DNA of 64,000 bases from Hydrolagus affinis (Eukaryota). The stretch is from positions 1 to 64,000 of the forward strand of contig JAAILG010000781.1 of assembly GCA_012026655.1 (NCBI GenBank), in the 5' to 3' direction. Both the position numbers and the translations under genes were made by a program. Shown piece after piece: positions 1 through 64,000 of this stretch. Below the pieces are notes generated by a model. The model made no database searches and had not been told where the DNA came from. It was given only the letters and a program-made list of their open reading frames with translations. How positions within the stretch are numbered: the first letter of the stretch is position 1; every line of letters starts with the position of its first letter.

Positions 1-141
1 GGAAGATAGGAAGATAGGAAGATAGGAAGATAGGAAGATAGGAAGATAGGAAGATAGGAAGATAGGAAGATAGGAAGATAGGAAGATAGGAAGATAGGAA
101 GATAGGAAGATAGGAAGATAGGAAGATAGGAAGATAGGAAG
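1..141 (+). repeat. (GGAAGATA)n 8-bp tandem repeat, ~17.5 copies visible, running off the window edge; intronic in KCNT1
   Basis: Perfect repeated unit read directly from positions 1-141. Confidence 0.97.
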
Positions 142-257
142 AGCAAAATTACATTCAGAAAGTCATTTTAAGTTCTCATAAGTAAACACAGGGAGCCACT
201 GACTGTCTTGACATCTGTATTGATTATCTTGTCTGATGTCTCTTCCCTTGCCTTCAG

Positions 258-342
258 ATGAAATGAATGACCATCAGAATACACTGTCATACGTTCTGAT
301 TAACCCTCCTCCCAACACACAGCTGGAGCTGAACGACATAGT
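258..342 (+). CDS. KCNT1: KCNT1 (Slack/Slo2.2 Na+-activated K+ channel) penultimate coding exon
   Basis: ttcag acceptor at 256-257 and gtacgt donor at 343; encodes [29 protein letters not shown], matching the KCNT1 C-terminal region ([12 protein letters not shown] fits KCNT1 better than KCNT2). Confidence 0.93.
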
Positions 343-571
343 GTACGTATGGTGCTGTCTGCAGCAAAGAAAAACATCTTGGCCCCTTCCAGGCCCACAT
401 CTCACCCACCAAAACAAAGTCACTTTACAGCAGACAGCATCAGTCATTTATTATTTCAGTAAAACACTTACTCTGTATAAAGAAAGTTGTATTTTAAATA
501 TAAAAACACATACACATTGAATGGTTCCTGACATCTGTGGTGACTAACTAGTGTTGGCCTGTTTCAAACAG

Positions 572-680
572 GTACCTGATCCGCTCCGATCCTTTGGCCA
601 ATGTTCAGAACGGCTCACACGACACCTCGTACCTGCCCAATGTTTCCAGCGAACAAACCAGGAACGAGACACAGTTGTGA
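572..680 (+). CDS. KCNT1: KCNT1 final coding exon ending in the PDZ-binding motif ETQL*
   Basis: acag acceptor at 570-571; in frame with the previous exon: (V)YLIRSDPLANVQNGSHDTSYLPNVSSEQTRNETQL then TGA at 678-680. Confidence 0.93.
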
Positions 681-3600
681 TCGATGGTTACTGGGCTGTG
701 TGCACACAGTCCCTCCACAGTGTGTGCGTATATAGCTGTGCACTTCAACTTTAACTGAGAAAGGGAACAACACTTGAACAACCCTCCTCAAAAATGACTC
801 CCTCCCATCACTGAGTTGGAAATGTGTGTGGGGGGTGTCAAAGCTTTTGAAGATGGAGGCAACTTTCTCACACCACCCCACCCCAAGAGTAAAAGTTGTC
901 TTGTTTCTAAGTTGAAACACCACTGGACCATCTCTGTGGGGAGGGCAAGCCATTTCCAACCTGTCGTTCAGAATAGCAACAGATTCTGCCAACAACAGAA
1001 AACTTGAAGCACTTTGTGAGGGAATACAAAGGTTTATTTAATCTATACCTCCGGGACACCACACAGGGACTGTTTTAGTGTGTACAGGGACAAACACACA
1101 CGAGAGAGAGATTGCAAACCAACTGCAGAAGATGTCATTCTCTTTTTACGCACGAGCATGCAACTGGGACCCGATTGCCAACAAGAGACTCTGGCACTTG
1201 CATGCACTGCTTTCTCACATTGAAACCCACCTTCTCTCACCCGGCTGGGTGGCTCAGACACTGTACCAAGAATGTCTCCGGCTGTTGCAAGGAGGGATAT
1301 CTGAAGGGTCTTCACCCCACCCCAGGGGGGGCACAGGTGAGGGAAGAAATACTACAATTGACGATCGAGCGAGACAGAGAAAGAGGGGAGAGGAAAAAAA
1401 ATAAAATCACACAACTGAAGGAGAATTTTTCTTTTTTATATTTACACAAGCCTGTGGGACATTGGGTCAAAGCCATTGCAGCCTGATACACAGGCTCCTT
1501 CGGTGGGAGAGAGTGTCAAAAGCACCACCTTCCTCTCTGCCCGAGCAGCAGATACAAAGCTCACCCCAAAGTCACACTCGTCAACGTCGAATTTTGTAGC
1601 CCAGGTATTTTACAAGCAGTTCCTTCCACACCTGTTGTTTGTGAAATGTTATTTAAGAGTATTTTTCCTGCCTGCCCCCCCCCCCCCCCCAAACATCTTC
1701 CCACCCCCAATTGTTTTGTTTTTAATGCTGTGACAGAACTCCTGAAGTACTCTGAAACTGTTCTTTCTGTCAATTCTTGTTCCCCCCCACCCCTCTTACT
1801 GATGGTATGAAACTGGGGACTACTGATTTGAAAGACAGCTTACAGTTACTTTGCACTGATTTAATGAATAGAATCGCTTGCCTGGTTATCCAGGTATTAC
1901 TGTAGCCTGTGTGATACACAAGCCTCTTCAATTACCCACACATTCTTTCTGTTAATCCCACAAACACAAGTGGTGAGAGATTAAGCAGCAGGGGCATGTG
2001 ACACCTTGAGCGCATAGTCAATTTTTATGCCCGTCTGTCAGCATTTCTGTGGAGCTCCTGCAGCTCAGTGATTAGAGCACTCGTCTTACAAGCCGTGAGA
2101 CCCGTGTTCAAATCCAAGCAGGTCAGGGCGAAACCTTGGGCAAGTTTCCTTACGCCACACAGCTAATAATAATCCCTCCAAAAAAAATAAATAAATTGGT
2201 CATTTCAATCCACGAAATGGTTTGTGGGAATGCTGCTGTGTTTTGCCCACAAATAGTCAATTCACAGTACATTCTGTGAAGTGCTTTGAGACACCAAGAA
2301 GATGTGGAATTTCTACAAAATAAGTGTTTCATTTTATTTTTAAAATCATCCAACGAACACATTTTAATTTTTGATCTGACAAGTAGAGTGTTTGTCATTT
2401 TATTTCCAGACCAACAAGTTGGTTTTCTGATAAGAAAAACTTTAAAAAAAAAAAAAAAAAGTTTCACTAGGTGTGTGACCAGAGAGACATACAGGTAGGT
2501 ACAGTAACTATTGGTCTTGAAAGAGAGGCAAGTACAGCTTTGCACAATTATCCCCTCTCTGTGTTACAGTGTCCCTGGTCTTCACCTACTTGATGCCACC
2601 TTCACAAGTTTTGCTGAGAAGCTAGATTCCCACTTCTGAGTTTTTTTTAAAATAAAACAAAGGTGTGTGTGCGGCTATTTTAGGAGATGTTTTACTCTGC
2701 GTTCGTGAAAGTTTGTCACCGAGTTGACATGTAATTGTCAGCCAGTTTGAACTAAGTGAGAACTTTAGATTCACCTTGTACAGTCTATTTTTTTTTATTG
2801 TTCAGCCTGATGTTAATTACAATAGACGCCAATTAATCTGGATTTTACTTTTGGACAGTTGAGGCACTTTGTGTGACTTTGCCCCCTTCACTTTCTTGTG
2901 CCAAATCAAGGCAGAGAGTCCACGTGTTAATCAGTCAATTGCTTAATCCCCACTTTACTTCAAGACCCACAGTTTGTGTTATTAGTTCAAGGGGAGCCAC
3001 GTTATGAACTGATGGCATGGCCACAATCAGTGATGAAATGATTGAAAACAACACTCAGCTGTTTTGGGGGAAAAAAAATCCATTAAAGCATTGAAGGAAT
3101 CAGGATTCACAGATCATCATGAGAAAATGAGCGAGTGCCAATATAAATAGCAACTTTGGGAGAACCCATTTGCCTCACATGTTACATTGTGGGTGATGGT
3201 GCTATCCCATCCATTGAAACTAGTGTAATACTGTACTAACTTCCACATTTTATTCCTAGAAATAATGATTCCAAAAACCACAAGCCATGTAGACAGATGC
3301 TCCTGAATTAGTCAGGCCTCACCAGTGATTTGAGGTGCATCTCAATTGCCACTTCCCACCCCAACGCAACTTTGACAACTTACAAAGGAGTCAACTGTGA
3401 AACTGCCAATATCTCACACTGCCACCAACCATTAAGACTCACTGAACAGAGTAGGCGTTTGCTTAGCACACCAGGATGCTACCCTTGCTATACAACTGCA
3501 AGTTGCTGTTTGAGACATACAGTCACTACACTTTGCTAACAGCATGATAACGGATGTGATTCTCCTAGCTCAATCACATTGTAAAGGCTTAATTCCAACG

Positions 3601-3960
3601 AAAGGTTATTAAGCACCTTACTTGCACTTTCCTCACTACACAAATAGCTCGGAATAAATTTAAAAAGACGACCTAGGTTTGAGATCTTTCAGCGCATGCC
3701 TTTTCCCCCCCCCCCTGCAATTGCAACCACAGCCATTGAAGGCATTTGCTAATCTTTTGCATCTTGTAGCTTACTTATTCCCCCCCCCCACCCCCATCCG
3801 AGAGTAGAAAACACATTGATTTAGAATGTTTAAAAACATTTGTACAGTTCAAATGAAGTAAAAATGCTTCATGTGTATGTATGTAAAAAAATTGCAATAA
3901 ATAGCTGCATGCAGCAAATGGATTGACTCATAATAAAATATTTGGATTCTTACATCAATG
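681..3960 (+). other. KCNT1: Probable KCNT1 3'UTR with poly(A) signals near 3896 and 3932
   Basis: Follows the stop codon; AATAAA in 'gcaataaa' (~3896-3901) and 'taataaaa' (~3932-3937), followed by GT-rich sequence; the end point is inferred. Confidence 0.55.
2051..2305 (+). mobile_element. tRNA-derived SINE (Deu-like core, L2-type tail) inside the KCNT1 3'UTR
   Basis: Head ggagctcctgcagctcagtgattagagcac...gttcaaatcc (A/B boxes), core gctgctgtg...cccacaaatagtcaattcac, tail ctgtgaagtgctttgagac; the same family recurs more than 15 times in the window. Confidence 0.85.
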
Positions 3961-4879
3961 TGATTTGTAAATTCTGATTAACAGGAGGGAGTGTGTAATC
4001 AGTATCTGATCAACTTTCATTCCTTTAGTGACTTAGTATCTGAAACAAGAATCCAATCTGAAACAAGAATCCAATTGATATATATTGGTACCTGAAGTTG
4101 CAGCTTAGCCCTATCAATACCAAGTCAGTCAGACCATAACTAAGCTACTTTGTGGGAATAAAATTAAGACAGAGTGAACGACTGGGAAACTAGTTCATGT
4201 CAATGAATAATCGTTAAGAACAGCAAGCAAAGAGGATATGGGGGTGGACTTTTTTTTTGAACATAAAAACTGGATTCACAGACTAAAAGCCTGTGGGAGG
4301 GGAGATGGTCTGGGACTCTAGCCTGCAAGGAGGGGGGGAGTTAAATGATTACCACTGGCTTGCAATTAGTTATCTATTGAACCTGATCTCCCCACCCCCA
4401 CCCCCCCCCACCACCAGGGAGAGATAGAAAAATTACATCACTTAGTTGATTAAGTGACTAATTAATCAGAGTCACAGAATCAATGCTCGCTACTTTATTT
4501 GCAGTGGAGTTGGATGGGGGGGGAACTCAATAAAAAAAACTACCATGAAAACACTTGCCATGAAACTAATCAGCAATTAGGTAATTTGCACTGGGACTCT
4601 CAGTCCTGCCTCAAGTGGGGGCGAGAGATTAAACACCAAACAGTTGCTTCAACTGAATCCACATTGTTACCACCTGCTCACTAATTACTTCCAATACCCA
4701 ATCTAACACAGTCAGCCTCGCCCACACCCACCAAAAAAAATACTGCAATAAAGGAGTTTCTGCAATCCAGAAAATTTCCCCTCCAATCAATCCTCACATT
4801 CCCAACCCTGGCTTCCCCATGTCCTCTACAGCAACACACAAAGCAAAGGCATTTTAAAAAAATATATAAAGAGAGATGG

Positions 4880-4885
4880 TTTATT
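4880..4885 (-). promoter_or_regulatory. Candidate poly(A) signal of LRR-A (second candidate at 4494-4499)
   Basis: tttatt on + strand = AATAAA on - strand, ~550 nt after the LRR-A stop at 5435. Confidence 0.45.
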
Positions 4886-5434
4886 GGGTGAGTTAGAACA
4901 GGCACACAAGAGGGGGAAATATATATAAAAAGGCCATATGTTTGTCATTATATACACTTTGCAAATTAACCTCACCAACCGCGAACTCCCGTATCTACAG
5001 CCTCCATCCATTGGGCTACAGTCATCACACCAAACAAACACATTTTCTTTGAAGGAAAGAGTGATGGACCATGACTAGGACCATGGCGTTGGATACTATG
5101 TGCAAAACTCTTTTTTAATAATAAAAACTACCTACAAATGCAACTCAACACAATATCTACACAAGGGATTGTAGTTAAGTTGTTTTCAACGCTCCCCACC
5201 TCCACCCACTCTCTTTTTCTCTCTCCCCCCCACACCACCAATTTCAAAATTATTTTGGATAGAAAGAAAGTCGCATTTAGGAGAGGAAGAGTTGGAGGCG
5301 TGAAAAAAAAATGAGCTGTTACAAGAGACATGCAACCAGCTGGAAAGTCTTAGGAAATACCTTGTACAGTATCACACACTGTAAAGGTCTGATAAACCCA
5401 CCCAGGCGGTTCATAGGCACACATAGAGAAAAGG

Positions 5435-7239
5435 TCATTTCACTAGAGTTTGACAATCAAATACCTGCTTCAGGTTACAGAGAGCGTTAATCACAGCCAA
5501 CTCACTGTCCAGCGAGAGTTCCCGCTGGCTGGGTTTGGGGGGTGAACCCCGACTCGCTGAGCCAGGGAGGGCCGCCCCCGAGAGTGTTATCTCGGGGCCG
5601 GTTGGTAGAGACCCAACCGTAGACTCCAACTCAACCCGACCACCAACCCATCGCCGCCGCCGTCGCTTCCAACGCAGGGATGGCGAGATACCTCCACTTC
5701 TCCCCCCACCTCTCCCCCCGCTTCCCTCTCCCCCCCCTGGCTCATTGCCCCCCACCCTGCCGACGCCCGTCTCCTCCGCCTTAACGCCCAGCGCCGCCCG
5801 GTTAATGGAAACGAAGACAGACTCCCACCTTCTGCTCGAACAGCCTGGGACCAGATGAACGAACCTTTCTCCCGGCGCGGGGTCCTCCCCGGGAAGGTCT
5901 ACCCCAAGCTGGGATAGAGTTGGAGAGCAGGCGTCACCTCTAGCCCAGGGCCGGTGGTGTCTGGCGGGGTCTGTCCGCTTGGGAGAGAGGCTCTGGGTTG
6001 AACAGACGCCCCGAACCACCTCCTCCATCTCCCCACCACCTCCCAACTCACCTTCCGCGTCCAAAACGCGGGGTTCCTGCTTCTCCAAAGCCTCCAGGTT
6101 GAGAGAGTCCCCCGGGCAGAGTCTCTGGGCGGCAGCAGCCGGTGGGAAGTTGGTGCAGAGCGGCTGAGATGTCTCCCCTCCAGGGCTGAGAGCCAAAGAG
6201 CCCGGGTCCAACCTGGAGACTCCCACCTCCTCTCCAGAGCCGCCCTCTGGTGTGAGTCCCACCCTCGCCTGGCTCCCACCTTTTGTACAGAGAGGGAGGG
6301 GGGGCAGAGGGCTGACTGGACCCACGTGAAACTCCCTGATTGCTCTGTGATGGGGTGGACTCAGTTTACCTGTGACCCACGTGGACGCGTGGGAATGTGT
6401 CCCATCGCCCCCCACACACTGGTCCAATGTGCAGCCAGGGTTACACAAGGAGCCTATTAACTCGTTGGCCTTGTATTCTGACCCTTGGCCCTCGCTCTGG
6501 TTGTCCTCCTGGCCCCAGCCCTCCCCAATCCCGGCCTTGCCCCCTTGCCGCAAAGCCTCCGAGCCCCGCTCGCTGGCGATTCCTCCTCCGCCGACCGGGG
6601 TCGAGGCCCCTTGCGCGCGGGAACCCGGAGGAAACGCAACGCGACTGACGCAGAGAGAAGTGGACCCCTGCGGGCGGCCTCCCCCTGGACTTGACTCCCG
6701 GGGGTCGGCGTTGCCGGGCCGCCCGCCTTCTCCACACTCGGGGCCGTCGCGCGTAGGCACCTCCTCGTCCGTGTCCGGTGACGGCGACGGCGGCTCCCCT
6801 TCTTCCTCCCGCTGGCTTTCCAACCTCAGAGGTGGAGGGGTTAACTGCTCTCCCGTCACGGAGTGTGCGTTCCCCATCGGAATCGATCCCTCGGGATGTC
6901 CTCCTGACGTGACAGGCGCTGGACAAATGTTCGAGTCGAGCTCCAATTCCACGCCAGCCGTACCTCCATCAGACGCCTTCACAGTCACCTTAACCCCGCC
7001 AGCCTCCCCGGCTCGGCTCGGCCATGACGCCACGGAGTCGGTGTTGGGAGCCGAGCTCACGTAGACCCGTCTCGAGGCGCCGGGGAGGTTCTGCTCCTCC
7101 GGGTCTCTTCCCCCCGCGCGATGGCAACCGGGAGAGACGGGAGCCTCTATCGCTGGAAGGACATCGGCCGTCTGGCTCGCTGATTGACTTCTTCGGTTTC
7201 CGGACGCGGGCCCCCACATTGCAGAGCTGCAAGTGGCAC
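5435..7239 (-). CDS. LRR-A exon 6 (terminal): ~600 aa Gly/Pro/Ser/Glu-rich, probably disordered distal cytoplasmic tail
   Basis: 606-codon ORF; phase-1 acceptor cttacag|GT at 7240-7241; GC/CpG-rich against an AT-rich background; frame-compatible with the phase-1 donor at 8337. Confidence 0.65.
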
Positions 7240-7471
7240 CTGTAAGATTTGTCACGCACAGAAAATCAAAGCCAACGTTTGATCAAAATCAAACCAAACT
7301 ACGGGCATTGGTGGCAGCTTAAATTCAACAGGCAAAGCTTTCTAAAAACACACCACAGTTCAGCTTTCTGAACAGCTTGTTCTTTGAACGAACGAGAGAC
7401 TTCTTTCCTTTGAGGTATTATTTTCCTCTCTTCCCGTAATCGTTCACTCTACTGTATTCACTTCTCCCTCC

Positions 7472-7933
7472 GGAGTCCTGTGGCTCAGTGGTCAGAGCAC
7501 ACGACTGACAAGCGAGAGACCGCGGTTCAGTTCCAGGCACGGTGAAACCTTGGGAAACCTTCTTTACCCCACACGCCTAATAATAATCCCTGAATTAAAA
7601 AAAACACACAAGCGTGAGACCTGTGTTTCGAATCCAGGCAGGTCAGGGTGAAACCGTGGGCAAGTTTCCTTACTCCACACACACACACACACACGCACGC
7701 TCGCGCCTAATAATAATCTGCCCCCCCACCCCCCCAAAAAAAAAAACCAATAATAAAATTGGTCATTTCAATCCACGACTGTTTATGGGACGCTGCTGTG
7801 CGCAATTCACCCACAAAATATGCACTCAATTCACTTTACAGGATATTCTGAGAAGCGCTCACTCTGAGATGCCTCAACGCAGTGATCGGGCATTATATTA
7901 AGTGCAATTACAGTATTATTATTATTATTATTA
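7472..7933 (+). mobile_element. Dimeric/nested SINE (two tRNA-like heads, one body, (TTA)n tail) in LRR-A intron 5
   Basis: Head at 7472 (ggagtcctgtggctcagtggtcagagcac), second partial head at ~7610 (caagcgtgagacctgtgttcgaatcc), core ggacgctgctgtgcgcaatt, tail tattattattatt to ~7933. Confidence 0.85.
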
Positions 7934-8337
7934 TCAAGGGAGAACTCAAAATAGGGAGTTGTGAGTCTCGGTTGATGTTCACACTCTAATCCAGGAGTGC
8001 TGAGGCCCAGCTATCAAATCAACCCAGCACTAAGATGAGGCATTTACCACACTCTTAAACAGTGTCTATGTTATTTCTTTTCTTCCTTTGCCCTTGCGAC
8101 AGCCTCTTTAAGAGGTTCCCTCTCAGCCTCTCGTTGTTTTTAAGGGGCTCCTTATCAGGTGGCTTGTTTGGAAGGGTTTGAACCGGGGTTCTGGCCTCGG
8201 AGTAAGATTTTCCGTCCCTCCCTCCGTGCGGCGCTCGCCTCACGACAGCACCGGGCCTGCACTCAGCACACAACACCGCGAATGGTACCGTGAGGTCCTT
8301 GCCCCGCTTCCTGCCGCAAAACCCAAACCCAAACTAC

Positions 8338-9186
8338 CTTCTTTGGTGAATCCCTCCACCCGATGTTCACGTCGCCGCCGGCGAGACCGTCTGTCGCGCC
8401 TTGCAGTGCTGCGGTGAGCATCTTGAACGCGCCCTTCCCTCGCCACCCGTCCGCAGTCTGTTTGTTCCAACGTAAGTCCGATGTAGCTCGCCGCTTGTGA
8501 AGCGAGTCCTGCCTCACAGAACCGGGTCGGTTCATCTCCGCCGGCTCCTCGCCCTTCCCGCGCCGCAGAACGTGTGGGGACCGTGCGGGGTCGTTGTCTT
8601 CTAGTGCCACTCGTGACTGGTTCGCTGGCAGCGGGACCGATGAGGTTGCGCTCTCCTCCCCCGTGCAACTCACCGGTAGCTTCAGCTGCCGGGGAGCGGC
8701 CGATCAAATCGATGGCATTCCCAGATGCGCTCGTTGATGGACGCTCGTTTTCCTCGGTCTCACTCAGCTCTTCGTGCGTGGCGTCAGCCACAGGCTCCCC
8801 TAACGCCTCAGTGTCCGCGTCCTCGAGTGGCCTCACGGCTTTCACTTGGTTTTGCTTCAAGAGCGCAGTTTGGAATCCCCGTTTGCAGCTTCTGGCCTCG
8901 TTGTGGAGCTGGAAGACTTGATTGAGATCCGTTGGATCTCCAGCACCCAGTGAGTTACTAGGAGTTTGACTATAAGTCCCTGTAAACGCCTGCTCCGAGC
9001 TGATTGAAAACTGGATAGTGTTTTGGGCCAAGTTATCCGCGAGGGACGGCAGGTTCGGTTTCTCGTGGACATTCAGGTTACTGTTGATAAAAGAACCGTG
9101 CTCTAAGTTGTGCTGTGATATTTTGAGACATATTGGGTGCTTCAAGGATTGCACCACTTGTTCCCTCTCCCAATGTTTCCAGATGC
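8338..9186 (-). CDS. LRR-A exon 5: proximal/middle cytoplasmic tail (read-through of the donor gives a stop at 8240)
   Basis: Acceptor ctcacag|GC ATC TGG at 9187-9188; lies in the 320-aa ORF; phase-1 donor GAAG|GTAGTT at 8337; 849 nt, frame-preserving. Confidence 0.7.
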
Positions 9187-9365
9187 CTGTGAGCGAATAC
9201 AAAAATAAACTTTTCGAATGAATAAAATTGGCCTGCGTGTGTTTTTTTTAAAAAAAATGGTTTGCACAACTAACACCCGAAAAATATTAATTTCTTACCA
9301 CGCACAAATATGTTAAAGCATTTGTGGAAAATGTACGTTCTGAAACACTTTTATTTCTCCAAGGA

Positions 9366-9626
9366 GAAAACCTTGGGCAAATTTACTTACTCCACACGTC
9401 TAACAATAATCCCTCCAAAAAAACACACAAGATACTGTACTGTGATAATATTGGTCATTTCATTCCACGACTGTTTGTAGGGGACGCTGCTGTGCGCAAT
9501 TAGCTGCCGCGTTTCGCCCACAAATACAGTCAATTCACTTTACGATATATCCTATGAAGCGCTTTGAGACGTCGATAAGATGTGAAAAGCGCTATATCAA
9601 AATACAAGCATGATTATTATTGTTAT
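9366..9626 (+). mobile_element. 5'-truncated SINE in LRR-A intron 4, with its tail abutting the exon 4 donor
   Basis: aaaccttgggcaa...gggacgctgctgtgcgcaattagctgccgcgtttcgcccacaaat...gcgctttgagacgtc...aaagcgctatatcaaa...gattattatt. Confidence 0.88.
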
Positions 9627-9630
9627 TTAC

Positions 9631-10074
9631 CTGGTTCGGTATTTCTCAGGCCTCCGTCACGTCCGGAGCGTGGATCGCCGTTGGACGCTAGATTGTTGTG
9701 TACGCGCGTGACATTCGCAGCAAGGAAACCAGGAGCCGTCTTGCAGAGTCGAATTTGCTCCCGGTTCTCGAGGACTCTTGCGCCTCTCTCTGCAGCACTC
9801 GCGCTCAGGTTTTCTTTGGCTAGATTGAAGGATTTCTCTCTGCCCGCCCTGTTGCCACAGCTCTGCGGCTCATTGTTGAACAGGTAAGGAGGGATCATGG
9901 GCACAGTCGGTGCTTTGCTGGCATCCAATTCCTTCTGCGCGCCGCCGTGCCTTATCGCTCGCGATGGCTTTGTCACACCGCCGTGTGTTGCAAGACTCGA
10001 AAACAAAACTTCTTTCAAGTCTTTCCTACAGCAGCAGAAGGCGAAACAAACAGCAAATGCCAAGCAAAATCCAC
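9631..10074 (-). CDS. LRR-A exon 4: second half of TM helix, CCC juxtamembrane cluster and start of the cytoplasmic tail
   Basis: Acceptor ttccag|GT GGA TTT at 10075-10076, donor CCAG|GTAAAT at 9630; encodes (G)GFCLAFAVCFAFCCCRKDLKEV...RNTEP; 444 nt, phase 1-1. Confidence 0.82.
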
Positions 10075-10317
10075 CTGGAAGAGACCGATTAATCAAAAGA
10101 AAAGATTCTGAAATAAGAATTGATCGCGCATCTTCAAACTATTCACGTTTCACAAAAACATTTCAATTCGATTTTTGGCTTTGTGCTCGATCCTCCTACT
10201 TGATGAAACCAGTGACACCCAACCCCAACCCCCAGTGGGTATATCAATAAGTAATTGAAGCAATATAAGAAGTGATCAAAGCGGGACTGTGCGGTCAGAG
10301 CCTGAGTAGAGGGACGT

Positions 10318-10430
10318 AATAATAATAATCCTTTCATTTGATAAATTGCGCCTTATCATGTTGTTGAGACGTCTCAAAGCGCTTTATACAATATACTGTA
10401 CTGCAAAGTGGATTGACTGTGTACTTTGTG
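10318..10430 (-). mobile_element. SINE 3' fragment
   Basis: aataataataatcctttcatttgata...gacgtctcaaagcgcttt = reverse complement of the family tail. Confidence 0.75.
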
Positions 10431-10570
10431 GTCGATAGTTATAAGGTCTCACTTTTAATAAGAACCGTAAAGCGTGGAACAAGGTGAGAGTGGATTAAAA
10501 AAAAACTATCGGCCAGTGCAATTTACCTCTTTATGAACTTGTGCGCAAAATATTGACATTTGCATCTCAC

Positions 10571-11443
10571 CTATAAATCCATAAACCGCGCTGAGGGCTG
10601 GAGTGCTGTCTGGAGGCAGGGTGGTGGGAGCTGGGGTGAAGCCCGGACCCGTGGAGGGTGGAGCGGAGGCTTGGCAGAGATTGGGACTGAGATCCAGGAT
10701 GGGTTGGCTTCGTGCGCTCTCTGGATTTCGACAGAACAAGCTTCCTGGATTCTCCAAGGCCTTGCTCAGGGATTGCAGCGTGGCGAGGAGTTGGCAGCTG
10801 CACATCCAGGGGTTGCTCTGTAGTCTCAGTCTCAGCACGTGCTCTGGGACGCCAGCTAATGTGGTCAGTCGGTTTCCACTCAGATGCAGGTCTTTCAGAC
10901 TCGTCAGAGGAGCGAAAGCATCCGGGTCAATGAACAGTAGCTGGTTGTTGGACAAATCCAGGATACTCAGGGAGCCGAGGCCAGAGAACGTGCCTATGGA
11001 TATGTATTGGATCCGATTGGAGGTTGCATTCAGGTGGGTCAGCCGTTGAACCCTCTCGAACAACCCCAGCGACAGATAGAAGATCAGGTTCCGGTCTACG
11101 TCCAATTTACGAAGCGAAACCAGGTCTGAGAACCACGTGGGCTTCAGCGTGTTCAAGGCATTGTTGCTCAACACCAACTTGGTCAGGTTTCCGAGCCCAC
11201 TCAGAGCCCCCTCTGCGATGTCGCAGCTCCGCAATCGGCTGTGAGTCATTTCCAGCTGATCCAGCACGCTGCCTCTTCTTGTGGTTGAGCTGAAGGCGTC
11301 GTTCTCAAGGTCCAGCTTTTGAAATTGGCTCATCTCCACATATTCAAGCTTTGAGAAGTTTGAGAAGGCCCCTGCCTCCAGGGTGGTGGGTTCCCCATTT
11401 CGAAGCAATATCACTTGGACCGTCCTGGGTACAGCCGTCAGAA
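10571..11443 (-). CDS. LRR-A exon 3: ~8-9 LRRs, LRRCT (NPWMCSC...C...C), Pro/Thr stalk, first half of TM
   Basis: Acceptor gtgctag|TT CTG ACG at 11444-11445, donor ATAG|GTGAGA at 10570; repeats such as LTKLVLSNNAL, LRKLDVDRNLI, LSILDLSNNQL, LKDLHLSGNRL; 873 nt, phase 1-1. Confidence 0.92.
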
Positions 11444-11539
11444 CTAGCACACAGAGCTGAGAGTTCATTTCCACAAATTCAGAGCATGAAATATACATTT
11501 TTTCCAAATCTCATCCCTAGGCAATCTGCAGACCCTGGT

Positions 11540-11700
11540 CTCTCCCACACCAATATTATCAGCCCCACCTACACTCGCCTCCACTGGCTCTCCATCTCAC
11601 AGCGGATCAAGTTCAAGACCTTCGTTCTCTCCTTCAAATCCCTCCCAACCCTACCTCCTCTGAAATCTCTTTCAACACCACTGAACCAAGCTGGCTCCCT
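11540..11700 (+). mobile_element. L2-type LINE ORF2 C-terminal fragment
   Basis: Translates to ...RLHWLSISQRIKFKTFVLSFKSL, the LHWLPxxxRIxFK motif typical of L2-clade ORF2 ends. Confidence 0.7.
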
Positions 11701-11958
11701 TCACTCGTGGAAGACTCCCTTCTCCTTTGAAACAGACCAGCGGAATCGTAGGTTCGATCCTGCCTTCTGTAGTGAGTCAGTTGAACTGAGACAACAGTAA
11801 AGCAGTGGTATGATTGGCTTCTTTGCCCCTGGGCTACATTGGGAAATACATGAGTTTTGTTTTAATATCCATCTTAAGTTCTGACAATGCAAATAGTATC
11901 CGCTTCTTCACCTCTCTCCCCACCTCCGTCCTGTACCACATTCAAGAGTAAGCTACGC

Positions 11959-12037
11959 TTATGATGTGACCTGCATTTGATGTAGAACTATCTACGCCAA
12001 GAAGATAGTTCTACATCAAATGCAGGTCACATCATAA
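11959..12037. repeat. Perfect 35-bp inverted repeat with a 9-nt loop, in LRR-A intron 2
   Basis: 11959-11993 ttatgatgtgacctgcatttgatgtagaactatct is the exact reverse complement of 12003-12037. Confidence 0.95.
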
Positions 12038-12147
12038 CCAAACGAGCCAAGCTGACGTTTAGCCCATCACTGCTGAGCAACAGCCTGTAAGAGGAAAGGA
12101 ATCGGGTTAAACTGAATGTCCTAATCTTACGCTGTCGGGTGACTTAC

Positions 12148-12273
12148 CTTCCTTCAGCGAGGGCACAGATTGGCAATTAGCCAGATTTCCCTGACAAGTA
12201 CAGTGACAAGTACAAGGACATTCCTGTGTCCGCACACAACACAGTACAGCGCTCAGCGTAGACAGGGAGAGAT
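12148..12273 (-). CDS. LRR-A exon 2: signal peptide and Cys-rich LRRNT cap
   Basis: Acceptor tttccacag|AT at 12274-12275, donor GAAG|GTAAGT at 12147; encodes (H)LSLSTLSAVLCCVRTQECPCTCHCTCQGNLANCQSVPSLKE; 126 nt, phase 1-1. Confidence 0.85.
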
Positions 12274-12344
12274 CTGTGGAAAGATGCACGGCGGTGTAAA
12301 GACCTCACTCTTTTAGTTCCGCGGCAACGATCGCCGACTTCACC

Positions 12345-12600
12345 ACATCCATTTCCACGGGATCAGGGGGTTTAACAACAACAGCAACAACAAAATGATA
12401 CTTGACCAGCGCCCGTCGTGTCAGGAGGACCTCCCAAGGCGCTGGACAGACATTGTTTCCGACCCGAGCTGGGGACGGGGAGGGTGAAGGGAAAGGGGAT
12501 GATTTGGAGCCACCGATAGGACCATCAAAGAGGAGGGTCTTGAGGTGGGACTTGACGGAGGCCGGGGAGGGCGAGGCGGAGTGACTGCGGGCATTAATCA
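12345..12600 (-). mobile_element. L2-type LINE 3' end
   Basis: caacaacagcaacaacaaaatgatact...tcaggaggacctcccaaggcgctggaca...ggggagggtgaagggaaagggg; similar to 20295-20520 and 45805-46100. Confidence 0.65.
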
Positions 12601-12924
12601 CTGAATTCTCACCAGGAGAGTGAGGGTGCTGTGTGTGTAAGTTTGCCTACCTCTACTGTAGGCCTGGGAGATCACCGGGGAGAAGTGAGATGGTTTAAGC
12701 AATAGATGAACAAAATGTTAGTTAGCCACCGAGCCTCTGTTGGAGCACACAGTGATATTTCTAAGTAGATTTTTGTAAGCGTGAAATCTCCGTGCTGCTG
12801 CCCACTGCCCCCCCACCCCCCAAGCCAAACTATTTACAGAGCAGGGTTCCCCCAAGTCAGAGTGACCCACTTGCAAATAGAATCCCCACTCACTCCCATT
12901 TCTAAATTAAGAAATTCATCGTTT

Positions 12925-13262
12925 GGCATTTCGCCCACAAAGTACACAGTTAGGGCACTTTACAGTAATATCCTGTGAAGCATTTTGAGACATCGCAACG
13001 AATTGCTATAATAATAATAATCATCCTTGAATTTGATAGAGTGCTTTTTCACGTCTTCTAGACGTCTCAAAGCGCTTCACAGAATGTACTGTAAAGTGAA
13101 TTGACGGTATATTTGTGGGCGAAATGCGGCAGCCAATTGCGCACAGCAGTGTCCCCCACAAACAGTCGTGGATCGAAATGACCAATTTTATTATCGTGGG
13201 TTTTCTTTTGGATGGATTATTATTAGGCGCGTGGAGTACGTATTAAATGCAAGGATTATTAA
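12925..13262. mobile_element. Plus-strand SINE 3' part interrupted by a minus-strand SINE (~13010-13238)
   Basis: The + copy runs ...ctgtgaagcattttgagacatc...gctata [insert] ttaaatgcaaggattatt; the insert is the reverse complement of the same family. Confidence 0.8.
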
Positions 13263-13319
13263 TATAATAACACTGACCTCCCCCCATATACACTACCACC
13301 AATTCTGTTTAACACTCAC

Positions 13320-13326
13320 GCTTCAT
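13320..13326 (-). CDS. LRR-A exon 1 coding part (ATG AAG C, 7 nt)
   Basis: caatATGAAGC|GTGAGT; phase 1, joins exon 2 to give MKHLSLSTLSAVLCC...; mirrors the LRR-B first exon. Confidence 0.72.
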
Positions 13327-13999
13327 ATTGAGCAAATGTTTTCAAGATGTAAGTAGTCTCTCTTCCCGGTTTCTCCCTCGTCGATTCGACGACAGGCTCA
13401 TCGCGTTGGCTGCAGAGCAAATTCCCGTTCGATGAGAGATCAGGTGAATTTATACTCCGAGAGAACTCCCTGGTTCGTTTGCTCCTGTTAATGATCAATG
13501 TATATTTTATGGATACCCAGAGCCTGTCCCTGCCGCATGGGAGAGCCGGGCATGTCGAGAGCTGCACCAAATCGTGGAAAGAGTTACTGAGACGCAACTT
13601 GCATTTGGTTAACGAGTTAATAACTCAACCGAAAATAACAAGGCGCCTGCCTACTGCCAGTGGGTCTCAGATATGGGTGGAACTGCGATGCTCTTGAAAT
13701 CAGACAACTTCACTAAGTTAAAAATCAGTTCAAAATGTTCCTCACTCCATAACCCACAGAAAACTCCCAGGCCAGAAAAAAAATAGTTTGGTGGGAGAGG
13801 ACTTATGACAGCCCTAAGCAAATTGCTATTATATACTGTACACTGCTGGTAGGAAACAAAACAAGATCACTTGAGAGTGATTTTTTTCTGGTCCTTTCCT
13901 CCATTCCTGCAACATCACTCCCCTCTGTTCCTACCTTCACCCAAAGCAATGGACTCCCCCCACCCCCCCCACTTACACCTTTGTCATTGACAAACTTGA

Positions 14000-14250
14000 C
14001 CTCTGATGTCCTTGCCACCCTGGCCCACTGTCAATGTCCGTGGACTTATTAGCCTGCATGCCACCACAGACTGGCCCCACCCTCCTCTACCCCTTGCATC
14101 CCACCATCTTTCAACGAGTCTCCAGCCACTTTGGCTCCTTTCTCTGCGGGACCTCCTTCTCGCTCCGCTTTTAAATCCCTTCTATAAAAAAATTGGACCG
14201 TCTCACTGCGTCCTTGGTCATCTCCCACTGCCCTGTCTCCCAGCAGCCTG
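14000..14250 (+). mobile_element. Degraded LINE (L2-like) ORF2 fragment
   Basis: C-rich sequence ...gccaccacagactggccccaccctcctctacccc...tcccactgccc, resembling the pre-RT region of L2 elements; frameshifted. Confidence 0.4.
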
Positions 14251-14498
14251 AGCTGGTGATTTCTCTCTCTCTCTCTCTCTGTGACTCTGTGAAGTGTTTC
14301 GAAATGATTAATTATTGGAAAGGTGCAAGTTGCTCTACAGCTGAGCAGAATTACCTTAAATCCCTGGAGTGCGTTTCCCTGGACACTTAGGATCCCTGCA
14401 TCCTTCATAGTTGAGCTTTTGTTCCAGCCCATTTGGTCTGGATTCTCTCCCAGAAAATCAAAGGGTTGGTTTCTCAACCTACCCAGGCCTTGCTAACA

Positions 14499-14800
14499 AA
14501 GTACTGCAGCTCAGTGGATAGAGCACTCGCCTTACAAGCGAGAGACTTTGGTTCAATTCCCGGCAGGGCGAAACCTTGTTTCGCTACTCCACACGCCTCA
14601 TAATAATAATCCCTCAAAAAGAAATTGGTCACTTCAATCCATGTCTGTTTGTGGGGACGCTGCTGTGCGCAATTGGCTGCCACATTTCACCCACAAATAT
14701 ACTGTACAATCAATTCACTTTACAGTGTATTCTGTGAAGCGCTTTGAGACGTCTAGAAGACGTGAAAAGCGCTGTATCAAATTCATGGATTATTATTATT
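14499..14800 (+). mobile_element. Near full-length SINE between LRR-B and LRR-A
   Basis: gcagctcagtggatagagcactcgccttacaagcgagag...ggttcaattcc...gggacgctgctgtgcgcaattggctgcc...gtgaagcgctttgagacgtctagaagacgtgaaaagcgctgtatcaaa...gattattattatt. Confidence 0.92.
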
Positions 14801-14914
14801 AAAGTTTCAACTGTGTTGCACAGAAGGACAAAAGAAACACATGAAGAGAGGGATGGAGGGAGGAGCTGTAGTAGGAATAGAAAATGACAACCTCCTTTGA
14901 AGCCGTTGAAATCA

Positions 14915-14920
14915 TTTATT
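14915..14920 (-). promoter_or_regulatory. Candidate poly(A) signal of LRR-B
   Basis: tttatt = AATAAA on - strand, ~470 nt after the stop at 15389. Confidence 0.5.
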
Positions 14921-15269
14921 AAAAGATACACACAAATTTACGATTGACATAACCAACACAGTATAGCGAGGCTTGATTTCATCGTCGACTGATCGCTGAA
15001 AACAAAACCCACCCTCCCCGACCACCAAATCATTTCTAATTAATGTTTTCCAAATGCGCTCAGCAGGAAGCTTTGGTCATCTGTTCTGCCCTCTAACTCT
15101 GAAGTTAATGTGTGCAGGAGAGAGGCGGAGATGAGATGAGGTTGAGATGAATTGGGTCGGAGGGCACACTTCATCCGAATCACCCTTTAAACTGTCAAAC
15201 TGCCGTTGGGATCAGGATAGGTGATGCGCTCATATTTTTAAAAAAAATCATCTACTTTGGAGTCTGAAT

Positions 15270-15391
15270 TATTCCATCCACTCGTCCACAAATGTACAGT
15301 CAATTCACTTTACAGTATATTCTGTGAAGCTCTTTGAGACGTCTAGAAGACGTGAAAAATGCTACATCAAATGCAAGGATTATTATTATTA
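15270..15391 (+). mobile_element. SINE 3' fragment whose (TTA)n tail overlaps the LRR-B stop codon
   Basis: ccacaaatgtacagtcaattcactttacag...gtgaaaaatgctacatcaaatgcaaggattattattatta. Confidence 0.85.
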
Positions 15392-16626
15392 TAAACCGTG
15401 CGTTTGAACCTTGTGCTGAAGGTTACTATGCGTCTGTTTCCATCTATCCCGGGTCCAGCGCCCCTGATTTTCCACGACTTCATGCAGAAGGTTGATGTAG
15501 CCGTATTCCCTGCGGTGTATGGGCTGGTCTTCGGTTGGGAAGCTTGGGTTAAAAGCCCCTTCGCAGGCCGGCGTCGCTTGTGAAATGGGGTCGGGTTTAG
15601 CCCCTGGAGGAGTAACGGCTGGAATGCCGTCTTGCCCTTTGCTCATCCCCTCCGTTGTCCCCTCCAAAGGCGCAGCCGAATGACGGGTTTCCCAAACGTC
15701 ATCTGCCTCCAAACTGCTCCGGTCGCTTTGCAGCCCCTTGGCGAGTCCTCGGCTGTCGCCTGTCACTCTCCTTCCCCCGACGAGTCCAGCCTTGCCTCCG
15801 CCCGGCCCGATCTTCAGAGCCGCCTCGTTCGTGTGGTCAAGTGCGTTCTGCGAGCGCTTGCCCGGTCTTCCAACCTCATCGCCATCCAGAGTATTCATTA
15901 CACTCGCTCTTGCACCGTATAAGGCTTCATCACCACCTGGTTTGAACGATTGGGTCTCTAGCGGACTTCTCGATGAACCGTCCTGACTTACGATCAATGG
16001 AGTATCGTTAGTGTTTCCATTGGGGTGCGGGCTGTTGTTAGTGTTGCTCATGCCACCGTTTGTGCTCTTAGACAAAGGTAGGATAGTCCCGATTGGTTTG
16101 CCGTCTTCATTTCTTCCCTGTCTCGCTGGGTTTGCTGTTCCCTGGAAAGTGTGACTGTCAAACGGTTCCGAATCGCTCCACGATTTGATGTCCAGGACAA
16201 GAGCCTGTTTTTCGCAGACTCTGCCTGGGTATCTTCCCAGTTCCACCTCAGCCGTTATATTTGAGATGCTGTCTCTATGTCTTCCTCCCTCCTGAAGCAG
16301 TCGGCTTGTGGTTGGAGGTGCCTTGACTGGACTAGCTGATGCATGACCCATGGTCTCTTCTGGAAAGGGGACTTTGGATGTGTCTCCTGAGGCGAAGTTT
16401 GCATGTCCTTTGACCCCCTGATGGACATCGTTCATTTGCTTGTCATCACTTTCCAGCACAGACACTGAAATATTTGCCTCTGTCCGTCGATTCTCATTTG
16501 GATTTTCAATCGCGCTGCCCTCCCGCGGGGATGTTTCCTTGTTCTCCTTTTCCGGTATCACTGGGTTCGTATCGTGTTTCCGTTTTATCAGCAGAAGAAT
16601 CAGGAACAGGAAGAATAAGACGAGTG
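15389..16626 (-). CDS. LRR-B exon 5 (terminal): second half of TM, stop-transfer KRK, ~400-aa cytoplasmic tail
   Basis: Acceptor ccccgcag|CA CTC GTC at 16627-16628; (A)LVLFFLFLILLLIKRKHDTNPV continues into the 390-aa ORF; TAA at 15389-15391. Confidence 0.87.
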
Positions 16627-16774
16627 CTGCGGGGGAGAGGAACAGGACACGTGAAAATTACTGAATGGACTTCAACGAACGACAACTTGAATTGATGTAT
16701 AGCGTCCCAGAGAGCTTGACAGTGCCGGAACAGAAAGCACTCGGACTCAACTCGCTTGCTTGAGTAACAAAAAC

Positions 16775-17050
16775 CCTTGCGTTTGATATAACGCTTTTCA
16801 TGACTTCCAGACGTCTCAAAGCGCTTCACAGATTATACTGTAAAGTGAATTGACTGCATGTTTGCGGGCGAAACGCGGCAGCCAATTGCACACAGCAGCG
16901 TCCCCACAAACGGGCGTGGATTGAAATGACCAATTTTATTATTGTATTTTTCCGGGAGGGATTATTATCAGGCGTGTGTGTGGAGTAAGGAAACTTGCCC
17001 ACAATTTGGCCCTGATCTGCCTGTATTCGAGCGCAGGTCTCACGCTTGTC
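16775..17050 (-). mobile_element. SINE in LRR-B intron 4
   Basis: Reverse complement of the family: ccttgcgtttgatata...gtctcaaagcgcttcacag...gcagccaattgcacacagcagcgtcccc...ggtctcacgcttgt. Confidence 0.88.
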
Positions 17051-17106
17051 TAAGAAAAAAAATACAAATAAAAAGACAACTCAATATCAAGCGAAGTGCG
17101 TCTTAC

Positions 17107-17322
17107 CTAACAGCACCAGGACTGTGAGTAACTGTGTCTGACTGGACAGTGTTGATGCAGGGGGTTGTTCATAAGGCCCGGTTGTGCTTCCAGTCACAGT
17201 TGTGGTTCCAGTCACAGGACAGTCAAAATCAGACACGTTCCAAAGAGGAATTCCTTTCAAATGTGCTGGATCCAGGCAGACAACAGCTGACCGTTTCTCC
17301 ACTACAGATTTATTCACCAAAT
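17107..17322 (-). CDS. LRR-B exon 4: second half of LRRCT, Thr-rich stalk, first half of TM
   Basis: Acceptor ttttccag|AT TTG at 17323-17324, donor TTAG|GTAAGA at 17106; (D)LVNKSVVEKRSAVVCLDPAHLKGIPLWNVSDFDCPVTGTTTVTGSTTG...QLLTVLVLL; 216 nt, phase 1-1. Confidence 0.88.
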
Positions 17323-17365
17323 CTGGAAAATGTATCGTTGGAAAACATGAATAAAATAATACTAG

Positions 17366-17646
17366 TAATAATACTTGCATTCGAGATAGCGCTTTTCACG
17401 TCTTCTTGACGTCTCAAAGCGCTTCACAGAATATAATATGTATTGTTTTTAAGCGCACAGAAGTGTCCCCACAAACAGTCGTGGATTGAAATGACCAATT
17501 TATTATTGTGTTACTTTTGAGGGATAATTATTTGGCGCGTGTATGTGTGGAATAAAAAACTTGCCCTAGGTTTTGCCCTGACCTGCCTGGATTTGAGACA
17601 CAGGTCTCACGCTTGTAAGGCTCTAACCACTGAGCTACAGGACTCC
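17366..17646 (-). mobile_element. Full-length SINE in LRR-B intron 3
   Basis: From taataatacttgcatt... to ctctaaccactgagctacaggactcc (reverse complement of the tRNA-like head). Confidence 0.9.
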
Positions 17647-17841
17647 ACATTAAATTATCGGTTGCTGTCCTCTGGCTCTTTGTGTATTCTATTCCACTCA
17701 ACAATTATCCAAATGAATCGACATTATGGATGCGTGTGTTGTGCACAACAAAAATACAACAGGTTTCTTTATCCCGTCGTTCCTTGAGCTTTGGGAATTT
17801 CACTCAAAATCAAAAGGTATGTAGGTGAAACAATAACTCAC

Positions 17842-18381
17842 CTCTCAGAAAGGATGCGAATTCCCTGAGCTGACAGGAACAGTTCCAGCGGTTCCTAGTG
17901 AGATCAATTTCTCTCGCCTGCACACCTTCAAAAGCCCTGGGGCTCAAGAAAGACAAATGATTGACCGAAAAATTAAGCGTGGACAGATGGGGGTTACTCT
18001 TGAAACTCCCACTAGCTACCCTCACAATCTTGTTCCAAGAAAGATCTAGCGTTTTTAAACTGGAGAACAAGGATAGAGTGTCCTCGCTGATCAGATGGAT
18101 GTTATTCCTGGACAGGCTGAGGCTGGCAAGACTGGCGGGGTTGGAAAACCAGGCAGCATCGATCGCGTCCAGTTGGTTGTTGTCCAAGTCCATTGAGGCC
18201 AGGTTGAGGAAAGCACTTAAAGCTCCTGGTTCAATGCTCCTCACTTGGCTGCTGGCTATGGTCAGGTTGGTGACAGACACCAGCTTGGAACTGTTGAAAA
18301 TCGTACGGTCGATGGTCCCAATCTCAAAGGAATTGATCCCAAAGAACGAGATGACGCTCACGTCGGAGGAATAGAATGAGG
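17842..18381 (-). CDS. LRR-B exon 3: ~6-7 LRRs and first half of LRRCT (NRWNCSC)
   Basis: Acceptor ttttcag|CC TCA at 18382-18383, donor AGAG|GTGAGT at 17841; repeats LASMDLDNNQL, LASLSLSRNNI, LKTLDLSWNKI, LSTLNFSVNHL; 540 nt, phase 1-1. Confidence 0.92.
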
Positions 18382-19142
18382 CTGAAAATAGACAAGTTTC
18401 GAGGATGTTTACTATTCAAGTGGTGTGACACAGGAGTGTGAATGAGAAAGCAGAGTGACTAGTTTTATGCTCTCTGAAACTACTTGATTCTGGAGTGCAG
18501 TTACTATACTAGCTCCAATAGTCATTGCTCCACTTTCTCCCTCCCCCACCCTTCAAAGAAAGTTGTACATAGAAACTTACATATTTCATAGAAATCACGG
18601 CATTTACAGCTCGTAAATTACAGCATAGGAGGCCATTCCACCTCTCAATGACTGGATCAAGTTTCTATAAACCCAATTCCATTCTCCTTGGGATTCACTT
18701 GACAACACTGCTCTACTATTTCTTTCCCAATCATCCCATTCTTTGATTGTGCGAATATTCAAATGAATCGGACATTAATAATTTTATTGTTGGCCATGAA
18801 ATGTTTCTGGCGGGGATTATCTGCAGTGTTTAAAAACATTGATTTAATTTTTTAGTTTAAATCAAATATACTTTGTAAAAGCGCTTCAAGATATTTGTTC
18901 GTGTGACAGGTGCTTTATAATAAGTTATTATTATATACAAGTAGTATCATACTTGTCACCGAATATTTCTCCAGTTCCCTTTTAAATGCTGTTGCGTTTG
19001 AATTAGAATTACAAGACCTTGCAAGTGTAAAGATAGAAATGTAATGAAGGGGATGAAGAGCGTTTTTTTGGCCCTCAAGTAATTAGACTTGCTAAGGAAC
19101 CTTCAGAAAACGATTCATTGTAAGACGCATCAACTTACTTAC

Positions 19143-19262
19143 AATTGGGTATAGCAGTACAGAAGATATACACAATGTTTTCTCCTCTCTGTTTCAAGCA
19201 TGGTTCGTCAGTCAGACACCTCGAGAAACACAAGCTCCAAATGAAAGCCACTGACAGGAATG
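19143..19262 (-). CDS. LRR-B exon 2: signal peptide and reduced N-cap (not in the ORF track)
   Basis: Acceptor ttttgcag|CA TTC at 19263-19264, donor AATT|GTAAGT at 19142; (S)FLSVAFIWSLCFSRCLTDEPCLKQRGENIVYIFCTAIPN; 120 nt, phase 1-1. Confidence 0.82.
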
Positions 19263-19659
19263 CTGCAAAATATCACACAAGTTCGTGATGGAAAGCGTCA
19301 ATATAATCATCGATTATATTCATCGAAGACTTCGCCAGGCCAGGGTTCCATCTCACATGAAAACATTACAAACTAATTGTATAATATTCCTTGCATTTGA
19401 TTTATATTATTACATTAGGATTACAAACTAGAGCATCTTTGGTCTGTAATCCAATATTTTCCTCGAGCTGGGTTCCGGGTCGAAAAAGAATTTGCAATAA
19501 AATGTTCCTCCAAACTAAAGGAATCCCCTACAATGTGTGTGAAAATAATTCCTGGGCTCGACAATGATTTTGACGTTTAATGGGACTTCTTAATAATTCC
19601 CCCAAAACCACATCACGGATGCTTGAAGTTAAAAAGAAACAAGTAAGAAAAAATGACAT

Positions 19660-19737
19660 TCAAAGAGCCGGCACAGATTAGATGGGCCGAATGGCCTCCT
19701 TTTGTGCCGTAAAATTCTATGAATCTATGAATCTATT
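19660..19737 (+). mobile_element. CR1-type LINE 3' tail
   Basis: gcacagattagatgggccgaatggcctccttttgtgccgtaaaattctatgaatctatgaatcta: CR1 terminal motif with (ATTCTATG)-like repeats. Confidence 0.8.
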
Positions 19738-19911
19738 ACATCAGGAATCAAGATGTCATGAGGTAGTCAGTCTCATTCACATCAGTAAATCCTGTTCCAG
19801 TATATTCTGTGAAACGCTTTGAGATGTCAATAAGATGTGGAAAGCGCTATATCAAATGCAAGGATTATTATTATCATCATCCATATGTTACAGAGGGAAA
19901 GTTTTACTCAC

Positions 19912-19918
19912 ACTTCAT
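19912..19918 (-). CDS. LRR-B exon 1 coding part (ATG AAG T, 7 nt)
   Basis: gaaaATGAAGT|GTGAGT; phase 1, joins exon 2 to give MKSFLSVAFIWSLCFS... Confidence 0.75.
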
Positions 19919-20294
19919 TTTCCTCAGTCTTTACGCTGATTGTAGCAGGATAAGAGTTCTGCCGTTTGATGGGAGGTGAATTCTCTGTCTTTTGAGTCTC
20001 AACTAAATGAAGGACAGTGAATTCGGCGTTGACTTTTCGTTTAATTGTCATTAGACATGTTGAGACCTGAACCGTTTAATCGATGCGCTTCGAAACTTTA
20101 TGACTTCGGTCCTGCAAATAATTGGTAACATATCACCAGGGACAACAGAACTGAAGGCACTTATCAAGGTGACCCTGTATTGTAAACTCAAACATTGATG
20201 TCGGGGTTAAGGGTCTACTTATGGAATCCGTTTAGACAGCACCATCACGCCCTAAGGAAACTTTATCAATCAGAACTTGTATAGCGCGTTCATG

Positions 20295-20520
20295 TCAGGA
20301 GGACGTCCCAAGACGTTGGACAATTTCAGACCCGAGTTGGGATCGGGAATGGGGAGGGTGAAGGGAAATAGGGGTGACCGATGGGACCGTCGGAGAGGAG
20401 GGAGTCGGGGCGGGGCTTGAAGGAGGCCAGGGAGGGGGTGAGGCGGAGGGACTGCGGGATGGAATTTCAGAGGTTAGGGGCAGAGTGGCTGAAGGATCGC
20501 CGGCTGATGGTGGGGCAGGC
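20295..20520 (-). mobile_element. L2-type LINE 3' end
   Basis: tcaggaggacgtcccaagacgttggacaa...ggggagggtgaagggaaatagggg; same family as 12345-12600. Confidence 0.65.
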
Positions 20521-21384
20521 AAGTAAATCGTTGTTCTGATCGATAAGGTTTCCTGAGGTGGGTGAAAATGCAGTCTGAATGGATTCTAAGTATTAGACCC
20601 TTTTCCCCACCATCAAGTAAGTAATCAGAAGTACTGCACCACAATAGTAATGACTGGGTGAACTTAATGGACAAAGGTGAAAGGGCAGCAGCTTGCAGGA
20701 GGCCTGCCTCAGACCAGGGGGTAGAACTGAACTTGGTCAAGAGAGAAAAGCATGAGACCTTGGCAGCTCCCATTACACGTCTGGACTTGTGGATTTGTTG
20801 GTGCGTTAAACTTTGCTGCGCCAAAGCATGGCATTACCACGCAATCCTGAGAGTGCTTTAGAACAATACGAGAGACTGACACACAGAAGAAAAGCAACAA
20901 CGACTGCTGAAATATATTGAATTGTTTTATATGTAAAGTTTGTTTTATATGTAAAGTCCTGACCAATTAGAATTCATACCAATTGGTACAATACTTGTAA
21001 TTATGCACTTAAAGGGGCTTCAGCATCTCATCGTCCTCCCCGCCTATAAATAGTCACCAAACTTGACAGCAATTATTTGTGAAATATTGATTTATCTTGC
21101 TCTAATATTACAGGAATTTGGATGACTGTTGTATTGTGCAAGTCCCTGTGATAATAGGGAATATTTCTTCCATAGCAATAATTTAACGTAGAATTAATTA
21201 AGAAACAATTCTACACCTACCTGAAGTAGAATTCAGAAACTTGACCATATCTAGTGTTTCAAAAGTAATTTTAACTCTGAAGCTTTTAATGACACTCTTC
21301 TGTTGTGTAATAAATGCAAGATGTCAAAGCTGGGGATTTGTATCAAACGCTTCCAATGCAGGATCAATAAAGAGTTCTTTACAG

Positions 21385-21725
21385 AGGTGTGGAGCTCAGT
21401 GGTGAGAGCACTCACCTTACAAACATGAGACTTGTATTCGAATTCCAGGTCAGGGTGAAACCTTGGGTAACCCTCGAAAAAAAATTTGTTCATTTCAATC
21501 CACGTCTGTTTGTGGGACGTTGCTGTGCGCAATTGGCTGCCGCGTTTCACCCACAAATATACAGCCAATTCACTTTACGGTATATTCTGGGAAATGTGTT
21601 GAGACGTCTAGAAGACGTGATATAATGCTTGCATTAGATCAAATGCAAGCATCATTGTTAAAGTGTATTATTATTATTAAGGTATTTTGCTTGCAAGCTC
21701 TAACCACTGAGCTACAGGACTCCAC
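21385..21725 (+). mobile_element. Full-length SINE (+) followed by an inverted head fragment (21690-21725)
   Basis: ggagctcagtggtgagagcactcaccttacaa...gggacgttgctgtgcgcaattggctgccgcgtttc...tattattattatt; then ctctaaccactgagctacaggactcc. Confidence 0.9.
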
Positions 21726-22939
21726 TCCATATCCATATCAATTTCAAAGAAACAAACAATCTCAAAGCGTGTCAGGGGTAGTTAAAACAGGGAAAATAGT
21801 TGTATTTAATTTGCCTCCAAAAATACAACACTCCTTTGGTGCTGCAATGGGAGTGTCAGCCTAGACCATGAACTCCAGTGTTGGTTAGAAATCAAGTGGC
21901 TAGAACCCACAACCTTCTGACTCGTATAATGAATGCTGACACGTACAGCTTACCCCCACTCCCCATACACCTCACACCAGTGCGCTCTCACAATTCATTG
22001 ATTTACCTCATCTAACATTTTGTTTGCGCGTAACACTTACAGCTCTCTTTTTTATATCTTATCAGGAGCAACCAGAGTGCACCAACCGGGCATTAACTGC
22101 ATGATTTGCATTAAAATAAATTTCATAGCAATTATATGGGACGTTCTCCCAGCGTGAAAGGCACTATATAGATGCAATTTGTTGCTCTTGTTGAACTAAA
22201 TTTGCATTTGACCCTCAAGTGGGGTACACAGAACAGGTAGAGCATTGCAATAAAATAAGCAGTCTCTCTCTACACCGTATCTGGCTTCTGCCTCCAGGCA
22301 GGAAATCAAGACACAAGGTTACAATTCCCTCTCCTGGTAAGTATTGGTATAACTACAGCTTTCAGCACTGAATTAATAGTGGAATGTGACTGTATCAGAC
22401 TCCAAGAAGAATGATAGGCTGTAGTGGGAGTTTAGCAATGACTGGGAAGGGAAATGTAGAATGTATCGCATCAGTGTGATCCACCTTGGCAATGATTCCT
22501 GATCTTGGCTGAGCTGTTGAGTAGCTGAGCTGTCAAGTCTCCTAACCCGTGATCTTAAAACAGGGAAATAAAAGATACGGTAGTAGGTTTTATAGCACCA
22601 TTCACATAGGGGAATGTCTCAAATGCTTTACAAAATCGGAGTGAGAGCTGGAAGGGAGGGGAAAGCTGGCTGAAGGCCCAGTTGAAGAGAGATGTTAGAA
22701 GTTGGGTTTTGAAAGCAGAGAGAAAAGTCGAGGCAGAGGGAATCTCAATAATTCAAGTCAATAATGGAAGAACCCTAAATGTCCTTTCCTTCAATAGGCT
22801 TTTGTTCTCTTTCACCCAGGAGGTGAGGAATGATGAATTTCTTCCTCATGCTGAGGTTCAGATATTCGTGGATAGCTAGAGAACAATGTATTGTATATAG
22901 TGCCAGCTTCAGGTGTGTCCTGAAGCGGCATTAAACTTA

Positions 22940-25900
22940 TATTTGTTTTTCACATAAATACAAAGCGTTTATGTCGGTATACACAATAAATTCACAACAC
23001 ACACACACACAGATTCTATCTGCTGTAAAATAAACAGACACATATGCCCTGCCTCCTTGCCATGAGCTAAAATAAACAGATGTGGAAAAGAAAAGCTGTG
23101 GCAAAATAACATTTAAAAAATGATCAGAACAATGGGAAACAAAAAAGACAAGTGACTTGTTGAATAAAATACAGTTCACCGCTCTTTATTAACTTTTCAG
23201 TGCTCTTCAAAATAAATATATGTTTTATATGTCAAACATACAAGTGGAGAAAATGATTAGGGATGACTCGAGCATGGTAAAATGCGTTACAACAAAAGAA
23301 AATGCCATTGCTTACATGTGACCTGCAGAGTAATACTTAAACCATTTAGAAAATAGCTTCATCAAGTCTTCAGATATTTACAGTTTGAACAGACCAGATA
23401 ATCCATACACCTATTTACAAAAAAACTTTCGATCCATTTTACACTTGTGATTTAAGAGCATGAATGAAAAGATGGAACAAAACAAAATGTAATGGAAAAC
23501 AAACTTGCATCCGTTAGCTCTGGACTCCATTTTTAGTGACCTCTCAAGAGGGCAGTTACTTCACCAAATGCATCATAGCAACCTGGCTTCAATAGCGCTC
23601 ACCGTGAGCTAATGAGCTAAAACGCTATGAGGTGCTCGTCATAGAGAACTGTGTTTACATGATGCTCGAGGCCAAAGGCATAAATGCATTGGACTGTGCT
23701 GTCGTCAAGAATGGTGCATCCACAAAAGTGCTCCCGTTGAAAACATTTCCTCTTCAAAGGATGCACTTCTTTCACAAGAAATACATTTCCCTGTATTTTC
23801 TGCGGCAATTATTGGAACCGCCATCCTCTTCCCCTTTGGGAGCATCTTTGCTAGATGTGGGCAAGAGAAATTTATTTGTGTTTCTGCAATGCACAATTGG
23901 GACACCAGTAAAACGCGAAACACTTGGGTTTGAAAGAATGTGAGTACAAAATGTTATAGTGCATGCCTGTTCAAATTTGTACGTAATGATTTTAAAATAG
24001 TTATTCCAGTGAATATTTTAGGTAACAAATGAGTTACAATATCAATTAGCAAAGAGTTTTACAATGTGGAAATTCTCGTTTAAAAAATTATCCGGTAAAT
24101 ATTCACAGAAAATTCAAGAATTCTGCACACATGGTCCACTAGTCTCATCAAAATGCTGCTCTATTCTGAAACAAAATGTAGTGCCACAGATTGATGCAGT
24201 TTCTAAATAAGTTCAAAGTATGAGGTGTTTTCCAAACAAAAGGAATACAAATACATACAAATCTGCTTCTCAGTATCACCTAAATTCAAAACATCATTAC
24301 AGGCACTGGGAATCTTTTCTGAACGAATTACATCAACTTAAAATCTTTGAACGACGTGTTACCATCAAAATATACCAAACTTTCCTAACAAAATATCCGC
24401 AATGCTAAAGAACGAGATGATTCAGTAGATAAGTCTCCTCACTCCTGACCTGGAACACACTCCATGCTTCTTATCAGCAATGTATACAAATTTCTAGTTG
24501 CTGGAAGGGCTGCTGTGGTAGACAGCAGCGAGTTCTTGTGATGTAATTATTCGAATTGACACGCAATGCAGTTGGGATTTAATTAAATGATACAAGAGGT
24601 AATATCACGCTTACATATTCTAAAACAAATTTAATGGTTGAGAAATCCATAATTTTGTAATGACTAAAAAAAAACTGAGATATAGGGAATAGCCAGGAAT
24701 TTATGACTGACAACAGAATGACTGACCAGACCATACAACACACACATTCTTACTGATCACTGGCTTTTACATCCCTACAGAGAAGCAAGGCTGCCATCTT
24801 GCATATCATGCCATCTCCATTCACATTCAGCTGCCAAATCTGCTGCCACTAAATCAGTGATAGATACAAATAGAACTTGTACTCATAACAATTATACAGG
24901 AACTGACTTCATGTTTTACACATCCAAAAAGGAAAATGTTCAACTCATCTTCCTTGTAACATACACGTACAGTCATACTTTGCACCATTTCAGTTAAGCT
25001 GTACCTTATATAAATATTTGGTACACGAGCAACGCATTTGAAACACACGTTGGCCGTCATTATAATGTAGGTGTCTTTCTTGCATTTTAAAGGCAAGACA
25101 AGTCGATGGATTTTAAATGACATTTTCAACAGGCAAGATCCACGTGACTTACACTGATGATTTGGCCTTTTGACAGTGCAACAAATGTAATAGATCCATT
25201 TTTAATTTTTTTTTAAATCAAACGATAGTGTGGTCGAGGGGAGAAGGAGAGAAAAACCTACCTTCATGTAGCTAGCAAGCTAGCAATGGAACATTCACCC
25301 CATCAGCCTGGGCTGGATGCAAAAGCAGTTCGGTAAGTGTTTAATTCCCTAAAACAGTACTTAATAACTGTAGTTTTAAATGTTTTAAAGTCAGTGTTAA
25401 ATTACAAACAAACAGATATTGAACATTACTTGTTATGTAAAATTGACCTGCGCTCATTTTCTTAAGTTCCGTTCGCTCTACATTTCTCATCTAAAAATCA
25501 AATGGGTGAGAAGGGTGTAATTGAGATAACAGTGAAGATGTACATACACACATCCCAATGTGGCAAGCCTAGTGATAAATTACTCATCAGCACAATTTAT
25601 GCCATTACATTTCTGATTAAAAATAAGTTGCTTAAATCCATAAAACAAAATAAAAATTTGCACTTGTACGTGCCTGTCTGCTCATGCATATGAAACTAGT
25701 GTTAAGTATTTTCACAATATTTTCTACCACTGCGCCTCTTAACCCTCATTAGCTTATAAATTATAAAGACACTAATGTCCGTAAACATTCGAGTTACCTC
25801 AAAAGTTGCAATAATAGTGTTTTGGATGGATAACCCACATAGGCAAGTCCATAGAGACTCACAATCAAAACATTGGCATCTGTACCTGAAACACTTTAAG

Positions 25901-28241
25901 AGGAGAAAACATTGATTTGTTTTATACAATCTAGTTAATTATTTACTCTGCAAGGGAATAAGATTCAAGTATTGTTGCACCATATTTCTTTTGACAACCG
26001 CACAGTCCTCTTGCACCAAACACTCGCAGATCATTGGCAAAAAAAACAAGGCCCCACCACCTTTCCTTCCAGCCAGGATGCACAGAAGCATTGCAAGGGT
26101 TAGTGAGAGACAATGCACAATGAACCATTCACATTTCTGCAGTTCATGGTTTCTGGTGAAACCCGTGAAAACTCTCTGGCAGTTAAACATTTGTCAGTTT
26201 CTCCACCGCGTCCCCTATCAATCCCAGGTGAACACTTGATTAATGCTTCAAACTCAGAAAAGCGCGTAAACCATTTTGGTCTATAGCAACTCTGTCGCGA
26301 ACAAAAAGGTACCTTGCCTTGGGCACAGCACAGCTGCAAAGGCATAGCGAGAGGCAAGAACATGAGCCGTTCCACTCAAGAACAACTTCCTCCTATGAAC
26401 CAATTTTTGTTTAAAAAAACAATCCAAACAATGGAAACGCAAAATCTTCATCATTAGCCACTTCGGTGAACCAGCGAACCGGCTCACTGCATTGGAAAAC
26501 TACCCGCTTCCAGGGTGACTTCAGCCAGACAGCCTTCTGGCAAAACCATCACTGCATCAGACGGCCGCAAACCTACATTGGCTGCCATCGTTTCTGTACT
26601 CAGATCTAGCTACTGCATCTTTTGAAACAGAATTGTCCACAGGTAACTGCAGTTAACTAATTTGGTTAATCCAGGAAGCCTTCGTTTGTCTCTTCTTTTT
26701 TTGTCTCTACTATTTTCCTATTCGGGTAAGTCTTATATGTCTGTAGTGAATTAACCCTTCGAACGTGTACAATTAAGACAGAAATGTCCAAATCCAGAAG
26801 GGCTCCTTTGTAAACAGCTATACGGTTATTTAAGTTTGGCCCGTCAACATTTTACGGTCCACAAAGCTGCTCAGGAATGGGATTTTTTTTCCCCCCTCAG
26901 GACACAGGGTGCAGCAGCATAAAGGATCGTTACAATGATCACACGTTATAAGGGTGACCAAATTAGTTTAACCACTGTAACCACTTCATATTGAGATTGT
27001 GTTTTATTTTAAACTGAACACACACAGCTCTCGACACGTTATGTTTAAAAACTTCGGAACAGGGAGGAGAGAAAAAAAAGCTGTGGTTCACGAATGTCTG
27101 TCGCGAGAGCATTCGATTTGCAAAACAATTAGCTGGAGATAAACAGGGAAGGAAGAAAGGAGCAAGCAGCCAAGAAACGTATTAAACACCATTGTCCCCG
27201 CCTGTGCCAAAACAACCCAGATAGGTTTAACAGCGTACACAGTTTAAGAGCATGCTGCTTGTACAGTACAAGAAAAAAAAGGACAAAGTATAGAGCATTT
27301 TTACGAAGCATGATCTAATAAAAATCCATTAACTTTGATTGTGACCTCTGAGTGCGCCTCCATATAGAAATACCGTGCTCTGTGTGGTAATCTCTACTTC
27401 TACACAACAATCTTCCTTACTGGACAAACAACACTCATTCATTACTGTGGAACACAGGCTTTTTGTCCATCGTTGTGGGATGTTCCAAGCATAAAATGCG
27501 CCAAATGCGACTGATTTAACAAATCGGGCTTTTCTGTAGGCATCTCTCTTTCCTGTGTAGTGTTGTTTACATAGTTCCCATGATTGTGGCCCAAGCTGTT
27601 CACTGCATCGATCAACGTTGCTGCTATCTTTAAATACACAATCAGTCTCTGTTCATGGCAAGTGAGGATTTACTGAGCAGCATATTGGACCGCGAGAAGG
27701 TAGTTGCCTTGGTACCTTGGAAGTCGTCAGTTACATCAATTCAATTTGCAGCCCCAGTTAAAACGAAAGTCACTGTACCAGACAAGTTCCGAGTCCAGGA
27801 AAGGAAAATGCAGCCTTCTTCATGGCTATTTGATGTCAGTTTTATGCGTGGCATTTGCAAAGCTCATCATTCCATGGTTTTTTCCTCATGTCAACCTGAG
27901 GTGTGAGATTATACATTTCCCAATTTCTCACAGTGACACTAATCCAAAAGAGGAAGGCAGGCAAACAAAAACACAATAGTGCCCACAGATAATCCATTGG
28001 ATAGCAAACTTACCACATGCAGAGATAAAGAGGTTTCAGCCAGAGTGACCAGTGCGGAGATTCAAGCCACAATCTGGTGAAAGAATCGCTGCAGAGTGGT
28101 TCCCAGAGNNNNNNNNNNNNNNNNNNNNNNNNNNNNNNNNNNNNNNNNNNNNNNNNNNNNNNNNNNNNNNNNNNNNNNNNNNNNNNNNNNNNNNNNNNNN
28201 NNNNNNNNAAAATAAACCAACATAATAGAATGCCTTCGCCT
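22940..28241 (-). other. CAMSAP1: Probable long CAMSAP1 3'UTR (~5 kb), candidate poly(A) signal at 23185-23190
   Basis: Follows the stop at 28242; AT-rich, no copies of the otherwise ubiquitous SINE seen; tttatt (AATAAA on -) at 23185-23190; interrupted by the N gap. Confidence 0.55.
28109..28208. other. Assembly gap (100 N, probably of unknown true size)
   Basis: Run of exactly 100 N. Confidence 0.99.
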
Positions 28242-28544
28242 TCATTTTGCTGCCGTTTGCTTCTTTGGCACTCCGGTGCGCTTTGCTTGCCACAGGTGAT
28301 TGTGAATGGTGAGAGCGTCCACGCTGACCGACATGGTTTTGGAAGGTATCAGGTTAAACTGCTTCCTGTCCGAACTGTATTTGTAAATCTTGTCAATCAT
28401 CTTCTTGGTAATGCTTTTTGGTCCCGTCCCAGTTAACTTCTGGATCTCCTCAGCCTCCGGGAAATAAGCATAAACTGCTCGGAACTGGCAGCCAGCGTCA
28501 CGGAACAGGATGATGTAATGATGAGCTTCGCACCTCTCAAGCTC
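28242..28544 (-). CDS. CAMSAP1: CAMSAP1 last exon, C-terminal part of the CKK microtubule minus-end-binding domain
   Basis: ttccag|GAG; ELERCEAHHYIILFRDAGCQFRAVY...GTGPKSITKKMIDKIYKYSSDRKQF...DALTIHNHLWQ...K* (TGA 28242-28244). Confidence 0.96.
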   Translation of the reverse strand, partial: ELERCEAHHYIILFRDAGCQFRAVYAYFPEAEEIQKLTGTGPKSITKKMIDKIYKYSSDRKQFNLIPSKTMSVSVDALTIHNHLWQAKRTGVPKKQTAAK

Positions 28545-29253
28545 CTGGAAGAGAAATGAAAAACGTGGTATTTTTCTCAAAAACACTGTACTTTTTTCAA
28601 AAAACACTGCCTTTTTCAATGCTAGGAAAAGTTTGCTGTCATTTCACTAAAATTCACTAAAGGTACTGTTCACATTTCCCGATCTAAATTTCTCTATAAA
28701 ATCCTCCACAAGAATGGATAGGAACAGATTTATCTGGTTGGTACCTATTTTATAAAATGCTTCTTATTATGGGGAGCCGGCTAATAACCAGCTGCACACT
28801 ATCCTCTGTACCTGCACCAGAGACTAGAAATTTACAGCTCGACAAATTACACAGGTCTCAACACTTTGGTGCCCCAGACATGCAAAGCACTTAATGTGCG
28901 ATTCAAATCTAATAACTAAAAATAGTAAGTGTCGCTCTGCCGGGGTAATGCTCACTCGAAATACAACAGTGAACATTACAGGTACAGAGGACAAATCACT
29001 TATGTAGCAAAGGCCTGGACAATTGTATTGCAATTCTGGTCAAATTAAATTGTTTAGTAAATGGTGAAAATGATTTGGTTAAAAGAACATTTGGTAATGT
29101 TCAATTGGACTACTTTTGAACAGCAGACTATAAACTTGAAATGTAGATAATAAAACTTATTGCGATCAATGTTAGTTCAGGCAATTGTACTTCGTTTGTT
29201 CTGCAGTTTGGTTTTGAAAGAAGTTGCATGTAAAGAAGGTTTATGCCACTAAC

Positions 29254-29372
29254 CTCGAGTATCGAGTTTTTCATTGGTTCATTTACTTTTCCTGCCAGAC
29301 AGCAATGTGAAACTGCGTTGTGAATTAATGGCTTGTTTGATTTTGAACTTGGCTCTTTGAACAGTTTTGGAC
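29254..29372 (-). CDS. CAMSAP1: CAMSAP1 exon (CKK N-terminal part)
   Basis: (G)PKLFKEPSSKSNKPLIHNAVSHCCLAGKVNEPMKNSILE; AG/GT flanks. Confidence 0.95.
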
Positions 29373-29456
29373 CTGAAATAAAAATAATAAGTTAACACCA
29401 GAGGTTTTAGTCCTCCGCTCACAAATGGAACCAAATGGACTGGACAAGAAACCTAC

Positions 29457-29572
29457 CCGTGTACTCAGCTACTGATGCAATCGAGGAGGCTGTGGATGTA
29501 TTCTCCCAGTCTCGCTCAGTATTCCTGCTCTGATTGCGGCTCAGGACTGAGAACGTCTCCATGGAATCTGTC
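29457..29572 (-). CDS. CAMSAP1: CAMSAP1 exon
   Basis: TDSMETFSVLSRNQSRNTERDWENTSTASSIASVAEYT; AG/GT flanks, phases consistent. Confidence 0.93.
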
Positions 29573-30137
29573 CTGTAAATTGAGCAAAATGACACAATCA
29601 GTTTTCTTGTTAATATCACAGGAACATTCATTGGTGACCTGCTGCTTCTGCTCAACATGTCCCTCAAGCCTTCTGTTCCACCAGCAGTTTTTGATTTAAC
29701 CCTGGTATTCAACCACTGCGCCCCGGAACTCCAGGACACTCCTCCTCTATCCCTCTGCCTTGTCCCTTCCTCCTCGATCGTCATGACCTTCCTATTCGAC
29801 TGTGCCTACAGTGACACACCCACTTTCCCCGGCTCAGCGTTGTGTTCTGTCGCTGTCAACCGTTCTGGGATGTTACCCTGCTCTATATACATGCAAGTTG
29901 TTGTCGATAAATAACCATTGGAGGCGAAGGATTACGCATCTCAACCCAACTAGAATAATATCCCAAATTAAATAAAAAATAGAACACATATTTAAATTAT
30001 AATGACCTTTTCCTTGCTGTGCAATGCCTGACGATTTCTGTACTATTTAATCAAGCAAATTTTATTACACCTTAACCATGCTGTGCCAATTCTAAACCAT
30101 ATTCGTTTTACTCGTTCAACGATTAAGGTTTGCTTAC

Positions 30138-30252
30138 CTTTGTGAAAAGCCACCGCTTCCTCCTCCTCCAGAGTTTACACTTTCTGCCTCTGTGGTTGCA
30201 GCTGATGCCAATGAAAGGCTGGAGCCGGACTGAGCACTGCTCAGATTATCAG
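30138..30252 (-). CDS. CAMSAP1: CAMSAP1 exon
   Basis: DNLSSAQSGSSLSLASAATTEAESVNSGGGGSGGFSQ; tttag acceptor, GTAAGC donor. Confidence 0.92.
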
Positions 30253-30820
30253 CTAAATGAAAGAAAGCAGAACCATTTCTGAATACTGCGCAGGTTAAAT
30301 GCCTGTAAGGGAAGTCAAGACAGCGGGTAAACTATACCTGAGCTGACAAATAAATGGTGATTATCTGGAAAAGCAAATGTCAGTTTTTCATTTACCGATC
30401 AAAAAAAATGTCTACAAGAATTCTATATATATATGTCTTTTTCCCTCGCTCCATTAGCTCTGTGACTGTACACAACCGGCCAGCATGTAATACCAGAGTA
30501 AATACAGGCAGTTTAATAGGCAAGTCATTTCTTTCAAACCAAATGATCAAGCTAGTAAAATAGAAAGATGCAAGCAAATTACAAAACCATTTACATTTTA
30601 CTGAAAATGGGGATGGTGTCATTGTATACGCATTCTTTTTTAAGTCATTCAACAGAAAAGTTAACCAAAAAATAATTCTAAATTTCTCGAATATCTGAAT
30701 ATTGTACAAGTCAATTCACCAGAAAGTTGTAAATTCTAACACAATAGCATCTGAATGTATAATCTGAATTATCAATCAAATGGTTTTTAATGCCTAATTT
30801 CATCCTTGTCTGCAACTTAC

Positions 30821-31029
30821 GAGTGGAAGGGTATCTAGATGGTGGTTCACTGCTGGATTCTTCCCGATGGACCGATCTGGGTCGTTGTTTCTTAGTTTTG
30901 GGTTTGGGTTTACCAAGTCCCTGTTCATCTAGTATTTGCTGCTGCTTACGCCTCAGATACTCTTGTTTGATCAGCTCTCTGCGTGCCTTCTCCTCCTCTT
31001 TACGAACTCGTTCCTCCTCAGCTTTACGC
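30821..31029 (-). CDS. CAMSAP1: CAMSAP1 exon (coiled coil 3)
   Basis: RKAEEERVRKEEEKARRELIKQEYLRRKQQQILDEQGLGKPKPK...RYPST; GTAAGT donor. Confidence 0.95.
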
Positions 31030-31579
31030 CTGAAATAAAAGCAGCAACATTTAATGACAGCACTTTTGAGCCACACAGTTTGCAGGTGGTAATTGTTACT
31101 CATTTGGGGGGGCGTTTTACAGCTGTACTGTAAAATACAAAGAGACATCATCTGGAAAGTATTCATTGTTTGATATGGAAATGAACTGAATTATAAGATT
31201 ATATAATATATATTATATAATGAGAAAATCAAGTTCGAAGCAATGTAAGTTTAAGTGGATAAATAAAGAGTGTGAATGTTTGAAGTTGATCTGAGAGATA
31301 TATATCAATGTTGAGCTTCAAAGTAATAAAAGCTCTCTGTAGACCATGTCAGACTGGCGATCGGGTAGCTAAGTTTATTAAAGCAGGATTGCTATTTTAA
31401 TCAGTTCAAATGGCTAAATGATAAATCTCAGAATTCACTTCCCGTTCAATTTTAAAGTGAGCAAAATTCATTTGATCTTAAAAGGTCAAATTCAGTATTT
31501 AAAAAAAGGTTTAATTTTCAAACCAAGGCACGTTATCAATACCTGACACTATCTCAGTGCCTCTAATTGAAACCATTAC

Positions 31580-31716
31580 CTCGCTTCATCGCGTTTTTGT
31601 TCTATCTCCGCCTCCAGCTGCTGTCGTCGAAAGCGAGCCTCCTCGGCTTTGCGTTGCTGTTTAAGCAAGAACGCAGCACGCTTCTTTGCTAGTTCATCTT
31701 CTGCTTTTTGATCATC
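31580..31716 (-). CDS. CAMSAP1: CAMSAP1 exon (coiled coil 3)
   Basis: DDQKAEDELAKKRAAFLLKQQRKAEEARFRRQQLEAEIEQKRDEA; AG/GT flanks. Confidence 0.95.
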
Positions 31717-32917
31717 CTGCAAGGGTTATACAACAAATTTGTGGATTGCGGGTACGGCATCAACATGTGCTAAAAGCCACCAAATTCAAGGTCACTGTAA
31801 TCCACATCGGAAACCGAACCAAAGATCTTCAAATTTTTCCGCTCATGTATTATTTTATTATTTGAGATTGCTTATATATTTGCTCACTTCTACAATGTTT
31901 CTCTATTTTCTGAAGCAACATCCTTCATGTCCAGCTCAAGCACCAGAGTGCTGCCAATGGATAGTATAGAAACAACAGCAACAAAATGTATTGCTGCACT
32001 ACAGTGTTCTCAACACTTGATGGCAGTTCACACCAAAGCAGAGCAGCAGTGTTTGTGTCTGCAGTGTCACCATATGGCTGGAATTAGGTACAGCACTTAA
32101 TGTTGTTCATTCAGAATTAAATACAAAATGAGTTGTTTCCAAATATTGACATAAAAAAGTTAACCCTTCAAACTTATTAAGTTAATGAATAACGTGACAG
32201 CTTTTACCTGGTCAGAAATTGTTCAACTTTTAAATGGCAACCCACTAGGCATTTGGGTTGAGCACCAGGGATTTTATAGTACGCTGGTCTCAAACCCAAA
32301 ATGTCTATACCTCACGGTTACAACTTCATAACCAAACATTGCAACATCATAGCTTAGAGGTGCATTCCAGCACTGAAATTATGCAGTCTTTCATTATTCT
32401 GTCTGGGCTGTTATGAAATGGAATGAGCTCAAAGCACTGTTAGCGATCAAATTAAGATGTGATTGAGGAACTCTGACAAATAAACCCAACAACACAGATT
32501 TAGTCCAACAGGAGAGGATTCCCACATGACAGGTGAAATCACAGCTACAGGTAGGAACCTACCCACCTCCCGCAACAAAAGCATGGCTGTTTTGAAATAC
32601 ATTCACTTGGCTATCGAGCAAAGGAAAAGGAAATAAATCAACCGCCTGCGGCCAAGGAACAATGATCTCCAACCAACAGGAACACAATTAATGTGAGGCA
32701 CTGCTCCCCTACCCCCTCCCACCACCACCCAATTGAATCGCAGCAATTGAGGGCAAATGAACTCTCTCAAGCCACGGACAGGAATAGCTCCCAAGTGTGT
32801 ATGCAGCCATGTCAACAAACCAACGATCTACCCCTACACTGGAACCAAACATATAAATGCTTCACAGGACTCTGCTAAACATTGCGATGGGACGTTAGAA
32901 GTTTAACGCAGTCTAAC

Positions 32918-35510
32918 CTTGAAGAAAAAGCCCAATCCAGACTTCTGTTCAGATTCGCTGATCACTTGACTTGTGGAAATGCCTCGATTTTCACACGCCT
33001 CCCCGTCTTCCGGCCCATTCAGTTCAGAGATGTCTACTTCTATGAGGTTTGCCTTGTTTTTAGAGTGTTCCTCAACGGGAATGTTCTCTTTTCCCGAGCA
33101 GTCTGAAGAGTTTATCGATGGATGCTCAGTCTTTTTTGGGGTGCTAATGACTGCCTCGGTGTTAATCTGCTGATAGAAATAATTGTAACTGTCTTTCTGG
33201 GATGTTGAGAGTACAGTTGCTCGCTGGTTACCTTCCTCACACAGTACATCAACTGCAGCATCATCCTTCCTCCTCTCGGTGGTCTGTTCTGCGGGGACCC
33301 GATCAGGTGAGGCTTCCGAAGCCCCGGTACTAACGTGGTCGTCAGAAGCGATAGCCTCAGTCTCTGGCTTGGCCACTTTGCTGCTGGTGAAGGGACGCAA
33401 GTGAGTTAATGCCTCTACACTATGCGTTGGGGTGATGACACGGAAAGTACTCTGCGTTTTGGAATCCCGGGACAGTTTTATGTCCGTTGGCCTTGCCGAG
33501 CGAGCGTTCTTGGCTGGTGTGCTGCGCAATTGCTTCCGCGCGCCTTGTGCTGGACCGCCCCCCATGGACATTGGCGACTCAACAAGATGAGTGATCGGTT
33601 TGGTCTTTTGGTCTGGTGGGGTACAGCTGGCATCTGGCGACGGTGTGGATGGTGCCTGGTCTTTGAACTTCATGAGAAGCTCTTGCTGCTGCGAAAGTTT
33701 ATGCATCTCGTGCTGAAGGTTGCTCAGTGTTTCGTTCAACTTCTCGATGGAACGGCTGTATTCATTCACATCGACATCTCCCAAACCGTCCTCGAGTCCA
33801 CCATTAGGACTCGCCTTGTTCTTCCCAACGTCATACGGTGGCTGCAAGGAATCCTTTAGCCACCGTTGCCTGACTGCTGCTATGCTTTCCTGGATATCGT
33901 TTTCTATAATCTTCTCGTTTACGTCCTTTGTCTCGACTCCTTCCATTTGCTTCGAGTATTCATCCTTGTCCTCTTGGCTTGCAAGAGCATCGTCGGTTCT
34001 GGAGCCCCGAGACACAATGGCTACCGTTTCTTCGGCGTTTGGCCTGTCGGATTCCTTCAAGAAGTGCTCCGGCTTCAGCGGCTTTGGAATTCCCTCATTT
34101 TTTCCCTTTTTGACTATATGCAAGAAGGCTGCTCTACCTAACTTCAGCCGCTGACGGGCAGAAAGCGCCTCCATTTTCTTTTTCTGACCTTCAATCGCTC
34201 TGCGTTTTTCCTCCAGCTGCATGTGAAGCTGCACAAGTTCGGAGGCTAAGAGGTGAGCACTGCCTTTGATCTGCCTATTGGGGCTCTTCTCCCTCCTCTG
34301 TCTCCAGGTTATCATGGGCAGGGGGCAACATTCAGACCCATCGGGAGTGGACTTCTGCGAGCTGCTGGTGCTCGACTTGGTCTCCACGCTGTTGAGCCTT
34401 TGCAGTTTGCGTTCAGCAAAGTTGGTCATTCGGACGCTGGTGCTGGCCAGAGATATGCTGCTGGTCTGGGAGATTGTGCTCAGGCAAGGGCTGGAACGCC
34501 CACTCGCACCTTCCTTGTCCTCGCGTTCCTTCACCCTCATGTCATAGTGTAATTTGCTGGACTCCTCTTCCCCACTGTACCGACTTCTCACTGGGTGGAT
34601 CTCATCCTCAGGAGGCAGATCTCCCTCACCCTCCTCCATATCCAGCATTTCAGAGTCAGAATCCTGCATGTTAAGTGTCCAGGTTGTGTCAGTGGCACTC
34701 GCTTTATTGGTACCTGTGGACTTTGTACCATTGGCTGGTTTACTCGCTGATTCTTCTTCAGGGTCACCAGTGTGGAGGAAGAATCCTCCAGCCTCCCCCT
34801 GGGCTGAAGTGTCAATACTGCTGCTCAGCAAGGGTCTAAAGCCACTTAAGGAGGCCTCTGATGCTTCAGAGTGCTGTAAAGGATCCACAGTATCTGGTTC
34901 AACGCTTTCTGTAAATTCAGAACTGACTATGGGAGTGAAAGTCCTATTAATATCTGCGTCAGCGTTGGCATTCGATGCCTTTTTACGCGCTGAAGGCAAA
35001 AGCCCGTCAGCCGTTCTCCTCGCTGAAGCAGATCTGTGCTTTTCCTCTCCACATTCTTCCCTTTTGTTAACCAGAACCAGGCTTTCCTTGGCCGGTTTCA
35101 AGACCGCAGGCATCAGGGGTTCCAAGAAGAAACTGTCATCTTGATTTGCCGCTTCAAGGTCATTGGGCTGTTTCTTGGGGGACGTCAATGTTGATGTACT
35201 GGCAGCTCTTGATAAAACACTCTGTATCTCTAGATCGGAGTTATTAACCAGACCCTCATCCGACTTGATTATTGCTATTAATTCCTCGTCGTCCTCATCC
35301 TCCATATCCACGTTCCTGAGCAAGGCTTTTCCATTGCTTCTTATTGGGGGCATCAGCTGCGACTGGTGTTTAGGGGTTACGTTGATTACATTGGAAGCTA
35401 AACTGTCTTTGCTGATGGATCTAGCCAAGCTGATGCTATCCCCAGAACTAACATCCGGATCACCGTCAGTTGCATAATGAAGGGCAAATGGTGTAGGCTG
35501 AGACAAGGGT
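32918..35510 (-). CDS. CAMSAP1: CAMSAP1 large central exon (2593 nt; CC1 and CC2)
   Basis: 867-aa ORF with SGDSISLARSISKDSLASN, SGRSSPCLST, LASELVQLHMQLEEKRRAIE...RLKLGRAAFLHIVKKGK and GLGFFFK. Confidence 0.97.
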
Positions 35511-35561
35511 CTGAAAGAGTGGAAAGAAAAATTTTAGACGTGTGCTAAAAACTACTACTAC

Positions 35562-35683
35562 CGTGCGCAATTGGCTGCAGCGTTTCGCCCACAAAATATA
35601 CAGCCAATTCAGTTTACATTGGATTCTGTGAAGTGCTTTGAGACGTGATAAGGTGCTTTATCAAATCAAGGATTATTATTATT
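35562..35683 (+). mobile_element. SINE 3' half next to the acceptor of the CAMSAP1 large exon
   Basis: gtgcgcaattggctgcagcgtttcgcccacaa...gtgaagtgctttgagacgt...caaggattattattatt. Confidence 0.82.
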
Positions 35684-35932
35684 ACAAGGTACGTTGCTGA
35701 TTTATTCACAAGATGTAGGCTAACTTAAATAGTTTAGATGAGGGGCGCAAGAAAAAAAGGTTAAGCGTGAAAATTATGGATAAAGTAAGATGAAGAAGTT
35801 AGCTTCTAACTTTTAACACTGAACTTTTCTGGTTGCAGAAGACATTTTATTGTGTGCGAATTTCAGCATCCTTACATAAAAATAAATATGGATTTTGCGT
35901 TCAGTTGAAATAGTTACTAAATAAGTATTTAC

Positions 35933-36017
35933 CTTGGTTTCTTTTCTTGCCAAGCTAACACCGAGCCTCTTGGCTGTCCGTCAACACGAGTTAAGGAGTT
36001 CGAACGATGACGAGTAT
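35933..36017 (-). CDS. CAMSAP1: CAMSAP1 exon
   Basis: (D)TRHRSNSLTRVDGQPRGSVLAWQEKKP; cttag acceptor, GTAAAT donor. Confidence 0.92.
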
Positions 36018-36443
36018 CTAAGTAGGAAGATAAAACTTCAGCAATATGCCAATATTTTCAAACATTAATTGTAGCCATTTATCGAGTAGGATTACTTTGA
36101 TATAAAATTGTATTTACAGAAGATATTCTCACAATAACATTCGCTATGAATTCTCACGGTAGCATTCAGGCACTGTTGGAAGTTTCTACCCTTTTAGACA
36201 CTTCACGTAACGGTTCCCAATAGCTTAATGGGTAAAAGTACCGTTTGAAATTCTTGTACTTACACAAAAAATTTCAAATCTGTACTAAGGATTGATTTCT
36301 CACCCTCATCATTGAACAAAATAGTCCAGCTAAACATTTAATGCTTCTTTTTGCACTCTTGCTGCTCTCCTCCACAAAGCACCAAAGAATTCTGAATTAA
36401 TTTTGAATCCTTCATCGAACATTTACGCTGCAACGAATCTTAC

Positions 36444-36535
36444 CTGGACTCTCTTCACCGGGCAAAGAAGATTTATACTGTCTTTGTCTCAAAGGCAACA
36501 GTGGATGCGGTGTGTTGAAGGCAGGGCTTCCTTTA
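36444..36535 (-). CDS. CAMSAP1: CAMSAP1 exon
   Basis: KGSPAFNTPHPLLPLRQRQYKSSLPGEESP; ccag acceptor, GTAAGA donor. Confidence 0.9.
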
Positions 36536-36897
36536 CTGGTATCAAAAAAATAAGACCAGGTTACATTAAATATATCAAAAGCTTTTGGATGGATAACATC
36601 TAATAGAATGGGAGAAAACATAATTTGATGTGGAGAAAAAAAATGAGTATTTATTTTCTCCATATCCATTAGATATAAATTAGATATGATATAGATGACC
36701 ATTTCTTTTTATTCAAATAGGTAAAATCCACAAACATGCAACACTGGCTCAGATAGGTTTACCACTGAGCAAATTTAGATAGGATACATTCAGTTAAGAT
36801 TAATATAATTCATAATTCAGACAGGATTATGTAGCTACAAAATACAGCTAATGCAGGATATGGCAAGATGAAGAGAGAGACAGACAGACAGACTTAC

Positions 36898-37069
36898 ACA
36901 AACTCTTCAGGATGCAGGTAATACCTGATTCCAATATCTGCGGTAATCTGGGGAACGGGAGTTTGTGGATCAGAAGGACCATTGGCAGGGCTGACCATAA
37001 AACTGCGCTTCGTCGCATTGGAAATGGGAAGTGGCGGACGAGTGCTCTTTTGTTGCAAGAGACTTTTTG
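36898..37069 (-). CDS. CAMSAP1: CAMSAP1 exon
   Basis: KSLLQQKSTRPPLPISNATKRSFM...RYYLHPEEF; GTAAGT donor. Confidence 0.92.
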
Positions 37070-37380
37070 CTGAATTGAGGATAGATATTAGAATGAATAC
37101 TTTTCAGAGACCTTCCCTCTTGTAACAACAAAAACAATATAGGACCCCCTCACACAGGTTAGCCTCTCAGTAAACTAAATTCTAAACCTAAAATAACAAA
37201 ATTTACATTGAACAGTCACTTTCTGACTTAATCCTGCAAGTGTCTGGCGGGGTTACTATAACTGAGAGAAGTTCAATATATCAATTATTTCAGATTCTTT
37301 TTATTCACCGTAATTAACGAGAAAATGTAAAATTTAAGGAACAAGAAAACAATACGAAGGAGTAAACATCTCTCACTTAC

Positions 37381-37477
37381 CATCTTTCACTTCTTGAACA
37401 TCCCTCGGTTGCACAAAGTCAGGTTTAACAATCTCAAACCACCAGAACAGCTCAGCAATAAACACCATAGCATTAGG
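37381..37477 (-). CDS. CAMSAP1: CAMSAP1 exon (end of CH domain)
   Basis: PNAMVFIAELFWWFEIVKPDFVQPRDVQEVKD; AAG acceptor, GTAAGT donor. Confidence 0.93.
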
Positions 37478-37862
37478 CTTTTTAAAAAAAACAAACAAAC
37501 AAGTCACGTTACACGTGTACACTAGTTGTCACTCTATTGTCTGTAGAGGGTTTGATGAATTATTAACAAAATTCATTGAAGAACATTGGCTATTTGAAAT
37601 ATTATCAAGCAACAATGAAACAGGTTGATTCCAAATTCTGCTTTCTGGATTCCACTGGACTGCTATTCTAATATCCCTGTAAAATTCACTGAGTCACTCC
37701 CTCACTCACAGAGAAACTCAAATGTATGGCTCACTACAGTGGTACATTAATATCAAACGTTGAACAAAAATCTACATTGGAAGGTAGATTCCAATCTACA
37801 TTGAAATCTACTCTGTTTGTAGTGCTGTTAATATTCCTTTCAATAAACAATCCGTTAAGTAC

Positions 37863-38002
37863 CTTCAGAACCAGTGGAGCATAAAGCATATCTTCCAGCG
37901 TGAGATAGAAGCACTTATTCAGATACTGATGAGAAAAATCTATCAGCAGCTGAATGTTGTAAAGACTGTCAGCAATTGAAGTCACTTCCTTCAAACAAAT
38001 AT
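37863..38002 (-). CDS. CAMSAP1: CAMSAP1 exon (CH domain)
   Basis: ICLKEVTSIADSLYNIQLLIDFSHQYLNKCFYLTLEDMLYAPLVLK. Confidence 0.95.
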
Positions 38003-38423
38003 CTGCAAGAAAAATAAATTCAACTTAAATAAGTGTTAAATGTACTGTACCTAATTGTGAGGGAAAATACGTCAACAGTCATGTTAAAAGCTCTATCAAT
38101 AGCTGATAAAAAAAAAATCAGAATTATGTTGAATTTATTCCAGCAGGCCAATTGCTTCCATTTCAGCCAAAGATTTATACTAAAAGTTCACTATAAACGG
38201 GGGACCCAGAGAACTGTGCTTTCAGCACTTTAATTAAGATTAACTATCCTTTTTATGCACACCCATATGTAGCGCTACTTTAAAAGGCAAAGTGGATGTG
38301 GAATTCAAATCTATTACACCGACTGATTTCAGTACATTAAAATTTTAGAATACCATTTGCAGACAGGAAAATGCTTTACAAATGGATGACTTTGCCTATC
38401 ACACAATCGAAACTATTACACAC

Positions 38424-38565
38424 CTTCCAGTTTCATCAACTCTGGGCAGTAGTAATGAATAATTGCCAGAAGTGAACAGCCATCACAGACGTCCCTCATG
38501 AGATCCTCCATTAAAGGGAAAAAAGGCAGCTGCTTGTTTAAGGGATGATCTCTTCGGTAACGCAC
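38424..38565 (-). CDS. CAMSAP1: CAMSAP1 exon (CH domain start; not in the ORF track)
   Basis: VRYRRDHPLNKQLPFFPLMEDLMRDVCDGCSLLAIIHYYCPELMKLE; atcag acceptor, GTGTGT donor. Confidence 0.93.
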
Positions 38566-41500
38566 CTGATAGAAAAATAAATATTAGCCAGCGGATATTG
38601 AAGAAATCAGTATGTGCACACTTCTAAATTCAGAATATTTCATTCTTTCCTGCGTATTAAGATCACTGTGTGGAAGACTAGATCAATCAGCCTAGTGTAA
38701 ACTGATTATCACATTCCTGGACTATGTGGTTTTAATTCAAACAAAGCCTGTTATAATCCTTGCATTTGGATTCTGTTGTATGCCTCCCTCAACAGTTACA
38801 TGAGAACTTTGCTTATTGAAGATCATAAAGCCACAACTCATTTGGAACTTGTTCCGAACTTGCATTTAAATAGAATTTTGAAAGGGCAATTCTTGAATCA
38901 TAGGGGAAAACTAAGTAGGAACATTCACCATCTAGTTCAATGAGTGAAATCTAATGGCAAGAATGGAGGGAAGCAAACCAGGCAACTGAAAATTGCTCAA
39001 TGTGTTTGTCAGAGCCGTTTGTTGGGCAGATGTTGTGCCACAGACAGAAGGGTATTATTCTCTTTATTAAAATAGCACATTTACACTATTATAAACAATG
39101 AGCTGAAGGACTTTCTGCTCGTCCAGCTCATTTTTTCTAGTTCACAATATTTTCTGGACTGGATCCAGCGGACTGGACCTAGAATAATAAACGTTTCTTT
39201 GTTAAAGCTGGCCTCTACAAAATCAAGGGTAATTAAGCAGTTGAATATTCAATTATGTTAAACGTTGATGAAGAGCAAATAATCAGAAGTAATTTTCAAT
39301 AATAGTAATAACTTGTTTCAAGTAGAGATTCATCAAGAAATACAACAATGTGAGATTATATTTTTAAAAAAGCAACAGTTCGAAAAGCACGTACTCTACT
39401 TACAATGTTTCATGTGTAATTTTTTTTAATTGGTTGCATTCTCCCTACCATTTTTCTCTCTTAAAAATCAACATGGCCGTTATCAAATCTGAGAATAAAA
39501 ATAGGGACTGACATTTCATTCCTTTCCTGCAAGGTAAATTACCGTATTATTTCTGGCTCAGTACAATAGCGTTGCCAAATTCCTATTATGTATTTGATTT
39601 ATTGCACATTTTCTCCCCTTGTCTTGGCCCTCACTTCCCAACTCACCATAAAGGGCCTAGGTGACAAAAGCTTGGGAGAAGGCAAAATATTCTTGGCCAT
39701 TCAAGTCAACCAGGTCACAATAAATTACAGTAACAAAGGTGCTTTACATGACAAATGTTTCTAGTTAAAGACAAAATAAGTGGGGAATAATGGATGGCAT
39801 TATCCACCATGTTCCATCAAAAAGAGGCTCCTAAGATTTCCTTGAATATAAAATAAATATTATGTCTCAATTTTATATTTTGTTGCATGTGTAATTGATC
39901 AGTGAATGTTGCTGATATTTGCTTGGAATAGTTTTTAACTGAGTGGGAGTTGAATATCTGCAGTTCAGTAAACAACCTGGATGCGTTAGTCATGTTATTA
40001 TTTCAAGGGTACATGAAGTGGCAATTTCAAGTGGCATATCACTTCCCACTAAGCTAAAAAGCCAACTACTGATTTGCTGGAATGCCAAAAGGCATATACC
40101 TAAACCACGAGCAACTGTTGGAAACCTCAGTAAATCAACTCAAACCTGTACACAATTTTTTTTATAACGTACGATAATTTAGTTGGAAGTTATAATAATT
40201 CTCGCATTTGATAAAGCGCCCCTATCGTGTCTTCGAGGCATCCCAAAGCAATTCACAGAATATACTGTACTATAAAGTGAATTGATTGCGTATTTTCCAG
40301 GCAAAATGTTTATATGCTTCCGTTGGACAAAAATATGGATCCCATCGACCTTTGTGTAGTTAAGTCATGTTTTAGTCAAGTAAACATTTAAATTATACCT
40401 GAAATACCCATGAATCTTAAGAGCACCAATAGATTGAATTTACAGATTGGAATATGTGCTGCCTGTGGAAGTCACCAAACTGTTGAGATGTTTGCAGGCC
40501 TCAATTGCTATGTTGGATAAAAATTGTACTTTTTAAAAAAAAATGCTCTCAGGGTGAGATTGCTACTGGCAAGGCCAACACTTATTGTCCATTCCTAGCT
40601 GCATCAATCAACCCAGTCACATCTATAATGCTGTTCCACCTGTCTTAAATCTTTCATACTTTCATTAGCTGCAAAACCCATCAATCAAATTAGTTTTGAA
40701 CCAGTGAAAAATTACTTTCATGATAAAAGATGCTCCCAGCTTCCAAATGAAGTGAGTTGGGGAAAAAAATAGGAGCAATAAAACAAGCAACAGATCAGAA
40801 ATAGGTGGGAACAGGTTATAACAGGCAGGGGGAAAAGAACAGTAAAAATTACAAAGAATGAATAAGGGGAATATGAATAAGGGGAGTGACAGAAAATAGA
40901 AGAAAACGGTGACAAGTAAAATTTTAATAAATGAAGTTCAGATCCTGTTCTCCATTTTTGTGGTTAATGACCCAGTAATAGCCATCTTGATGTTGTAGCT
41001 TTATGACTTTTGATAATTAGTAATTATACTAATTCTTTTCAGTACCATGAGCTTCAAAACTGCACAACTGGTTGGCCTAGGGAGCCTGCAGATCCATTAT
41101 CAACTGATGATTCAACAGGAGCTTATTACTCCTGCAAGAAAATTTTGATGCTAATACTTTCTAATGCACTAATGTGACTGCAGCAACAATTCTTATGAAC
41201 ATTGTGAAGAAGATTGTGTTTAAATCCAATTCGTCATGACTTTAATGTTAAAACATAAAGCTGCTATTAAGTCTATTGAAATTTGAGATCATCTCTATAA
41301 GCAGGTTAAATTTTAGAAAAGATGCTTCACAGACCATACCAATTTCTTAACATTGCTATACTTTCTACATCAGAGAATGCTAAAAGATTCCAATGCCGAA
41401 TGCACAACGTTATTTTGTTGTTGCTCATGTATAATCCTAAAACTATTGGATTTGTTTCTCTGCTTTTAGCATAGCTCCAGTATTTCCAAAATGTGAAGAA

Positions 41501-41927
41501 AATTTAACTGCAATTAATTTTGCAAAAATTGCACTGGCATATATTGCTCTAACATAATTTAAAAAAAAACTTATAGTTGTATTTTCAGCAATACATTAAT
41601 ATATTTTTCATTATATCTCTTAACTGAACATCTGAGAAATCTGAGAAATGATATGTTTTATTACCATCTATGACAAACACAAACTACATTAACAGTGAGA
41701 ATGGATAAGACAAATGGATGAACAAATCCAGAACAAAACATTTTGATTTGGGGATAAAAGTTTTGTTTTTTCTCAAAAATGAGAGATTTTTTTCCCCAAT
41801 TCATCATTACAGTATTATATAAAGTTAGGCAATAAGTATAATTACTGGATTTAAAAATTTGGGATCTCCAGACAATTTTTTGCCAATAGTTTGCATATTA
41901 TCTATGAAGAGATAAAGCATACTGTAC

Positions 41928-41987
41928 CACCCGAGCATATTCTTCCGGCACCAACATGCAGTGGGCTGTGGCATGCATCAGATCACA
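41928..41987 (-). CDS. CAMSAP1: CAMSAP1 60-nt alternative cassette exon
   Basis: gttag|TGT...GTG|GTACAG; CDLMHATAHCMLVPEEYARV, phase 0-0; resembles the HCML...ARV insert I recall from mammalian CAMSAP1 isoforms. Confidence 0.75.
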
Positions 41988-43599
41988 CTAACATAGGCAG
42001 AAGATAGAAAAGGTGATGAAAGACAGACAGAAAACCATGAGTTTGTTAGAAGGGTATGTCAAAAATTCTCATATTTACCCAATGTAAAATGGTGGCAGTT
42101 TGGATCAGTCACTGATTGCCATATACGTATATAATAAACAGAGACACAAACATAGTTTCTGTTCTTTGGTCTGAGAGAATAGAAACTATATAAATCGTTC
42201 TCCTACCAGACTTTCCATTTCAGTATTTCACAAAGCATCACTCAAGTCCGCAACGTTTATTTACAACCTCACAAACACAGAGTGCCCCAAGCATGTCTAT
42301 GCTATCATGCAAACCATTGCATGCTTTTGAAATTCAAAGTTTATTATGGATCGTGAAGCTAAAGTAGAATATTAATGGGGAACTGCAAAATCTATATATG
42401 TAATAACATTTCTACACTAACTCCGTATTTGGTGGAAGAGGATTAAAAATTACAAAACTGCTGATCTTTTTGTTTGGATTTATTAGGAGGATTTTTGACA
42501 GTTCCTAAAGGTTTCCGTTGAAGTAATGATTCTAAGTCTATAAAAATATAAAGATGGGATAGAAACTGCAAAATGAGGATTAAAACCACAAGCAAATCTG
42601 GCAAAGATAGCATCAAGAGTAATGGGATCCAAAGGCTATAAAGTGAAAATGCATGGTGAAGGATTTACTGAAATGTCCCAACAGATTCATGATGATGCTA
42701 TTCATAAAATGAAACAGAACCACTGATGTCAATGTAATGCCTAAATGTTTGAGGCCAGAAATTTCTGATGTTCTTGCCTTAGGACCATGGTCTTCAAAGT
42801 AGAATTCAATCTTAATTTTGAAGTCTCATTTCCTCACTTTCCAAATTAAGATTTAATTTAAGAACTTGCAAAGATTCTGCAGTTTTCCATTTTAAGAACG
42901 GTCTTAAGCCTGGGACTGAGGAATTTCTTGTCTCTATTTACTCATTACATCCACCAAAGCCTAAGTTCATGCATAAAACCTCACATGGTAACCCCAATAG
43001 CTATTGTCAATAGAAGAGAGCATTTGCAGAGAGCGTTAGCAGTGAGCCTAGCAGGCCACTCCACAGTAGAGCATCAAAACCAAGCCTGACCTCTCTCCAC
43101 CTGGATGCCACTTAAACACACACACAGCAGGAACTAAGAGAAGGTATTCCAGCTTGTGGTATTTTCCCCAATCCCAGAAAAATTTAGCCTTTTCATGCAA
43201 CTCTGGATGAGACCGGCAAACCGGGCACATTCTGGAATAAGCAAGCTCTCAATCCACAAGCTGCAGCTCTACACCAGCACCACCAGACCCAGTGCTACTT
43301 TGGGTACTTTTACACTTCATTTGGTTTTATGTACCTTCATCAACAGCAAGTATTTGCTCTCATAGCAAGTATCTGTTCTACAAGGGTGTCATCATATTTA
43401 AAAAGTTTACGGCATCAAAAATTCTTAAGACTTAAAATCCTAAATTACCTTCTCCAGAAACCAAGCTTACATACTGGTTGTTCTGCTAACAATATTTTAG
43501 GACATCAGAAAATGTTTTGTTCTTTATTGCTCTTCTTTTTGTTAGAAATGGCAGAATGGAGTATGACAGAATAAAAGTAAAGGTTAGTGGCTCACTTAC

Positions 43600-43632
43600 A
43601 GGCACCAGTTTCCAATACCATTTTGAAGGAGA
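43600..43632 (-). CDS. CAMSAP1: CAMSAP1 33-nt alternative small exon
   Basis: gggcag|TCT CCT TCA AAA TGG TAT TGG AAA CTG GTG CCT|GTAAGT = SPSKWYWKLVP, the WYWKLVP insert known from CAMSAP isoforms; phase 0-0. Confidence 0.88.
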
Positions 43633-44744
43633 CTGCCCAAAAAGCAGGGAGAGGAGTTAGAAATCAGAACCATAGGGCAAAGGAGCAAAGCTGGTTAAAA
43701 CATCACTCTGACTAGACACAAAACATGTACAAAACTTCTCTGGTCTAGTAAGTCCGATTGGGACACAGAATTAAATTCTGGCTTTTCAGAATCTGGCCGT
43801 TTTAAAAGAAAGCGAAAACTAATCAGAGGACAGTATAAAGAGTCATTGTAATTAATAGCTCAAATGTGTTATTTTGTTCTGTTATATGAAATTGGTATTT
43901 TTTCTCTGCTGTTCAGCATGCCTGGGGATGAACGCTAAAAATCCAGAAAATAATTTAGTCTGACCTCATACACCATATAACAGTTTACTTTTTTTTTAAA
44001 CTATGGAGTTAAGAAATCGGCTTTCAGTGACAAACCTTTAGAACTGTTCTCCTGAAATAGAGTCGCGGCACTGCTAAGATTGATAAAAGTATTTGTTTCA
44101 GCAAGAAGGCTGAAATAAAAACACATCCAGTATTTCATGTGAAAACTTTGAAATGTTTAAATGGCACATTGCTTTGCCAGGTCAGCTATATTTTCACATT
44201 AACTGGCTTTGACTGGCCAGATCAGTCAAATGTGCAGATTTCTTAACTTCTCATGCAACCAATTTTAAAAAAAAATTAAATAGTGTTTACAATGTTATTC
44301 AGAATAATGAGTACATGCGGGCACAAAGGGAAGGAAGGACTCAGGAAAAATATTCAGTTACCGATCACACTACAGTATTTTACTTTCATCCATGCTGCAT
44401 TTTTTGTATCCACATTGCAATATTAAAAGCACATTCACATTAACAGAGGGCACATTTCACTAGAATGCCAGGATTCAATCCCACAGGCCCTCAATCTATT
44501 CACCCTGAGTTCTCACTGTGCTTTGTGAGGAGTAGCTGAGCAGAACTATTATGGTACCTCCCCACCATGGTCACCTGCCTTTCAAATTAGTTGGGAAAAA
44601 GTTCTTAATACACCTAGCTGTTACAAAGTTATCTTACCGGGAAGCAGGACCACAGACACAAAGAAAGGTCATGGACAAACAAAAAAATCATGGTATTCGT
44701 TACCATATTTTTACCACCGTGCAAATCCGCAACCTATTCATCAT

Positions 44745-44865
44745 ACTGCCGCGTTTCGCCCACAAATATACAGTCAATTCACTTTACAGTATATTCTGTG
44801 AAGCGCTTTGAGACGTTGATAAGAGGTGAAAAGCGCTATATCAAATGCAAGGATTATTATTATTA
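44745..44865 (+). mobile_element. SINE 3' half
   Basis: ctgccgcgtttcgcccacaaatatacagtcaattcactttacag...aaagcgctatatcaaatgcaaggattattattatt. Confidence 0.88.
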
Positions 44866-45804
44866 TATAGGCTTCCGTAGAAAGAATAATCATTGCTAAG
44901 ATACTGAAGGACGCCAGGCTTGCATTAGATAACTAATATGAGCCACTTCCTCTAGAAGGGGAGGAAAAAATAGGGACATTAAAGACTCTATTTAAAGCTC
45001 AAATTAAGACAAAAAACGTTTCTCTTTAATTAAAAACCACTGACTCTCAAACTAAAATGTTCCAAGCAACAAATTTTCTTTTGTTTTCTTTTTAAGAAGA
45101 AATATCACTTCAGGATCAAAGCACGCAGTAAAGCACGCAAACTTATGTAAGCTGGATAGTACTGCAGTGTCATGCCAGGGCTGACGAACGAAATCTAAAG
45201 GGAAACAGACTGGTGGCCATTAATTTATTCCCAATACAGTACTTACATTGACAATTAATATACTAAAATAGAATTCATATTCATGAAGGAAATAATAATA
45301 CTTGCATTTGATAAAATTGCCTAATCATGTCTTCGAGTCGTCTCAAAGTGCTTTGCAGAATATACTGTAAAGTGAACTGACAGTATTGTATATATTGTGG
45401 CCAAATCTAGACTACAAGACTCCACAAAGTAAAGAACACAAGACAGGTTTAGTTGTATTCATTTTAGATGTGTACCAATGAATAATATACCACATTGTGT
45501 TGGTACAAACCTTGCATTAGGCACCTAAAAATATCTCTTATCTTGCTATCTTGATAAGAATAGAGGAGGATGTATAATTTAATGGTCATTTAAAGGTTTG
45601 CAACAAGCATCTCTAGTTTGCTAACTCTGCACCCACAATGAATAAACTCAAATGGCTAGCCGATGAAGACCTGATCTACCAATATGTTACAATTGAAAAG
45701 ATAGTCACAATGGTTTTGTGCATTTAAAAAAAACACTATGGATTGATTGGTGCATAAAGTCAGTCCAGCAGGAATGCAGCCAACTGTTTCGCTATCAAGC
45801 TCTA

Positions 45805-46100
45805 CAACAACAACAACAACATTACATTTCTAGAGTGCCTTTCACGTCGGGAGGACGTCCCAAAGCGCTGAACAAATCAGGTTGGGACCCAAGCAGAGAG
45901 TGGTTGGAATAGGGGGAAGGGGAAGGAGTAGGAGAGGGGGAAGAGTTAGGAGGGGAGCAGAAGGTACGGTCAAAGAGGAGGAAAGGGAGAGGGTGAGGCA
46001 AAGGGATTGCGAAATGGAGTTCCATAGTGTGGGATCAGAGAGGCTGAAAGCCCGACCACCGATGGTAGGGCGGTGGACTCGGAGCAGGCAAGAATCTGCA
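45805..46100 (-). mobile_element. L2-type LINE 3' end
   Basis: (caa)n, acatttctagagtgccttttcacgtcgggaggacgtcccaaagcgct..., then ggagttccatagtgtggg...aggctgaaagcccgaccaccgatggt. Confidence 0.75.
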
Positions 46101-46260
46101 GAGGGTCCCCTGCATTGGCATTATTATTCCAATAAAAAGCTCTAGGATAAATTACTTAAAAAGTGAAGAGAAAACGAGACAAGCAGAGGAGAAGAAATAC
46201 GATCTTTAAAACGCATTTTTCCAAACCTTTAAAATAGCTCAATAAAGCTACTGCACTTAC

Positions 46261-46341
46261 CTTTTGTTGACTTGAACTCTCAAGAAGCTGCTGTTTAAGT
46301 TTCAATTCCCTTTCAGTGATTTCTCTCATTTTCAAGTTCAC
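46261..46341 (-). CDS. CAMSAP1: CAMSAP1 exon
   Basis: VNLKMREITERELKLKQQLLESSSQQK; tttcag acceptor, GTAAGT donor. Confidence 0.94.
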
Positions 46342-47929
46342 CTGAAATGGCAAAAACAATTTTGTTTTTCAAATGATTAGGTCAAAACAGTCAAATCACT
46401 GTCTGGTGGAGAGGAAGTGATGAAACAATTCTGTTAACAAGATGACATTTCACCTTTTGAATCCAGATCAACGTTCTGCGGTTGGTTGCTACCTGGTGTA
46501 TTTTAATTGAAAATAATATCTACATGATATGCACATGCTGACATTCATGTCACAAGCACAATATTAAATTCAAAGCTAAAATAATCTCTAGGGATAAACT
46601 CTTGTATTTTTAATTTGCCAACATCATTGAACACTCAAGCACATTAACCACTGTGTGGGCAACAAGCAGAGAATTACTGGGAGTGGGGGGGTTACATTAA
46701 TGTGCTGAGGAGATCATACATTACGCAATGTTTTTATTTCAATATACAGCATTTTTTAAAAATTCACCATAGATCGATCTAATATAAAGCTCTTAATCGC
46801 ATTCAGTGTTCAGGGTGATTAGTGGTACAAGAATTGTTGCTAAGCTAAGCAATGGTAAACAGTGAAGTAAGTACACAAAAAGAGTTAGGCTGAGTCACTC
46901 TCAACTAGAGCTGAACACTCAGCAATCTACATGATTTACAATCATGTGAGAAACAGCAGTGATTTCCAATAATAAGCTACAAAACAAGCAAACAAATCAT
47001 TCAGGGTGTATTGACACTGGGTACGGTCAGGTTTCACTTTCCACAATCTTTCAGCTTCTTAAGGGAAATACGATCAGTCTGAAAATTCACACTTAATTTA
47101 ATGGTCTGTAACCCCCGTTCATCATCATATATTATTTAGTAATGTTGTGGCAAAAAAATTACGGTTTGAGATTCCGTCAACACCGTGCGAATCAATCAAT
47201 TAACATTACAAACTCAGAATACTGAGACAATATTTGAATCAACGTATGAGCTTTGACTGTCGAGATTTATTAGTATTTCAAGTTGTATATTTTCTATTGC
47301 CTTCCATACTTTTTGCCTCTTCGTAATTTTATCGGGTACTGCTCGTCTAAAATTCTGGATTTTGGATGCCTACTGAGGCAGAAGTGTCATTGTTGCTACC
47401 TGATGCCACTAACAATGTAATAAGCAATTATTCCTCGTTGCTAAGAAAATGCGACAAATAGCTACACTTTTAATGCCACTATGACTACGATCAATATAAA
47501 TGCTACGAACAAGTGCAATCGTTACTCACAACTGAATGTCAAAACAGTGTAAGATGGCAAAAAAAAGTGAAAAGAACACTGAGCTAAAAATCAGCTCAGA
47601 ACCCCAACTCAACACTGCTCTTGCTGCATATGAAACACTACATGCAGTTTTTGTTGCTACAACATAAGAGGGTCATCTAGGCTCTATAGACAGTGCAGAG
47701 AATACTGATCTCCACTGCTTTAAGGATAAGCTCTGAGGAACAACCTAGGGGTTCTTAAGGTTCAGAGGGGATCTTATAGAAAAGTATAGGATAGTAATCC
47801 TTGTTTCCTGGCAAAGACATAAGAAACCCTCTTTCTCTTTTTATACAGTATTTTCATTTCTGTTGCGAGTGACTGAATACTGGTCAAAGCTTAGGCATAC
47901 TTAAAACTAGCTAACATTGAAATGCTCAC

Positions 47930-48091
47930 CTTATTTATCCAGAAAACCATGGCATCTTCTAGATCGTATGGCAATTCCTTCGAGGCACTAAATGTGGAGA
48001 ACCGCTTCACTGAGGCCACGACTTTTTCAATGCTGATCATCTCTACTGTGTACGCCATCATCAGAGCATCGATCAATGCCATGTGGGCATT
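47930..48091 (-). CDS. CAMSAP1: CAMSAP1 exon
   Basis: NAHMALIDALMMAYTVEMISIEKVVASVKRFSTFSASKELPYDLEDAMVFWINK. Confidence 0.96.
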
Positions 48092-49725
48092 CTAGAGTGG
48101 AAACAGTGTTATGTATAACACTCTTATACAACCATGTTTAGGAAACGTTGATACATTTGAGGTTTTCATCACCGACCAGAACCAGGAACTACACATAATG
48201 CAACCGTTTATCAACCTAGTTTTTTTATTTGGAATCCAGAGAACCTTTTCTCCATTACACCAGCACATACCACAACTTTAAGCACTGAAGACAATTTTAT
48301 TTGTCTCACCGTATTTAGGCTTGAAAATGTTTGCTTATCCACTAGAATTTCACATGTATGACACCAAGTACTGCACATGAAAGACAAGGCATTATGTATC
48401 TGTTGGTTAAACCATTAAAAACACAAAGAGAAAAAGCCTAGAGCAGTTGGAATGCAATGACATAATTTAGGCTTTTCAAATGCAACAAATTGGATTAGAC
48501 ACTGATTAGAGACTAGAGTACAAAGGTTATAGGAGACAAAACTTTGCAAAATTTCAGGTATGTACTGGTGTAATGAACACATAAAAATAAATGAAGCAGC
48601 TTCTCAAACTTCACACAATATCGTTTTTTCCCTTTAACATTAATGAGCTCTGAGTAAATGTCGATGCTCAGAGGGTCTGAAGAATGTGAAGGTTTATTCA
48701 TCATCATTAATGGGTTTGCACTCATTACACTGATGAACTGCAAGATGAAGGATTCTGGCAACAATTGAAGCTTTTCACAATTGTTAAAGAGTGCTACAGA
48801 GCGTCCTGAATAAGGCCATTTGGTACAGTGCTGATTCACTGAAGTCGAACAGTGATGTGTGTGTAACAATTTGTTGGTTCGAGAATATTCTTATTATAGT
48901 AATTCATTTTATATTCAACTTACCACTGCAACTTTGACCACCAGCTGAGAAAAACCTAAATTTAAAAATAAACCGGGAAGCCCTGAAATTTCTATTTAAA
49001 TACAGCAGCTAGCATTCGGAAATTCAATACAGTTACTGGACCTTGAATGAAAGCTGATAAAATCACATGATTTCTACCGCACAATTTCTCCCAACTGCCT
49101 ACAAATACAGTTGTAGAAATATTTAAGGAAGTTTAAAGACATGTGTATATATCAATTGAAAGTCAATAATGCCTTTTCAATTCATGCATTAATCCCATCA
49201 ATCTTGTGATTCAGGTGAAGTTGAAAATTCTGGCCACCATTTTCAATGTTGCTTTCTCTCTATTCATCACATTACACTTTAAGATTGAGTAACAATTCAC
49301 AGCTAAATAGGACCCAATCGTTTCATGTGTAATCTTTCTTAGTTGAATAATATTTTGACAGAAAATCCTACAATTAGATATTTTTCTATCCCAAATTGAT
49401 TGAATAACCTTTGAGATATTCATGATGACAATTATCTTTACCCAACGTGAGGATTGTTTAAAACTGTGAATATTGCAGTATTTATACTACAGTTGGGATG
49501 ACCACAATGAATAGGGGGGGCAATTCCGTTTAATTATTTGGCTTTTCTCACTCCTGATAGGGAACAAGAGGCCATTTTGGTGATTCAAAAAATGATAAAC
49601 CTGATTCAGAATTACTAAATACCAGCTACCATAGCTATCACATAGCTAACTGCTATTGTAAAAAAAACTCACAAAACAGCCCTCGTTGCAAAAGGTAACA
49701 TAGATCAGGGTAGAATTTCTCTTAC

Positions 49726-49988
49726 CATCTTGATTGGAGATTGCGTGAGATCAGACTCTGAAACCGGCATGTCGTCACTCTCCATGACGTAGATGCCTTT
49801 GCGTGACAACGCATGGATGACAGGCTGGTGACCCTGCAGGGCAGCCACCTGATCCCCTTTGAGAATGAGACTGCAGACACGACAATACAGTTCACTTGAC
49901 AGCAGCAGCTTGATGACGGGTGGTTTAATGTGTTCCTGATCATACTGGTCGGTGTAGAAAGCATCCCTCAAATCCTCAGGGATGTTAT
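49726..49988 (-). CDS. CAMSAP1: CAMSAP1 second coding exon (first coding exon is outside the window, >14 kb away)
   Basis: (D)NIPEDLRDAFYTDQYDQEHIKPPVIKLLLSSELYCRVCSLILKGDQVAALQGHQPVIHALSRKGIYVMESDD...SPIKM; phase-1 acceptor; no upstream exon recognised in 50-64 kb. Confidence 0.95.
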
Positions 49989-52539
49989 CTGCAATGAAAC
50001 ATAGAGAGATTAAGACAATCTCAACACATTTGCAGCTGCGCATCCCATCTCCAGTTAATAGAAAATGAGAATTTCAATTTTCTATTTCTAATCTAGGAAT
50101 ACATTTTTACGCAATCCAATGACAATACAATTCCTTGGGATTCAGAGTTTGCAATTTGTGGAACAATACAAAAATGTGGGGTCATTTATAATCTCATAAA
50201 TTATAATTATATAAAATATGAAACTTAAATTATCTTAATTACATTTTCTGAATCAAAACTAATTTGGTGAATAATCGTTTCTATGTTAGATTAAACTGAA
50301 TCTTACACAATCCATAGAACCTTGACAGTTGGCTATAGAATACACAGTCATGAAATTCTACAGTATAACCTATAAATGGCTTTGACATCCACCCAATGTG
50401 GAACGCGCCATATATCAAATGCAAAGACAATTATTACATCCTAACGCACAGTTGATGATAAGCCTTAAGGAAGCAGATTCTGAAGGGAGGCTGAGGGACA
50501 AATCAAAGGGAATCCAAGGATAAAGTTCCAGAGAGGAGGGACAGAAGGTAAAAAAATGTCAAGCAGGCCAGTTTTTACCGAGTGGAGAAAGCAGCTGGGA
50601 CAGTAGAGTCACAGAAGGTTACAAAGGTATGGCGAGGCTTTGAAGGCATCTGTATATGAGGATGAGAATCCTGAGTTCAATCCACTGGGAGATGGGGGGC
50701 CAGATGAGCTGAGCAAGGATGGTACGATGAACTCAAAAGAACCTGGTGAAGGAGAGGACAAAACCTGCAGAGTTCTGGATGGTCTGCACTTGTATAGAGG
50801 AGCCGGGTTGATATTTGATACAAATACAATTCAGACACATTTAATCTGTCCTATGGGGACATATGAATGGACTAAATGCTGTGAGAGAAATAGAAATGCT
50901 GCATAAAGTTACATGAGAAATAGAAAAAATGAAGTTAAAGCAAATTACCTTTGGTTTCCTATTTATTTTGGCAGCCAATTAATAGATTTAAATTGTGAAA
51001 GGCAAGTGTAATTTTGTTCTTGTTGTTATTATCTTTGAAAGAAATTCAACAGATTTAGAAAGGATAACACAAATCTCTTTAATTAGCAGAATCAAGAGGA
51101 TTAATTAAATTAATTGTGTGCAATTATGTCTGAAAGTGGATTACAGGAGATGATAATCTGAGCCAGTCTAGAAAAATGTAATTTTGAAATATTACAATCT
51201 TACTTGGAAAGTATTTTCTGGAATTGTACTCATTGCACTTCTTTCTGCACACTATTTTTAAAATAACAAAGCTGTACGCTTTAGCTCTGAGGTGAAATTA
51301 ACAAAGTAATCTCATCAAGGAAGAACCAAACTATAGTATCGTAGTAACTTCCAGTAATGCTGTTCAATCTGTGCGATCACGACCAACAATAGCCAATTTC
51401 CCCACTCCAGCCCCTGAGATGAGGACCCAAAGTATAGCATTAATACTAAGATCAGCTGAGACATCTGACTGGGTATTTACTAGAATAGAATACTGTTTTT
51501 AAAAAACAAAAAGGTTATCTCCCCCCAAAATTCATCAGTGGTAATTTGCAACTTGTCCTGTCTGACTGCACATTTGACCATCCCTTTAAATGGATTGAAA
51601 ATGTCCTTGGCGTTTCTAAATGATATTCGCAGATCATCTGCAAAGCAATTTTCTATTTTCAGTTACCACTACTCTTTCACTCAGCTCTCAACTCCCTTAA
51701 ATCTACTTTAGAGTTTCAGTCCTATAATTATAATTCTCAACGCCTTGGGACGTCCTCCCAATGTGAAAGGCGCTATACAAATGTAATTTTGTTGTGGTAC
51801 CCCCTGAGATATTTTCTGTAAGTTTCCAGAATCACCTCAGTCAATCGCTCCCTCCTTCCCCACCCTCTTCAGCTATCAAACCCATCTTCTCATCCAGCAT
51901 GTTTTAAGACACCCTCCCAATGTAAAAGACACTATATAAATGTAAATTATATTGAACTGCTTTTTGCATCTATTAGGTACCTTCCATCAAGCCTGTTGCA
52001 AGTTAATATCCCTAGAAATTATTTGAAATGGGAGATTTTCTTGGTGTCCTGGCCAAGAATCCCTTGATAAAATTGCTCATTCAAATCCTAGCTGTTTGGG
52101 GGGCATTGCTGCATGCAAATCGATTGCTGAGTTTCCCTTCAGATATGATCACATTACAGTGAAACCTATGAAGTGCTTTAAGACTGATGTGAAACGGCAC
52201 TAGATCAATGGCAAGGATTATCATTATTAATTACTTTTTTTGAAACTGCTGTTAGCAGATTAATGTCAGAATATGTTTTTAAACCTACAATTTAATTTGG
52301 GGGTTCAGGTGGCATCTATAAACCACTCAAGGTTTGCTATGACATTAACATTCCAGTAAATTATACTTTCTCCAGTCATTATACCCCAAGGTACAAAAAA
52401 GAAAGGTCAAGTTAATTTTGTCAAGTTAATTACAGACTCAATATTTATAAGGAGAATATAAACTTTGCACAATAATGGGTAAAGAATTTACAATACATCA
52501 TATGATCTTAACAACATCACAGTGATATAGAATCAATCA

Positions 52540-52930
52540 TAATAATAATCCTTGCATTTGATTTGATAAAAGCGCTTTTCACATCTTCTAGACATCTCAA
52601 AGCATTTCACAGAATATAATAAGAAGAATCCTTGCAATTGATATAGCGCTTTTCACATCTTATCAACGTCTCAAAGCGCTTCACAGAATATACTGTAAGG
52701 TGAATTGACTGAATATTTGTGGGCGAAAAGTGGCAGCCAATTGCGCTGCAGTGTCCCACAAACAGATGTGGATTGAAAATGACCAATTTTATTATTGTGT
52801 TTTTTTTGGACAGATTATTATCAGGCATGTGGAGCAAGCAAACTTGCCCCAGGTTTCGCCCTGCCTGGATCGAAACCAGGTCTATCGCTTCCAAGGCTTC
52901 AGTGCTCTAACCACTGAGCTGCAGGACACC
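52540..52930 (-). mobile_element. Full-length SINE plus an adjacent tandem tail fragment
   Basis: Two consecutive reverse-complement tails (52540-52615 and 52617 onward), ending in ctctaaccactgagctgcaggacacc. Confidence 0.9.
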
Positions 52931-55900
52931 ACTGACATTATTGTATTGCAGGAAGAATATTTCCATAAATATTTTGCTATTTATTCAGAACATGTTGGAA
53001 AGAAAGTGTTCATCTGTGATATTCCACTTTCCAAATTATGTTAAATGATGCACGTGTATGAAAGTTGAAAATAAAAATGATACTGAAAGATAAGAATTTA
53101 CATTTTATGCAAATGTTTCCAAAAGATAATTGCTTAATTCTGGCAACAGGACATGAAAAGGGTACAGCAAAGTGGTGAGCTTTAAAGAGCAACCTTTTTT
53201 AAAAAAAATCACCATCTTGTGTGTTTTTTCAGTTCATTACACTGTTTACTGCTGCGAGCAGTATTACGTGGTTACTCTGCCCAGATACAGCTCGGGGCTC
53301 CTAAACGCAACCTGAATGATTGGTTGAGCGTGGAGAAATCATTACTGGTGTTTTCCCGAGCGTAAACGTCAAAGTCAAATCATTCTTCTAGTGCATGGTT
53401 ATTTTATTCACAGGTGGGATGGATCTATGGTAATACAAGCAATAAAACATTATCTTGTTGTCTTGTCATCTTTCAGTCTCTCACCAAGGTTTTTTTTAAT
53501 ACAAAAAACTAATTGGACACAATAATTTTTGTTAATTCTCTCTTTCTCTCCACCCCAACACCCCCTCCCCATTAGTATATGCTTCTGTTCCTGTTCTATT
53601 GGGATTGCAGCTCAATAAGCATTAGTTAGTTACCCTATGCTATCCCGTTAAAGTAGCCTTTGTTCTGTCAAAGGTGCCTTGTCAACGTGTGATGTCAGGC
53701 TATTTTACTGTTGAGGGCATCACAGCCTAGAACATCTCTTCCCCGCCCAATTTTCCACACATTATGTTGGAAATAGTTCTGCAGATGAACTGATGATGAA
53801 ACTGCACTGCTAAATGGATTTACACATAAGCCAAGGGAAAGGACGGTAAAACAACAAAACGGTAAAACAACAAAATCAATTCTGAGTGGATGATAAAAAA
53901 AATTCTCAATGTAGAAAATTATCCTTTATATTCACTGGCCACCATCTTTCTATAGGTTCCATTGATCATTCTTAGTTTTGCAATTCTACAATTTTTTTTT
54001 TTTCCTTTTAGAAACCACACTCAAAACAAATAAGAACCCTTTCTATGTCTCCAGCCATCTTATTGCATGCTTTCAGCTTCAAACAAAGGCCTCGGCAATC
54101 AAAGAGCTCATCTTTGAAGATATAAAAATTCAAACAACAGACTGGATTTCACACAAAAGTCAGTTCAACAAAAGCACTCAGTGGGAGCAAGGAGTGTTTG
54201 CGCTAAACCATCAATCTTCTTTTAATAGCCTAAACTCTATTCTCATCAATTGACGCTACAAGATAGCTGCTTAATCAGTTAATCCATCATAATAATAATC
54301 CTTGCATTTGAAATCACAGGGGTAGAAATACCCTTTCTACCCCACATCCATGCTATGACCTGCTCTATTTTCCCCCACCTCCGTAACATTGCCCGGCTCC
54401 TCCACTGTCTACACCGCCGGCTGCCGAAACTCTTAAATACATGTATTCATTAACAGTCAGGCATGACTACGCAAACTCATTGATTGTCGGCCTCGCTAAC
54501 TCCTCCTTCCAGTTATGTAGCTTATTTGCTATTTTCTTCTCATGGGAATCAAACAAGTACAATGCTACTGTACCGGCATTGTAATTGTACGTAACTGGAA
54601 AATGCAATGCAAAGGCTAGGATAGTCATATAAACAGTGCACTCTATTGCAGACACATTACAGGAAATGCTGTTTGCTATAATATGACTGGAATGGAGTGT
54701 CATGCCTGTCTGTATATTTACAAAATGTGAAGAGACTTGAATGGATTTGTTTATTTGTTTTCAATCTTTGAATGAAGTCTTTACAAATAATTTATACTGA
54801 ATCCAGAAAGGTTGAGCAATCAATAATAGTTGAGAAACAATAAATCTACTGTTATCAAAGCAAATTTTTCAGCACTAGGAAAAGCTGGAAAGCAAATACT
54901 GCACATCCTTTCCATTAGAATAAATGTACACATGGTTTTTCCTGTGAAGTATTATTTAAATTTTAAAAGGCGATAAGGAATAAATAAAACTACACATATC
55001 CTTATGGTATTGAAACTAAACTATACAATTTAATGTACTTCTAAGGTTTCCCAGCTGTTACAGACCATTGATAACCAGTACAGTTAAACTATTTCCCCAG
55101 GCTATATACACTGCCATCCCTCTACAGTCCAAACTGCAACATGAAGCACAAAACATGAACCAACTCCCAATTGTCATACACTAAATGATCTACTTTATGT
55201 TGCCTCCAAGTTATATTAATCTACTTTGAATTTCATCATAAAACCAACAATGGTAGTAACATGATGAAGTAAATGTGTACATTGCTAAAAGGTGAGAGCA
55301 AAGTGTCTGGTTTAACATTTGGGGTATGTGAATTGGTTTTGAAACAACAACAAAGAATTAGCAATGGAATTATAGAAGGCACAGCAAAATCTGTCTATTC
55401 CATTAATTAAAATAATGACACCATGCAAGGTCCTGTGTCATATGGTAGTAATGAATTAAGACACCTACAGCATACTAACTGCTTCATGACCATTAAAAAC
55501 CTTGTTGGTGTAAATATTCAAATTAAAATTATTATCTAATTGTGTTATTCAGATGAATATAGAAGTGCTTATGATCTCACAAAATCCCACAATAATTGCT
55601 CTGTCATCACTCCCGCATGATTCTCTACTGTGTTCACATAGCAATGCAATATCCTCCACCCTAAGTACCAATTTGACTCACTGAAGAAAATATAGCACTC
55701 CAGTCACCTTCTATAAAAATAGTTATCAACAATCCAGCAGTTGTTTAAGATTTCCACAAAGCCCAATTTTTAACTACAATGCCTACTGTATATTACAATC
55801 TATAGCATTTTATTGCACTCAGCAATGAATTGCAGAAAGGAATTTAGACTTTAATCTTACAGAGAGTTAAATAAAATTTCTGAGAGTCAATAGGATGCTG

Positions 55901-56509
55901 AGTATAACTTGCCAATGAGTTAAAGTCCACAGAAGTCATCCTGCAGCTGTACGGATCAGACTGCCCATGGAGTGACGTGTAGTTTCGGTTTGTCGCTACA
56001 ACAGACATCTAAGCGCTGTAAAGAAGCAGCGTAGACAGCATTATGCTGGGGGCTAATCCCCATCATAAATTGAATAAATTGAAAGGAGCAATTAGGTAAC
56101 TAAGCACTCTTTAAAAAAAGGCTCTGAGATTTAACTTTGAGATAATGTAACATCCCATCCGGACTGAAAGAGTAAATCTGGAACAATATTTTCACACCAA
56201 GACCAAAACAAGGATACAGATACTAATTAGCATTTCTCTTATACAGCAGAAACAAGTCGCCAGGAAGCTAGCAGACACATTTTAAGAAATGCAAGAATAT
56301 AATGGGATGACCCAGGGTTGGTATTCAACAATAATGTGCATTTAGCACCCTAACATAGCAACCTTCATGCAGGACTGCATCTCAAAGTGCTGTATTCTGG
56401 AACAATTAGATGAAATGAGCTGAAGTCTTCTTTATCTGAATTTCTTATGATCTCGAGTATGCTTAGCTATTTAATAGCTTCCAATCTTTATTATCATTTT
56501 TACTATCCT

Positions 56510-56740
56510 CCCCTTTCTGGAAGCCCCATCCCAGAAACACGTCAGCTTCTCCTTACCTTCATCTCCTTCAAGGTCCATCTCATGAACTTTCTCTTTGGCC
56601 ACACCTTTGGTCATTGCACCCAACCTTGGCCCCTAAGCCTCCTGAATCTAATTCCTAGCTTGGATGCAAACGCGAATGTTCAGCTCATGCGATTTCCTCC
56701 TGATGTGAAAAGCGGTAGATAAATGCAATTTGTTGCTGTT
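56510..56740 (+). mobile_element. L2-type LINE 3' end
   Basis: ctggaagccccatcccagaaac...ccttcaaggtccatctcatgaactttctctttggccacacctttggtc...gatgtgaaaagcggtagataaatgcaatttgttgctgttg. Confidence 0.7.
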
Positions 56741-59700
56741 GTACCTCCAAAGTTTATGGCATATGGTTACACCACATGGATGAATTTGGCATTGGTTTCA
56801 TTGAATGCATACTGTGAATTACTGCTTTTCAATTTGGTGACAAGTTCTTGTTTGTTATTCTCTATTATTACCCACTTACTATTTCAAATAGATGTTAGAC
56901 TTCTATCATGTTAGACTTCTAGTTGTGCTAAATATAAAGTAGCTCGATTAAATTTGACTGACTCCTCACTTTACCACGACTGGCCAAATCCAAATCAATG
57001 TGGGATCCTAGATAATGAAAGCTGTATTTCTGACTTCTTAGAACATGTCAACATTGAGATATTATTCATACATTAAGATGGATATCTGATCAACAGTTCA
57101 GAATTGGTCGCAATGATTATCTTACAAAATACATTGTAATTTTTTAAAACTTAGAAATAAGCCCCATATTTTCCACTAAAAATGTCATCTAGGGAAACAG
57201 ATTACTGTAACATAAACAGCAAAGTAATTTTCATTCAAGAATATCACACTACACCAGATTAACTGGAAGGTTTGTAAGAGACTCATACAGTTGAGAACTG
57301 ACTGTAATTACTGTGTTCCTTGTACATAATGTGGAAACTACATCATATATGTAAATATGTAATACACAGCAAGGGAATATGATTTAACTGGGACAAAATT
57401 GATCTCTCATAATTATACCAGTGGCTTAGGTTGTTCTTAGAATCCTATCTTGTTTGACTTGGAAGTCAAATGTACAGTTTTAAATGCACCTTTTATTCAG
57501 ATTATGCTTTGAATACAACCCTTTAAAGTACAAATCTTTCCCCTCCCACAATTTACTAAGCAGATGTCTGTTTGCCACATTACAATGCAACAGCTCAGAC
57601 AGACCCCTGTGCTTCTGCTGGAAAAATAAAGCCAATATCGCTAAGTAGATTTAAGACAAAGTTCAGTCGACATAAAGTGCAGATAAAACTATTCATTTTT
57701 TTCTGCTTAATGTGTGCATTGACAACAAAATTTATGCACGATATTAGACAATAATTAGCTGGAAGTGTGTACAAAGCTATAAAGCCATAAATGTTGAATA
57801 TCTGAACTCCAGTATTGAATTAGTCCAATGTTCGAGTGTGACTTTATATACTGCAAGCTTATGTGCTTAATCATCCAGCATGACCTAAGGTATTAATGCT
57901 GATCTCGTCATATGACTTAAAAATATACAGGAACACTTGACTACACTTCTAAAACATTGGCAGTGCTTACCAATTTAACATTGTTCCAGTTAGGGTTGGG
58001 TTTTAGAACTTGTACAACGAGCTACACAGGTGTTAACCTTCCCTTTTTTTTTTAGAAAACATGGATGAGAACAGCAACCACTCCTAAATGCATCATAATA
58101 GGCTGATGAAATCAAACTATGTTTTATATGGCACCTCCCAACGTGAAAGGCACTTGTATAAAAGCAATTTGATGTTGATAAATGAATACTAATATTGGTT
58201 TTGAAAACTATGCTAATCATCCTTGCATTGAAATAGCACTTTTCATGTCAGGAAGATATCATGAGATTCACTGTAGAGTAACTGTATTTGTATGCGAAGA
58301 TGGCAGCTAATCTGTACATGTCAATCCCCCATCAGCCACCAAATGAATTTTATCTCTAGAATTGATGGCCAGGACACTGGAAGAAATCCCAATCACTTTT
58401 TGAATTGTGCTATGAGCTCTTTAACATGAACCTGAACAGGCAGACAGAACAAGCATGTTGTCCAAAGATGACTGAGATGCAGGACTCTACTAAAACCCTG
58501 TATCGTCATACTATAAGTTCAAAATCCCAACAATCCCATCACACCCTTCTGACTCAAGAGGAATACTACTCACAGAGGCTACTCACGGAGTCTGGCTGAA
58601 TATTGAACTCCAATAATGCAGCATTTTCTTCTAATGAAAATAATTTTAAGTCAAAAGGATCAGATTTTACTCCCAGCTAATTTTCTCCCCCCAAAAAATG
58701 AAAACCAGTGAACCTATAGTCAATGACAGCATTACTGTTGTTTTGAGTTGTCTTTCTGTTCTTTTTATCCCACATACACAATAGCAGTAAAGACAGTGAA
58801 AAGTGCAGCAGCAGCAGTGATTCATTGATGTTGGAACTACTTTTAATAGAACTTGACTAACTCAATGCATTCTTTACAACCATGCAACACAGCAACATTG
58901 ACAAGCAAAGCAGCTTGTTTACCACAAACTGCCAGTTTACTTAAGTGAAGTAAACCACTATCAAAAGAGAGACAAACAACAACATAACTTCCTCTGCTAC
59001 CTGCATCAAAACAAACTTCTGTACTGTATTTGTCAACTGAACACATTTCCTAAACCTTTTTTTTTTAAAAAGTACCTGACAAGGGAAAGAGCAGTGAAAG
59101 TCCTCAAGAAACTCACAATAGATATAAGTATCTCACTCAAACCAGGAGGTCAAAGCAAAAATGGCATTCATACAATGGTAGGAATAGAACCTTCAATCAA
59201 TGAATAATCTCACTACAGAAATAGGTCTTGAATTTAGGCTTGCCAGCGAAACACAACTATTAAAAGGAAGATTACTGATAAGTGAGCAGTTCTTTATTCT
59301 TTTAACAATTCAGAAAGATAGTAAAAATAACAGTAAGGTGAAAGCTGCCTAAGTTGATAACTAACTTTATGTAATAACTTGGTCAGAACAAGCACTGGTC
59401 AATCAGGAAATTCACGCATATAAGGCAACATCAGGTTTAGCCTCTAATTCACTAACTATGAGCTGAAACCAAAGAAAACAAGTGTTTCTTTTACTAAAAA
59501 CAAAAACAGTACTATATTTATAGTTTAAATTACCGGTGCAAAGCTCACTATAAGTGATTCACGGTTTGTGAGACGGGATGATCGGGAGAATCTTGCTGCA
59601 CTTTAATCTCAATTTCTGATAGTATTAGGGGAATGGAAGAAATATGAATGGTGACATCAGTATCCAAGAGAAAGCCTCGAGGTAGACAGATCTATAGTCC

Positions 59701-60539
59701 TTCAACAGAAATAAGATGTTTGTCATGATTTAATCTCCCCAAAAGGTCTGTCGACTGGCTCCTGAGCAGGTATTGCTGAGATACTTCAATAATGTTCTCT
59801 ACTTCATCCAGATCCTGGAAGGAGAGCATCACCCTTTGGTTGATGAACATCCTGACTGATGCACCAAGAGAAGGTCCTACCTATCACATTAATGAACTGC
59901 ACCACTGCGCTGCAGTTTGTACACAAATTGACTGATCTGTGGCTGACTGCGTTGGAAATGTTTGAACGCGGGTTGAACTGCTGTTGATTCCAAGCATAGA
60001 AAATGTGTCAGCTTGATTACTGTGCAGTCCACTGCTCTTTGAACTGGATGTTATTTGTCCAATACAGAAGGTCATCATCAGCTACAAGTGAGAATTGTGA
60101 TAAAAGTCCATTGAAGAAGAAACAATTCTGACACTCTTAGAGATTGGAGAGGTTGCTCAGTCAATTTTGATCAAAGTTCCTGGCAAGCGACTATCTAAGT
60201 AGGTTTAAGTGAGGGATTTCCTTCGTAGCCCTAGAGGCAACAAAAATAGCTGTTGCAATTAAACAAAGGACATTCAAATAGTGGGATTGCAGACCCTTGA
60301 TACATAGGTTTTTAAAAAACAATGACTAGTTTTTAATCCTTAATATTCCATCTTGATTGAAAGAATCAAAATGGAGGAGGAATATTTTAATCTTAATTGC
60401 CGGCGGGAAAACTAGCAGAAGAATCTATCACAGGAAGTACTTCAGTTTGAGAACAGGATCTATCAGAAAAAGTTCAGTATTTCTATTTGAAAACATTCAC
60501 TAATAACTACAAAACTGCTTAGCTAAAGTTTGTTTAAAA

Positions 60540-60825
60540 ACAGCCAATTTCCACACAGCAGGTCCCACAAACAACCATCAATTAACCAATTTCATCTGGA
60601 GGACACCAAAAACTACCTTTTCTTTTTTAAAAGTGTCAAGAAATTGAATGAACATCCACCTGATCATCGAGAAGTGATCTCAGATTAATATTTCAACAAA
60701 AGGACATTATCGCTGATGATGCAGCACTCATCCAGTACTGCACTAAAGTGGCAGCCTAGAACATGTGGCTTGAACCCACAACCATCTGACTGAGAGGCAA
60801 AAGTACCAGCAACCGAGCCAAGTTG
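60540..60825 (-). mobile_element. Old DeuSINE (SacSINE1/AmnSINE-like) copy; similar degraded copies near 21830-21930, 52020-52230, 58360-58600 and 61720-61870
   Basis: Reverse complement reads cttggctcggttgctggtac...gcctctcagtcagatggttgtgggttcaagccac...ctaggctgccactttagtgcagtactgga...gtgctgca...caggtggatg...gtgggacctgctgtgtgg, matching the DeuSINE layout as I recall it. Confidence 0.65.
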
Positions 60826-61405
60826 GTAGTTCTCCAGCTGTTATAATAGTCATGTATTTCACTGTATCTTTCCCCCGATGTGAATATTCAGTTTAAGGAG
60901 AATGAATACAATGAATGAATACAAGAAAATTGTGCTTAAAATTAGTTTTTGGTCAAGTATGTTTATTGTCTAATAAGTATGAATTGCCTAACCAAACAGG
61001 CCAGCAACAAAAGGGTTACCCTGATAAAATAAACTATGATATATATCACATTCATATCAAGGGTTCGCGTATTAATGATGCAAGTTGTCCTGCTATTTCA
61101 ACACTTTTGCATATGTGAAGTGGATTGAGTACACACAGAAACTGGTAAAGCAGAGTATAGATAACATCAGCATTCCACTTTTGTTCAAATTATCTTTAAA
61201 TCATGCATTATATCAATACCAGTAAAGAAAAGTTAAAATGCTCTGAGGGTCAAAGAAAGTAAAGGGAGCCAATATTCACATATTCAATGCAAGGATCGTC
61301 GTCATCATCATTCATGACTCAAAACAATAGTCAATCCTAATTATTTTAGGCAATTCGTGGTTTCCAGTAATTAAGAATTAGCAGCTGTCATATTTTAAAA
61401 GGTTA

Positions 61406-61705
61406 GGGAGACCGAATGGTGTAGTTGGTTTTCATGCTGGCTTTTTACTCCCGGGATTCAGGTTTGAACCCAGCCCAATAGGGGGAAAGTTTCCTCTGTC
61501 TGCTAACTAAAGATCTACATGTAATGAGATTTGGCACTCTCTAGGCAGCTCCAAGCAAACATGGGCTCTCAGCACTCTACAATCTCACTCAGAAGAACCA
61601 GATGGTGACTGTTGTGGGAAGAGAAAATGACATTCTGGTGCTATAGAGGACTCAGTTCTGCAGTTGGGGCTGCAGCCTATTAATGAAGCAAAGTAGAGTG
61701 AGATT
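61406..61705 (+). mobile_element. Degraded tRNA-derived SINE resembling LF-SINE
   Basis: gggagaccgaatggtgtagttgg...gctttttactcccggga ttcaggtttgaacccagccca...atgtaatgagatttgg; resemblance is to the LF-SINE consensus from memory, not aligned. Confidence 0.45.
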
Positions 61706-63119
61706 GAAAATAATAATAATCCTTTAACATCCACCTGAACAGACAGATGGGATCTCAATTTTGCATTTCATCTGAAGGACGTCATCTCCAACAGTACAGC
61801 AGGGGATTGGGGTGTCAAGCTGGACTATTATCTTGAAGTCTTAAAGAGCGCTTCCAACTGACCCATGTCAACATTTTTTAAATCCTGGAAGTATACAATA
61901 TCAACATTGGATGACCAAAATATAAAAATGTTTGCAAATTAATGGCACAAAAAGTTAAACTGAGAAGGTATTAAAATATTTCCACATCAGAAATCAAGAT
62001 ACCATCTCATAAGGTAGAATGAAAAATATGAATTACAATTTTTAGATTTTTTAAATATTTCCTACTTTGGACTACAACCGTCAAAACTGTCCACAAAGTC
62101 AGCTGTTGGTGGAAGGCATGTGTCTTCCAGGCAACAGGGACCAGTTCAATATTTATCAGTCATTCCCTTCCTGCTCTCTATCCACCCCACATGGGAAAAC
62201 CACATTGAGAAATTGCAAGATAATTTGCAAGTAGCATCATAGTCAAATGATTAAACTTGAACTATTCATGGCACTGCTACCAACACATGTTTAAAATTTT
62301 ATAAAATACAATCTTATGTTTAGTTTGAATTGCAAAGAACAGCTGATATAACTGAACTAAAAATTGGTGCCCATAGCGCAGTAAATTTCAAATAATGCAA
62401 GCCTCAATAAACAAAGGTAAGAAAATACATTCTGATTATATATTATATGTTGAAATAAATCTTCAAAGCAGCAGTCTATTATGTTTTTTAAAAACTTTAG
62501 GATCTGTTCTAATTCTCCTTCCTGTATGATGATGTGGCACATTCCATAACCACATTTACTGCATCTTCGAGAAAGAAACCACAGTGCTGCTGAATTTTCA
62601 GTAATATAATTCCAGAACTGATTAAAAAGGTGTCTTCTTTCCTCCCTTCAAGTTTTTTTTTTGTAATGAGCTTCGTATTTAATTCTAGTTTAACAACAAC
62701 CCATCTGGTATGTGATTATTTTTGTTGCAAACAGTCATTAACTACTTTTCAAATCTGTGAAACAGAGGTCTACTGTACACAATGTAATGCTATCCAAGTT
62801 CTATTCAAGCGGATCATTAATCTAAAATACATACTGATTATTACACCATTGGCAAAGCCCAGATTTCCCTTGCTAAAAAACCCTAATTTGTGCACTTGTT
62901 TGCGAGGAATGTTTTTATAGTGAAAACATTTTCCTTAACCATATTATTCTATATCTCACAGTTTCTGATTAATAATTTAATATTCATTTTCAAATTCAAT
63001 TAGATCCAAACCATTACAGTATTATGGATAATGTGGGTTATTTTCACTAGTTATTAAGTGTTATATGGCAGTTCACAGGGATTTTTTTCGGGGTCAGCCA
63101 GGTGTTTGACACATGTGGA

Positions 63120-63230
63120 AATCCATCACGATGCTTAGGAGTATCTTATTGATCATATTCCAATGGCAGGGCAGGCACGAGAAGCCGAATGGCCAACTCC
63201 TGCTCTTTATTTATTATGTTCTTATATGTT
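63120..63230 (+). mobile_element. CR1-type LINE 3' tail
   Basis: aatggcagggcaggcacgagaagccgaatggccaactcctgctctttatttattatgttcttat. Confidence 0.7.
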
Positions 63231-64000
63231 CAAACTAAACTGACAATTCCATGCATCCTAACACATGGAAGGGGGAGAATTGAGTAAATTTCAAGTTATT
63301 ACTCAATCTCTACATATTGGATTTGCCAATGTTGGTTAATATTCTGTGAAGCGCTTGAGACGTCTCGAATATGTGATAAAGCATTGCTTCACATGCAAGG
63401 ATTATTATTAATGTAGTTATCATCATGCTTATACCTATTCTTTAAAACTCTTTGCCATTTTGCTTTTAATGCATCCTCAGTCATTTTTCTAAAGAAAACC
63501 CAACATTCAGCAACTGCAATCCAACCCAAAATAAAAATATTCCAAAGATGCTCTTGCAAAGTTTGCTGAGTTTTGCAGTCAAACACTGCATGATCCAGGA
63601 TCTGGAATCAATGGTTTCTCTGAAAAATTCTATAACGTACATGATGCTGCTCACAAGAGACATTATTTTGGAGGCCATTGCAACCGCACATCCCAAAATC
63701 TCAGCGTAAACTGAAAAATCAACAATAAAAATGTTCCAAGAACAGTACTTCAAGATAAATTGCTTTCTTCTTGGAACTCACATGCTTCAAAACATATAAT
63801 TTTGATTTATTTTAGGCAGGCTCAAAGCATGTTTGTTGCAAGGATTATTTTAGTCCTCTAGACCAAAATCCAAGGGTACAAAATGGCATTAATTAGTTCC
63901 TTCCTAGACTCTGCAAAAAAAAAGATATTTCACACAGTGAATTTATAAACATATTTTCTCGTACACAGATATGCAGCTTATCAACGCTGGTTTTATCCCA

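What the first reader, a model, noticed from the sequence alone, without database searches (positions are those of the whole stretch)
5435..19918. Tandem pair of unassigned LRR single-pass receptors with very long cytoplasmic tails, between KCNT1 and CAMSAP1
Seen in sequence: two complete minus-strand gene models with canonical GT-AG junctions and intact frames. LRR-B: 19918-19912, 19262-19143, 18381-17842, 17322-17107, 16626-15389 = 2121 nt, 706 aa. LRR-A: 13326-13320, 12273-12148, 11443-10571, 10074-9631, 9186-8338, 7239-5435 = 4104 nt, 1367 aa. Both have signal peptide, LRRNT, LRRs, LRRCT, Pro/Thr stalk, one TM, and a ~400 aa (B) or ~1000 aa (A) low-complexity tail with no TIR, kinase or Ig domain. 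Established knowledge: KCNT1 and CAMSAP1 are convergent neighbours at human 9q34.3, and I know of no such LRR genes between them. Inference: an ancient receptor pair lost in mammals, or a lineage-specific insertion; possibly a pattern-recognition, adhesion or paired signalling system. The ORF track splits these genes into unrelated pieces, so automated annotation may miss them or label them generically.
Basis: partly seen in the sequence, partly recalled or inferred. Interest (0 to 1): 0.85.

Follow-up and report, generated by a model that had tools for sequence, protein, structure and literature searches.

The report
Two unnamed ancient LRR receptor genes
Two neighbouring genes in what looks like a chimaera-type cartilaginous fish encode cell-surface leucine-rich-repeat proteins that belong to two old vertebrate gene families which nobody has named or studied and which seem to be missing from birds and mammals.

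Summary
Both minus-strand models are mechanically sound (GT-AG, all introns phase 1, no internal stop; 706 and 1367 codons) and lie between KCNT1 and CAMSAP1. LRR-B is the orthologue of Callorhinchus LOC103183062 (80% identity in the LRR exon, exon borders match). It belongs to an unnamed family defined by a near-invariant C-terminal motif, found in 93 protein clusters from sharks, rays, ray-finned fishes, amphibians and reptiles. None of the 24 clusters with an organism name is a bird or mammal. LRR-A belongs to a second unnamed family (shark, sturgeon, turtles, squamates; full-length unfused models 887-1544 aa, same long tail). Four public gene models fuse a B-like to an A-like gene, so the tandem is ancient. 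A shared 7-nt first exon, an intron inside the membrane helix and a shared upstream element mark A and B as old paralogues. Weak points: the A5/A6 junction and both 7-nt exons have no read support, part of the A tail evolves neutrally, and function is untested. The most likely reading is type I surface receptors whose disordered tails carry short docking motifs. The nearest named look-alikes, LRRC53 and LRRC66, could not be tested. The same reader had noted the shared exon and the B motif before on this same stretch.

The parts
19912..19918 (-). LRR-B exon 1: 7 nt, ATGAAGT (Met-Lys + 1 nt), donor GTGAGT
   Evidence: pattern found only twice in the window. Many B-family and one A-family protein start with MK. 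No read support.
19143..19262 (-). LRR-B exon 2: rest of the signal peptide and the Cys-rich N-cap
   Evidence: 83% identical to Callorhinchus P0001 residues 1-30. Border matches.
17842..18381 (-). LRR-B exon 3: about 6 LRRs and the start of the C-cap (NRWNCSC at 17873-17893)
   Evidence: Pfam LRR_8 1.5e-37. 79.9% identity over 179 aa to P0001..
17107..17322 (-). LRR-B exon 4: second half of the C-cap, Thr/Pro stalk (17132-17218), first half of the membrane helix (17108-17131)
   Evidence: (LRRCT 16.8 bits, below the cut-off).
15389..16626 (-). LRR-B exon 5: second half of the membrane helix (16586-16624), a disordered tail of about 395 aa, stop
   Evidence: 55.5% identity over 409 aa to P0001. 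AlphaFold2: 345 of 411 residues have pLDDT under 50; helices at 2-17, 371-385 and 392-408.
15428..15508 (-). B-family C-terminal motif (EYGYINLLHEVVENQGRWTRDRWKQTH)
   Evidence: Occurs once in the window. Profile search gave 94 hits, nearly all at the extreme C-terminus; the exceptions are the fused P0097 and the doubtful P0098. 10 invariant positions in 50 sequences. Low-confidence helix-loop-helix.
19962..19982 (-). Upstream element shared with gene A, 44 nt before the B start codon
   Evidence: 2 matches in the window, 0 in shuffles. The pattern was derived from these two sites.
14915..14920 (-). AATAAA, candidate poly(A) signal of LRR-B
   Evidence: Read. Inference only.
13320..13326 (-). 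LRR-A exon 1: 7 nt, ATGAAGC, donor GTGAGT
   Evidence: Shark A-like P0260 starts with MK. No read support.
12148..12273 (-). LRR-A exon 2: signal peptide and Cys-rich N-cap (12173-12220)
   Evidence: 64% identity over 22 aa to P0260. The A2/A3 junction restores the conserved SL-x-E-V-L.
10571..11443 (-). LRR-A exon 3: about 9 LRRs, C-cap (10674-10814), Pro/Thr stalk (10596-10673), first half of the membrane helix (10572-10595)
   Evidence: Pfam LRR_8 8.5e-33. 47% identity to shark P0260, 38% to turtle P0135 and 37.5% to sturgeon P0126, each over its whole length.
9631..10074 (-). LRR-A exon 4: second half of the membrane helix (10028-10072) and 130 aa of tail. A stop lies 8 nt after the donor if the exon is left unspliced.
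   Evidence: The YGF-x-GG junction is conserved. Donor CAG|GTAAAT scores 9.1 bits. The turtle model P0097 reads through at the same place, while other turtle models splice on.
8338..9186 (-). LRR-A exon 5: 283 aa of disordered tail
   Evidence: 320-codon ORF against a shuffle maximum of 270. A close relative differs here only by in-frame gaps of 18 and 27 letters. Its start resembles the turtle/sturgeon LVKYFET exon start. Weak similarity to the shark tail, 5 of 300 shuffles as good.
5435..7239 (-). LRR-A exon 6: 601 aa of G/S/P/E-rich tail and the stop. The acceptor at 7239 is unverified.
   Evidence: ORF statistics. RNA run X3 covers 4900-6300. 31 substitutions in 5524-6124 show no codon bias.
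5459..5503 (-). A-family C-terminal island (ELAVINALCNLKQVF)
   Evidence: Best tblastn hit of the sturgeon A-like tail in the whole window (5465-5587, E 0.004). Local alignment z = 5.9, 0 of 300 shuffles as good. Looser versions in turtles and squamates. No listed difference to the close relative in 5425-5523.
13425..13450 (-). Upstream element shared with gene B, 99 nt before the A start codon
4880..4885 (-). AATAAA, candidate poly(A) signal of LRR-A
   Evidence: Read. X3 depth falls from 4.1 (4900-5099) to 0.1 (4700-4899).
254..349 (+). Flank: KCNT1 C-terminal coding exon
   Evidence: PDB 5u70 residues 1133-1164, E 1.3e-12.
28245..28619 (-). Flank: last coding exon of CAMSAP1 (CKK domain)
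   Evidence: Pfam CAMSAP_CKK 6.8e-36.

Best explanation
These are two intact, tandemly duplicated genes for type I membrane proteins. Each protein has a signal peptide, a Cys-capped LRR ectodomain (about 6 repeats in B, about 9 in A), a Thr/Pro stalk, one membrane helix split by a phase-1 intron, and a long disordered cytoplasmic tail.

Each gene is the chimaera-lineage orthologue of a separate, unnamed jawed-vertebrate family, and the B-then-A tandem predates the split of cartilaginous and bony vertebrates.

Shown here: gene structure, family membership, conservation pattern, predicted disorder.

Inferred mechanism:
- The ectodomain binds an extracellular partner.
- The tail is a flexible scaffold in which only a few short motifs are under constraint.
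- In B, the constrained motif is the C-terminal helix-loop-helix (acidic stretch, Tyr-x-x-hydrophobic, LLHEVVEN, then a basic Trp-rich helix). It would dock a cytosolic partner or sorting adaptor, possibly under tyrosine phosphorylation.
- In A, the C-terminal ELAVIN-x-LC island would do the same for another partner.
- The shared upstream element suggests common regulation.
For: Gene models.

B orthology:
- P0001 matches the tail at 56% and the LRR exon at 80%, with matching exon borders.
- The tree places window B with Callorhinchus (100/99), then Mobula (98/99).

B family:
- Motif profile against 1.84 billion representatives gave 94 hits, 84 at E <= 1e-10, nearly all at the extreme C-terminus; the exceptions are the fused P0097 and the doubtful P0098.
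- Named members range from sharks to crocodilians.
- 10 positions are invariant in 50 sequences.

A family:
- A exon 3 is 47% identical to shark P0260 and 35-39% to 12 full-length reptile proteins of 1005-1482 aa with the same layout.
- The A clade has 100/100 support.
- C-terminal island.

Tandem: fused B-to-A models in Macrochelys, Naja, Eublepharis and Acipenser.

Paralogy:
- Identical 7-nt first exon plus donor.
- Shared upstream element.
- Intron inside the membrane helix in both genes.

Other:
- Disorder and terminal helices.
- Every SINE copy lies outside the exons.
- In-frame gaps only in A5, and a silent last 29 codons of A6, against a close relative.
- Transcription of the A6 3' part.
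Against: - No splice-junction read was seen for any intron.
- The strand of the X3 reads depends on a library chemistry I do not know.
- In A6 5524-6124, the 31 listed substitutions against a close relative fall 10/12/9 on codon positions, with 8 synonymous against 9.4 expected. That part shows no purifying selection.
- The A5 donor is weak (6.4 bits) and the A6 acceptor has a poor pyrimidine tract.
- A profile of 11 reptile A tails finds nothing in the window (best E 0.13).
- Similarity of A4 and A5 to the shark tail is marginal (8 and 5 of 300 shuffles).
- No Callorhinchus A-like protein turned up.
- Window A sits on a long branch, and its pairing with the shark has only 86/73 support.
- The C-terminal helices are low-confidence (pLDDT 57).
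- Nothing here tests surface location, ligand or partner.
Confidence: 0.8

Rival explanations
1. Gene A is shorter than modelled. It ends at the stop 8 nt after exon 4 (about 480 aa) or after an extended exon 5, and the 606-codon ORF at 5435-7255 is an untranslated or separately transcribed GC-rich region.
For: - Neutral substitution pattern in 5524-6124.
- Long ORFs are fairly easy in this T-poor sequence (shuffle maximum 492).
- Weak A5 donor and A6 acceptor.
- No junction reads.
- One public turtle model (P0097) stops right after the exon 4 equivalent.
Against: - The end of A6 carries the island that also ends the sturgeon A-like protein (E 0.004 over the six-frame window; z 5.9, 0 of 300 shuffles). 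That island shows no listed change against the close relative, where about 5 are expected.
- Full-length reptile and shark A-likes all have 540-1100 aa tails.
- A5 has only in-frame gaps.
- The A6 frame has 0 internal stops against 7-16 in the other frames.
Confidence: 0.12
2. A and/or B are members, as old paralogues or even orthologues, of the named but uncharacterised LRRC53/LRRC66 group. They would then not be unassigned families.
For: In the language-model feature search, LRRC53 and LRRC66 clusters rank 1 and 2 for the shark A-like and 2 and 4 for the Callorhinchus B-like, with scores 0.96-0.97. The layout is the same: LRR, one membrane helix, very long tail.
Against: - That search gives no alignment and also ranks SLITRK3 as high. 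The tool itself calls these results leads.
- NCBI names none of the roughly 60 A- or B-family records seen here LRRC53 or LRRC66.
- No sequence of either could be fetched, so nothing was aligned.
Confidence: 0.2
3. The two proteins are auxiliary subunits of the neighbouring Slo2-type channel KCNT1, in the way that the LRRC26 family serves BK channels.
For: Only adjacency to KCNT1 and a small single-pass LRR ectodomain in B. The role of the LRRC26 family is recalled, not from a call.
Against: - Adjacency rarely implies function in vertebrates.
- The tails are 395 and about 1010 aa, not short.
- No LRRC26-type chain is among the best 60 solved-structure matches of either LRR exon.
- Whether the pair lies next to KCNT1 in other species is unknown.
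Confidence: 0.03
4. The pair is a lineage-specific insertion or a decaying pair of pseudogenes.
For: Neutral pattern in part of the A tail. Long branch of window A.
Against: - Orthologues of both genes exist across jawed vertebrates, with trees that follow the species tree.
- 2073 codons are without a stop.
- B is 80% identical to Callorhinchus in the ectodomain.
- The terminal motifs are conserved.
Confidence: 0.03

Closest known systems
Callorhinchus milii LOC103183062 (XP_007898500.1) and the unnamed 'LLHEVVEN-x-GRWTR-x-RW' family (for example Oreochromis LOC102078663, Oncorhynchus LOC110525996, Alligator LOC106738249, and an Ambystoma 'uncharacterized protein')
   Same: LRR-B has the same exon borders, ectodomain, stalk, membrane helix, disordered tail and C-terminal motif. 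It is the orthologue.
   Different: - The Callorhinchus model lacks the signal peptide and the 7-nt exon.
- Bony-vertebrate members carry further tail motifs (RAKSA, PYL-S/T-IG, R-x-x-T/S-WPP) that the two chimaera sequences lack.
- The chimaera and shark members share a GKP-I/V-G-x-I-x-P-L island instead.
Unnamed A-like family: Stegostoma LOC125465272, Chelonia LOC119563853, Pelodiscus LOC102443492, Anolis LOC134293146, and the second half of Acipenser sinensis FKN15_062114
   Same: Signal peptide, CxC-rich N-cap, about 9 LRRs, C-cap, YGF-x-GG membrane helix, a tail of 540-1100 aa in several exons, and a C-terminal E-L/V-x-V/A-I/L-S/T/N island.
   Different: Apart from the island and a possible exon-start motif, the tails are not alignable between classes. 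The window protein has the most G/S/P-rich tail.
LRRC53 and LRRC66 (named, functionally uncharacterised)
   Same: Single LRR cluster, one membrane helix, very long low-complexity tail. They are the nearest named clusters by language-model features. 16 papers in the library mention LRRC53, none in the title or abstract (listing only).
   Different: No alignment could be made. Their chromosomal locations in human, as I recall them, are not at KCNT1-CAMSAP1. NCBI names none of the A or B records after them.
LRRC19 / LRRC25
   Same: Small LRR ectodomain and single pass.
   Different: No match to any LRRC19-type membrane-region family in Pfam in 16 full-length A/B relatives. The tails are far longer.
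Toll-like receptors, SLITRK, LRRTM, LRRC15, IGFALS
   Same: The LRR repeats give strong profile matches: IGFALS 1.2e-48, TLR13 1.4e-38, LRRC15 5.4e-35 for A exon 3, and likewise for B.
   Different: No TIR domain, one LRR cluster rather than two, and no PDZ-type end. The matches are to the generic repeat, not to a family.

Membership tests
Extracellular LRR type I membrane proteins | LRR repeats recognised by profiles | tested here: met
   LRR_8 1.5e-37 (B exon 3) and 8.5e-33 (A exon 3).
Extracellular LRR type I membrane proteins | Cys-capped N- and C-flanks | tested here: met
   Cys clusters and N-x-W-x-C-x-C...C...C located. Pfam LRRCT is only 16.8 bits against a cut-off of 20.
Extracellular LRR type I membrane proteins | One membrane helix | tested here: met
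   Hydrophobic runs across the B4/B5 and A3/A4 exon borders. Helix 2-17 of B exon 5 in the model. No dedicated membrane predictor was run.
Extracellular LRR type I membrane proteins | Cleavable signal peptide | tested here: inconclusive
   Hydrophobic N-termini follow the Met-Lys of the 7-nt exons and relatives start with MK. The exons have no read support and no predictor was run.
B family (unnamed; C-terminal motif family) | Motif LLHEVVEN-x-GRWTR-x-RW at the extreme C-terminus | tested here: met
   It occurs once in the window, at the end of B.
B family (unnamed; C-terminal motif family) | Orthology by tree and exon borders | tested here: met
   100/99 with Callorhinchus, inside a 100/100 B clade. 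Borders of exons 2-5 match.
A family (unnamed; reptile/shark/sturgeon LOCs) | Ectodomain alignable end to end, and clade membership | tested here: met
   47% (shark) and 35-39% (reptiles, sturgeon) over about 290 aa. The A clade has 100/100 support.
A family (unnamed; reptile/shark/sturgeon LOCs) | C-terminal island | tested here: met
   Against sturgeon: E 0.004, z 5.9 with 0 of 300 shuffles. Looser in reptiles and absent from the shark model.
A family (unnamed; reptile/shark/sturgeon LOCs) | Long tail encoded by several exons | tested here: inconclusive
   The model gives about 1010 aa. The A4 donor and the A5 start are supported by analogy. The A5/A6 junction is unverified.
LRRC19/LRRC25 | Family-specific membrane-region domain in Pfam (LRR19-TM; the name is recalled) | tested here: not met
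   No such hit in 10 B-family and 6 A-family full-length proteins at E up to 0.1 and 1. The window exons split the helix, so their blank says little.
Toll-like receptors | Cytoplasmic TIR domain | tested here: not met
   No TIR in any tail exon or in 16 relatives.
SLITRK | Two LRR clusters, each capped | tested here: not met
   One cluster in each gene. The Atlas rank is a feature score only.
LRRC53 / LRRC66 | Sequence and exon-structure kinship with the human genes | not testable with these tools
The only lead is.
BK-channel gamma subunits (LRRC26/38/52/55) | Short cytoplasmic tail, total about 300-340 aa (recalled) | tested here: not met
   The tails are 395 and about 1010 aa. None is among the best 60 solved-structure matches.

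The most novel reading that the evidence does not exclude
A and B form a co-regulated receptor pair, kept side by side for more than 400 million years, that signals through partners recognising their two family-specific C-terminal motifs. The whole module was discarded in the bird and mammal lineages. The B motif would then be a new kind of docking helix for an equally unstudied cytosolic partner.
Probability: 0.15. Interest if true: 0.75.

Novelty: new member of a known kind. Interest (0 to 1): 0.5.

Why it matters
- **Two new families.** This adds two deep, apparently unnamed orthologue families to the vertebrate set of extracellular LRR receptors. Each has a sharply conserved terminal motif that gives a direct handle for partner screens.
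- **Gene loss.** The families seem to be gene-loss cases in birds and mammals, which would explain why they were never studied. They can be studied in zebrafish, axolotl, lizards and sharks.
- **Annotation repair.** The work flags a repeated annotation failure: four fused models, truncated starts and wrong names. This can be repaired with the 7-nt first exon and the two motifs as landmarks.

Tried and rejected
Tried without result:
- A profile of 11 reptile A tails against all six-frame segments of the window (best E 0.13).
- The B motif profile against solved structures (best E 1.6).
- ARAGORN on 5000-20500 (none).
- Rfam on the whole window (only a tRNA-like SINE head).
- Paper searches for six LOC identifiers (0 papers), for two or more of LRRC53/66/19/25 (10 papers, none relevant in the listing) and for LRRC53 (16 papers, none with it in title or abstract). 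I saw listings only. Supplementary tables, where LOC identifiers usually sit, are closed, so a mention there cannot be excluded.
- Read laying gave no usable splice joints because SINE copies in the introns filled the tables.

Rejected readings:
- Lineage-specific insertion: both families are spread across jawed vertebrates.
- Toll-like receptor: no TIR domain.
- LRRC19/25 and SLITRK: see the membership rows.
- A6 as a repeat-derived ORF: the very high depth at 6700-7100 traces to a short GC-rich piece, whose only other copy in the window is 38 nt at 12402-12439.

Not possible:
- Alignment with LRRC53 or LRRC66, because no sequence was available.
- A search or fold of the whole spliced proteins.

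Full report
**The observation**

All nine introns begin GT and end AG, all are phase 1, and no exon has an internal stop. The lengths are 2121 nt (706 codons) for B and 4104 nt (1367 codons) for A. Exons were translated one at a time.

- Pfam on the nine larger exon peptides finds only LRR families, on B exon 3 and A exon 3, plus a sub-threshold LRRCT on B exon 4. The tails are blank.
- Cys caps, Thr/Pro stalks, membrane segments that straddle an exon border in both genes, and tails with 74-77% disorder-promoting residues were mapped.
- The flanks are as stated. There is a KCNT1 C-terminal exon on the + strand at 254-349. CAMSAP1 lies on the - strand, with its CKK exon at 28245-28619 and its CC1 region in 32906-35506.
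- KCNT1 and CAMSAP1 therefore converge, and both LRR genes lie on the CAMSAP1 strand.

**Gene B**

The tail exon finds Callorhinchus milii XP_007898500.1, an 'uncharacterized' protein of 683 aa. It is 56% identical over 96% of the tail and 80% identical in the LRR exon. That public model starts inside exon 2 and has no signal peptide.

Five further hits shared only the last 40 residues. I built a 63-position profile of that end and searched it against 1.84 billion cluster representatives.
- It found 94 proteins at E <= 0.001, 84 of them at E <= 1e-10. The motif is nearly always at the extreme C-terminus; the exceptions are the fused P0097 and the doubtful P0098.
- I looked up 30 by exact sequence. 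24 of the 94 carry an organism name: 10 teleosts, a sturgeon, 3 amphibians, 4 squamates, a crocodilian cluster, a turtle, a shark, 2 rays and Callorhinchus.
- All are labelled uncharacterized, hypothetical or 'LRRCT domain-containing'. None is a bird or a mammal.
- Of the other 70, 69 are nearest by BLASTP to a fish (59), squamate (5), amphibian (3) or crocodilian (2) member. One (P0098, E 6e-4) matches nothing else and is probably spurious.
- In a 50-sequence alignment ten motif positions are invariant.
- Pfam sees nothing but LRRs in ten full-length members, and the motif profile matches no solved structure.
- AlphaFold2 gives the last 60 residues two helices at low confidence (pLDDT 57). 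For the whole tail exon it gives a membrane helix, 345 of 411 residues under pLDDT 50, and the same two terminal helices.

**Gene A**

Its LRR exon matched the second half of a motif hit, Macrochelys KAM7144505.1 (P0097). That model runs from a B-like tail, cut inside the motif, straight into an A-like ectodomain.

Searching with that second half, and then with a profile in which eight reptile proteins and the five A exons are separate rows, gave a second family.
- It contains twelve turtle and fourteen squamate records and one shark, Stegostoma LOC125465272. Most are 'uncharacterized'. Four are misnamed reticulon-4 receptor-like or IGSF10.
- Full-length members have a signal peptide, a CxC-rich cap, LRRs to about residue 320, a YGF-x-GG membrane helix and a tail of 540 to 1100 aa.
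- A exon 3 aligns end to end with them: 47% to the shark, and 35-39% to reptiles and to the A-like half of a sturgeon model.
- The A2/A3 and A3/A4 junctions recreate residues conserved in the shark protein.
- Both searches scored only the 8000 candidates sharing most words, so absence from other classes is not shown. No Callorhinchus A-like protein appeared.
- Pfam again sees only LRRs.

**The tail of A: the weakest part of the finding**

For:
- The A6 frame has no internal stop against 7-16 in the other frames. It is longer than in any of 500 shuffles, although the T-poor composition allows ORFs of up to 492 codons. A5 behaves likewise.
- The sturgeon A-like tail has its best match in the whole six-frame window exactly at the end of A6, in frame, C-terminus to C-terminus (E 0.004). 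A local alignment scores z = 5.9, with 0 of 300 shuffles as good. Turtles and squamates carry looser versions near their ends.
- A5 begins with a sequence resembling the LVKYFET motif that begins the corresponding exon in turtles and sturgeon.
- One turtle model stops by read-through just where the window would stop if the exon 4 donor were unused, while other turtle models splice on.
- In the one reads call (window 4700-10699), run X1 proved to be DNA of a close relative, 2-5% diverged over exons and introns alike. In A5 it differs by gaps of 18 and 27 letters only, whereas the listed gaps in the introns are 1, 1, 1, 1 and 12, plus a 6-letter one just past the A5 donor. It shows no listed change in the last 29 codons of A6, where about 5 would be expected.
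- RNA run X3, under another organism label, covers 4900-6300 at up to 27-fold on one strand. It falls off at an AATAAA at 4880-4885.

Against:
- The 31 listed substitutions in 5524-6124 fall 10/12/9 on codon positions, with 8 synonymous against 9.4 expected.
- No splice joint could be seen among the SINE-derived joints.
- Which strand the X3 reads represent depends on a chemistry I do not know.
- Runs X2 and X4 show nothing outside repeats.
- The A5 donor (6.4 bits on my own rough matrix) and the A6 acceptor are weak, although 8338 is the only usable donor in the last 260 nt of the A5 ORF.
- Similarity of A4 and A5 to the shark tail is marginal, and a reptile-tail profile finds nothing.

My reading is a fast-evolving disordered tail with a constrained terminal motif. 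The exact A5/A6 junction remains open.

**A and B as an old pair**

- A tree of 28 ectodomains splits into an A clade and a B clade, each with 100/100 support. Inside each clade, cartilaginous fishes, sturgeon and tetrapods branch as the species do.
- Four public models fuse a B-like gene to a following A-like gene: Macrochelys, Naja, Eublepharis and Acipenser sinensis. In Lerista and Candoia the two lie on contigs of the same recorded length, probably the same contig. The B-then-A order on one strand is therefore shared by a chimaera, a ray-finned fish and reptiles.
- The two window genes share the 7-nt first coding exon with an identical donor. The 13-nt string occurs only at these two places, and many relatives begin with Met-Lys.
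- They share a phase-1 intron inside the membrane helix.
- They share an upstream element that occurs only before these two start codons (pattern derived from the two sites).
- Every copy of the window's tRNA-derived SINE lies outside the predicted exons.

**Comparison with known families**

- The LRR exons match IGFALS, TLR13, TLR3, LRRC15, LGR4/5, LRIG1 and LRRTM in the solved-structure set. This reflects the repeat, not kinship.
- There is no TIR domain, no second LRR cluster and no LRRC19-type membrane domain.
- The language-model feature search ranks LRRC53, LRRC66 and SLITRK3 clusters highest for a shark A-like and the Callorhinchus B-like. That is a lead about shared layout. I could not fetch LRRC53 or LRRC66 to align them.
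- The library holds 16 papers that mention LRRC53, none in title or abstract, and none that names six of the LOC identifiers (listings only; supplements closed).

**Verdict**

- The 'ancient pair' reading is supported and the 'insertion' reading is rejected.
- Loss in mammals and birds is likely but rests on absence of hits.
- These are two new, unnamed families of an ordinary kind of protein, with no function known. The proposed mechanism (ligand-binding ectodomain, scaffold tail, terminal docking motifs) is inference.
- The two earlier notes of this scan on the same stretch, on the shared 7-nt exon and on the ordered Tyr/Trp motif at the end of B, agree with what I tested independently.

Noticed in passing
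window 7450-7950, 9280-9620, 10280-10520, 13008-13242, 14500-14800, 15282-15391, 16782-17049, 17354-17616, 19798-19874, and others (2051-2309, 21394-21660, 35563-35685, 44746-44865, 52539-52856): A tRNA-derived SINE family (tRNA-like head at 14500-14571, Rfam tRNA 42.7 bits) litters the locus. It draws depths in the millions in a relative's DNA contigs and hundreds to thousands in poly(A) RNA runs. Every copy lies in a predicted intron or between genes.
   Followed up: partly
window 19962-19982 and 13425-13450 (- strand): A composite element, AATTCACCT, 3-8 nt, then CATCRAACGG, occurs only twice in 64 kb: 44 nt and 99 nt upstream of the two start codons. It is either a promoter or leader element kept since an ancient duplication, or a trace of gene conversion.
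   Followed up: partly
window about 13335-13394 (- strand): A short upstream ORF of 19 codons lies in the putative leader of gene A and ends before the ATGAAG start.
   Followed up: no
window 15282-15391: The stop codon of gene B sits at the very edge of a SINE tail (TAATAATAA...). The window protein runs a few residues past the end of the Callorhinchus protein, so the insertion may have reshaped the extreme C-terminus.
   Followed up: no
P0097 (Macrochelys), P0153 (Naja), P0257 (Eublepharis), P0126 (Acipenser sinensis); P0148, P0258, P0150, P0140, P0127: Public annotation fuses the B-like and A-like genes in four species. It names A-like genes reticulon-4 receptor-like 1/2 or IGSF10, and a B-like fragment LRRC15-like. 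The sturgeon model also skips the membrane-helix exon of its A-like half.
   Followed up: partly
window about 6930 and 6889-6926: The close relative in run X1 has about 65-66 extra letters at 6930 inside A6. A short GC-rich piece nearby, whose only other copy in the window is at 12402-12439, attracts thousands of contigs and explains the depth spike at 6700-7100.
   Followed up: partly
alignment A4 (B family), columns about 715, 1139, 1185-1190: Bony-vertebrate B-family tails share further short motifs (RAKSA, PYL-S/T-IG with a near-invariant Tyr, R-x-x-T/S-WPP) that the chimaera sequences lack. Chimaera, shark and ray tails share a GKP-I/V-G-x-I-x-P-L island instead.
   Followed up: no
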